This document shows positions 1 through 64,000 of a DNA stretch of 64,000 bases, one piece after another. The notes under the pieces were generated by a model. The model was not told the origin of the DNA, searched no databases, and saw only the letters and a list, made by a program, of their open reading frames with translations. Source of the DNA: Raja brachyura (lineage: Eukaryota); NCBI GenBank assembly GCA_963514005.1, contig OY740794.1:26660001-26724000 (forward strand), written 5' to 3'. The translations under genes and the position numbers were made by a program. The stretch's first letter is position 1. Each line of letters opens with the position of its first letter.

Positions 1-1945
1 TTTATCAGCCTTCAGCCCCATCAGTCTATCCAACACCATTTCCTGCCTAATATGAATTTCCTTCAGTTCCTCTGTCACCCTAGGTCCTCTGGCCACTAGT
101 ACGTCTGGAAGATTGTTTGTGTCCTCCTTATTGAAGACAGATCCAAAGTACCTGTTCAACTCATCTGCCATTTCCTTGTTCCCCACAATAAATTCACCAG
201 TTTCTGTCTTCAAGGGTCCAACTTTGGTCTTTACTAATGTTTTCCTCTTCACATACCTAAAGAAGCTTTTATTATCCTCCTTTATATTCTTGGCTAACTG
301 ACCTTCGTACCTCATCTTTTCGCCCCGTATTGCCTTTTTAGTTATCTTCTGTTGCTCTTTAAAAGTTTCCCAATTCTCCGGCTTCCCGCTCATCTTTGCT
401 ATGTTATTCTTCTTCTCTTCTATTTTTTTATGGTGTCCTTGACTTCCCTTGTCAGCCACAATCATTCCTTACCCCTTAGAATCTTTCTTCGTCTTTTGAA
501 TTAACTGATCCTGTACCTTCTGTATTATTCCCAGAAATACCTGCCATTGTTGTTCCACTGTCATCCCTGCTTGGGTATCTTTCCAATGAATTTGGCCAGC
601 TCCTCCCTCATGTCTTCATAGTCCCCTTTATTCAACTGTAATACTGACACTTCCAATTTTTCTTTCTCCCTCTTAAATTGTAGATTAAAACATATCATAT
701 TATGGTCACTACCTCCTAATGGCTCCTTTACCTCGGGTTCCCTTATCAAATCTGGTTCATTACACAACACTAAATCCAGAATTGCCTTCTCCCTGGTAGG
801 CTCCATTACAAGATGTTCTAAGAATCCATCGTGGAGGCACTCCACAAACTCCCTTTCTTGGAGTCCAGTACCAACCTGATTTTCCCAGTCTACCTGCATA
901 TTGAAATATTTAACTTTGCGACATACCAATTTTAACTCTTGATTCAACTGGCACCCTATATCCAGGCTACTGTTTGGGGCCCTGTACATAACTCCCATTA
1001 GGGTCTTTTTACCCTTACAACTCCTCAGTTTTATCCATACTGACTCAACATCTCCTGATTCTTTGTCACCCCTTGCAAGGGACTGAATTTCATTCCTCAC
1101 CAACAGAGCTATCCCACCCCTTCTGCCCACTTGTCTGTTTTTTGGATAGGACGTATACGCTTGAATATTCAGTTCCCAGCCCTGGTCCTCTTGCAGCCAT
1201 GTCTCTGTAATTCCCACAACATCATACTTGCCAATTTCTAACTGAGCCTCAAGCTCATCCACTTTATTTTTTATACTTCGTGCATTCATATATACTTTAA
1301 TCCATTATTCCCCTCACCATTCACATCGATTCCTATTTCACTTAGCCTTACTGTCCTATCCCTTCCTGAGCTTTCTGCCCTGTTCATTCTGGTGTCTTAA
1401 CGTTTCTTATACTCTCTTTCCCTTTAACTCCATCCTTATATCTCCAGTATGTCTCCTCCCCCACACTATTTAGTTTAAACCCGCCCGTGTAGCAGTGGCA
1501 AATCTGCTGCCAAAATGCTGTTCCCCTGCCTGTTACGGTGCAACACGTCCTTTTTGTACAATTCACCCCTACCCCAAAATAGATCCCAGTGGTCTAAGAA
1601 TCTAAATCCCTGCTTCCCGCACCAGCTCCTCAGCCACACATTCAGATCCCCTATCTCCCTGTTCCTGCCCTCACCAGCACGAGGAACTGGAAGCAAACTG
1701 GAGGTATCTACTGCTTTTCAGCCTTCTTCCAAGTTCTCTGAAGTCAAGCTGCAGAATGTCTTTCCTCTTCTTCCCGATGTCGTTTGTGCCGACATGCACG
1801 ACCACTTCCGGCAGCTCACCTTCCCCCTTGAGGATGCTCTGCAATCGGTCCGTGACGTCCTGGATCCTGGCACCAGGGAGGCAACATACCATCCTTGAAT
1901 CCTGCCTGTTACCGCAGAAACCTCTGTCCGTACCTCTCACGATGG
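1..1945 (-). mobile_element. CR1-clade LINE, disrupted: ORF1 SGNH-esterase fragment (~1475-1940) and ORF2 APE endonuclease/RT N-terminus; runs off the window
   Basis: ORF1-like PGARIQDV..VVVHVGTND..FRFLDHW; ORF2 NARSIKNK..GITETW..LDLVL..GSDHN. Frameshifts present. Confidence 0.92.
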
Positions 1946-2327
1946 TTCCTTTTGTCTCCAGTTAGTCTGCTCCACAGCGAAAGCTCCTCAAGGTAAGCCT
2001 ACTTTGAAGAAGTTCTCCTGGTCTGTCGGAATCCAAGTCACACTGGCTTGGATGATAGAGGCAGGGGGTAGCAGTGGGAAGCCTTGGACCTCGGGCATTC
2101 CTCGAGGATCAGTGCTGGGACCTTTGTTTGTGAAATGTATTAACAACTTGGGATGTGAATGCAGGAGGTGAGATTATCAAGTCTGCAGATAACACAAAAG
2201 CTGTTGGTGTTGTGGAGAGTGAGGAGAGTTTTCAAAGGCTCAGCAGGGTATGGATCAGATGGCAAGATGGGTGGAGTGTTGGAGCGTGGAATTAATTCCC
2301 AACATGTGTGAGATAATGTGTCATGTA

Positions 2328-2635
2328 GGGCGGCATGGCAGCGCAGCTGTAGAATTGCTGCCTTACTGCATCAGAGACCCAGGTTCCATCCTGACTACGG
2401 GTGCTGCCTGTACAGAGTCTGTATGTTCTCCCCATGATCTGCGTGGGTATTCTCCGGGGAAGTCCAGCTTCCTCCCACACTCCGAAGATGTACAGGTTTG
2501 TAGGTTAATTGGCTTGGTTAAATTGTAAAAATTGTTCCTAGTATGTGTAAAATAGTGTTAGTGCATGGGGATTTCAGGTCGGTGCGGATTCGGTGGGCCG
2601 AATGGCATGTTTCCGCATTGTATCTCTGAACTGAA
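2328..2635 (+). mobile_element. tRNA-derived V-SINE (HE1-like)
   Basis: gggcggca head with A/B-box-like motifs (ggttccatcc), central ttcctcccacactccgaag domain, CR1-like tail gggccgaatggc..tgtatctct. Confidence 0.85.
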
Positions 2636-2732
2636 GGACCTTGGGTTTCAAGTTCATAGGTCCCTGAAAGTGGCACCACGTGTGGATAGGATAGTGATAG
2701 GCATCTGCCTAGATCGCCTTCAGAGCTTAGGG

Positions 2733-3713
2733 CAGGGGTAGGCAACCTACGGCTCCCTGGGCCGAATGCAGCTCGCAACCCGAAATCATCCGGCTCCCAG
2801 GCGTATTTTTTTCCACCCGTAATCATCCAGCCTGCAGACTTCGGTCATCTCCGGTACCTCCCAGGCCCGAAGCCGCAAGGAGGCCTGCGCTGGTGGCCGC
2901 ATTGAGGGAGCCGCTGAGCCTGGACAGAGCATCACCCATTCCTTCTCTCCAGAGCCACTGTCTGTCTCCAGCTTTTTGTGTCTATTCACAAGTACTCTTT
3001 GCATCGCTGTGGAATATAGACCCCGTCACCCGTGGAGGCGTTGCATGGTTTGTAATTGGTTTGGACTGATGATGGATGTAATTGGTTTGGACTGTGTGCT
3101 TATGTATCTCCCGTGACCCGTTTCACTTCAGATGCTTACCAAATCGCATATAAAAAACACGATTGAAGCTCCTTCTACATAAATTATACATAGATTGTAC
3201 AAGACAGTGAAAAGAACAATACTGTGGAGTGAAATCAAAACATTAGATCAAACAGCCCAAACTACGGTACATCTTGTTCCACCTTAATCCCTCTGCCCGG
3301 TATGATTTTGAACCAAATCTTCTCTCAATCTTTCTTCTCCTTTCGTGTGGCGTGCACAGCCTAAAGTTGTTGGACAACTTGTTCTATTTGATCTTCCGTT
3401 AGTGCATGTTGAGTTCATTGCATTAGTCGAACCAGGGCGGACCACGTGAAGGTTGCAATCTTTTACCCCCTCTGCCTTTGATGCCGCATATTTTGCATAG
3501 TGCATATACTGCATAGTGGAGTATCTTGCTCCGCTCTATGATCGTTGGCCAGTGTTCCGGGCTGCGTCCTCAAAGGGCGGGATCGATGTGAACACGTGAT
3601 TTGATGCCTGCCATCCGGGGCTGGATCCATGTGTACACGTGATAGATGTGGCCCGCCATCCGCTCGCATACATGCATCCAGGCCCCGATGCAGAACAAGG
3701 TTGCTGACCCCTG
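2733..3713. mobile_element. Non-autonomous hAT (Charlie-like) DNA transposon
   Basis: TIRs caggggtaggcaacc / ggttgctgacccctg; perfect 8-bp TSD gcttaggg (2725-2732, 3714-3721). Confidence 0.9.
3331..3470 (-). mobile_element. 3' fragment of a non-LTR retroelement (possibly RTE-type) nested in the hAT element
   Basis: GAA-like tail; the same terminal sequence acaactttaggctgtgcacgc recurs at 60759-60779 followed by aagaaga. Confidence 0.5.
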
Positions 3714-4769
3714 GCTTAGGGCAAAGAATATTACAATTCAGACATTACAGTGCAACTTTACAAAAAACTGGTTAGACTACATTTGAGTAATGTGCCCAGT
3801 TCTGGTTTCCCCACTTAGATAAGGCAGTGTCATTAAGTTTGAAAGAGCGCAGAGAAAGCCAGAGGGTTGGACTTTATTCTCTGGAGCACAGGAAGCTCAG
3901 AGGTGATCTGATAGAGGTGCATAATATTTTTATTTTAGTTTTGGAGGAAGGAATATCCTTCGACCATGTGGAGTTATGCTGAGACATGAGGAGCTTCCTA
4001 ATGTTTAAAAGTGATATGCTGAAGATTGACCAAGATTAAAGTGTACGAGTCTAAGAAGGTTGAATATCTTACTGTTTTTCTTCAACAATAAAGAAACTAT
4101 CAATCTAAAGTCTGTTATGAAGATTTATCTTTCAAGAAGCTTTGAATGTCTTGTGAAGAGCTCACATGCTTAAAACGATAATCTCCTAATATCATGCTGT
4201 CTCTTAAGTGGCTAGAGCGATAATGGAGCGATCTCTTGAACGATATAATAATGGCACTATATTAGAATCAAGAACAAGAAAGGACAGGTTTACGATGAGA
4301 GGTCAAAGATTTAATCGGAACCCAAGGGGCAGCTTTTTCACTCAGGGAGGTGGATATATGGAACAAGCGGCTAGAGGAGTTGGTTGAGGCAGGTACAATA
4401 ACATTATTTAAAATATATTTGGACAGGTACATGGATAAGAGAGGTTTAGAGGGAAATGGGCCAAATGGGACCAGTTTAGATGGGGCATCTTGATCGGCAA
4501 GGAAACATTGAGCCAAAGGTTCTGTTTCCACGCTGTATGACTCAAGGACTATCGCTGAAAATGAGATGAGCACAGAGGAGATTCATGTTGCCTGAATTGG
4601 AAAACTAGTTATGGGGAGAGTCTGGACAAACTTGGATGTTTTCTCAGGACCACTGGCGGCTGAGGGGAGACTTTATTTAGAGATACTGCACAGAAACGTC
4701 CCTTCGGCCCACTGAGTCTTCGCTTACCAGAGGTCACCCCGTACAGTACAGTGCTGGAGCATTGATCGG

Positions 4770-5172
4770 TGCTCTTGTATACTCTGGAGTTCAGAAGGAT
4801 GAGAGGGGATCTTATTGAAACATATAAGATTATTAAGGGTTTGTACACGATAGAGGCAGGAAACCTGTTCCCGGTGTTGTGGGAGTCCAGAACCAGGGGC
4901 CACAGTTTAAGAATAAGGGGCAAGCCATTTAGAACGGAGACGAGGAAACGCGTTTTCGCACAGAGTTGTGAGTTTGTGGAATTCTCCGCCTCAGAGGGCG
5001 GTAGAGGCCAGTTCTCTAGATACTTTCAAGAGCTAGATGGGGCTCTTAAAGATAGCGGAGTCGGGGGTATGGGGAGAAGGCAGGAACGGGGTACTGATTG
5101 TGGATGATCAGCCATGATCACATTGAATGGCGGTGCTGGCTCAAAGGGCCTACTCCTGCACCTATTGTCTAC
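4770..5172 (+). mobile_element. CR1 LINE 3' end
   Basis: LYTLEFRRMRGDLIETYKIIKG..SRTRGHSLRIRG and tail ending cctactcctgcacctattgtct. Confidence 0.9.
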
Positions 5173-6174
5173 TATCTTAAGAGGTGTATTAAATAATGAG
5201 GGGAATTGATAGTATTATTGCACTGTCTTTGTTCCAGGGTAGAGGAATCAAGAACCAGAGGTCATAGCTTTAAGGTGGGATGGGAAAGGACAACTTTTTT
5301 CCACTGAGTGTTTTGGGTATATGGAATCAGCTGCCAGAGGAGGTAGATGGGGCAGTTATCATAACAGCATTAAAAAAAATGGAAGACACCAAGAACTGCA
5401 GATTTGGATTTACAAAAGACACAAGGTGCTATATGTCCTAACAGGTGATAAATGTTGGATTTGCCAGCAATGCTAAAGTTCCTGGAATGCCATGGAAATG
5501 ATTGATGGAAAAGCTCGATTGAACAGGAGCTGCTCTAAGTGTCCGAGCACACAGATTGGACGCGACCTGCAGTGGAGGTGGAGAACATTTACATCGTCTG
5601 GGCAGGACGACCCGTGCAACTCCGACCCAGTGCCGCCGCCAGGACAGCGGGACTTTAAGGGCATGACAACGCCGAGATTTTTAACAACTCTGAACTTGAA
5701 GGTTACAAGATAGTGCTGAAAAACATGGCGACACTTGTGCACTGCCCTAGTGTAATCTACCATCTTACACTCTTGTACATGATTGTGCTTATGTGTAGTA
5801 AGAATTTTATCAAACTGCATGGTAAAAAGGAAATTCACTGTACCTTGGTGCTTGTGACAATAAAATACCACTGAACCTCTGAGGTTGAAGAATTCACTTA
5901 GTAAGGTTTGATCGAAAAAGACACAAATACTGGAGTAATTCAGCAAGTCAGGCAGCATCTCTGGAGAACATGGATAGGCAACATTTCACGTGGGACCCTT
6001 CTTCAGTCATTCAGACCCTTCTTCGTTTTTTGACCCATAATGTCACCTTTCCATGTTCTCCAGAGATGGTGTCTGACTTGCTGAGTTACTCCAGCACTTT
6101 GTCTCTTTTTGTGCATTAACCAGCATCAGCAGCTCTTTGTTTCTATTAAGGTGCGATAGAAAACAGGACGCCAT

Positions 6175-6205
6175 TTTAATACAGTACCTTTCATAAATCT
6201 TTATT
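6175..6205 (-). promoter_or_regulatory. Candidate distal polyadenylation signals AATAAA (6205-6200) and ATTAAA (6180-6175)
   Basis: Minus strand reads AAATAAAGATTTATGAAAGGTACTGTATTAAAATGGCGTCCTGTTTTCT, with a U/GU-rich tract downstream. Confidence 0.4.
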
Positions 6206-6897
6206 TATAAAACCCATTGAACATTCTCCCAGTTTGAGGAAAGGAAATGTCATTTGGCATTTAGTGTTATTATATGCAGCATAGACACAGACACACACAC
6301 ACACAGACACACACATCAATGCAAGACAGTCTGTACCAATTACAACCATCCAAAGAGTGGTTTCAAAAATATCTTTAAACCAGTGTATAAAGAACGAAGA
6401 ACAAATGCGTTGTGGGGTCTTCCCTACTTCAAATATTTAAAATTTAAAAAATCAGAACTTCATATCCCAAAGTGAAAACAAAAATACCAAAGGAAATATA
6501 TGTAAGATGTGCAACATTCCATTACAAGTTGGCTAAACCACAGCTGCACGAAATGACAAATTGATGTATGTGCATCATTAGGACGAAGTGCAAGGTCTCC
6601 AGAAAGGACAAATATAATGAAGATAATGGCGTCTCATGGAAAATATTAACAGTACAGCCCCGCCAGTCTATTCCAAGGCATCATCCCTTTTTGTTCACAT
6701 ATTTAACATACAAAAAACCCCACTACGTTAAAGTTATGACATGCTCTTTGCAGTTATGAACGGTTCCTTAAAAACAAATCTTTAATGCTCACTTGTGCTT
6801 TATTAGGGCAGCCGATAAGAGAAATACACAGAAATAAAACTACACTTAAGGAAATTGACCTCTTATAAAAAAACCTAAGGCATATTTACAATATGGC

Positions 6898-7130
6898 AGA
6901 TAGACACAAAATGGTGGAGTAATTCAGCAGGTCAGGCAGCATCTCTGGAGGGAAGGAATAGGTGATGTTTCAGGTTGGAACCCTTCTTCAGAGTAACTTC
7001 ATTCTGAAGGATTCCAACCCGAAACGTCACCTAATCCTATTCTCCAGAGATGCTGCCTGGCCCGCTTAGTTATTCCAACATTTTGCGTCTACCTTCAGTA
7101 TAAACCAGCATCTGCAGTTCCTTCCTACAC
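6898..7130. repeat. Penelope-terminal-repeat-derived fold-back element. Similar copies at ~5915-6145, 8357-8508, 9770-9980, 14240-14475, 25648-25945, 26578-26770, 50870-51170, 52655-52990, 58010-58230, 59455-59645
   Basis: ~95-bp inverted arms (ggagtaattcagcaggtcaggcagcatctctggag / ctccagagatgctgcctg..). The same arm sequence abuts the GIY-YIG ORF at 55785-55885. Confidence 0.8.
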
Positions 7131-7584
7131 ACATCAATATGGCATGTTTAGTTTTATTAGTTCTGAAACTACAGGTGAGGCAACCCTGATTTTGAGGGGA
7201 AAATGTTGATCTTCTAACATACACATCTACCCCAGGGTTACAATGAAGCCACAAATTACTACAATACCCACATAAAACTTGCATTCTGTTCTGTTGCGTT
7301 TCCCCCCTTTTATTAAGTTATACGTTAGATGGCAGCTGATCATTGAAGTTCAACTTTCAATCAAAATTGTGTTTTTCCACGTAATATTTTCCATTTTCCA
7401 CAATAATTTTTCCCCCAGAGGGTGGGGTGATAAGACTGAAAGAGGTTAAGATTCAGACGAGCTTCCACTGGTGCTATCTTTACTGGGTCACTATGTCACT
7501 GCAAACTATGCATTTGGCCAAATCGATGCATTTCTAAGATCCCCCCCCCCCCCCCCCCCGCCGGTATCTGAGATGGGGGGAACC

Positions 7585-7820
7585 TTAGTTTAGTTTGGAA
7601 ACAGGTCCTTTGGCCCACTGAGTCCGTGCCAACCAACCATACACGTACACATTAGGGGCAATTTTACAGAAGTCAATTAACGTAGAAGCCCGTACATTTT
7701 TGGAATGTGGGAAGTAACTAGAGCACCTGCAGAAAATCCACGGGATACACAGACAGCACCCGTAGTCAGGATCAAACCCGGGTCTCTGGTGGTGTAAGAC
7801 AGCTGCGCCACCATGCCGCT
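7585..7820 (-). mobile_element. V-SINE (HE1-like). Further minus-strand copies at ~8580-8760, 10820-11103, 11830-12050, 26820-26980, 30022-30325, 31553-31842
   Basis: Reverse complement of the same head, central domain and tail as the 2328 copy. Confidence 0.8.
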
Positions 7821-10800
7821 GGTGAAACAGCCCCCGAAGTTTCTAAAAATGCCTTGAAAATAGGCATTGTATTGGAGAGAGAGGTTATTTCAGCAAAATA
7901 CAACAGAGGGCATTTCAGAACGCTATTGTTTTTTAACAAAATTCAGAACAGGCAATTTTAAATTCACAGGAGTGTCCTTCATCACTCAAGCCTCATTACG
8001 TTTAAAAGAACCACTGCAGTATCCTCAATGTGTAGACATTTATGGTCCAATATTCTCGGAGACCATCACAAGTGGAATCAAAGAATATGTGCAACCAAAG
8101 GTTATGGGAAGATAGAGTTACAAATTGACATTTACTGGGAAAGCAGATCATATTTTAAATGGTCGAAATATCCCATGTGCTGGTCAGCCAATGATTCACT
8201 TCGACAGACAGAAACCAAATTATGAACTCTCCCCCGATACAAGATCTGATATGCAGATTTCAAAGCCATAATCTACACAGGGGGGGGATGTGGAACAACT
8301 TGTGTTTCAATGAGAGCTAAACAGATGTGCATGCCATGTATAATATCCTTTCAACTCTGGAGTAACTCAGCGGGTCAGTGTCTCTGGAGAACATGGATAG
8401 GTGACGTTTCGGGTCAGGACCTTTCTTGAGATGCTGCCTGATCCGCTGAGCTTCTGCAGCACATTTTCTCTCTTAGTAAACCAGCAGCTGCAGTTCTAGG
8501 TTTCTTCAGCACAATTAGCCTACATGCACTTTTGATATTTTGTTCTGGCACTGCACAGGGTTGCAAGTAAGAGCTTCCTAGTTAATAAACCTACAAACCT
8601 GTACGCCTTTGGAGTGTGGGAGGAAATTGGAGCACCAGAGGAAACCCACGTGGTCACAGGGAGAACGTGAAAACTCTGTACAAATAGCACCCATGGACAG
8701 GGTCCAACCCAGGTCTCTGGTGATGTAAGGCAGCAACTCTACCGCTGTGCCACCGTGCCGTCTCGGTGTAGAATTTAGAAACCAAGGCAGAATTCAATCA
8801 AATCCCATTAAAACAAAAGCAACAAAGAATTCCTACGCACTTCTGGAGACAAACCAAAAAAAACATGCACAACCGCAGTTTGGCACACACAGATTACATC
8901 AAGAGTCATCAGAATTTCAACTCTCCTATTAAACCGGCAATATCTTGAGGAACCTTCCACGCCATCATCAAGGCTGCTCAGCACATCAAAGCAAATGAAA
9001 TATTAAAACCAATTAATTCGGATTACTTCCAAATTAATCTTAAAGGTTCAGTCGAGGACAGATAGTGGAAATTAATGACAAAATTCAGAATAATTATCAC
9101 TCTAAAGAATTATTTATCAAACAATTCAACTATTGAAAGTTAAATAAGATGCTGAGAGAGGATATGCATCAGAGTGGCTGACCTTTCTTGGGCGAGGGAA
9201 TACTTTTGCAAATAAACTGTTGGTCACAAATTAATTCAATGCCAATGCAAGTCCCAATACTGTGAGACAACTCTAGATGACTTAAACTCAATAATCTTGG
9301 TGCACTTCAGATCAAATAAGCTTAGGTTGTTTGTGTCGCGCGCAAACCACACTTGTGCACAGGGCCCAAGCTCAAAAACTGCAGTTGGTCCAACTCTGAA
9401 TGGGATTAAGAGTCAGAATTTACAATTCACCTCTACTTCCAACAACAATACCTTGTATAGTTCCCTGGGGTTTTCCTCCTCCACTGCAGCGCATGTCTAC
9501 CAGACCCAACAATTTCACTGAAATAGGCAACATGACAATGGTGACACTCCAGCACCTACCATCACCTGCTTAAAGCGTCTAGCTGGGAATGAGACACTGC
9601 TATGGTGGATCATGTGAAAGCAGTTCAGTGAAAGTGACCTTCAATACGAGGTATACTGACAGTTAAGTAAATCTGTGGAAATACAGGAGATGGAACAGAC
9701 AGAAAAAGGTTCGTTTATGTGGTTTTCCCACAACATGCATGCATTGACCATGGTTCTAGGAATAACAGAGGAAACGATGAACAGCAGATGCTGGTTTACA
9801 AAAAAAGACAAAAGTGCTGGAGTAACTCAGCGGGTCGGGCAGCTCCCAGGAGAACATGAATTTAAGACGTTTCGGTCAGACTGGTCTGAAGAAGGGTCTC
9901 AACCCAAACATCACCTATCCACATTTTCCAGAGATGCTTGCTTGCCCTGCTGAGTTACTCCAGCACTTTATATCCTTGTTTGACCTTTAACAACTCGCAA
10001 TAAAATAAAACTCATCTTCCTAATGTAACAGGAGCATTGACGCTGAAAATTTGTGTTGCCGTGCTGTGCTTTGGACTATAAAGGCATTTTCCCCCAATTA
10101 GAGGTTCATGTTCTTCTAAGGTCTCTGCTCAAGCCAGTTAGTGAAAGGGATATTTGCCCTGTTGAAAAGAACTGATGTCCTGTGATTATCAAAAACGTAG
10201 AATAACCTGCAGTGTCACAAAGTTCCCAATTTCTGTATGCAGTGAATAGTGGCAACACTATGTGAAAATATGAACCAGATGCAATCTTTTCATCAAATAT
10301 TCAACAGAACCAAATTTCCAACTCAACACAATCTTCTGAGGGGAAAGGCAAGGACAATACTGGGAAAAGTTAAATATTTTAATGTCTATATACCATTTTA
10401 AACCCTACACTATTTTGTTTTACTAACAATTGTTTTTGAAGTTTTTAAGATTGAATTTAACAACCAAACTCACTTTTACTTTTGATACGTGTACACAATT
10501 AAATTATTACTTAGGAATTCTCCTGCAAACCTGTTCTGCAGCCTCTGGGTCTTATTGTTCTGACCAGTGGTCAAGTCTCACCCCCCCCCCCCCCCCCCTC
10601 ATAGTGCCGAAGGAGCTGGTATTTTTTAAGAAATTGAGTCCAAAAAAGTAATGCACTCCCTTGGCAATGAATGTTACTGAAAGGTCAATTAATTCAGACA
10701 AGACGATGAGTTTTAAACATCCTGAGGAAATAAGCATTCAAGAGACCAGGCCAAATTCATACAAGTGTGCTTGCTTACATCTTGGCAATGACAGGCCTCC

Positions 10801-11340
10801 AACACACATCACATCCTTTACTTTAGAGATACAGGACCGAAACATGCCCTTTGGATCACAGAGTATGTGCTGATCAGCGATCACCCTGTACAGTAGCACT
10901 ATCCTACACACTAGACAGGTTTGACCAAGGCCAATTAAACTACAAACCTATATGTCTCTGGAGTGTGGAAGGAAACCGGAGCATCCGGAGAAAACCCACG
11001 CGGTCCCAGGGAGAATGGACAGACAGCACCCATAGTCAGGATCTAAGTCGGGCCTCTGGCAGTGTAAGGCAGCAATTCTACTGCTGCACCACTACGCCAC
11101 CCTATTCTGCCACAGGAGACTAAAGTACACATTGGTGTCTTGAGCAACAGGCTGGGGGAAGAGCGGGAAGGAGAGTTAAGGAATCCAAAAATTCTCATCT
11201 TGCACAGCAACATCATACTTTGTTAGACACTTGGTTTAACACCAGGAAGTTCAACAACAGTGCGAGTCCAAATGCCAGACAACTTCTGCAATAAACAGAA
11301 AATACTGTGAATGTTACCACGGCACCCACAATGGGTGGAG

Positions 11341-11428
11341 ATCACTAAACGACAGTTACAAGAGGCTCTGTGGAGCCTGTGAAGATCGCTGAACAGCAGT
11401 TACAAGAGGCTCTGTGGAGCCTGTGAAG
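11341..11428. repeat. Tandem duplication, 2 x 44 bp
   Basis: cagttacaagaggctctgtggagcctgtgaaga is identical at 11353 and 11397. Confidence 0.9.
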
Positions 11429-13902
11429 AGTAACAATCTGGAAAGGTGGCCATTTACACCGATGGAAATGCCTGGATTGGAGAACTGCACATTAAAAGCA
11501 GCTTTTTACTTATTAATTATTATCACAGATCTTTACTGCCATCAAAAACAAATCCAGTTTATTATAAAACAAAGGAAAATACAAAATGAAATCCCCAAAT
11601 CCTAACATGTTTAGTTAGCTGTTATGGGACAGTTTTTGTTTTATTTTAACAGAAAAAAGGATGGAATAATGGAACACATTGTCCAAAATGTTATTCACAT
11701 TTCCTAAATCTCAAGAAACAGAAAGTAACTTTGGTTCAACACTATAAATCAGCTGCAAAGAACAAATTGCAGGAGGACATCAATGGGTCAGGCAGCATCT
11801 GTACATGGAAATAGACAGTCGCTGTTTCAGGACGGGGCCCTTCGGCACACCGAGTCCATGCAGACCAGCGATCATCCCGTACTCCGTACTCCTCCTGTAC
11901 GCCTTTGGAGTGTAGGAGGAAGCTGGAGCACCCGGAAAAAAACCCACGCAGTTACAGGGAGAACGTACAAACGCTGTACAAACATCACCCATGGTCAGGA
12001 TCTAATCCGGGTCTTTGATGTTGTAAGGCAGCAGCTCTACCACTGCACCATTGTCTGTGATGTCTGACCCAAAGTCACTCCAGCCGTTTGTTTTTTGCTC
12101 CAGGTGGCAGCAACCGCAGTCTCCCGTCTTCACGATGAATCATTTTTTTCTACTTTGGGAATGGTCTGTATTCCAACATGTCATTCTAGCCAGACTAGAA
12201 GCAGGTTAGAACAGATTACCAAGAGATACAGGGAGGTGATGTACCTCCATTTTAGTTGATTTTGAGGGATGTCCTCTTTTAGAAGGAGTGCCACCAATTA
12301 ACAACAAATATTGAATGTAACCCTTGCAAACTAAAGACAAAACAGAAGTCAACACCACCGTATAATTTAACAAATTTGTAGAAGAACAGATGTATAATTT
12401 CTTTTACAAATTCATCACGATTTTTTAAAAACAAAACCAGATGAACCACAGAATTAAAATATGGCTGGATAAATGAAAACGCAACAGTTTTCTGCAGCAC
12501 CACAACTATACTAAATCTGTTCAATTAACTGCAGAGTAGTGGAATAAAGCTCAGAAAATGTAACAGGATGCATCTTCAATATATTAATTGCAATTTATCA
12601 AATGTAACAGCGTTCTTATGAGATAGGAAACTTTCATTTTGCACAAAACAGAAGTTAAATCTGGAAGATGGGGATTTGTCAAATAAAGTTGCTAGTTATC
12701 AGAATCTTTGCTCAGGAGACATGCCTTGTTTATTGGACACAGCTAAATTTGACTCTTTAATGAGGCAAAGAGAAGGCAAAAATTCAAATGTATACAGTGT
12801 CAACTGTGCGTGAATAACATTTAAATGTAGATTTAAATCTCCATCCAGTGGAGGAGAACACGTACATTTGTTTTTTGGGCAATCAAACATGACAGTAACA
12901 GCTCCTAGAAAAGTTGTGTGGTGTTCGAGATATCAGCTCGAGATATTACAATCAATTAACCAGCTCATAATCCCAGAGACTTGGTTTCAAAGTGGCAGGA
13001 TTGAAAATCTCAATCGATGCACTATGGTGTAGAATTACAATTTTATCCTTGTATATTTGTAAAAATTAAAAAAGACATATTTCACAGCAGTGCAGACACG
13101 TAGAGTCACAGTATATTTGTGCACTTTTCTTTTATGGTTTTCATTTATGTGGTTCCCCCCCAAAAAACATGATAACTTATAACCTAACAATTAACTAAAT
13201 AAATGGTGTAAGCTATTCGACAAATGTATTTCTGTACATTTCCTTGCTGGCATCAAGCCAGTAGGTACAAGATGCTCGAAATGCTATATTCATCCCAGCT
13301 TCAGACGCATTTTTTCAGCAAATAAGAGCAATGTTGAACCTGCAGGAGCGTTTTAGCCATAGCCACAGCTGCCATCTCCCTGAGCAATACCACCAGCAGC
13401 AGGCTGATGTTGGCGGGGGGGGGGGGGGAAAGGGTAGGAAAGTAAGCAACGCCTTCAGATCACGGACACAAGGTTTACTGTAACACCATGGGGATAATGT
13501 CAACTTTCCACCCAAACCTCTCTCCATGGTTTAAAAAAACCCTATCATTCTTAGGTAAGTTAGGACAGCACTTGTTCTCCACACGTAAAACTATCCACCT
13601 ATTTAGTGTCAATAGGGCTTATTTTGGGGGGGGGGGGGGGGGGGGGAAGAGAAAGGTTGTCTCTCAACTGCAGAGGGCAAGTTCTCAGAAGGTTAAGCTG
13701 CATCTTACGGTTACGCCGGGGGCAATAATTATAGGCACACATCCCCCCCCTTTTTTAGGGCAAGAATTGGGTTGTGTATTCTCAGACGGTCAGCTGCAGA
13801 GTGGAAAGGCTTTGGCGATTGAAGCAAGGCATTTGTTGTTTTCAACTCTTCCACATGCAAGGGTTGGAGGCACAGGTCCAAGAGCGTGCGGACTTCAGCC
13901 AC

Positions 13903-13990
13903 TCAGACACATTCTTCAGCCGACATCAGGAGTGGGTTGATGTATTCGAAGCCTTCAAATTCTGACTGGTCGATCTTCTTTACAGCGTCA
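13903..13990 (-). CDS. PRKCI: PRKCI exon 18 coding part (88 nt): [28 protein letters not shown]
   Basis: tttctgcag|TGACGCT ... GTC TGA. Confidence 0.97.
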
Positions 13991-16103
13991 CTGCAGAAAC
14001 AGAAGGAAGATCAGAACCCAGGGCAGTGGCAAATTGCTATAATGAGCTATGAGGGTCATTGCATTAATTTAGTGCTCACGTACTACTGGGAATAAAACGT
14101 TTTCAGTCAATTTCACAACTATAAGATCAAACCACGATCAAGCCACAGAACAGTACAGCACAGGAACAGGCCCTTCGGCCCACATTGTCTGTGCCATACA
14201 CAATGCCTTATCTGTCTGCACATAATTCATAATAAAAAAGGAACTGCAGGTGCTGGTTTATACCAAAGAAAGGCACAAAATGTTGGGAGTAGCTCAGCAG
14301 GTTAGTCAGCACCTCCGGGGAAAATGCATAGGTGACGTTTCAGGTCAGGAGCCTTCACCAGATTAAAGACGTCAGCGTCTGAAGAAGGGCCCTGATCCCA
14401 AATGTCACCTATCCATATTCGCCAGGGAACCTGCCTGCCCCACTGTGTTACTCCAGCACTTTGTGTTTATCTTATACATAATCTATATTGTGCCAGTCTT
14501 GGCCGTGGACACAATCTTTTTCTTCCTGTACGTCGGGTAGTTTATTTTATTCATCACTTTTGGCGGTTAAAGAAAGATCATGTTTACAGCAAATCTGTTA
14601 CTGCTCAGATCTGCCAAGAAACCATTTTCTCTGCATTGCAACCTTTTATGGACAACTGCAGCATCAGCTTGCAAGAAACTGCAGTGAAGAATTAGCAGAT
14701 TATCTGGCAGCAGGCCATCTGTCTGTATGTTAATCAGACTGGCTGCAGCAGGGAGGGATGTCAGGGAGAATGAGGTAAAAGGTGAAATATGCAACTGGGC
14801 AGTCTGACACCAGCAACGGGAGACGATGATGAAAAGTTAAGATGCACCCCACCCTAAAGGGCTCCAATTTCTCCTATCCTATGCATTATCTCCCGCCCCT
14901 CCTCCCGCCCCCACCTCCCACCCCAATTCTTTCCCGAACCCAGTGCGCACCCATTCTCAAACTCTCCCCCCCCCCCCAAAACTTCTAACCCATATCCCTT
15001 CTTCTGGCTTTACAATTCACTGCTCTTTCAAACCCCTTCTCGCATTAGCTGCGCCCTTTTGTCTCTAGTCTGTTTGTCACCCTTTTGTCTATCCATCTGC
15101 CTGGCCCACCGAGTTCCACCAGTCTTTGCGGTTTGCTTCAAGTGACATTTTCTTCTCTCCTTGGAATAAAAATTATTCCCCACATGATCAAAAGATGCTA
15201 CTGGGGCAGGGTTTGCATTTTGACAGAAATCGACCAGTCATGAGGGGAACGTACAAACTCTGTATGGACAGCACCAGTAGTCAGGATCTAACCCCGAATC
15301 TTGGGCGTTATAAGGCAGCATCTCCACTTTGCCACCCACTGTATAGAGGTACAGTGAAAAGCTTTTGTTTGTGTACTATCCAGTCAGAGAAACGACTATA
15401 CATGAATAACTACTGGGAATAGGCAAGATATTGGACAGGTTATCTCTGAGAAGGAACAATATTTGCATCATTGAGCCAAAGGGCTTCTTCCTGACACAAA
15501 GCTTTTAACCAAGCAACACACGCTGAACTTTGAATTAATCCAATCCACATTGCAAATGTGGATTGGATTTGCAACTGCAAATAGACAAAAAATGCTGGAG
15601 TAACTCAGAGGGTCAATAGCATCTCTGGAGAAAAGGAATAAGCAACGTTTCGGGTCAGAAGCCTTCTTTAAACTGAATAATGACTGCTACAGCTCACGTT
15701 AAAGTTACTTAAATATTTTTTCAAACAAATCTAGTTCAACAACTATACGAATGTTCTTGTTCTATGTGCCATTTGAGAGGCTGCCAGTGCAACAGCTGTT
15801 CAAAATATAATTGAAACTTCTTCACTTCCTTTGCAACAAATTTCTAATTAGAATACAAACCAAGGCCAATGGAAGTTATAAAGGCACAAATAATGTATCT
15901 TGATGAAGGTATAACAACTTTAGCTGGCAAAAATGTTTGTAGCTTCGGGTTGGGGCAGAATTTAATTCATTGCTCACCAATCGAAGATGAGCAACGTGGA
16001 TTGGCGTGGACTCGGTGAGCTGAAGAATCCCGTTTCCATGCAGTATCTTTCAATCAATGAAACAATTTGATTCCTACAGAGAACAAACGACTATGTTACT
16101 TAC

Positions 16104-16219
16104 TCATCGTCTGGAGTTAGCTGAACAGGTTCATTGGTGAACTGGGAGTCAAAGTTGTCAAGTCCAAATTCACCAGAAATATGCGGCTTGAAAGGTGGGA
16201 TGATCTGTCTCTGTTCCAT
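16104..16219 (-). CDS. PRKCI: PRKCI exon 17 (116 nt): [38 protein letters not shown]
   Basis: aaatctag|ATGGAA ... GATGA|gtaagt. Turn motif LTP. Confidence 0.96.
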
Positions 16220-16689
16220 CTAGATTTGCATAATGAAAAAAAAGGTTTAATTCTCAGCTCAATTAAATTGCTTTCTCGGTCAATTATGTGGCCACATTCA
16301 GTCTGATCGCAGTAGTATTGCTCTGTGAAACGACTGTGTTGGGAAAACAGTCGGGAGTGGGTGTAAATGGTCAAAAAGAACACAAAATGCTGGAATAACT
16401 GAACGGACCAGGCAGTGTCTCTGGAGAACATGGGTCAGCGACGATGTCCACAGGCGAGGGGAGTTTCTGATAGCCAGCCGATTGGAGCAAAGGCCAGAGA
16501 TAAGAGCAGAAGGTGTAAGGCAGGATTAAAGAGTTGTGGATTGTGAAACCAGAGTGAAGAAATTTGCAGCGGAGGGTGGGAGAGTAGCATGGAGGTGAAA
16601 TAAGTGTGGGTCGCAGGTGGAGCATAATAAGGGGGGGGAGATAGGTGGTGGTTTATTGCTCCGTTCAATATACCTCTGGGGAGTGCAGT

Positions 16690-16850
16690 CAGGGCTACGT
16701 TGTCGGCACTGTGTGGGGCTCAGGTGCACAAGGGAGAAGAGCAAATTTCAAGGGCAAAGGTGGCAAGTGACTCAATAATGAGGGAGAAATAGACAGATGA
16801 GAAGCCAGGATGGCGATGCGCTTCCCTGGTGCCCAGGTCGAGAATGTCCA
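16690..16850 (+). mobile_element. Highly decayed CR1 ORF1 (esterase) fragment
   Basis: gactcaataatgaggg..aggatgg..ttccctggtgcccaggtcgagaatgtc resembles DSIxRG..RMVCCxPGAxVxDV. Confidence 0.45.
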
Positions 16851-17210
16851 ATAGTCCACACCTTTAGGGGTGGTTCCCCTAAACCGGTTTGATCAATGTC
16901 AAAAAGGATGGCAAATGCTGGAACGCAGAACATAAAACAGAACTCTGGAAGAACTCAGCAAGTCAAGCATCTGAGAGGGCAAAAGGTGCAAGGAGACGGT
17001 TTGAGTCAAGACAATGCACCAGGACTGAGGAGAACGATTGTAGTTATGTAGCAGTGCGAAGGGGAGTGAGAGAGGCAGGTAGGGGATGATGGGCAGATGA
17101 AACTGTGTGAGGAGGATGGAAATAACTGGAAGGTGATAGATGGAACCTATCAGCCTCTGCCTTGCCTCACTCTCCCCCACTATAAACCAGCCATCTTCCC
17201 CATCCCCTCT

Positions 17211-19607
17211 CATAGGAACATAGAAAATAGGTGCAGGAATAGGCCATTCGGCCCTTCAAGCCTGCACCGCCATTCAATAAGATCATGGCTGATCATCCAA
17301 CTCAGTATCCCGTACCCGCCTTTTCTCTATACCCCCTGATCCCTTTAGTCACAAGGGCCACATCCAACTCCCTCTTAAATATAGCCAATGAACTGGCCTG
17401 AACTACTTTCTGTGGCAGAGAATTCCACAGATTCACCACTCTGTGAGAAAAAACAAAATTCTCATCTCGGTCCTAAAAGACTTCTCCCTTATCCTTAAAC
17501 TGTGACCCCTTGTTCTGGACTTCCCCAACATCTGGAACAATCTTCCTGCATCTAGCCTGTCCAACCCCTTAATAATTTTGTAAGTTTCTATAAGATCCCC
17601 CCTCAATCTTCTAAATTCCAGCGAGTACAAGCCGAGTCTATCCAGTCTTTCTTCATGTGAAAGTCCTGCCATCCCAGGAATCAGTCTGGTGAACCTTCTC
17701 TGTACTCCCTCTATGGCAAGAACGTCTTTCCTCAGATTAGGAGACCAAAACAGTATGCAATACTCCAGGTGTGGTCTCACCAAGGCCCTGTACAAGTGCA
17801 GTAGAACCTCCCTGCTCCTATACTCAAATCCTTATGCTATGAATGCTAACATACCATTCGCTTTCTTCACTGCCTGCTGCACCTGCATGCCTACTTTCAA
17901 TGACTGGTGTACCATGACACAAGAAAGGTCTTGTTGCATCTCCCCTTTTCCTAATCGGCCACCATTCAGATAATAGTCTACTTTCCTGTTCTTGCCACCA
18001 AAGTGGATAACCTCACATTTATCCACATTATACTGCATCTGCCATGCATTTGCCCACTCACCCAACCTATCCAAGTCATCTTGCAGCCTCCTAGCATCCT
18101 CCTCACAGCTAACACTGCCCCCGAGCTTTGTGTCATCCGCAAACTTGGAGATGTTGCATTCAATTCCCTCGTCCAAATCATTAATATATATTGTAAATAG
18201 CTGGGGTACCAGCACTGAGCCTTGCGGTAGCCCACTCGTCACTGCCTGCCATTCTGAAAAGGACATACTCCTACTCTTTGCTTCCCGTCTGCCAGCCAGT
18301 TCTCTATCCACATCAATACTGAACCCCCAATACCGTGTGCTTTAAGTTTGCATTCTAATCTCTTATGTGGGACCTTGTCGAAAGCCTTCTGAAAGTCCAG
18401 ACATAACACATCCACTGGTTCTCCCTTATCCACTCCACTAGTTACATCCTTGAAAATTTCTATAAGATTCGTCAGACATGATTTACCTTTCATACATCCA
18501 TGCTGACTTTGTCCAATGATTTCACCACTTTCCAAATGTGCTGCTATCCCATCTTTAATAACTGACTCTAGCATTTTCCCCACTACCGATGTTAGACTAA
18601 CTGGTCTGTAATTTCCCATTTTCTCTCTCCCTCCCTTTTTAAAAAGTGGGGTTACATTAGCTACCCTCCAATCCTCAGGAACTACTCCAGAATCTAAAGA
18701 GTTTTGAAAAATGATCATTAATGCATCCACTATTTCTGGGGCTACTTCCTTAAGGACTCTAGGATGCAGCCTATCTGGCCCTGGGGATTTATCGGCCTTT
18801 AATCCATTCAATTTACCTAACACCACTTCCCGACTAACCATGATTTCACTCAGTTCCTCCATCTCATTTGATCCCCGGTCCCCTGCTATTTCCGGCAGAT
18901 TATTTATGTCTTCCTTAGTGAAGACAGAACCAAAGTAGTTATTCAATTGGTCTGCCATGTCCTTGTTCCCCATGATCAATTCACCTGTTTCTGTCTGCAA
19001 GGGACCTGCATTTGTTTTAACTAATTTTTTTCTCTTCACATATCTATAAAAGCTTTTGCAGTCAGTTTTTATGTTTCCTGACAGTTTTTTTCCATAATCT
19101 ATTTTCCCTTTCCTAATTAAGCCCATTGTCCTCCTCTGCTGGACTCTGAATTTCTCCCAGTCCTCTGGTAGGCTGCTTTTTCTGGCTAATTTGTATGCTT
19201 CACCTTTTGTTTTGATACTATCCCTAATTTCCCTTGTTATCAATGGATGCACCACCTTCCCTGATTTATTTTGCCAAACTGGGATGAACAATTGTTGTAG
19301 TTCATCCATGCGGTCTTTAAATGCCTTCCATTGCATATCCACGGTCAACCCTTTAAGAATCAATTCCCAGTCTATCTTGGCTAATTCACGTCTCATACCC
19401 TCAAAGTTACCTTTCTTTAAGTTCAGAATCCTTGTTTCTGAATTAACAATGTCACTCTCCATCCTAATGAAGAACTCAACCATATTATGGTCACTCTTGC
19501 CCAAGGTGCCACGCACAACAAGACTGCTAACTAACCCTTCCTCATTACTCAATACCCTGTCTAGAATAGCCTGCTCTCTCGTTGGTTCCTCTACATGTTG
19601 GTTTAGA
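17211..19607 (-). mobile_element. 5'-truncated CR1 LINE with RT domain in intron 16
   Basis: ORFs 18239-19666, 17832-18311 and 17433-17795 carry KSPGPD, NYRPVSLTS, DFQKAFDKVPH, PQGS, KFADDTKL, RPHLEYC; (ctatgttt)-type 3' tail at ~17211-17228. Confidence 0.95.
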
Positions 19608-20361
19608 AATACACTCAACCCAAAACGTTGACTTGCACCTTTTCCTCCACAGACGCTGCCTGTCACAGATTTTCCAGTGTTCTATTCTTCATGCACTAGA
19701 ATGCAGAAAAAGGGTGATTGGGGGAAATTTAATGGAGTGTCAACTTATGAGACTCAGTGAAGACAAATAAAAAAGGATATTTTTGTCTTCACTTCACACA
19801 AGCCAAATATTAAGGTAATTGGCAGAACGTTTATTGCGGAATGAGGAAAACTTTTAAACTCCCAACAGTAGCAGGAGACTAACTTACCATTTAATAGGAT
19901 GATGGAAATATAAACCTACATGCTTGATTGACCGTTTAAAGAGCTGTAGTCCAAAAGCTGGAAAATACTATAGCCTAGAGGGCTCCATTTCTAATTACAT
20001 GAATTGGCTTCTGTACCATAAATTTCTATGGTCGGTATTCACTGTTTCCACAGAACTACACAGACACTAAATTAAGTGTATTTTCCCCTCTCCCTTCAGG
20101 CAAGAGGCACAGAAATGTGAAAATGCATACCTCCATATTCAGGGACGGTTTATTCCCAGTTGTTATCAGGCAACTGAACCATCCCATCGCCAACTAGAGA
20201 GTGGTCCTGACCCACCTTTAACCTGATTGGAGATCCTCCGATTATGTTTAACTAGACTATACTGAACTTTATATTGCACTAAACATTATTCCCTTTATCC
20301 TATGTTTGTACACCGAGGACGACTTGATTGTAATCATGTATGGTCTTCTCACTGACTGAAT

Positions 20362-20668
20362 AGTTTAGTTAAGAGATGCAGTGTGGAAACAGGATCTTTG
20401 GCCCACTGAGTCAGAGCAGACCAGCAATCCTCGCACACTAGCACTATCCTACACACACAAAACATTTACAATTTTTACCAAAACCAATTAACCCACAAAT
20501 CTGCATGTCTTTGGAATGTGGGTAGAAACCAAAGCACCTGGAGAAAACCCACACGGTCCCAGGAAGAAAGCACAAACTCCGTACAGACAGCACCCATAGT
20601 CAGGATCGACCCTGGGTCTCTGGCTCTGGAAGGCAGCAGCTTTATCATTGCATCACCATGCCGCCCAC
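20362..20668 (-). mobile_element. V-SINE (HE1-like); another minus copy at ~20845-21070 is nested in the hAT element
   Basis: Full head, central domain and tail in reverse orientation. Confidence 0.85.
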
Positions 20669-20727
20669 TAATAGCATACCACAACAAAACTTTTCACTGT
20701 ATCTTGGTACATGTGATTAAACTAGAC

Positions 20728-21691
20728 CAGGGGTCTCCAAACTATAGCCACAGCCGGCCCGTCACAAGATTTTATTCGGCCAGCAGCAAGCTCTTAACAC
20801 GTTCCGTGCGGCGGGCTATTTACCGGGTTCTGTAGTAACGCAGCTTTAGAGATACAGCGTGGAAACAGGCCCTTTGGAACATCGAAGCGATGCCCGTACG
20901 CACTAGCACTATCCTACACACCCGGGACAAATTTAATTAACCTGCAAACGTGGAGTGTGGGAGGAAACCAGAGCACCCGGAGAAAGCCCACGCAGGTACA
21001 AACTCCGTACAGACAGCATCCGTCTCTGGCGCTGAAAGGCAGCAACTCTACCGCTGCACCACCGTGCCATTGCTCCAGTGTTGCAATGGTAAGTTGTGTG
21101 GGGTGGTAGCATGGGGTGGGGAGGGGAGCGAGGGGGTGGACGGGGGAGCTAGTTGCAGCAGGGTAGGTGTGTAGCGGTCTCCCTCCGTGAGGGTGACACA
21201 TGAACCGCTCCAGTGCACCACACTGACCTGGATCCTTTGACCGGGTCTCCGTCGACGCGTGCCGTCACGGCCAGAGGAATCCTCCTATGCCCCCTCCTCT
21301 CTCCAACTTTCACTCTCTCCCCCTCTCTCTCCTGCCCCGTGTNNNNNNNNNNNNNNNNNNNNNNNNNNNNNNNNNNNNNNNNNNNNNNNNNNNNNNNNNN
21401 NNNNNNNNNNNNNNNNNNNNNNNNNNNNNNNNNNNNNNNNNNNNNNNNNNNNNNNNNNNNNNNNNNNNNNNNNNNNNNNNACGTGCATGGGTCTTTGTTA
21501 ATATGCCCGAGGGGTGATCACAGTGCGTGTGTGTGAAAGGGAAGACGGAGATCGAGATAGACTGTGAGAGAGCCTGTGTCTGTGCGTCAGTGTACGCGTG
21601 CGTGAGACATCTCTTTATTTTTTCCTATGGCCCGCAAAAATGGGCCAAATATATAATGTGGCCCTCATGCTGAAAATGTTGGAAGCCCCTG
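20728..21691. mobile_element. Non-autonomous hAT (Charlie-like) element containing a SINE and the assembly gap
   Basis: TIRs caggggtctccaaac / gttggaagcccctg; 8-bp TSD aactagac (20720-20727, 21692-21699) with a central CTAG. Confidence 0.88.
21343..21480. other. Assembly gap (138 N)
   Basis: Run of N. Confidence 1.
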
Positions 21692-22889
21692 AACTAGACA
21701 AATAAAGATGATCACAAACTTTTTGTTATATTGTTAAAAAAAAAATCCCTAACATTTTCAGCGGAAATAGTAACACTGCTGCAGAATCTAGTTCCTCAGC
21801 TTCAGCAGAGTTAGGTCAGCATAGATTTAGGGGATTATTCTGCAGGTTGGCACACTCAGCAACAGGCACATTATTATAAAGCATAATTGCGGAATCATAC
21901 AAATGCACTGGTTACAGTGCAGTGTTCCCTCATTTGTCAGCCGACTGAAAAACTCACTTCCCTTCTCCACTGAAGAGTTGTATGTGAACTTCCTCATGGG
22001 CTAATTCAGATGCTTTGTTCTTTAAAATGCTTTCAAAGACTCGCTGACAAGGCCTTGGAAAAGATCTCAACAGACTCAGAGATCAGAACTTCTGCTTTTC
22101 ATACATTGCTTTGCTGCATAAGAGTCAGACTAACGGTTTTGAACCATCCCAAACAGTTAACCTCTGCGTATGTGCGTCGGCCGTTTACGCCCACGCATGT
22201 CGCCATCATCCGTGCATGCACACCAGTATACCTGCCAGCCAGGAATGTCACGGTGCAGGCATGTAGATTGGTAACACTGTCCAGAGGATGTTGACGCGGG
22301 ACATGCGCGACATTTGGCTGAAACTTAGGCTGCACCCATTTTATGGATCAGAATATTAAATAGAAGATGGATCTTCCTTCCCTTTACCAGCACTCCTTGC
22401 TTTCTATCAGTAAAGCAGTGTAGTGGCAAGGCTAAAAGGATCCAAGATTTATTCCCATCCTGTACCACAATTAATTAATTGTTAGCTGAGGCAGGCTACC
22501 CTGATTTTTTCCCGGTTTTCTCTGGTTTCCTCCCACATTCCAAGGACGTGCAGGTTTGTAGGTTAATTAGCTTCAATAAAAAAAATTCCTAATTATCCCA
22601 AGTGAAAAGGTTAGTGTTAGCGTATAGGGTGATTGCAGGTCGGCATTGGCTCGATGGGCCTATTTCCACGCTGTATCTCCAAAGTCTAAAGTAAAGAGAA
22701 AAGGTTGGTGGGTGGAACTGGAGACCCTCTCTGGTAGAGACCCAACCCATACATGATGGGCCTAATAGCTTCCATTCACACCATGACCATTCTACAGTGA
22801 ATACAAGTAACAAAAAGAATTAAGGAAAAGTGATCATTTGGTTGCACCATCTAGCACATCATTCTGAAGAGAATTCTTTCCAAACTCAC

Positions 22890-22979
22890 CAAGTCCCAGT
22901 CTACGTTACGGAAGAAAGGATTCCCCTGGATATCAGCGAATCCCGTCTGCGGGTGACATCCAAGTCGCTCTGCTGGATC
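22890..22979 (-). CDS. PRKCI: PRKCI exon 16 (90 nt): [30 protein letters not shown]
   Basis: tattccag|GATCCA ... GACTTG|gtgagt. Confidence 0.96.
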
Positions 22980-23454
22980 CTGGAATAAAGCAAAAATCGG
23001 TAAGACTATAGTGGAGGAGCAATGAAAACAAACAGTATTTAGAATTTAAGCAGCTGCTTAAGTAATGGAGAACACTGGCCATTCCAGGAACCGAGTGAGA
23101 AGCCTATCCCCAGGTTGAATGTAATCAACAAATACCAACATCACAAACCCACATCATCCGAGAAAGTATTTGCTTTCAAAAAAAGATCTAGCTCTCTCTA
23201 ATCAAGCCTTATGTCCGTGATGGCTAATTTTCCTCCTAATTACCAGTTTTAACAATTACCCCACCTACGATAAACTGGCTGATGTAAAACACAAAGTGCT
23301 GAAGGAACAGAGGGTCAAGCAGCATTTGGGGTTGGCAGCAGGCCAAAGTCTGGCAGATTATAGGTGGATACAGCTGAGGGGGTGGATTGGTCAATGACCA
23401 GAGTTGAAAGTGAGAAAAGGATAGACGAGGTGCACATTTTGAAGTCAGGAAGGA

Positions 23455-23512
23455 AGAGTGTGTGTGTGTGTCTGTCTCTGTGTGTGTGAGTGCGAGAGCG
23501 AGAGCGAGAGCG
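23455..23512. repeat. Compound microsatellite (GT)n/(GCGAGA)n
   Basis: gtgtgtgt..gcgagagcgagagcgagagcga. Confidence 0.85.
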
Positions 23513-23724
23513 ACTGGGTTTATCATGACATACTTTCAAAAACATGGCTACAACATTTGCCATTTTCAGTCCTTGGGCACTACCATCACCACACAGTGGT
23601 TCAATATAATTTTTCAACAAAAAGATATGTAATGAATAAAGTAGTATTTGCAAGTTGTCATTGTTTTATGTTTCTGGAAGTATCTACTGTAAAGCAGGAA
23701 ATAAAACCAGTCAGAATTAAATAC

Positions 23725-23804
23725 CTTGTTAAGAAATCCCTTTAATACACTTGCAGCTTTGACAGAGAGGGAGCGTGGAATACGTATCTGTTTTTCCAAA
23801 ATGA
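23725..23804 (-). CDS. PRKCI: PRKCI exon 15 (80 nt): [27 protein letters not shown]
   Basis: tatttcag|TCATTTTG ... AACAAG|gtattt. Confidence 0.96.
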
Positions 23805-24912
23805 CTGAAATACACAAGGATACAAGTGTGAATTAGCAGTTTCAAGAATAATATTCCAATATATGCTTCGTGGTATTGGTCACCACAAACAATCCTAACT
23901 ATATATTAATCAATTTGTAGCTGAATAGCGAAAAGCTAAACTTTAAGCACAATGGGAAAAGTAATCAACTTACAAGAATTCTGGGAAAAGTGGTCCCTTT
24001 ATATGAACTCTCCAGCCTGGTGAAAAGAGGAAGAGGGACTAGATAGCCATAAAGCCGATTGTGAAAGTTCGCCCAACATCAGTGGCAGGCCAGGTCGCTA
24101 AATTGATGGAATAGGGAATGTGCATCTAGTTTACTCGATCAATGAATTAATGACTTTCAGATTCATGAGGGTACTGGGCAAGGGTACATCAACAAACCTT
24201 CTGGAAGATCAGAAGAAACAGCATAAAGGAGGGGAAATATCAGGACATCAATAGCGATACCCCCTGAACAATCATTATAAGACAGACCTGGAGTTTGGAA
24301 CCCAAGATTACAACCCTCATTGTAGAAAGCCTGGCCAGTTCACCATGTTGGGTGGTATTTAAATCCAGGCCATCAGTCTTGCGATTTAGTGCAGTAAGTG
24401 ACAAGTTATAACAAGTGTGTAGTTATAGGAAATGAATTGTACACAGGCATATCCACGTAACTTGAGTGCTAATAAAGACTACTTGACTTGAGTGTGCTAA
24501 TAAACCTTAGTTTGAGAATCTCTTTGTTTAACACGTCCGTTTATACTCTATATAGATAACAGGGTCAACGTTATATTCCTTGACTGTTAATTTCCAGTAA
24601 ATTGAACTATAAAGAAGAGTGCATTTGATCAATGCATGTTCACAGTAAGGATCAGTAATGAAAGAGCACAATAGTACTGAATCTTCAAGCATTAAAGAAT
24701 GATCAGAACCTGAAAAAGATAGCACTCATCTTTTTTTTTTATCACCATTTAAGATCCTAAAAGATATAAATGAGATAGACTCTGGTTAATTATTTACTAC
24801 GATCATTTAATTATGCTGATCAAGAAAAAGCTTCATCTCTAACGTGTTGAGCATAACACTAATTCACCAATTTCCAGCAAAATAGTGAAGCTGGAACTTT
24901 CGGCCCCACCAG

Positions 24913-25190
24913 GGTGGTAGAGTTACAGCACCAGAGACACACGGGTTCGACCCTGACCACGGGTGCTGTCTGTACGGAGTTTGTATGTTTTTCCCGTGAC
25001 CTGCATGGGGTTTCCCCCGGGTGCTCCGGTTTCCTCCCACACTCCAAAGGTGTACAGGTTTGTAGGTTAATTCGCTTTGGTAAAATTGTAAATGGCCCTA
25101 TGTGTGTAGGCTAGTGTAATTATGTGGGGATCACTGGTCGGCACAGACTCAGAAGTCATGGGCCGCGTTGTATCTCTAAACCTAACTAAA
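24913..25190 (+). mobile_element. V-SINE (HE1-like). Further plus-strand copies at ~22500-22690 (partial), 27848-28165, 38115-38345, 48114-48413 (duplicated 5' head), 55560-55790, 60104-60400
   Basis: gggttcgaccctg B-box, ggtttcctcccacactccaaag central domain, tatctctaaacctaactaa tail. Confidence 0.85.
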
Positions 25191-28100
25191 GAGTACATTA
25201 TTTGCCTCTATATCCCAAGTTACAGAACTTAGAGCAGAGTTCATCTTTTAAGATTGAGAACTCTCAGTGTGGTCCCACTGAAACTTCATTTCTCTCAGTA
25301 TAAACATTTAGAGTTAGAATCATGCAGCAGAGAATGGGCCCTTCACCCCAACCCATCATTGTCTATTTTAAGAACTGTCAGCATAATTGGACATCACCAA
25401 ATAGCAGTAACATAGCAGAGTTAATATGTAGATAATGCAGTCAAAATTTAGTTCCTTGTTGAGGCAAGAGATAACCACAGACAAAGTTAGGTGAAAAAAG
25501 GAACTGTTTGATTTAGAGTAGATTTGGCATCAGGAAGGAGGTTGGAGGACAGTGAAAATTAATAGGGATTAAGCCAGATGGTCATAAAATACATGGACAT
25601 TTGGAATAATTGACACCATTATTCAGTACCGCACCATTCCTAGCCTAAGATAGACACAAAATGGAGTAACTCAGTGGGTCAGGCAGCATCTCTGGAAAAA
25701 ATGAATATGTGACATTTTGGCTTGGAACCCTTCTTCAGGCTGAAAACATCCGTTGCCAGCCCCGATTTGTCTGGCCTTTTCAAGCGTTTATTCCCCCCCC
25801 CCCCCCCCCACCCCTCCCCTCAACTTTCAGTACAAAGAAGGGGTCCGACCCAAAACTTCACCTATTCTTATTTCTCCAGCTTTGCTGCCCGAGTTATTTT
25901 GTGTTTATCTTTGGTATAATTCAGCATCTACAGCTCCTTCCTACCACAGGTAACATTTCTGGCACTTTATAACCCAGTTTGATCTTACATTCTTTGCTAT
26001 GCATGTGAATGTCAAATCTCACTGTACCAATTGGTGCATGTGATAATAAATGTCTCTTGAACTTGAACTCTTGAAAGCTATCTAGCAGTCTCTGAGTCAA
26101 AAGTGAACTCCACCCAGTCCTTCTTGAAAAACTGCCAAGTTTACCAGCAACACACAGGAACTGGTTGGTGTCAGCCTTTTGAGAGAAATGATAGTGTCAC
26201 GCTCAGTGTTTTTTTCTCAGCTTGAGTAATTGTAAATGGTGATCATGGCTTATATTTGAAGCACGGTTATTACAGTGGGAGAAAAGTATATCATTTTAAT
26301 CTCAAGCATCTCTTTACAGTCATTAAAGTACAATTCTCTCATTTAATGGTGAAGGGAAATTACTAGTGGGGCTAAATAAAATCTCACATAGGCAATCATA
26401 TATTCAATAGTTCCTGCCATTCTATTATCTGGAACCATGAATAAGAGAGCCATTTTCCAACAGTCACGCTGGAAGGTACATGCAGACATGCAAGAGGATA
26501 TACTAGCTCCATTATCAGAACCCACAAAATTAAAAATAAATTTTCATTATTTTTAAAACGCAAGGCAAATGGCTTGCAGACACAAGGAATTGCAGATGCT
26601 GGTTTACCAAAAAAGACAAAGTGCTGGAGTAACTCATCGGGTCAGGCAGCATCTCGGAAAACATGGATAGGTGTTGTTTCTGAAAGATGGTCTCCACCCA
26701 AAATGTTACCTGTGCACTTTCTCCAGAGATGTCTCCTGACCCGCTGAGTTACTCCAGAACTTTGTCATTTAAGGGGAAGAGCTTTCTTCTTGGGACGAAG
26801 GACACTTTAGGAGGCAGATAAACTGACAAATACTTGTCTTTGGGATGCGGGTGAAACGGTGCTAACCCACACGGTCACAGGGAAAACGTGCAAACTCCAC
26901 ACAGACAGCACCCGAGGTCAGGATCGAACATGGATCTCTGGCTCTCGAGACAACAGAGTCTATCAACTGCACTACTGTGTTGACAGTCATTAAAGGAATT
27001 TTGAGATAACAATTAGATCATACGTTGCGTGACGTCTGTCGTGACATGAAATTATTCAGTGCAGAAAGGAGAGAACCTCTGATATTCTTTCACCAGGACA
27101 ATTGTTTTTTTTTTTTCAATATACACCTTATGGGGTTTAACATCTTATGTGAAATATGGTTGCTTTGGAAGCACTGTCCTTTCCCAACCAAGTATCAACC
27201 AAAATGGTTTAATCATTTTAAAGTGAGATTTAAATCCTTCACTATTTCATTCAGAAATAAATGCCACAGCTGCCAAGACTGGCATACGGAGACTCTTCAA
27301 GACCACTGTCTGGATACTTATTGTTGTGGTTCAGGTGAATGCTTCTTCAGAAAGGCCAAAGTTTTGCTGTCATAGAGTACGAGTAATCAAGCTGCCTTTT
27401 GCAGGCAATGCTTTAGCTTGCTAGGATGCCAATCTCGATTTCAACACTCACAGAATCGTACAAAAATGTAGGCCTCCTAAAAACATTCTTAACATTCCCA
27501 CCAACCCGTTCCACTATCACGCTCTAAAAACAGAAGGTCTTCGCAAGACCCTCAGACTATCTTTAATCTGGCTTTACATTGCACTAAACGTTATTCCCTT
27601 TATCCTGTATCTGTGTACTGTGGACATGTGTAGTCTTTCCACTGACTAAATCGCACACATCAAAAAAGCTTGTCACTGTATCTCACTCAGTACCCTTGAT
27701 AATGAACTATACTAAAACTAAACACCCTGGAAAATATGGACTTGGGCTCCCAAAGCAGATGTGCCATTCCAGACTCTGCCACAGGAAAATATTACCAAAG
27801 GAAAAGTTTCAGAAATTCAAGTACCCATACAAAAATGATACATTAAAGGACGGCACAGCGGTAGAGCTACTGGTTCACTGCACCAGAGACCCGGGTTCGA
27901 TTCTGACCTTGGGTGCAGAATGAGTGGAGTTTGCACCTTCTTTTTATGACCGCGTGGGTTTTCTCCGGGTGCTCCGATTTCCTCCCACATCCCAAAGACG
28001 TGCACGTTTATACGCTAGTTGGACAATGAAAATGGCTCTTAGTGTATAAGGGGCTGGATGAAACGCTGGGATAACATTAAAAGAGTGTGCAAGGGTGATT

Positions 28101-28690
28101 GATGGTCAGCGTGAACACGGTGGGACAAAGGGCCAGATTCCATGCCGTATCTGTCAATAAATCAATCACCAACCGCTAGTAATCCATGGCCCATGATTGT
28201 TCAAAGTGTTGAAGGAACATTCAGGCTAGGGCTAAAACCTTGTGTTGGGAGCACAAAGATGCCCGTGTAAACGGAGGAAGGAGTGCACCCCTTGACCTGT
28301 TAGCCACTGAATGAGTATGGCTGTCACACTGGCCTCAACGGCCACCTTGCACAAAACTGGAGTGGAAGCCACTCATCAAGTTTGAAGGTCTAAGATGGCT
28401 CCTTCAAGTGTTGCAACCTTCCATTTCACTTTGTTAGTTAAACACTGTCACAATCAACGTCTTTTTTTAAAAACTTGTCTTTCACAAGTTTCAATGAATC
28501 TGGCTGTCATACATGTTAAGAAATACAAACTGCTTATCAGATCTTAAAAAATGACAGCTCAAGGAGGCATGAATTCTTCCTTATGAACCTCGAAAATTAT
28601 TTTTGCGTCTCATTTACTGGCAGTGAAGAGAATTCCTCTTTATTGCCCCCTGTGGGATTATTAAGCAGAAGGTTCAATGTAGTTTAAAAA

Positions 28691-28708
28691 CAGCACCCTC
28701 TGCTGGAC
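28691..28708 (-). promoter_or_regulatory. Candidate CTCF-binding site in intron 14
   Basis: Minus strand CCAGCAGAGGGTGC, one mismatch to the CCASYAGRKGGCRS core. Confidence 0.4.
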
Positions 28709-28777
28709 TGAAGATTCACTTGTTGCTAAGAGTGAAATAAAAAATAACAAAGGAAGGAGAAAGGCGAGGTGTTGCAC

Positions 28778-28903
28778 CTTGGAAGAGGTAGTCCTCTGTG
28801 TTCTGATCTGGATTATCCGAGCTCCCCACAATATCAAACGGCGATCGGCCAGCCATCATTTCGAACATCAACACTCCCAGCGCCCACCAATCCACGCTGA
28901 AAC
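28778..28903 (-). CDS. PRKCI: PRKCI exon 14 (126 nt): [41 protein letters not shown]
   Basis: tttccag|GTTTCAGC ... TTCCAAG|gtgcaa. Confidence 0.96.
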
Positions 28904-30611
28904 CTGGAAATAAAATAGGTTGCTATTTTTAAAAATCAACATTAAAGGAGTAAAATGATGTAATATTGGGAAAGTAATTGGTCAGATTTTAATCAGTCAT
29001 CTCAACCATTCCTGTTTTCTGAACAGTCCGACAATCAAAGGGCTTCCAGTTCTTTGCTAACATTATACTCTGCATGGCTGCTAAGATGGATAATAAATGG
29101 CTCGGTGATTCATTGGGCCTGCTGTTTGCTATTTCCCAATGGGTACAGATACCGTACAACTTTGTGGTGTTTTGGACCAGATTTCTCTCAATATAACCTC
29201 CAAGATTTCAATGATGTGCAAATGTGAACATCTTTGGTCAAAACAACTTTCTCCCCTCATCCCCAGCTTTCACCAAGAAAACATTTTTTTTTTAAATAAA
29301 CTATCTGTGGAAAAATAAGGTTTTAAATGTTGTCAAATTACAGAACATGAATCAATCTCAAACTTTAAGAGGAATTATTTTCTTAATACATCTGTGGGAT
29401 CAAATGTTGTACAACATACAATGAATCGAACATATTAATCTTCCCAAAAGAGTGAAAGATTTTCTCAATTATGTCAGCATCAACTAAACAATGAGTGTAA
29501 TAAATATGCAGAAGAACAAGACTCAAGACAATATCAATACACTAGTGGGCAGTTTGTACTACACTTGATGTTAAATAGATTACAAACCCAAGGGAGGCAA
29601 CAGCAAATACACACCCACAACTTGACAAACAGTGAGTATATCAACCAACATTACACAGAACTTCATCTAAAGCAGCTGTCATATCATAATCCCAAAAGCC
29701 CTGAAGATATAATCTTCAACATGAATTTGATCAAATACACTAAAGTGGAATAAAAATGATGTTCTTCATCACAGTCAACCAATTTCCTCAAGGTTGAATA
29801 AAAGATGAACTATTTTGGTACAAGTCTATTCATGTCTTTAATTTTCTGGAGTGGAAATGCTTATTAACTTCCTCATGCCACAACGTGTAAAATAGAATTA
29901 GACACCACAGGAGGAGTGCTGAGCATTGAACTCATTCTACTTCTATGAATGACCCAGTAAAATGTGTCTACCTGCTGTTATTCCCCAGAGTTCTGCAACT
30001 GTTCCCTTTTCCAGTATCAAATTGAATTGACTTAGATACAGCATGGAAACAGGCCCTTCAGCTCACCGAGTCCACACCGACCATTGATCATCCGTTCACA
30101 CCAATTCTGGTTCTCCCACCTACGTATCCACTTCCTACCTACGACGGGCATTTTACAGAGGCCAATTAATCCACAAATCTGCACCTTTTCGGGAGGAAAC
30201 CGGAGCACCAGAGAAAATCCACACGGTCACAGGGAAAATGTTCCAATTCCTCAGAGACAGCACCCGCCGTCAGGATCAAACCCGGGTCTCTGGCACTGTG
30301 AGGGTGCGACACTACTGCCTGTGCCAATGAGACTTACCAAGTCACATTTTGTAAGATACCTACGAATCTGCTTCTGGGAGGGCATTCCTGATTATAAACC
30401 ATTCACAATAGATAGTAATGGAATAATTGTTATTAAAATCTGACACTGGTTTTTAAAATACTTTTCAACCTTGGACACCAGGTCAACATTTGAATAATAG
30501 AACTTCATCTTTTCACCCACAAACTACTCCTCCACCTGGGAGTTAGGATTTTCCAAATGACAAATGAATTTTTAAATGGAGTTTGCACCAGAAGCATCCA
30601 AACAAGTTTAC

Positions 30612-30699
30612 CATAATCCTCGCCACGCAGAATCTCTGGCGCAATGTAATTGGGCGTCCCACAGAATGTGCTGGTTGTATCGCCAGGCCTTAAGCCTTC
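30612..30699 (-). CDS. PRKCI: PRKCI exon 13 (88 nt): [29 protein letters not shown]
   Basis: tatctgcag|GAAGGC ... GATTATG|gtaaac. Activation loop. Confidence 0.97.
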
Positions 30700-32071
30700 C
30701 TGCAGATAAAGTCAGGAATCAATATGAATAATTCCATGCAAATTTAATAATGTATAGTCAAAGAGTCTAACAGACTCATCGACCCAACTTGCCCACAGCA
30801 ACCCAACATACCCCATCTACACTAGTTCCACCTTTCTGCGCATGGCCTATATTCCTCTAAACCTATTTTATCCATGTGCCTGTCCAAAAGTCTCTTAAAT
30901 GTTATGATAGTACCTGCCTCAACTCCTCTGGCAGTTCGTTCTGTACAACCACCATCCTTTGTGCAAGAAAGTTACCCCTCGGGTTCTTATTAAATTTTCC
31001 CCCCCATAAACCTATGTCCTCTGGTTCACGATTCTCCTACTCTGGGGAAAAATACTCTGCATATGGTCCTGCTCTATTTCTCATGATTTTTGACACATAT
31101 ACAATAATTAAAAGAAATACAGAGTTCATTATATTTTTCAGAACACTGTTTCTCACAGTTTACAGTACCCTACTTAACAACAAATTTGCTGTGAATGAAA
31201 TGCAGCTGATGCAAATCAAGGGAACTGACCCCTCGGTTGATATACAGTACGGTGCAGCAGTTAGTGCTGCAGTCACACCGTTCCAGCAACCCAGGTTCAG
31301 TCCCGACTCTCGGTAGCTTCTTGGTGGAGTTTGAATAGACTTCAAGTGACCAGTTTTCTTTGTTGGTGCTATGGTCTTTGCCCACATTCTAAAAATGTGC
31401 TGATAGGTAAATTGGCAACTTTAAAATTACTCAGAGTGTTGAGGGGAGGTCAGGGAAGAGCAGAATTGGGAAGAAATCGGGAATTTCTGCATGAAGAATT
31501 CTTCAACAATTTGCATCCCCTTTATTCTTGGTTTGTACTGTGAAATGATTTGGACTTTACAGAGAAACAGCGTAGAAAGAGGCCCTTCGGCCCACTGAGT
31601 TCACGCCAACCAGCGATCATCCCATATACTAGCACGACCCTACACAATCGGGACAATTTACAATTTTACTAAAGCCAATTAACCTACAAACCTGCAGCGT
31701 GGGAGGAACCCAGAGCACCCAGAGAAAACCCACACAGTCAAAGAGAGAATCTCCAATCTCCGTACAGACAGCACCTGTAGACAGGATCGAACCTGGGTCT
31801 CTAGCACTGTGGCAGCAACTCTACCACTTTGCCACTGCACCTTTTGGTTGAGGAATAGGCCTTTCGGTCCACAACGTCCATGCCAAATAATGAAGCCAAG
31901 TTAAATTATTCTCCTCTGCCTGCACGCGATCCATATCCACCCATAACCATAAGCTTCCGAAATGTCACTAATATATCCTGGTAGTGTGTTCCATGCACCC
32001 ACCACTGCAAAACAAAAAACCTGCCTCTCATATCTCCCTTAAACTTTGCCCCAATAACATTTATTCTATTA

Positions 32072-32344
<273 letters not shown>

Positions 32345-32420
32345 TTAAGACATCTTATGTCAGGAGCTTCAATGCCCCGATATTTTCATTAAATGTGTAC
32401 AAGAAATAAGCTCAGCCTAC

Positions 32421-32507
32421 CTGGCATGCTCTTCTGGAAGCTTCCTTTGCCGCTGCATATGAAACATCAGATCTCCACCGTTCACATATTCTATGACAAA
32501 AAACAAC
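32421..32507 (-). CDS. PRKCI: PRKCI exon 11 (87 nt): [28 protein letters not shown]
   Basis: gcttccag|GTTGTTT ... GCCAG|gtaggc. Confidence 0.96.
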
Positions 32508-33841
32508 CTGGAAGCAAATCATTTGAATTAACCACTAAACCATCAACAATTTCTTACTCTACTAGATGTACAATCGTCAATTACCCATTTTGATAAAGAT
32601 ATCGCTCCTTCCACTCGAAGAAAGCAGTTGAAGCTCTTGACCTAGTTACCTTGGACCTTAGAAACAGATCCTTTGGCCCAATGTCATGCCGACTAAAATT
32701 CCCAATCTAAGCGAGTCTCATTCACCTGCCTTTGACCAATATCACTCAAAATTCCATTCATATACCTGTCCAAATGTCTTTTACATATTATTGTGCTTTC
32801 CCCAACCACTTCTTCTGGCAGCTTGTTTCATATACATTCCACCCTCTCTACGAGAAAGTTGTCCCTCGGGTTCCTTTCCCCACTCGCATTAAAGTTCTTG
32901 ATTTGTGGGGAAAAATATTCTGTGCATTCAACAAATGCCCCTCATACCTCTGCTACATACATGCATCATACATTCCTCTAAATGAAGGCTGGGACATGGA
33001 ACATGGGGGGGGGGGGGGGGGGGTAAACCGGACAACTCTAATGGCAGAAGGATGGTACATTCCCAAATTCCACTTCTTCATAGGATTGAAGTTTGGAAAT
33101 ATGTCCAAGTGGTGGTGGAAACTGGGAATCTTTTGATAATAGATGCCACATTAAATGTTATTTGCTGCATATCAGAATTTTATCTCTGACTGCTGAACGG
33201 TCTGGAGAAGCTAAATTGCCTATGCCTGTCCCTTATTTATTAAAAGGTTTGGAGTTATTCCTTCTTAGAGCACTACAGCGGCAGAATCAAGGGAAGAATT
33301 GTAGATGTGGCGTGTATATCAGCCTTACTTAAAGTAACAACCCTGAGCCATCAAGCGCAAAGTTAAGAACTTCAAACAGTCTGGTTTCTGTATTCCCAAT
33401 TAAATTTGGCTACCACATCACTGATGATTTTTTCAAATAATATCTGCCATTTAATCCCTACATGTTACTACAATCAGTTTTATCTTTTCTAACAGTAACA
33501 TTTTGAAAATGAAGAATACAAGTTAATAATTAGGAAGTTATGATTAAATAGCCTCACAGAATACTTCATCCAAAGTTCATAAAAAGTTATAGAATAAGTC
33601 ACCAGGGAAGGTCACAGACTCGGTTGTTTAAGTTTATTCAAGGATAATAGAAATACTATGGAAAGGGATCGATTTTGATTACCCAGTCCCAAAATCTTTG
33701 GCCAGACAAATGAAAAAGACATTATAAAGAATTTTTTAAAGCAAAAAGGTTTCATGAACCATATATGTTAGTTAGTTACGACTTTGTTTTGTACATTCAC
33801 ACTGCAACGAAGCCAGCAGAACAATTGGAAACTTATCTCAC

Positions 33842-33939
33842 CTGCTCTCTGTCTGGAAGCAGGAATGTAGTCCCACAAGAAAGGGGTGATTTGATGCCTG
33901 CTCAAACACATGCTTTTCTGTCTGCACCCAATCTATATC
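33842..33939 (-). CDS. PRKCI: PRKCI exon 10 (98 nt): [32 protein letters not shown]
   Basis: ttttaacag|GATATA ... AGCAG|gtgaga. Confidence 0.96.
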
Positions 33940-35469
33940 CTGTTAAAATAAAAAATAAACAATGATTTATATTTCACTTCAAACTTGCAAGCACAACAAA
34001 TCTCAAACCTCTCTTATTCCAAAAATAATTTAATGGTTGTAAACAGTGCCATTTAAACTTTTAGCATGATTAAATAAAGTATGAAACCATTAAAATATAG
34101 ATCACATCACACACAAAACATCAAAGATACAAAAGTTAAATGCAATGAAGAAAAACTCCAGTCAGGGTAGAGTCTTGCCTGAATCAATGACAAGGAAATG
34201 TTTTCAAAATTACTTGCTTCGACATTTTTGCATGGGAGTTACAATATTGAAAAGAATTTGACTACAAGGTCATAACAAGAAACAAAGATCACAATGAATA
34301 AAAGGGTAAGAAAGATACAAAGCAGTAATGAAAACATGGAAGCTGCGTTCACATGGCCAGCACTTCCCTTCAGCACCATAGATCAATATTCAGGTGTGAG
34401 ATGGAATCCATCTCTTGTAGCTGGAACTCCAACAACACTCAAACAACTCAATACCAACCAGAGTAAACTGGAGACACAAGGAATTACAGATGCTGGAATC
34501 GGGAGCAAAACAAAGTGCTGGAAGAACAAAGTGGGGCAGGCAGCATCTATGGAGAGAGTGGACAGGCAATGTTCTGGATCAGGAACAGACTTCGGGGTTG
34601 GGAGACGATGGGATAGGTGGGTACGCTTCAGCTCTGGATGGGGAGGGGACACAGGAAAAAAAGCGAAGATGGGGGTATTACTTTAATTTGGAGAAATGAT
34701 ATACATACCACTGGATTGTAAGCCTTAACATGTTTACATGTGGCCTCACTCTGGCAATGAAGGAAGCCAAGGACAGAAAAGTCAATATGGAAATGGGGAG
34801 TTAAAATGGTTGGCAACTGGGAGATCTAGCAAACCGTGGTGGACTGAGCAAAACAATCGCCGAGTCTATGCTTGGTCTCAACAATGTAAAGGAGGCCACA
34901 TTGGGAACACCGAGGTGCATGTGAACCTCCATCGCACCAATTAAACAAATGCAAATATAATGGAATTCTGGAGAGGAAATTAAAGATTTTAAGTGATTCA
35001 GTTAATTATCACAGTTGTTCTTTGTCTCTCAAAGTAGCATCCAAAAGGTGATGTCTAAATAATCAAGTTATGCCATGAACACCCCATTACTATAACAACA
35101 ATTAAAAAACACTTGGACAGGTACATGGATAGGAAAAGTTGAGGAATATGTGCCAAACATGGGCAGGTGGGACTAGTGTACATGGAGTCTCTTGTCAGGA
35201 TGGGAAAATTGGGCTGAAAGGCCTGCTTTGGAGTGCAATTGAGCGTAATTAGTATTCACTCTCTGTCCATGTCATGGAAGTCACAGTATTTTGCTCCACG
35301 CCAATATTCTAGCATCTTGGAGGACAGTGGAAAACTGAATAATTTAGAGAGCAAATAAAAGACACTATGCAGATCGTGATTTTTCCATACAATTATTTGA
35401 ATGGCTGTTTTGCCAGACAGGTGTCAATTAACCAGTATGCTTCCTAGCTTTATATAGATACACTGGGCA

Positions 35470-36420
35470 TATTGCCACCATGAAGGGATTGACGGCTTTG
35501 TGGCCAAGTTTGCAGATGATATGAAAATAGGTGGAGAGGCAGATAGTGGAGGAAAAGCAGGGATTCTGCAGAAGGGCTTGGATAGGTTGGGAGTGGGCAA
35601 AGTGGCAGGTGGAATATAGTGTAACGAAGTGCGGTCGTGCAGTTTGGTAGTATGAATAAAGGAGTAGACTATTTTTCAAATGGGGAGAGAATCCAGAAAT
35701 CGGAGGTGCAAAGGGACTTGGGAGTGCAGGTGCAGGATTCCCAAAAAGTTAATCTGCATGCCGAATCAGTAGCAATGAAAGCAAACGCAATGCTCGCATT
35801 TATTTTGCGAGGGTTTGTATATAAAACAGGGATGTAATGCTGAGGCTCCATAAGGCGCTGGTCAGGCCGCATTTGGAATATTGCGAGCAGTTTTGGGCAC
35901 CTCATCTGAAGAAGGATGTGCTAGCTCTGGAGAGGGTCCAGAGGAGGTTTATAAGAATGATCCCAGGAATGAGTAGATTAACATATGATGAGTGTTTGAC
36001 GGCACTGAGCCTGTACTCGATGGAGTTAAGAAGAATGAGGGGACCCTCATTGAATCATACAGAATAGTGAAATACTTGGATAGAGTGGATATGGAGAGGA
36101 TGTTTGCACTAGTTGAGAGTCTAGGACTAGAGGTCATCGCCTCAGAATTAAAGAACGTTTTTTTTAGGAAGATGGAGGAATTTATTTAGTCAGAGGGTGG
36201 TGAATCTGTGGAATTCTTTGCCACACAAGGCTGTGGAGGCCAAGTCAATGAATACATTTAAGGCAGAGATAGATAAATTCTTGATTAGTACGGTGTCAGA
36301 GGTTATGGGGAGAAGGCAAGAGAATGGGGTTAGGAGGGAGAGATAGATCAGCCATGATTGAATGACGGAGTAGACTTGATGGGCCGAATGGCCCAATTCT
36401 GGTCCTATTACTTATGACCA
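35470..36420 (+). mobile_element. Decayed CR1 LINE 3' portion
   Basis: KFADD-like motif, ANAMLAFI, ALVRPHLEYC..FWAPHL, and CR1 3' tail gggccgaatggcc..cttatg. Confidence 0.88.
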
Positions 36421-36678
36421 TGTCATTGGTAATTTTGTTCCTTCACATTCTTGCAAGCTTGAACCAAAGTCATGCACAAAACTTACTTTCTTTGCATCAG
36501 TGACATTGGCACTGAAGTGACATTCACTTCTTTAAGAAGTTAACTTATTAACTTCTTAAAGAAGTTACAAAAGCAGAATATTTAACAGCCTTTCCAATAA
36601 TCAGGTTATGAAATGTTATTAATTCGCAATCCTGTGATTTTTAATCTCGTAATCGCACTGGAGTTATGAATTTCTTAC

Positions 36679-36855
36679 CTCATCATCATTAACCAATTCC
36701 TTTTTCACAACCTTCATGGCATAAATGCGCTCCGTCTTTTTCAGTCGGACAAGGAGAACCTTGGCGTAACTGCCTCTTCCAATCACACGAATTAGATCAA
36801 AATCGGGAACACCTAAACTGGAGGGAGCTTTCCCACTTTCCCTGCTGCTCATGGC
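36679..36855 (-). CDS. PRKCI: PRKCI exon 9 (177 nt): AMSSRESGK...IGRGSYAKV...[15 protein letters not shown]
   Basis: ctcctgatag|GCCATG ... GATGAG|gtaaga. Confidence 0.96.
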
Positions 36856-38852
36856 CTATCAGGAGATGAAGAAACAGCAGATCTAACATTAGCTTGCTCT
36901 TAAAAGCCACAAAGGCACGGAGTTGAGCAAGGCTCCGAACACAAGAGGCAAAAAGCCAATTAAGTGGTATCTTACAGAAAAGCGCATCTAAATTTGCACC
37001 ATGTATTTCAAGCAGTGACAGCCTTGGCTGATACAACTCTCAGCAAGTCTATCTTCTACCCAACCAATAAATCTCTATCAGACTATTCCTCAACTACTCA
37101 AAATTAAATTAAATCAAATCTAGCCTGATCCTGCACAGCGGCCGTGGTGAATCCACATTTGACAAGAGTATCTGGGAAGTCTGAATTCCAGTTGTTAATG
37201 ATGCTGCATTGCAGTGTTGAGCAGTCTGGATAAATACCTGTGCTGTAAATATTATGATCCAAACTATAACTCATGTTTAACAATCATTTTGCAGAAGTAA
37301 TTCTAACCAGTTTTATTTAAAATACTCATTGATCTTCTAATTATATGCCGCTTCTTTAACAATCTTGTTAAACTAATTTTTTGAAACAGAATAATTTTCA
37401 TATGAAAACTTTACAAAATTACTGCTTCTAACTGAGAATATTTTTTCCTGTCAAAATGAAAGTCCTTGACTATGCCCTGGAACTGAGGCCATAAAGAACT
37501 TGATAATGCTCAAATGATATACCTCGGTACTTACACAGCCAATATAAATGAAAGTTGTTAATTGCATAGATGTCTTTCACCATCAGGAGATTTATCACTA
37601 AAGATTTATACTGATTATTTTCTGATTTATTTCTGCATTAATAGCAGATATTAATGTAGTGTCTGAGATACCAACATGGCAAGCTGGCTCAATTTGATGG
37701 ATTTCCACATTTAGGGTAGATTCAGTTTACAGTTCTGTCTCCACAAATAACGAGCTCACCTCACAGAACTAGACTGCAGAGGAAGGATCACTGAACAAAT
37801 TGCCCATAAAAAGGAAAAGATATGTTCCTTTTCTCTGCTGCTTTCCATGTAAAGCTCTCTTCCTCCATTAAGTAAGAATGTCAAAAGATGAGGGAGATTC
37901 TGATTTCTGTCCACCAATGGTTCATCCTATGCTTCAAGTCCATTCCCTCTGCCCCAACTTATTCCTACTTCCTTCGTTTCCACGTTTGTTAAAGCTACAG
38001 GAATCAATTGAACACAACTGTAAATATACTCGGTGACTGAGCATACATAGCTCTTTAACAGAGAATTTCAAAAAATATACAACCCAAAGAAAAACTTCTG
38101 CTAAGCTTAGGATTTGGGGTGGCTCAGAGACGCAACAGTAGAGCTGCTGACTCACTGCACCAGGGGCCCAGGTTCGATCCTGATAATGGATGCTGTCTGT
38201 GCCACAGACAGACAGGTCTGTAGGTTAATTGGCTTTGGTAAAAACGGCCCCCTATTGTGTACGAGTGATGGTGCATATTGGTGATCGATAGTTGGTGTGG
38301 ACTCAGTGGGCCGAAGGGCCTATTTCCATGTTGTATCTCTAAAAAATGACTAATCCTTTATCCTTTGAATATGCTTCTACAGGCATCTTGGAAGTTGCTA
38401 TTTAGTTTTGTTAAGAGATGCAGCATGGAAACAGGCCCTTCGTTCCACAAAGTCCATGACGACCATCAATGAAACAAGTTATTTTACACACAAGTTTATC
38501 TGCTTTCGAATGTTCTACCAGGATTAGTGATGGATGCAGATTTGATGATTTTTAAAAAGGAACTGGACAAATACGTGGAAATGGAAGAGTGGAACTAGCT
38601 AGAGTGCTCTTTGTGAAAGCAGGTACAGACATGATGAGCTTCTCTCTGGTCACTGCTTTTCTAATTCTACTAAAATCCCTCAAGTCTGAACACCACATTC
38701 AAATCCCACCCTAAATTAGATCTCCAAATCTGATATTTATTCCCCAAGAATGAAAATGGAAATGATTACTCTCAATAACATACCGTCTTTCAACATGATA
38801 TAGGATTGTAAAACAAGAGATGCCAACAAGCACAGATGCATTGGTTCTTTAC

Positions 38853-38911
38853 CTCTTTCTCCTCGCCTACATGCTCCAGGTTTTCTTGGCTGGAAGATTT
38901 GTACGGAATAA
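38853..38911 (-). CDS. PRKCI: PRKCI exon 8 (59 nt): VIPYKSSSQENLEHVGEEKE
   Basis: tatgtttag|TTATTCCG ... AAAGAG|gtaaag. Similar to human [20 protein letters not shown]. Confidence 0.93.
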
Positions 38912-39019
38912 CTAAACATAGCATAAAATGAGAATAATATTAGCAAGGACTTAAAAGGGCTAAGGTTAAATTATATTAAACTTGCGAATTTCAACAAATG
39001 GCAAAATAACCATACAGGT

Positions 39020-39460
39020 TGATCACAGTTGTTGTACCAAGAGCAACCATCACAAGTACTGTCCTCCCCACCAAAGGGATCTGTCAGAGGTTCTCTTTCA
39101 AAAAGGCAGCCACTATCAAAGACCCACACCACTTTGTCCACACTCTAATTTCACTCCTGCCATCGGTAAAGTGGTGCAGCAGCCCGAAAACCGTGACCAC
39201 CAGGTTCAAGAGCAACTTCTTCTCAGCAACCATCAGGCTCTTGAACACGCAATCACCTCAGCAATTATGATCTTCGATGAACTGTGTCTTTAGTCTTCAG
39301 TTTTTGCACTGTTATGGTTGCTTAGCATCATGGTTACTAATTCATTGTATTTTTGATCATATATTATCTGTATGTTGTTTAGTTTACAGGCCTGTTAAGC
39401 TGTAAAAGTTTCATTGTTCTGTTGTCGGTATATGTGGCAATTAAACACTCTTGACCACTC
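39020..39460 (+). mobile_element. Rex1/Babar-like LINE 3' fragment
   Basis: KKAATIKDPHH..LLPS..TTRFKSNFF; tail taaacactcttgacc. Confidence 0.75.
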
Positions 39461-41551
39461 TGGAAAGCACGCTACTGAAAACACATTCAATTACTGTCCC
39501 TGCAACAGCTTACACATGGCCCTCCAGGTTGCTAACAAAACTGATGTCCAGTACCAGGGCTTGTTATTTAGGATGGATAGAAGCAGAATCCTCTTCACCC
39601 AAACATCAGTGAATTCTCTACCCGTGATGTTGTGGAGATTTAATCACTTAAGCTTGATGTTGATTGACTTTTAGATATATGGGGAACAAGGGGAAATGGT
39701 TCAAAGCGGTAACTAGCGATGATTGAGAACCGTGATCTTATCAAAGGACAGCGCAGGCACAATGGATGTGAGTACCTGTTTCTATCCCTGTTCCTTACAT
39801 TCTTGAGCTCTCTTCATTTGTGGTCTTTCATTGTCCTTGAATGAAGTCTCTTCCAGAGTATTCTGGATAATCTAAATTGTACCTATAAAAGTTTTCAAAA
39901 TTTACAAACCTCACTTCTCACTCTGCTAGATTTACCATTCCCATCGTTTCACATGGACAATGGAAAAGATCAAGTTAATCCCACCATTAACATGACCCAT
40001 ATCTGTCAAGGTTGAGCATAAATGCACCAAGCTAATTATCCTTTATTAAATGTATTATTAGGCTCACTCCTGGAAATACAAATCACAGCATGCAAGCAAG
40101 TTCAAAGGCCTTGCCTCTCAAGCCAACTAGTTTCTTAACTATTCAGTTGGTGCAATAGGAATAATACCAGCAAATGGACCAGTCATGCGATTAAATCAGA
40201 AATATTAACGGACATATTAGAACTTTTTTGGGGGTGGAGGGGAATACAAATTCACAGAAAATTCTCAACTCGCACCTGTGATCATCCAAAAGCAATTTCT
40301 TTGCACGCTGCCCAATTTAAAATATTGCATGACATTTTGGTAATATCACACCCAACAAAATCATCTTCCCACTCAGTTTCATGAGCTCTCATATTTTAGA
40401 TTAATTTTAAAACCAATTTCTAATGATGAAAATTATGCCACAAAAAAATGGTGCAATTAAAGACTGAAAAATATGTCAAGAATGCTCAGCAAATTAGGTT
40501 GCATCTGAAGAGAGTTAAGGGTTAGCAGCTCTTCAACAAAATGGAACGATGAAAAGAGAGAAGAGTCAAGAGTGTCTTATTGTTCATTAAGGAGAAAGGG
40601 AAGGTATAGAGAAAACAAGAGGGCATGCCAGTGACAAGGTGGAGACTGAAGTTGCCCAGGCAACAATTATTTTTAGGGCCAAAGTTTAAAAGAAAAAAAT
40701 TACATCGGATCCATTAGACACAAAGCACAGTTGTGACTGGAAATACTAAACAGGAGAGAATGCTAGAAATACACAGAAGATCAGTACAAGGTGGATGATT
40801 TTACAAAAGAGCTGATGAGTTGTGACAACACCAGAAAGGCGGGTTACCTGAAATGGTTCAACTCAACATTGAGTCAGGGCCGCAATGTGGTCAGTTCAGT
40901 TGAAAGAGTAAACATGGGAGAGGCAGAGAGAAAATTATAAGAGGAAAGTGGTGGTGCAATTTTATTATGATGGTGGAATTTACAAAGACGGTGGCTTGTG
41001 AGATAGAAAGCAAGGATAAAGGAGGTCAGTGCATAAGTGTCGTAAATTGGGAATTGACCCAATATTGAGTCAGCCGCTCCTTGGTTCCCTCTTCCATTTC
41101 CACAACCATTCCTTTTCCCATGACACAGTGAAGAGAGAGATACAACTCTTCCGCTATCTCCCTCGTCATTATCTAGGGACCAAAACACTTCCTTCTGGGC
41201 AGCAATTCACTTTGGTGCTCACAATGTTCATAAGGTCATAAGTGATGGGAGCAGAATTAGGCCGTTCGGCCCATCAAGTCTATTTGATTCATTCTCCTTC
41301 TTGTAAACCTCCTCTGGACCCTCACCTGGGCCAGCACATCCTTCCTTAGATATTGTGCCCAAAATTGCTCACAATACACCAAATGCGGCCTGACCAGCGC
41401 CTTATCGAGCCTCAGCAATGTTGTCTATTTACACTAGAGAAATTAAACACAGATTGGCTCACTGTTTTGAAGAACACCTCTGTTCAGTCAGCAAGTCACC
41501 TGTCACTCTAATTCTCCATTCCACTCTTTGACCTCCTGCACTGTTCCAATA

Positions 41552-41705
41552 ACATAGAAACATAGAAATTAGGTGCAGGAGTAGGCCATTCGGCCCTTCG
41601 AGCCTGCACCGCCATTCAATATGATCATGGCTGATCATCCAACTCAGTATCCCGTACCTGCCTTCTCTCCATACCCTCTGATCCCCTTAGCCACAAGGGC
41701 CACAC
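41552..41705 (-). mobile_element. Short CR1 3' terminus, same family as the 17211 element
   Basis: Near-identical to 17215-17365. Confidence 0.85.
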
Positions 41706-42101
41706 TCAAGGAACAGCACTTCATCTTCCATCTCTGCACAACGCTGTCCTCTGCACTCATCACTGAATTCAACAATTTTAGATACCCAGCGATTCCTGTC
41801 CGGGTCAGAACTGGCCTGTTCTAACACAAGGCCATACATTTCTAGCTTTAGAACATAAAACGTAGAACAATACAGCACAAGAACAGACTCTTCGGCCCAC
41901 AATGTCTGTGTTGGGCATGATTCCAAGATCAACTCTTATCTGCCTGCACATTATCCATATCCCATCATGTGCCCATCCAAAAATCTGTAAAATGCCTATA
42001 TCATATCTGTCTCAACCACCACCCTGGCAGTTTGTTCCAGGCACTCCATAAAGATTGGGAGACGGCAGATGCTGGAATCATGGGCAAAACACAAAGTTTT
42101 G

Positions 42102-43796
42102 TCAGCGAAGCATCACCCCCTGACGAGCTCAATGCGTTTTACACATCCTGTGATAGGGAGAATACTGATGTGCCTTCACGAGCCCCTATTCGCCATGATG
42201 GTATTTCGGTCACAGTCGCAGAGGCCGACGTCAGAAGTTCCTTCAGAGGGGTGAACCCTCGGAAAGCGCATGGACCTGATAGTAAACCCTGGCGTGTTTT
42301 AAAAATCTGTGCGGATCAACTGGCTGGAGTTTTTACGGACATTTTCAACCTCTCACTTCTGAGGTCTGAGGCTCCTACCTGCTTTAAAAGGGCATCAATA
42401 ATACTGGTGCCCAAGAAGAGCAAGGTGACGTGCCTCAATGACTATCAACCAGTGGCACTAACGTCTGTGGTGATGAAGTGCTTTGAGAGGCTGATCATGG
42501 CGCAAATCAACTCGTACCTCGACAAAAAACTGGACCCACTGCAGTTCGCTTACCGCCACAATAGATCAACTGTGGATGTGATCTCACTGGCTCTCCACTC
42601 CGCTCTGGACCACTTGGACAACAAAAACTCATATGTCAGGCTGTTATTCATTGACTACAGCTCGGCATTTAATACCATCATCCCCTTCATGCTCTCAGAT
42701 CTGGGTTTCAGCGCATCCCTCTGCAATTGGATCCTCGACTTCCTCATTCACAGATCACAGTCTGTCCATATTGGTGGAAATGTGTCATCCTTGCCAACAA
42801 TCAGCACGGGAGCACCTCAAGGCTGCATGCTCAGCCACCTGCTGTACTCACTCTATACTTATGACTGCGTAGCCGGACATAGTGCGAACTCCATCATCAA
42901 GTTCGCCGACGACCCCACTGTTGTGGAACGTATCACTGATGGGGACGAGTCAGAGTATAGAAGTGAGATCGACCAATTGACTAAATGGTGCCAGCACAAT
43001 AACCTGACTCTCAACACCAGCAAAACCAAGGAACTCATTGTGGACTTCGGAAGGGATAGGATAGGGACCCACAATCCCATTTATATCAACGGGTCAATGG
43101 TGGAAAGGGTCAAGAACTTCAAATTCCTGGGCGTGCATATTTCCCAAGATCTCTCCTAGTCCCAGAGCACTGATGCAATCATAAAGAAAGCACATCAGCA
43201 CCTCTACTTCCTGAGAAGATTACGGAGAGTCGGTATGTCAAGGAGGACTCTCTCGAACTTCTACAGGTGCACAGTAGAGAGCATGCTGACTGGTTGCATC
43301 GTGGCTTGGTACGGTAACCTGAGTGAGCGTCCAGGAGTGGAAAAGGCTTCAAAAAGTTGTAACCACAGCCCAGTCCATCACCGTCTCTGACCACCCTATC
43401 ATCGAGGGGATCTATCGCAGTCGCTGCCTCAAAAAAGCTGCCAGCATCATCAAGGACCCACACCATCCTGGCCATACACTCATCTCTCTGCTGCCATCAG
43501 GTAGAAGGTACAGGAGCCTGAAGACTGCAACATCCAGGTTCAGGACAGCTTCTTCCCCACAGCCATCAGACTATTAAACACAACTTCAAACATACTCTGA
43601 ACTATAACAGCCTATTGCACTTTATTTGTTTATTTGTGTGTGCGTGTGCGTGTGCGTGTGTATATATTCTATGGTATATGGACACACTGATCTGATCTGT
43701 ATTTATGCTTACAATATTCTGTTGTGCTGCAGCAAGCAAGAATTTCACTGTCCTATCTGGGACACATGACAATAAACTCTCTTGACTTGACTCTTG
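42102..43796 (+). mobile_element. 5'-truncated Rex1/Babar-clade LINE with RT domain
   Basis: KAHGPD, LNDYQPVALTSVVMKCFERL, DYSSAFNTI, GAPQGC, KFADD, KFLGVHI. Premature TAG at 43157; (cttga)n tail; 8-bp TSD aagttttg (42094-42101, 43797-43804). Confidence 0.92.
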
Positions 43797-44915
43797 AAGT
43801 TTTGAAGAAGGGCTCTGAACCTAAACATCACCTGTCCATTCCCTCCCCAGATGGTGCCTCCAGCACTTTGAGGTTTGCACCTTTAACATTAACTCAGTTC
43901 TCCTCGCTCCACAGAGGCTGCGAGCTCCAACATACTCCTGGGTTTATTTTTTCTTTCTAACTGCTTCCACTGAATGTACTTTACCGAGACAAAGTTGGTC
44001 TCCAAAAACTCATGGCCATGGTCTTGCGTTCTCTTCAACCCCTCAGCAACTTAGATGAAGTCCAATGTTCACAGTGGGGTAGAGGTGAATCGGACAGTAC
44101 CCCAGCATATCATAGAATTGTTCAGATCGCTGATATCACAGGGGAAGAAGCATTCCCTCTTATCCATGCAATTATCTATAAACCTCTTCAATGTCCCTTC
44201 AAAAGTTTACACTTTAAAATACTTGAGAAATCCTTGGAGGGTTTAAAATATGCTTTGCAAAAACTTGTGTTTTTTATTTAATGAATGCTGCTTGATGCCT
44301 CAGCGAATGTTGTGTTCTGTATGGGAGTGGAGCGAGTCAGAAGGGAGATGCAGCCAGGCTTTCTGCTTCCTTCTGCCAACAGCGCAGGTGGCAAAGTGAG
44401 AAAGTCAGGCAAGAAGAGAAATCGCACTTGTGGCACCCCCTGCACCGTGCAGACTTCTGGCACTCGCTGCCCCTGATCGCAGCGATCAATTAGAAGATAG
44501 CTGCCACCTGCGCTAATATGTGAGCCTTCAACATAAAAAAAGTAGAGGAGCAAGTTGGTGAAAAGCTGTTCAAGTTAGATTCATTCTACCCATCTTTTTA
44601 ATTAATTAAAAGCAGCAGATGATTTAATTAATTGAATTCCCTAATGCTTTAACTGTTGTATTTGAGTTTAACTTGATTGTTTAGTATATCTGATCTGTTT
44701 GGATACATGCAATATTAAAGCAATATCCGATCTATATAATTCTTTAGGTTGTAATGTAGATTATGCCTATATTATAATTTTAGGGCAACACATGGAATTA
44801 GCATTTCCTTGAATCTATCGTCATCTACTTTTTCCAATAGGTCTGAAGGATCCTGGCAAATCTTCTGCACTTGGTTTTGCCCACTGAACTCAAAAGGGCT
44901 CAGAAACTTATGTTG

Positions 44916-45942
44916 TGGCAATGTTACAAAATTTTGAGATTTAAAAAATCAAGTCTGCAATTTATCCCATCAGATAAAGCATAAAAAGATGTTTAATTTG
45001 ACACCTAATTCACTTTCATGTCTTCAGTATTAAAAAAGTTATGGCCATTTTCATATTCGGAAATTAGTATCTTGTTCCCTATTGCCTTAACTCAAAAGCT
45101 GTGATCTAGGACAGTCAAAAGCCTATAACTTTCTTAAAAATTAAGAGAACTCAATGAAATTTTCAGTTATTATGGATTGAAGCATTGTGAAACAAATATG
45201 AAACAATCTTACTTGGATGATCTGAAATTAAAGCATATAATTAGTTTGTTACCTAATTGTAGCTAATTACAAAATTCAATTACTAGATCTAAACATCTAT
45301 CCATTTCTTACGAAAAGATAAACATTTTTAAATTGCCTAAGTGTCCAAATAACATTCACACAAGAAATCACAATATAACATGATTTTAAAATCTCATTTT
45401 CATGAATTGATAGGCCAAATGGAAGGAATTTAGTGTTTAATTCCCGTAAATTAATGGCCATTTAAATCAACTAGCGAGTGGGTTTTAGTGGAATGCGGTG
45501 GATTGGAACGTTGCGGTTTGCGGTGAATTTAACCCACAGTCGGCAGGAAAAACACTGCCGGTTCGTATATTTTTTTTGTCCCCACTTCGCAACATGAAAA
45601 TGTGATTAAATGCTTCCTAAGAATCACGTTTTTATGTAAAAATAAACTGTGTTGCTTCTTTTCCCCCCTACGTAAAAACCTTCCTGTTGTCGGCACTCAC
45701 GGCTTTAGAAGATGATATTTAAATTACTCTAGCTAATAAATTATCTAGTGTAGTTTAAAAATACCGTCATAAAACAAATGTCGGAGCGATTTCTCTTTAG
45801 CGACGAAATCCCCCGAGATGATTGACTTGAACTGTCTGTTAAAAAACGGCATTTTAAACCCGCCCCCCTCTGAAAGGCGCCAGAGTCGCGCACACGGGGA
45901 GTGGCAGAACCGCAGCGCCGCTCAAGGTAAGTTTTAAACCTA
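44916..45942. mobile_element. Unclassified ~1-kb non-autonomous DNA transposon-like element
   Basis: Degenerate terminal similarity (ggcaatgttacaaaa / ttttaaaccta), flanking direct repeat tatgttg, AT-rich body with a CpG-rich right end. Confidence 0.55.
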
Positions 45943-45992
45943 TATGTTGGATGGCTTAAAATATTCAGTTAAAAATTATAAATCCTCCTTAC

Positions 45993-46041
45993 CTGGTGCA
46001 ATGTTTTCTGCATTCTCTGCACTTGGAATCATCATATGATC
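45993..46041 (-). CDS. PRKCI: PRKCI exon 7 (49 nt), divergent hinge: DHMMIPSAENAENIAP
   Basis: ctgttttag|GATCAT ... GCACCAG|gtaagg. Phase 0-1 correctly bridges exon 6 to exon 8. Confidence 0.85.
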
Positions 46042-46141
46042 CTAAAACAGAGACATTAAGATAATCGTCATGCATCATATAAATTCAAATAGCTGGCAGT
46101 AAAGCTTATCCTCGTTGGCGATCTGAAAGATGTATGCTTAC

Positions 46142-46183
46142 CTGATCACCGCTTCCCCAGGGATAATGGTGATGTGAGGTGAG
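46142..46183 (-). CDS. PRKCI: Putative additional (cassette) exon '6b', 42 nt, LTSHHHYPWGSGDQ
   Basis: tcttttttgttttgcag|CTCACC ... GATCAG|gtaagc. Near-consensus splice sites, phase 0-0, no stop codon. I recall no counterpart in human PRKCI. Confidence 0.65.
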
Positions 46184-47476
46184 CTGCAAAACAAAAAAGA
46201 GTTGATGCACATTGCATTCACATTACCTTTTTAAACTTAATTTTTGAGATGATGCCATTATTGTCAGTAAATCATGATTTTGAATGTTAAAAATATTATC
46301 AAATTAATAATGCTTCACCATACATACTACAGCTATTTTAAAAAGATTACTTGAATGTGATATATGTTGTACGATATTTACAACATATTCTGGAACTGAA
46401 AGCCACAAGGGTGGAAGAAATTTCACATCAGCATCACGATTTTAATTGTGTGAAAGTGACAGCTCCAAAGGCTGCTCGTGTTAAAGATTTCAGTGCAAAT
46501 GTTATGCTTAGTAATCCTGGCAAAAGTTTGGAAAATTCAGTACCAATTGGATGTAATCTACTAATTTATGAATACGTGTCAGGAAAGCTGAAGCTAAAGT
46601 TATGCCCCAATATCGTCAATACCCTTCATAACGTTATAATATAAATTACACCCACATTATAATTTTAAGAAACCACAAGCAATTGGCATTCCTGGAAATT
46701 AAAGCATCATTACATCACCCAATAGGCCTAAATAATTCCGGCAAGATTTCTGCACTTGCTTTTTTTCCATTATTTGTCTTCCCTTCTTGGAAGTAATGAC
46801 ATCTGTGAGGTAGTATGGCACAAGACAGCAAAATCTTGCAGAGATGTACTCTTTGCATGCAAGCTGGGAGTTATGCATAATCACTGTACATCTGTACAGT
46901 TGCCTGTAAAATAGGGGTTGTTCCTCAACATACAAATCAAGATCCTCAATTACTACTTTGGAAACCGAGATATTGCAGTAAAACAAGCCATGCGGAAACG
47001 GGGGCTAATATATCAGGAGACAAATCTAAATCCCACAGTGACCGCCAGGAAAATTAAATCCAGTTAACTATAGAAATCTAGAACAATTGCCACACAACAG
47101 AAATAGCAACCAAAAAATGAAAACTTGTCACAAAGCCCATCTGACTGAAAGGTTCTTGATTAGGAAGGGTGTCAAAGATTATAGGGAAAAGGCAGGAGAA
47201 TGGGGCTGAGAGGGAAAAATAGATCAGCCATGATTGGAGTAGTCGACTCTATAGGCCGATTGGCCAGATTCTGCTCCTGCATCTTATGGTCGTATAAAGA
47301 ACAACACTACAGCCAATGAAGGAATTAATACATCGCCTAAAGAAGACTGCCCAATTTCTTTCAATTAAAATTCTAAGAGTGAGCGACTATTTTAATTTGA
47401 ACCACTTCACCCTCCATAAACAAAGAGGACTCGAGTTGGAAATTCAAAAGATATTTAAAAGAATAAAAAGACTTAC

Positions 47477-47608
47477 TGCATGACGTCCGCATTCAATTGT
47501 GACCAGTTTGTGACATTTCTTATGGACCAGAAGCTTACAGTTGATGCATTTATAGCCCTGGCGACCAAGGCCCCAGATCCGATCAGTACAAAACGCACAA
47601 TGTGCTCG
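47477..47608 (-). CDS. PRKCI: PRKCI exon 6 (132 nt): C1 domain [44 protein letters not shown]
   Basis: ctcctttag|CGAGCACAT ... CATGCA|gtaagt. Confidence 0.95.
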
Positions 47609-49088
47609 CTAAAGGAGAGAATGCAAATCAACATTTAGTTAAAGATTGGGCTTAGCACTGAAATGCCATTTTGGTTGTAGTAATCACAATTTTAAAAACA
47701 TTTCAGCACACCGCCAAACTCAGGAACAGCTTCCTCCCCCTCTGTCTTATCAGGCCTCTAGTATTGTCCGATTCATGTTGTGTATGGAAGTGGAGGGCTA
47801 TAATGCTGAGAACTATATTCTACACTCTGTCTCGTCCCCATCACATCTGTTGTAATTGAGTTTGACCTGATTGTACTTATGTATTGTATTATCTGATCTG
47901 TTCGGATAGCACGAAAAGCAAAGATTTTGGCTGTATCTCTGTTCACATAACAATAATAAATGTAAACCTAATTTTGAATCTGCTTGAAGATAAAATGACT
48001 GTTTGGGAGATGAAATAAGTGAATTTTGTTTACAAAACATTAAATTTTCCAGCACAACTCACCTTCTCCTAACCTAGTTCCACTTCCTTGTTTATAGTGG
48101 GTGTGCTATTTTAGGGCGACATGGTGGCGTAGCCGTAATGGGCGGCACAGTGACACAGCAGTAGAGTTGCAGCATTACAGCACCAGAGTCCCGGGTTCAA
48201 TCCTGATTACGGTGCTACCTGTATGGAGTTTGTAGGTTCTCCCTGTGACCGCGTGGGTGTTCCTCCCACATGCCAAAGACATTCCAGTTTGTAGGTTAAT
48301 TGGCTTCTGTAAATTGCCCCTCATGTGTAAGAATAGGATATGAATGATTATTGGCTGGCGCAAGCTCAGTGAGCCGAAAGGCCTGTTTCCACGCCACATC
48401 TCTAAAATTAAAACTGCCTTCATATTTTTCAATCTGCGTTATTCAATGAAATGCTGGTCCTGTCCACAGATTCTGCTTGACCCATTGAGTGTTTTCTTAA
48501 TTTCTTTAATTCAGATTTCTAACAACTGTATTTTTGATTTTCATCTTGAATTTAATGCTTTGCTTTGATTCTTTGCACTGCAGTGGCCATATGTAAAGTA
48601 ATCAAACACGCATTAACATTTATCCCCAAGTGCACGGTTCAAATCTATAAAATATTGTCATAACTGTTGAAGTACAATCCTGTAACAAAGCAGGATCTGG
48701 CCAGAGTTAGAATCAACTAACAAATGGCAGTAAATCATTGTGCTTTGGCAAAGGGCAGGCTAAATTACAGATCAGCGGGGACTTTTTGCGTGTCGAGTAA
48801 CAGTTTCTCAAATAATCTACTTAAACGGCCCCTTCCATTAGATCTGGTAATCTTTGCTTTAATGTACGTTCTGTTTTCATTCGGATTTCAAGAGGGTGAT
48901 TGGCCTCGACATTAACTGCTTGTAAATCTGCCTCAGTTAAACCTTTAAGAATTCCAGAGCAGTTTAAATCCAGGTTATACCTTTAATCATGAAGATGAAA
49001 TGGGAATCTATGCAGGGGAAAAAACTGTTACATTCCCTGTCACTGACCTTGTTGAAAACATTTAAAAATAGATAACAGTAGTTCTCAC

Positions 49089-49174
49089 TCTGTTGAATCT
49101 TTTGGCTTGGAAAGTATGTCCATTTACACAATACAGTTTTCTCCAGCGCCGAGCCCCTCGCCTGTATATAGATT
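49089..49174 (-). CDS. PRKCI: PRKCI exon 5 (86 nt): pseudosubstrate, [28 protein letters not shown]
   Basis: gttttcag|AATCTATA ... AACAGA|gtgaga. Confidence 0.96.
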
Positions 49175-50516
49175 CTGAAAACAATGACACAAAATTAAAA
49201 CAAACTTTTCAGCTCTAGAGCAAATTAAGTTTTTAGGAAAGTGAAGTTATTATTTTAAAATGTCAACAAATGCTCAGGTGAGGCTAGACTTGTCTGCTTT
49301 CAGCGTCATTGAAAGTATTTTTTCCCCTCAAACATACAGTAGAATCTGTGGGAAACTTAATAGTACCTCAACTTTACAGAAGGGAAAAATAATATGGTAT
49401 AGAAAAGATAAACTCTGCAGGACATTGTAACAAGTAGAGCTTCAAAATGGCTCCTTACACAGTAGTTTAAACAACAGCCAACAATATGGTCAGGATAAAT
49501 ACACAAAAGGCTGGAGAAACTCAGCGGGTCAGGCAGCATCTGTCAGGAATGTGAATAGGTGACGTTTTGGGTCAGGGCCCTTCAGACCTCTCTCTCTGGA
49601 CCTTTTCATTTCTGTACCCTCTCGGGACTTTATTTCTAACTGCTGACGAGATATCAAATAGTTTGAAGAATATGGTCAGCATAGTTTTGCAAATCATTTA
49701 AGATGTTGTGTTACAATAAATAATATTCATGCCAGATGGATTGAATAATTTTGGCAATTATTCAAAGCCTTCATGGCCACAAAATAAAAATGTAATCAAC
49801 TGTGCTCGGTCCCCCGCACTAAAGTCTAGTCTATCCCACAAACCACCGAACATTAAGAATAGCTTACAGCAGGTTCTCAAGGTATAATTTAATTAAAAAA
49901 TGTAACATAACATTGTAAATACATTGAGAAAGCCACCATTCATCTATATTCTACATTAATTCATTATTTCAAATTGGAAAATTGTAAGCGTAATTTAAAC
50001 ATTTGAACGGTTAAAATTAAATGTCAGTACTGATGTGTGAAAAAGTCCTTTCACTTGTATTGTTGGTGAGATGTGTGCATTATAAAACACCTAAAACTGA
50101 CATTCTCCAAATCACGACCGATCACCAATTTCTTTTGTTAAGATTCACAAATTGAAAGATTGCAAATTTATTATTAATTCTGCCAAATTGGAGTGCAAGG
50201 CCATGAGCTTAGATCTGAGCTTCAGACCGTCGATCTGACTGGACTCTGATAGGACAAGATTGGCTTCTTTGCAATAATTTAATTCAATAATGTGTCCACA
50301 AAGGAACAAAACTGCAGATACTAGAAATTAACAGAAAATGCTGGAAATATTCAGGTCAGCTACATGTGTGGGAAGAGTAATACAGCCAACTGAAATGTAA
50401 ACTGTGTTTCTCTACCCAAAGATGTAGCCTGACCTGCTGAGTATGCCCAGCATTTTCTCTTTTTAGTTCAGCAATGAAATTGAAAATTGATTCAACAAGG
50501 AAAATGAAACACTTAC

Positions 50517-50567
50517 TATCTTCCCCAGGGCAAGGCATGCCTGGCCGTTCTGGGATACAGGGGAACA
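50517..50567 (-). CDS. PRKCI: PRKCI exon 4 (51 nt): VFPCIPERPGMPCPGED
   Basis: ttccgcag|TGTTCCCC ... GAAGATA|gtaagt. Confidence 0.96.
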
Positions 50568-52469
50568 CTGCGGAAGGGAAAATAAGGTTAGGATTAAGTA
50601 GACATTTCTTATTTGACTTTCAACAATACAATCTAGTATACCCTCTACACTCAGTGGGCAATGGGACAAATACATTATGTAATAGATGACATCTTTGTCA
50701 TCTCGCCCGCCAGGAGCTAAACCTTCTACGCCTTCAACTCGTTAACAAAATTCACTCGATCTTTCTCACTGATCTTGGAGAAACCTACAACTAAAGTTTG
50801 ACACAATTTAAGTGCAAAACAGGAACAGCAGAAAACATGAATAGACAACAAAATAATGCAATCAATTCCCGAGATAGATACAAAGTGCTGGGGTTAGTCA
50901 GCAAGTCAGCAGCTTCTCTTGAGAAAAAGAATGTCTGACGTGTCGGGCATGAAAACTTCTTCATATTAAACGTAGTAAAGGGAGGAGGGAAGAGAGAAAA
51001 TTGAGGTTTGAAAAGGCCCCACCCCACCCCCGCCTTTCAGTCTGAAGAAGGGTTCCGACCAGAAACATCACCATCGCGTTTCTCCAGAGATGCTGCCTGA
51101 CCCGCTGAGTTACTCCAGCACTTTGTACCTATCTTCGGTATAAACTAGCATATGCAGTTCCTTCTTCGACTAGCAATCAATTCCATCCTCCTTTCTTATC
51201 TCCCTGTACCTGCAACATTCACTTGCTTCCGATTCTTTCCCCATTTACCTCCCTGCATGCAGAAGATGAATGAATGGAAACCTATCTGGTCCTAGGGATT
51301 GCAAAACCTGCCCTCCACAAGCTGTTCCGATATAAAGCCTAATTACAAGCTCAAAATTATCTCCAGCGGGGGACCCAGTAACAAAGACAACAACAAGCAT
51401 CTGCTTACCCATGTCCGAATAATCACAATGGATGGCGCTCATAGTGGAATTGTCATTGGATCATACAGTACAGAAAGACGCCCTATGGCCCAACTTCCCA
51501 TGCTGCCCCATCTATGCTAGCCCCACCTGCCCATGTTTGGCCCATATCCCTATAAACCATTCCATTTCATATATGTCCAAATGTCTTAATTACTTGTTAC
51601 ACTTTTAATTCAAATTACTTGCGGAGCAGGAAAGATTTTTTTGCCTCTAAAAAATAATATTCATTCATCTGAATATTTGATCTCAGTGCCTGTGACTGAT
51701 ATTTTGGACACAATGTAAGAGTACAATAATCAAGCCTATCCTGAACAGCCAGCAAGGTGGGGTGTTGTTTTATACTAAATAATATTACGTCCTAGAAAAT
51801 AGAACATAGAAAAGTACAGCACAGGAGCCGACCATCTACCCCACCTCTAGAAGATAGGTCAAGCCCAAACGTTAAAAAAATGGCAGTAAAATGTCAGTCA
51901 ATAAAAGTGGAACAAGAGTAGGAAACTCGCCCATTAATAACAGAACACCTTGAACAAACAACGTCATAAACACCTGGAAAGAAGCTTTCCTTCTTCAATC
52001 TACTTGAATGGGAGGCAGAGTAATAAAATCAAATTAAATGGTTATTACATTTTCTTCCACTTTGTGCAATGCTGTAATCCTGGATTTTAAAGAGAGAATA
52101 AATTTAGGATTTTTTTGGTTACCGTGGCACCTGACCAGATTATATGTGCGAACAGCTTGAATCATATTTAGTGTACAGGGAGTTAGCAATTAAGAGAAAC
52201 AGAATATGTGTGCCTTAGATAATCAGTGGATTGTGTTTTGCTTGACAAGTATTGCTCCTTCCTGAATAAAACCACAAATACAACTGCACATCCAGTTTCT
52301 CCAATTAAAATAAATTTCAGGGCTCATGCAAGGTTGATCCTTCCCAACAAATATGACCAAAATTCAAAATCTTACAATGACAGACTGACTTTGTACTGCT
52401 AATCACAAAAACAAAATCACACCAGTTAATTCCCAAAAGATTCAAGATTGTAAAAGATTTTTAGCTCAC

Positions 52470-52559
52470 CATGAATGATCAGTTCAGAGTCTTTATTCAG
52501 CTCGTAGAGGCGAAAGGCTTCCTCCAGTTCTAGCTGAGATGAGACAGTGCAAGGATCGC
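52470..52559 (-). CDS. PRKCI: PRKCI exon 3 (90 nt): [29 protein letters not shown]
   Basis: ttgaacag|GCGATCCT ... ATTCATG|gtgagc. Confidence 0.96.
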
Positions 52560-53789
52560 CTGTTCAATAAACAATAGCAACAGTGCAATTTATGCATTTG
52601 AAATATTTTAACACTGTGGCACAGGATACTCAAGGTTAACATTTCTGATGAAGACCTGGAAAAGTCAGCGGCTCAGGCAGCATCTGTGGAGAACATAGAT
52701 AGGCGATGCTTCGGTCAGGACCATTTTGCAGAGCTGATCGTGTACCTGGATACCGCAGTGCAGGGTGGTTATGGCCAGGTTTAGGTCGCAATCATTGACT
52801 GCGCCGATCCTCGCCTCTCCCCTGGCCATCAACTCATCAGGATTCCAGGTCCAGTTCCAGACAGAGAGTCTGAAGAAGAGTCTGGACTGAAGATGTCACG
52901 TTCTCCAGAAATGCTGCCTAAACAGCTGAGTTACTCCAGCACTTTGTGTCCTTTTGTTTATTAATCAGCAACTGTAGTTGTTTGGTTTACTATCTATGAT
53001 AATCCCTTACTTGGTTATCGCGGACAATCAGCAATAACGAACACCACTTCCCTCCCTATAGTCCATTATAACGAGGATTTACTGTATTTGAACATGAGCA
53101 GAATTGCCCAAATGCTCTGCCTAATGTTTCACTCAATCATTAAAACATAGCTATCACGTTGTTTATTAGTTTATCTTTTGTGTTTTCCATCCATCCAATT
53201 ACTAATTAATTCATTTTGCAGCTTAACATTTCTTCAACCATCTACTCGATCATCTCTGCTACAATATTACATCTCACGTGCAACAAACTCCCTGTAGGCA
53301 TGGAGTTAAACCACAAGTCTAATAGGAAGCTCTTCCATTTTTGTCATCCGACTCCAGGATCAAGATCATTCCAATCTAGTTACCGAGTTGCAATTTGCAC
53401 ATAATATTTACAGATGTGCATATTTAGAGGCCAATCTCCCAGGTCATTGTTAAGGTTCTCAAATTATGGGAGCACAAGCCTTAAATTCAAGATCAGCAAG
53501 ACTAAGATCCTCCATAAAATTGCCCACAACCGCATAATTTCACCCTACCAATCCAAACAATAAAGCTTGGTGTTGGAATACTGCTATATGTACAACAGGA
53601 AGTACAAAGAGAAAAGATACAGAGTGCAGCATTACAGTTATGGAGAAAAGTCAAAATCCATGCCCCATATCTCAGGGCCTTGTCTTAGTGAAGGAAAACA
53701 CCGATGATGAAATTTAGTCAGTGGCAGGGGAACAGTGGTGGGATCAAGGTTGCCATCCTGGACAATTCTGGGATACGGCAGTATCGGAT

Positions 53790-54267
53790 CTCACTGCTTT
53801 CTTGATCATCGCATCAGTGTGAAAGGACCAGGTTAGCTTGCTGGTGATATGGATGCTGCGGAACTTGAAGCTAGTGATCTCTGCAGCAGCTCTGCTGATG
53901 AGAACAGACCTGCGTTCACCCCCTTGCTTCCGCAAATCAACAATCAACTCTTCTGTCTTTCTGTCATTGGGGCTCGGTTGTTGTACTAATCACACAAGTT
54001 TCCCCGAATTCTTTCCTGTACTTCGTCTCGTTGTTGTTGATTAAGACGACAACAGTGGTATCGTCCAGGAATGTAGAGATAGAGTTGGCAATATTATTGG
54101 CCATAAAGTCATAGGTGCGCAGGGAGTAGAGCAAGGGACTGAGCACATAATCCTGAGGGGCACCGGTGTTGACATGCAGGGTGAAGAAAGTGTTATGCCC
54201 AACTCTAACCAACTGAGGTTTGCCAGTCAGGAAGACAAGAAGCCAGTTGCAGATTGAGGTCCCAAAG
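53790..54267 (-). mobile_element. Rex1/Babar-like RT fragment
   Basis: CNWLLVFLT..NTGAPQDYVLSPLLYSL..FLDDTTVV; MIVDLRK..SFKF. Confidence 0.85.
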
Positions 54268-55784
54268 CAGGGCTCGAAATTAGCGGTTCCCGGGTACCAA
54301 TGGCAACTTAGTCCTGCCTGGCAACCTACAGCCATGCCATTTTGCCCGGCTTGGCATGCAACCGGGACACCCGCCCGCCATCCGTGTCTCGGTGCTAGCT
54401 CTCGGGTCTCCGCCGGCCGCCGAGCACATCATCGGCCGCAGTTGTGCGCATGTGCGGCCCTGCACATGCGCACTGCCACGGCAACTGGTCAGCGTCAGCC
54501 ACTTTCTCCCTCCCTTTGCATTGTGGGAGTTCTCGCCGCCATTGCTGTCCGGTCGCTGCCTCACCGCGACCGCTGAAAAACAACGCAAAATCGCTCCCTG
54601 GAGCTGGAGTAACTCCCTAGTGTATCTGTTGCTTCTTGCTTTCCAGGTCCTCCAAAAATATTCAAAATTGAATTTTAACTGGTGGACCCACCACCACCAA
54701 ACTCCAAACTCTGGAAGAATAACAGTCTATTCCATTTTATCTGTTTATTTATTGTGTGTATATATATGGTCTATAGTATACAGACACTGAACTTTTATCT
54801 CCTGTTCTGTATTAAGTTGACATATTCTGTTGTGCTGTAGCAACCAAGAATTTCATTGCCCTATCTGGGGCACATGACAATAAAACTCTCTTGACTTGGA
54901 CTTAAGCAAAAAATGGTTCCTGGGAAAAAAAAAGCTGCCTTAAATTTAGTTGCGTCTGGTTGGTACCTATGGTAGGGTGAAGACTATTCCATGCTTTAAT
55001 TGTGCGGAGGAACTCCATGGAGCAGCCAGTATCTCTGGATAGAAAAAATTGGGCGACGCTTGGGGTAGAAACCCTTCTTTACATTTCCTCTGGTTTTAGT
55101 ATTTTTAGTTTAATTTAAAGATACAGCGTTGAAACAGGCCCTTCGGCCCACCGATTACACGCCGACCACCCGTACTCTAGTTCTATCCCACACATCAGCG
55201 ACGCAAGTCAAGAATGTTTTATTCTCTCACGTCCCAGTTAGAACAATGAAATCCTTACTTGCAGCAGCACAACAGAATATGTAAACATAGTACTCTTGTA
55301 AACAATGTTATAAACGTGAAAACAAAACTCCATACAAGACAGCAACCATATTCAGGATCAATTCCGGGACTCTGGCAATATTAGGCAGCAACTTTATGGC
55401 CAACGTACTGCCCTAATAGCCTTGAACTGAATTAAAACATACAGTAGCTGTAAAGGGGGACATAGCGTCACTTAGAGATTTAAGAATGAAAATGGATAGT
55501 TTCTTTTTTTGTAGTAACCAAAGTTATCAACGTATATTTTTTTGTGTGTTGGAAAATAAAATATAGTGGCACAGCTGGTGGACTTGCTGCCTCACACGCC
55601 AGAGATCTGTGTTCGATCCTGTTCTCGGGCACTGTGTGTTGAATTTGCACATTCTCCCTGCAAGCGTGTGGGTTTCCTCCCACATCCCAAAGACGCATTG
55701 GCTTTGTAGGTTAACATGTCTCTGTAAAATTGCCCCTAATGTGCAGGGAGTGGGTGAGAAAAGTGGGATAGCAGAACGTGTGAA

Positions 55785-56240
55785 TGGGTAGACAAAAATG
55801 CTGGAGAATCTCAGCAGGTGAGGCAGCATCTATGGAGCGAAGGAAATAGGCAACGTTTCGGGTCGAGACCCTTCCTCAGACTGATGTAGGGAGGGGTGGG
55901 GGGCGGGAAAAAGAAAGGAAGAGGCGGAGACAGTAGGCTGTGGGAGAGCTGGGAATGGGAGGGGAAGGAGGGAGAAAACAAGGACTACCTGAAATTGGAG
56001 AAGCCAATGTTCATACCGCTGGGGTGCAAACTACCCAAGCAAAATATGAGGTGTTGTTCCTCCAATTTGCGGTGGGCCTCACTCTGGCCATGGAGGAGGC
56101 CAGGACAGAAAGGTCGGATTTGGAATGGGAGGGAGAGTTGAAGTGCTGAGCCACCGGGAGATCAGGTTGGTTATTGCGAACTGAGTGGAGGTGTTGTGCG
56201 AAGCGATCGCCAAGCCTGCGCTTGGTCTCACCGAGGTTGA
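55785..56240 (-). mobile_element. Penelope-like retroelement 3' end: GIY-YIG endonuclease fragment plus terminal repeat (older fragment at ~34470-34940)
   Basis: GETKRRLGDRFAQHLHSVRNNQPDLPVAQHFNSPSHS matches the Penelope GIY-YIG C-terminal pattern. Confidence 0.88.
55850..55882 (-). ncRNA. Minimal hammerhead-ribozyme-like motif in the Penelope terminal repeat
   Basis: GU-CUGAGGA-A-GGGUC-UC-GACCC-GAA-ACGU-U: CUGANGA box, stem II, GAAA box, palindromic ACGU and UH. Confidence 0.6.
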
Positions 56241-57648
56241 TCATACGCTGAATAACCGTATTTTTGTTTGGAAGTGGAAAGAGATAATAGAAATTGCATT
56301 CATTGCAACGTGTAAAAAGAGATGAGATACTGTGTTGTAATTTTGCTGCATGTCATTGTGGTATATATCATGTCTTGATTGGTGAATATGTTTAGGTGGT
56401 GACTTTATTTGAAGCAGAAACAATATGTGAATGCTTCATTGACCATAATTCCGACTGGTAACTGCACACTTCGTCGGAGCACATTATCGCTCGCGTCATG
56501 CAAGCCGTCTTAAATGACCACCTAAACTGTCATTTGGCAACCTAAAAAGCTGCCGAGGGTGCCCGACTGGCAACAGGGAAAAAAAGTTAAGCGAGAGCCC
56601 TGCACAGCCGAAGGTCCAGAAATGTAGGGATATGCTTATTCAGTATTATGATACAAAGTTTGTTGGAAAGCAGTATCTGCTACCTCTTGTGTCTTCAGTA
56701 TTGTGATGTTGAAGGCTGAGCTATGGTCAGTGAATAACATTCTAACATAAGTGTATTCATTGTCAAGGTGATCTGGAGCTCAATGTAATACAGCAAGGCT
56801 GCATCCTCCGTCAACCTGTTTTTTTTTTGTGAGTCACCAAGTATTGATTTAGAGTAAATGCACGTTTTTACTTCATCTTTCTGTTTTGCATGAAACATCA
56901 GATATGAGACTGACAAGAGAAAGATTCATTTGATTTTAAGAGAATGTGGTGGAAAATGCTTCCTCACATTAACCAACCTACCCAAAATCCTGACAATGCT
57001 GAGAATGGTTTCAAAAATTATTCCGAAGCCTTTGAATTTCCATTCATGCAAATTGCCCAGTAATTTTATGAATTCAATAGAATCCTTTTAAGCATTATAA
57101 TATTTCACAGCAATTAGCAATGGATAACAATTTCCCGATCATTGTTATCCTTTATAGATTTCTTTGGATTATAATACCACAACAAAGATTAAACAATTTC
57201 ATGCTAAACTGCTGCACCATTTAAATGGAAACATTAGATTCCATAGCTCTGCTTGGAAAAGTGCATAATTAATGCTTCACACCCTAATCTGTCTTCATTC
57301 CAACCCTTCTTAAATTTTGCTCTTACTCTCATTTCAATCACTCTGCCCTTCATCTTCCTTGAAAATGAGAAAAGAACTGAGATAATGAACGTGTGGTGGA
57401 AAAACAAATAAAATGCTCGTGATTTTCACCTAGCCATTGCAACAAGTTTGGTTTTAGTCACTTATTACTTTGAAAGCAGTTTTGCCTAAGTAAAGCACTC
57501 AATAAAGGTAGTAAATTTACACAATGCATTTCTATTGAAAATAATTAAACATTATTCTGCAAAAAGTCACAACAATTCTTACTTTGACCTACCACGATCC
57601 TTCTGTTCTCAGAAATACGTAACAGAAATTTAGCACAAAATTCACTAC

Positions 57649-57770
57649 CTTCTTCATCGATCCACTTCATTGTAAAGAACTGTTCATTATCAAAGCAGCA
57701 CATGTCACGAACTTCAGTGCAAAGATTTTCATAACTGATGGCAGGATCAAAGTGGGTGATCATGATATCC
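57649..57770 (-). CDS. PRKCI: PRKCI exon 2 (122 nt), PB1 domain: [40 protein letters not shown]
   Basis: ctctacttag|GGATATC ... GAAGAAG|gtagtg. Confidence 0.95.
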
Positions 57771-60700
57771 CTAAGTAGAGATATCAATAAAAGACCATGA
57801 ATAACCAATAATACATTGCCTCACACAAATTTCACATCACACATTTGATTACTCTGTTATTGCACCATAAGTTTTTGTTTGCACTACTTCAAGTTACATG
57901 ACAACCTTTTAACCATTCATTAGTTTCATATTAATTAGTGTATTTATTGTTGTACATTCTATCATTCATCCCGTTTACTCTGTGCTTCATGAGAATAAGA
58001 AATTGAATTGGGCAAATAACTAAGTGCTGGAGTAATTCAGCTGGTTAGGCAGCATCAGTGGAGGGAATGGACAGACGATATTTTGGGTCAGGACTCTAAT
58101 TCATCAGTCTGAGGAAGGGTCCTGACCTAAACTGTCATCTGACCATTCTCTCCACAGATGCTGCCTGGCCTGCTGAGTTTCGCCACTGTGCTTTGCTCAA
58201 GATTTAAGCATCATCCAGCTTCTTGTATCTCAAGGAACAATTATTTCATATGGTGAAAGGGCATGGAACTACAATCTGCAAATTAAAATGACATTTCTAC
58301 ACTAGTAGAAAGATAGCAAATATAAATTCTAACAGAAAGATATATGGAAATCAAAAGTGAACAGAAACAGTCAAATCTAGAGCAGAAAGACATCCGCACT
58401 CATCAGGCAAACTATTTAATTAAAAGATGCTGAATCACCCACATTCAAGATATATTTCAATATATAGATACAAACATCCAAATAATTTTTTTTTCCTTAA
58501 TTAGTAATAAAAAAACATTTTCCCCTTCATAAATCACTAGCTTCAAGAGTGCCCGAGTACTCCTTTTATGCACTACATACTAACAATGGTTATTTTCCAA
58601 TGCTCTTCTATACCAAATTTCAAGACATTAAAAACTCAAGGACAGAACATTAAAATGTCAAAGGTAACATTTTAACAACTGAGCACAAACTGTTATCTCT
58701 CTCTTGTTTTGGTCATGTGAAAATCACTACAAAAGTAAAAATAAAATCACTGGATTCATGAAATAATTTGACAAAGCAATTTTAATACTGAAATACCAAC
58801 AGGTACTAATCATACAGGCATTGAATCATACAGCGGGGAAACAGACCCTTCGGCCCAAATCGTCCATGACGACCAAACTCATATCCCTCTAAACCTCTCC
58901 TAATCATGTACCTGTCCAAGGCAGCAAACAGTTATATACTTCCTTTTTTGTTTAAATGGAGGTCTAAAACTTTCATTTAGATTGCCAGTGATTGGATTGG
59001 ATTCCACTTGTGACAGACGATAGCCAGGGGTAGAATTCTAAAATGATCCCCAATAAATACAAGAATGAAATTCAGGTGAATCCTTTCAATCCAAAACTAG
59101 TTAAAATGTAGAATTCATTACCACATGCAACTTGCTGTGCGGGCCAAGTTCTTGGGTATTTGTTTTTATTTTTTTATAAAAAGGGAGATGGATGGATTCT
59201 TGATTAGTAAAGGTGCCAAAAATCACAGGAAGAAGGCAGGAGAATGGAGTCAAGAGGGAAAATTACATAAGCCATGAGCAAATAGCAGAGCAGACTCGAT
59301 GGGCTGAATTATGTAATTCTGCTCCTATGTCTTATGATCAAGAGTGGCATATATGGACAAAAGCTGGATAGGGGCATGAAGGAATAATAAAGACGCTGAC
59401 AGGATCAGAAGTGAGATGGATGCACATAGAGCCAACACATCAGTATGGATCAGTTGGACAAAATTGGAGAGAAGAAATGGGTGACGTTTCGTTTCGGGTC
59501 GAGACCCTTCTTCAGGCTGAAGAAGGGTCTCGACCAGAAATGTCACCCATTCCTTCTCTCCAGAGAAGCTGCATGTCCCGCTGAGTTACTCCAGCATTTT
59601 ATGTTGACCTTCGATTCAAACCAGCATCTGCAGTTCTTTCCCACAGTTGGACTAATTTAACAGCTTCTGTGATACAAGTTCTTGGTAATTAGACATCATG
59701 CGATTAAATCGTGGAGCATTTTGAAATTGGAATAGTATTTTAACATCGTTGATCAACAAAAAAGTAAAGGAAACCAAGACAAGACTGCAGATCAAATTAA
59801 TAGGCACGCACAACTTGTTAAAAAAGGGAATGCAGTCAAAGTTTTATAATCAGCAGACTTATTACATGCAGATGTGAATGGTTGGACGGGTGGGAAATGT
59901 GGCGGAAGGGAGTTGGGGAAAGCACCATCTTCCCCCCCCCCCCCCCCCCCCCCACCCCCGCCATGAACCTTAACATTACAAGCCAACATTACTTAAAAAG
60001 TCTATAGCTGCTCTTGAAGCAACCTATTCATGTCAAGATAGAAAATTGTTCTTGTCTGTATATGATCTTCAGGGATTAGAACGCTTCTGAGGCAGAATAG
60101 ATAGGGCGGCACAGTGGCGCAGCAGTAGAGTTGCTACTTGCAGTGCCAGGGGCCTAGGTTCAACCATGACTACGGGTGCTATCCGTACGGGGTTTGTACG
60201 TTCTCCCTGTGACCCTGTGGATTTTCTGAATGCTCTGGTTTCCTCCCACACTCCAAATACATACAGGATTTCGGTAATTGGTTTAATTGAAATTGTAAAT
60301 TGTCCCTGGTGTGTAGAATAGTGCTAATGTACGGGGTGATCGCTGGTCGGCATGGAATCGGTGGGCTCCAGAGCCCGTTTCTGCGCCGTACCTCTAAAAT
60401 CTTAAGTAAAAACATGGACTGTAATCTAAAATAGTGGGTATTTCATTCATAGAACTCCACTCCCCAACTCAATGTTCTCTTCATACCCACCCACCTCTGC
60501 CCATGACTCACACTGTAGGGATCTCACCAGAATCATGTATGATGCACTGTTTTCTCTCTCACGAATTGTGAGGCAAAATAAATATTTGTTTCCAACATAC
60601 AAGAGTTCACACACAAAAAACACTGGGTGCCTTTGTCACACTTATTTTGTAACATTGCAGACACAGGTCACTCTAATTTCCACATAATTATAATTGATAG

Positions 60701-60826
60701 CAACTGAGATATTTAAACATATTGATGATGTCCTGGCCTGGATGTCTACCCTTGATCTACAACTTTAGGCTGTGCACGCAAGAAGATTTAAACTTTTAGC
60801 TTTGTCACATTGAGTATACCCACTAA

Positions 60827-61307
60827 AGGGCCTGTCCTACCAGCATCCGATTCCAAGCGATGAGCGCGATCAAACTAGAAGCGGGGGCCGCGCGGAGGTC
60901 GGGTGATCCCCTGTACAGGGCCGTTCCCACCAGCATGCGCCTGCATGCGGCAAGCGCGACCAAACCGGCAGCGAGGGCCGCGCAGAGGTAGGGTGAGTGG
61001 CGCAACGCGGCACAAAGTGAGGCGAACTTGGAGCGAAGTCTTAAAGGTAAGTTCGCCATGACAGAGAGGGGCACAGAGGCACGACGTCGAGACAGTGTGT
61101 AATGCGTCGAGGCGACTGCGAGCCGACAAGCCGTTGCCGCTCGGAATTTTTGAACAGTCATTTTTTCGGAGCTCCGGGCAATGTCGGGATGAACTCCGCA
61201 CAATTCTGGCGATCGAAGTGGGACCGGCCCCGCGACGCCGGACGGCTCAAGCGACCACGTTAGGTCGCGCTCATCGCATAGAGTTGCATGCTGGTGGGAC
61301 AGGCCCT
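60827..61307. mobile_element. PIF/Harbinger-type MITE, CpG-rich
   Basis: TIRs agggcctgtcctaccagcat / atgctggtgggacaggccct; TAA TSD (60824-60826, 61308-61310). Confidence 0.85.
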
Positions 61308-62853
61308 TAAAGGGAAGTTTTCTTCAAATACCTTCTTTGGCAGATATTCTGCTGATGTATGAAGCCAGAGCTTCCACTGCAAAAGTTAAATGTTGCAAGT
61401 GTTAACTATCTGTTATAACTATCTGTTAATCTCAGCTCGTAGGAAATCAGCTCTGAGGCCTCGAGCACTGCATAAATGTATTGGAAATGAAGCTATCAAA
61501 GCCAGAAATACATTTCGTCAGGCAATCAATTTAAACTCAAGGCTGACAGCGATAAATTAAACGAGACACAAGAAACAGCAGATGCGAGTGAAAAATAAAG
61601 ATGTAAAGTGCTGGAGAAATTCAGCAGATCAGGCATTATCTCGAGAGAATACGGATACGTGACATTTTGGGTGAGCACCAATATAATGCAGGCCTTTCTG
61701 AATTATCCATTTTGTCAGACCAAAAGTTACGGCCTCCGAGAGGAGTTAAACTGTACCGGAATGGTCCGCCCAGGTACTGAGATACCGGCCTGCAGTCGGC
61801 TATGGAAACGGAAATGCTGGAGTTCCAGGGCCCCAGGCGGGCAAATTCAACCCGCCATTCGGCCGCGGAATTCCTGATGAGGTAGAGATTCCGGGGGGGG
61901 GGGGGGGGGGGGGGGTTCTGATTTTGTCCTGATTATAGGAGCTGCCGTACCGGAGAGTTGTAGCTGGCAACTTTTTTTACTGTAGGTTTAAAATTGCTTT
62001 CCGTAATTCTCAAATTCAGATGGTCAAAAAGGATGGAGGAGGGATATTTGATCAGAGTCTATCCATAGGTACTGAAAACCATATCACCTTAAGACTGTCG
62101 TTAAAAGTATCCTGAGGCAAACCTACAGTAACCACAATCTTCATAGTTCATAAAATATAATTTAGAATATTTAAGCGTTAAAAATGTGGACATTTGATGA
62201 TCCAAAAATCCACAATAGAATAAACAATCTTAGTATGCTAATGAAACTCAGCTTTAATGAGAGCGTTCACCAAATATATAAGCCAGTTGCCTTTTTCTGT
62301 GTTTTAGGCAAATCCCATGTTGCATCAAACCAGAACATCAGAACCAGCTCACCTCCACTTGTTTTTGCGGCAGATTGTGTTTTTAACACTCATTCAGATT
62401 AGCAATGTGTTTTTTTACATCTTTCTCCTTCGGTGAACATCTAGTACCCAGAAAGAAAGGTGCAAGCAGTGACTCTAAACTGTGCATGTACAAACTTGCA
62501 CTAGCAACTATGTTTCTGCGGTATCATCTAATCAACACTATAAAAATTACAAATTCCACTGCATGACCAGGCAAGTGTTACAGAACTCTGAACCGAAACA
62601 GACTTGCATTTCTGGCACAGCACAATATATTTCAGAAATGTTGTGCAGTGGTTCCCACACAATTACTTTTGAAGTGTAAACACTATTATAAAGAGGGCAA
62701 TGCAGCAATAACTTTGATGTCACACTAGTCCTGTTTTAACATTCTGATTCTTTGGAGTAAAGCCAAAAGCTAGATTCTGTAGATGCTCAAAATACAAAAT
62801 AATAATAGAAAGCAGTCGAAGGACATCAGGCAGGATCTGTGGAGAAAGAGTTA

Positions 62854-63793
62854 AGTGCCTGTTGCCCTTAGGCAATTTTTTCGGCGACCAGGCTATCGGC
62901 ACATGGTCGCAGGATGACGCCTATATGGTCGTGAGTTGTCTCCTCAAGTCGCCTAAAAAGTCGGAATTTTTTTTCTTGTCACCGCTGGATTTGGAAATGT
63001 TCGAAACCTTTCGCCGACCGTGGGTTTGACATAGCTTGTCTTCTCCTGTCATAGGTTGTCGCCAGGATGATGCAGGTTGTCGCCAGGTGATGGCTTTGGA
63101 GAATTGCATTGGCGACTACCTACGTCAATCTACGTCTACCAGCGACAGGTACCAACGACTGAATTGTCTTCAGTTGTCTCCGACAGAGTCTTAGCTTGTC
63201 GTGGCTTGACTTTGGTTGTCGCCTGTGTGGTCGTAGGTGGACAACCTAATGGGTCGCCGGGGGGGTCCAGTCGGTGCTTTTTCGGCAACCTGCTACGACT
63301 GACTGTCGCTGGCAGTCACCGAAAAAAATCGCCTAAAGGGCCTGTCCCACCAGCATGCGTCGAGCGCGACCTAACATGGTCGCTTGAGGCGTACGGCCTC
63401 GCGGGGCTGGTCCCACTTTGATCGCCGGAGCCGAATGGAGTTGTGCGGGGCTGGTCCAGACAGCTCCGAAAAACTGACACTGCTCAAAAATCCCGCGCGG
63501 CAACGGCCTGTTGGCCCGCAGCTGCATCGAGGATGTGCGCAACGTCTCGACATCGTACGCAGCGTGCCGTTGCGTGATGACGACACCGCCAGACGCTGTG
63601 CGACATCCAAATTCAGTCGGCCTGCCTCCTGCCCAGCTGATTGGTGAGGATGTCGGGACCAGCTCCATACGGCTCAGCGGTTGGAAGTGGGACCGGCCCC
63701 GCGAGGCCGTACGCCTCAAGCCACCACGTTTGGTCGCGATCGCCGCATGCAGTCGCATGCTGGTGGGACAGGCCCTTAAGTGGGACAGGCACT
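62854..63793. mobile_element. PIF/Harbinger-type MITE (outer element)
   Basis: TTA TSD (62851-62853, 63794-63796). Left TIR agtgcctgttgcccttaggcaattttt matches the reconstructed right TIR aaaaatcgcctaa+gtgggacaggcact. Confidence 0.85.
63337..63776. mobile_element. PIF/Harbinger-type MITE (inner element), long TIRs, related to the 60827 element
   Basis: agggcctgtcccaccagcatgcg ... cgcatgctggtgggacaggccct; TAA TSD (63334-63336, 63777-63779). Confidence 0.88.
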
Positions 63794-64000
63794 TTAAAGG
63801 TTCAGGTTAATTACCTCTCAAAGGGAATACCTGCAATAAGCTGTTGAAACCTGGACTGAATTATTCTACTGAGTTATAAGGAATAATCATAGCTTTAGAC
63901 TTAATGTGCAATACTGCACCATTATCCCCATTTGCTTTGCGTGTTTTGTTCGAGCACTTTAATTATAACCTCTTTGAGAAAACAAGGTATTAGTAAACCT

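Follow-up and report, generated by a model that had tools for sequence, protein, structure and literature searches.

Gene and exon structure

The window, which is the whole stretch of 64,000 nucleotides from Raja brachyura analysed here, carries the skate PRKCI gene on its minus strand, and the closest proteins returned came from Leucoraja and Rhinoraja. The gene is present in one copy in the genome. Exon 1 lies about 9 kb past the window end (L016:9247-9167), and with exon 6b included the coding exons total 19; human PRKCI has 18 exons. The assignment to PRKCI follows from the order PB1, pseudosubstrate, C1, kinase and C-tail found by Pfam in the Leucoraja orthologue. The window exons are 70-100% identical to this orthologue in tblastn pieces, some of which are depressed by intron overhang. 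Exon 6 is 72% identical to a separate zeta-like locus on C33, and the PRKCI locus is nearer to iota than to zeta. The features around exon 6b are collected in Table 1.

Table 1. Features of the PRKCI locus in the window (positions on the forward strand of the window)
Feature	Position	Strand	Basis or remark
PRKCI coding exons 2-18 and 6b	13906..57770	-	exon mapping within the window
PRKCI exon 6, 132 nt, C-terminal part of C1 zinc finger, ends in phase 0	47477..47608	-	Pfam C1_1 E=3e-14; covered by RNA contigs
Intron from exon 6 to 6b, 1293 nt, GT-AG	46184..47476	-	joint 46183/47477 in 4/4 runs
Acceptor of 6b, T-rich pyrimidine tract and CAG, AG-free zone of 41 nt	46184..46203	-	sequence
Exon 6b, 42 nt, phase 0-0, encodes LTSHHHYPWGSGDQ	46142..46183	-	sequence, RNA contigs, conservation
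Intron from 6b to exon 7, 100 nt, GT-AG, donor CAG/GTAAGC	46042..46141	-	joint in 5/5 RNA-type runs
TGCATG hexamer (RBFOX consensus, putative site)	46069..46074	-	+68 from 6b donor; -33..-28 from exon 7 acceptor
Two candidate branch-point adenosines for exon 7	46056..46068	-	-27 at 46068, directly after TGCATG; -15 at 46056; consensus only
PRKCI exon 7, 49 nt, phase 0-1, orthologue of bony-vertebrate exon 7	45993..46041	-	exon mapping; shorter than Heptranchias exon 7
PRKCI exon 8, 59 nt, hinge	38853..38911	-	loose end of run X3 contig runs into exon 8

An earlier note, made from the letters alone, had described a 42-nt in-frame exon with its splice sites, a 100-nt downstream intron and a TGCATG hexamer, placed right after the C1 zinc finger. 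The sequence, the exon, both sites, the intron and the hexamer position are all as described, and the placement in PRKCI after the zinc finger is supported. The claim of frame preservation also holds, because exon 6 ends in phase 0 and exon 7 begins in phase 0, which makes exon 6b symmetric. The donor of 6b has 8 of 9 U1 matches and is joint best among 15 exons of the gene. A blind splice-site scan of the whole minus strand placed 6b among six acceptor-donor intervals above a strict cut-off.

Apart from the 100-nt intron, only the one separating exons 11 and 12 is very short, at about 147 nt (about 32420-32274). There are 138 N at 21343-21480, in the intron between exons 16 and 17.

Splicing of exon 6b

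Exon 6b is a real exon that is spliced between exons 6 and 7. Five public runs (X1-X5), guessed to be of RNA type and coming from two studies with two organism labels, were available as contig sets rather than raw reads; such sets drop rare variants and show the presence of inclusion, not the absence of skipping. In X1, X2, X4 and X5 both junctions are found in a single contig of 1.8-2.2 kb, at depths of 106, 45, 81 and 84 respectively. These contigs jump 1293 nt (47477/46183) and 100 nt (46142/46041), both with GT-AG on the gene strand. X3, compared over a shorter stretch, shows the joint between 6b and exon 7 at a depth of 31, and its loose ends run on into exons 6 and 8. X1 and X4 were marked 'probably DNA' by the tool, yet their contigs are spliced.

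Three further runs (X6, X8 and X11), of unstated kind and DNA-type in appearance, cover 45940-46460 in one unspliced piece and differ from the window at 0, 1 and 3 of 521 nt; X6 or X8 may come from the very source of the window DNA. The DNA-type runs are thus unspliced in 3/3 cases, and the joined form is not genomic DNA. The one change within 6b (46175, run X11) is synonymous.

The AG and GT sites are used in transcripts in 5/5 RNA-type runs and the reading frame is conserved, as in a bona fide internal coding exon. The earlier note had proposed looking for the junctions in RNA: the joint between exons 6 and 6b was present in 4/4 runs and that between 6b and 7 in 5/5, and no direct joint between 6 and 7 was seen in 4/4. 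A spurious exon would have neither junctions nor conservation, and here the junctions occur in 5/5 runs and the exon is conserved in 13 species. An artefact or pseudo-exon is ruled out by the junctions in RNA-type contigs together with the conservation, and a retrocopy as the origin of the spliced contigs is ruled out by the single locus and the unspliced DNA-type runs.

Conservation in sharks and rays

The elasmobranch set comprised 15 of 38 cluster members (those listed) and Rhincodon. Among the matches listed, 15 of 16 elasmobranch PRKCI proteins contain the insert, and they represent 13 species, five of them rays or skates and eight of them galeomorph sharks. The insert is 14 or 15 residues long across sharks and rays. 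Seven residues (Y, P, W, G, S, D and Q) show no variation across 13/13 rows, made up of 12 proteins and the window. Conservation is uneven: the identity between rays and sharks is 96% in the last eight residues, 57% in the rest of 6b and 76% in exon 7. Overall, elasmobranch PRKCI proteins are 95-99% identical.

Exon 6b is already in public RefSeq gene models. The position and the core of the insert are shared between the window and the RefSeq proteins of Leucoraja erinacea (XP_055501755.1), Scyliorhinus canicula (XP_038673386.1) and Mustelus asterias (XP_078060826.1). The exon 7 peptide of Leucoraja is identical to that of the window, whereas 6b has 14 codons in the window and 15 in Leucoraja and the other four rays seen. 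Among the papers listed on splicing of PRKCI or PKC iota, on elasmobranch PRKCI or aPKC and on exon gain in cartilaginous fish, none was seen to describe exon 6b, though isoform tables that accompany genome papers might bear on this. The inserts of Mobula and Hypanus (P0123, P0129) read PPHY, a pattern resembling the PPxY ligands of WW domains and missing from the other species compared.

Isoform X2 of Heptranchias perlo is the sole elasmobranch protein without the insert among the matches listed, with exon 6 joined straight to exon 7. This model means that 6b is skipped or absent in at least one shark. Neither a chimaera nor Heptranchias X1 was returned among the best 8 of 16 candidates in a search with the hinge region, and a search for short fragments with the hinge gave two candidates, none at E<=10.

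The divergence of sharks and rays is dated to 256 Ma (HPD 212-312) in a preprint (bioRxiv 10.64898/2026.02.13.705779). Exon 6b is likely to be over 250 My old.

The hinge and the insert

In the Leucoraja orthologue the insert occupies residues 188-202, between C1 (134-185) and the kinase domain (259-511) as assigned by Pfam. A model of this protein built from 100 sequences has a mean pLDDT of 82, and residues 187-249 are below 50 and have no secondary structure; the insert is present in only 9 of the 100 rows aligned for folding, and such sparse coverage alone depresses pLDDT. A model built earlier from 30 near-identical sequences (mean pLDDT 38.5) was set aside. The hinge between C1 and the kinase is thus predicted to be disordered. 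Measured by script from the last C1 cysteine to the kinase start, the hinge runs to 64-66 residues in elasmobranchs that have 6b, against 56 in most amniote rows, so that the insert lengthens the tether by a net 8-10 residues compared with most amniotes. Intron read-through models indicate that exon 6 of bony vertebrates has 2-3 additional codons.

Mammalian PRKCI has the same PB1, C1, kinase and C-tail domains, and the human chain 9ejk_B aligns end to end, but the mammalian protein lacks the 6b peptide. In published work, mammalian PRKCI is described as a single full-length transcript (PMC7104321), human residues 22-194 are treated as a regulatory module (PMC10333572), and the PB1-C1 head is variable in a cryo-EM complex (PMC12216845). 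Another cryo-EM model covers only human residues 248-585 and leaves the hinge region unmodelled (PMC11996676). According to a further study, the kinase domain is contacted by both the pseudosubstrate and C1 when the protein is autoinhibited, and the insert sits in the tether that lets this module fold back on the kinase (PMC10754278).

The 14 added residues would give a longer flexible tether between C1 and the kinase domain, and this may affect autoinhibition or partner binding, as the earlier note had suggested. The two halves of the insert may differ in their role. The variable His-rich half is likely to be a spacer only, and the invariant half, YPWGSxDQ, may be a short motif for binding or docking, whose aromatic core would bind a partner or dock on folded domains. 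This putative function is put forward tentatively, from the pattern of conservation. An atlas query with the hinge gave no usable match, and no partner or known motif was identified for the insert.

The main alternative to the motif reading is constraint by splicing signals, since the conserved half of 6b adjoins the donor and such signals could account for its conservation. In its broader form this alternative regards 6b as a tolerated spacer in a flexible linker, with the conserved half kept by splicing signals such as enhancers and the donor context or by slow elasmobranch evolution and the peptide having no binding role. It fits a hinge that is predicted to be disordered and that varies in length across aPKCs, the overall identity of the elasmobranch proteins, the several invariant residues that exon 7 also has, and the tolerance of 6b for one-codon indels. 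It does not readily explain why the last eight residues, Trp and Tyr included, are more conserved than either exon 7 or the first half of 6b, and the sole 6b change seen in a close relative (46175) leaves the peptide unaltered. A mere spacer is therefore considered rather unlikely, yet it deserves more weight than the other alternatives discussed below.

Default inclusion or regulated cassette

Eight species have a product that is named without an isoform number and includes 6b, and RefSeq omits 'isoform' when a gene has a single product. In Mustelus, Pristis and Chiloscyllium plagiosum, the three species where both X1 and X2 were seen, both isoforms include 6b. The unnumbered products and the X1 and X2 pairs point to default inclusion. 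As regards a direct joint between exons 6 and 7, none is listed in the four runs that have both exons on their stretch and could show one, in contigs from which rare forms are dropped, and the only form without the exon is Heptranchias X2. Inclusion of 6b is quite probably near-constitutive, and its strong splice sites would be what brings this about.

The earlier note had instead proposed a tissue-regulated isoform driven by RBFOX, in which binding to UGCAUG 68 nt downstream promotes inclusion in neurons and muscle. The two motifs that it named are both present, but neither rises above chance. Over the 34.9 kb of the gene body TGCATG is found 18 times in sense and 16 times in antisense orientation, and it occurs in 4.7% of 100-nt stretches and in 6.0% of shuffles of the intron between 6b and exon 7, i.e. 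at a chance level of 5-6%. In this proximal downstream intron it is a single copy, neither clustered nor beyond chance. Four of the 15 exons tested (6b and exons 3, 9 and 12) have the hexamer within 250 nt downstream. The count of TGC upstream of the 6b acceptor is ordinary, with two in -60..-4, and six of the other 14 exons have two or three. The hexamer is unchanged in 3/3 DNA runs, a test without power as the runs are near-identical (0, 1 and 3 of 521 nt).

The 100-nt intron also puts TGCATG upstream of exon 7, which makes the sign of any effect ambiguous: it lies 28-33 nt before the exon 7 acceptor and beside a candidate branch point. SRRM3/4 neural microexons are at most 27 nt long and have an upstream UGC enhancer. 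Exon 6b resembles them in being short and symmetric with TGC upstream, but it has 42 nt, the TGC count is ordinary for the gene and there is no sign of neural restriction. A reading of TGC as a microexon enhancer is rejected since the motif is not enriched in comparison with other exons and 42 nt exceeds the 27-nt limit.

A cassette controlled by RBFOX is still compatible with several observations. The exon is short and symmetric, Heptranchias X2 lacks it, and five RNA runs taken entirely from nerve or muscle would yield contigs like those observed. According to one study, RBFOX promotes inclusion when bound 10-80 nt downstream of muscle-included cassette exons (PMC5840707), and the hexamer falls within this zone. 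Exon 6b is like RBFOX-activated cassette exons such as Mef2d alpha2 in preserving the frame and having UGCAUG in the 10-80 nt zone (PMC5840707). It differs from them in having no skipping outside Heptranchias, strong splice sites and a single hexamer at chance frequency, a hexamer that exons 3, 9 and 12 also have within 250 nt. The position of the hexamer upstream of exon 7 is one where repression would be expected. The skipped form is found in 0/5 RNA sets and in 0/15 elasmobranch proteins other than Heptranchias among the matches listed. The proposal of the earlier note is not supported, with inclusion as the sole form in 5/5 RNA contig sets and the hexamer at chance, and regulation of this kind is considered improbable. 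Skipping of 6b, where it occurs, would leave an in-frame kinase with a shorter hinge, and the Heptranchias model without the exon exists.

Origin of exon 6b

The comparison set consisted of 237 proteins with an aPKC-type C1 exon, among them some fragments, read-through models and a small number of other PKCs; in 203 of the proteins the kinase start delimits the hinge. The eight-residue core scores 46-52 in the 15 elasmobranch proteins with the insert, and none of the remaining 222 exceeds 22. At the protein level, the 6b peptide was found in 0/221 non-elasmobranch proteins with an aPKC-type C1 exon, among them those of coelacanth, gar, sturgeons, teleosts and tetrapods as well as divergent aPKCs.

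The paralogue PRKCZ is located at C33:3832583-3804482 of the same genome. It shares with PRKCI an exon 6 of 132 nt ending in phase 0, an exon 7 of phase 0-1 and an exon 8 of 59 nt. It differs in an exon 7 of 82 nt and in its 16.5-kb intron 6, where no match resembling 6b was found; an unrelated small exon there is still possible. The exon is thus absent from the paralogue and, at the protein level only, from the outgroups. The suggestion in the earlier note of a lineage-restricted exon agrees well with 15 of 16 elasmobranch proteins against 0 of 221 others. Its second suggestion, an ancestral exon that was later lost, is less parsimonious than gain, with nothing like 6b in skate PRKCZ and the core in no bony-vertebrate aPKC seen. 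Exon 6b has probably been gained within the ancestral intron 6 in the elasmobranch lineage rather than lost elsewhere.

Exon 7 of Heptranchias (19 residues) aligns with the hinge of alligator and turtle (z 3.7 and 3.9), with z>2 in 4 of 16 bony proteins. The alignment of window exon 7 with bony hinges is weak (mean z 0.4, with every z at or below 1.6), and 6b gives no alignment with them (mean z -0.3). Because Heptranchias exon 7 aligns with the amniote hinge while 6b aligns with none, it is likely that exon 7 is ancient and that 6b was added beside it, not that one exon was split into the two. Tandem duplication of exon 7 as the source of 6b is rejected (P=0.43 for the exon only and P=0.32 with flanks).

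Exonisation from a repeat has also been considered, and it concerns the origin only. Exon 6b would then go back to an antisense piece of a repeat that is abundant in the skate and probably represents the tail of a Penelope-like element. The 3' half of 6b with the donor (46169-46131) matches one copy at 32 of 39 positions and 20/20 further copies at 24-30 of 39 (mean 28.5), all without gaps, and a profile of those 20 copies scores the segment above 999 of 1000 shuffles. A first look at the genome gave 5615 candidates for the repeat, and the frame beside it carries a GIY-YIG lead (0.90; family on 21% of members). However, the repeat family was picked after a genome-wide pattern search, and the five other two-mismatch matches do not exceed a rough chance estimate of about nine. 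The score is just 4.0 bits over 30 nt, with a similarity of about 73% over 30-39 nt and no extension into the flanks. Against 154 kb of unselected genome the best repeat match is ordinary (P=0.95), and we estimate that significance is lost when the choice among hundreds to thousands of repeat segments is taken into account. No match was obtained with Rfam on four repeat loci, and Pfam named no family on the frame adjoining the repeat. A repeat origin is accordingly regarded as doubtful.

The most improbable alternative is that a new 100-nt intron divided a single long ancestral exon into 6b and exon 7, or that 6b is an ancestral gnathostome exon lost in bony vertebrates: the two exons together have 91 nt, near the 82 nt of exon 7 in skate PRKCZ, the junction is CAG/G with a short intron, and the chimaera and lamprey proteins do not settle the matter (three chimaera models are visibly wrong in the hinge and the lone lamprey protein is without this region), but in Heptranchias exon 6 is followed at once by an exon 7 of full length, which can be aligned with exon 7 of amniotes, 6b aligns neither with PRKCZ exon 7 (z -0.9) nor with bony hinges, and separate losses in PRKCZ and in bony PRKCI would be needed.

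Several repeats were noted in the window in passing. An abundant repeat is found at 55954-56352 and, as 100-nt tails, in many other places of the window; its copies are about 80-86% alike, and it is likely to be Penelope-like. The tail holds a CTGA...GAAAC spacing, which presumably resembles a hammerhead core. In intron 6 the RNA-type contigs pile up on a short repeat (47146-47236) to a summed depth near or above 100,000, likely an abundant SINE-like repeat with many loci. Intronic reverse-transcriptase frames at 41921-43156 (plus strand) and 18242-19681 (minus strand), with Pfam RVT_1 E-values of 3e-23 and 1e-15, are likely LINE fragments, and further frames of reverse-transcriptase type are found at 1-1304.

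Significance of the exon

Taken together, the most credible account, held with reasonable rather than firm confidence, is a real exon shared by elasmobranchs that was gained in intron 6, is included by default and adds an insert with a short conserved motif to a hinge predicted to be disordered. A more far-reaching version is offered as speculation of low probability: a new linear motif, YPWGSxDQ, would have arisen on the autoinhibitory tether more than 250 My ago from a skippable and possibly transposon-born exon, would still be optional in Hexanchiformes, and would have been fixed in rays and galeomorphs together with the loss of four exon 7 codons, providing a partner or docking contact that is absent from bony vertebrates.

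Since aPKC iota is highly conserved, it is unusual for this core polarity kinase to have acquired an exon and kept it for about 250 My, although flexible linkers commonly gain exons. Should the core serve in binding, exon 6b would be a natural probe of the role of the hinge.

The exon might also be informative for phylogeny. In the preprint, Hexanchiformes are sister to all other sharks and rays (bioRxiv 10.64898/2026.02.13.705779). A four-codon deletion in exon 7 common to rays and galeomorphs and not to Hexanchiformes would fit this position, with Heptranchias as the sole squalomorph seen. Where Hexanchiformes belong is disputed, and both the state of 6b and the exon 7 deletion could serve as rare genomic changes to place them. 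The exon 7 peptide has 19 residues in Heptranchias and about 19 in a chimaera model (proteins P0128 and P0136), but 15 in the rays and galeomorphs seen; in Leucoraja and in the window it has 16, with one extra Met.
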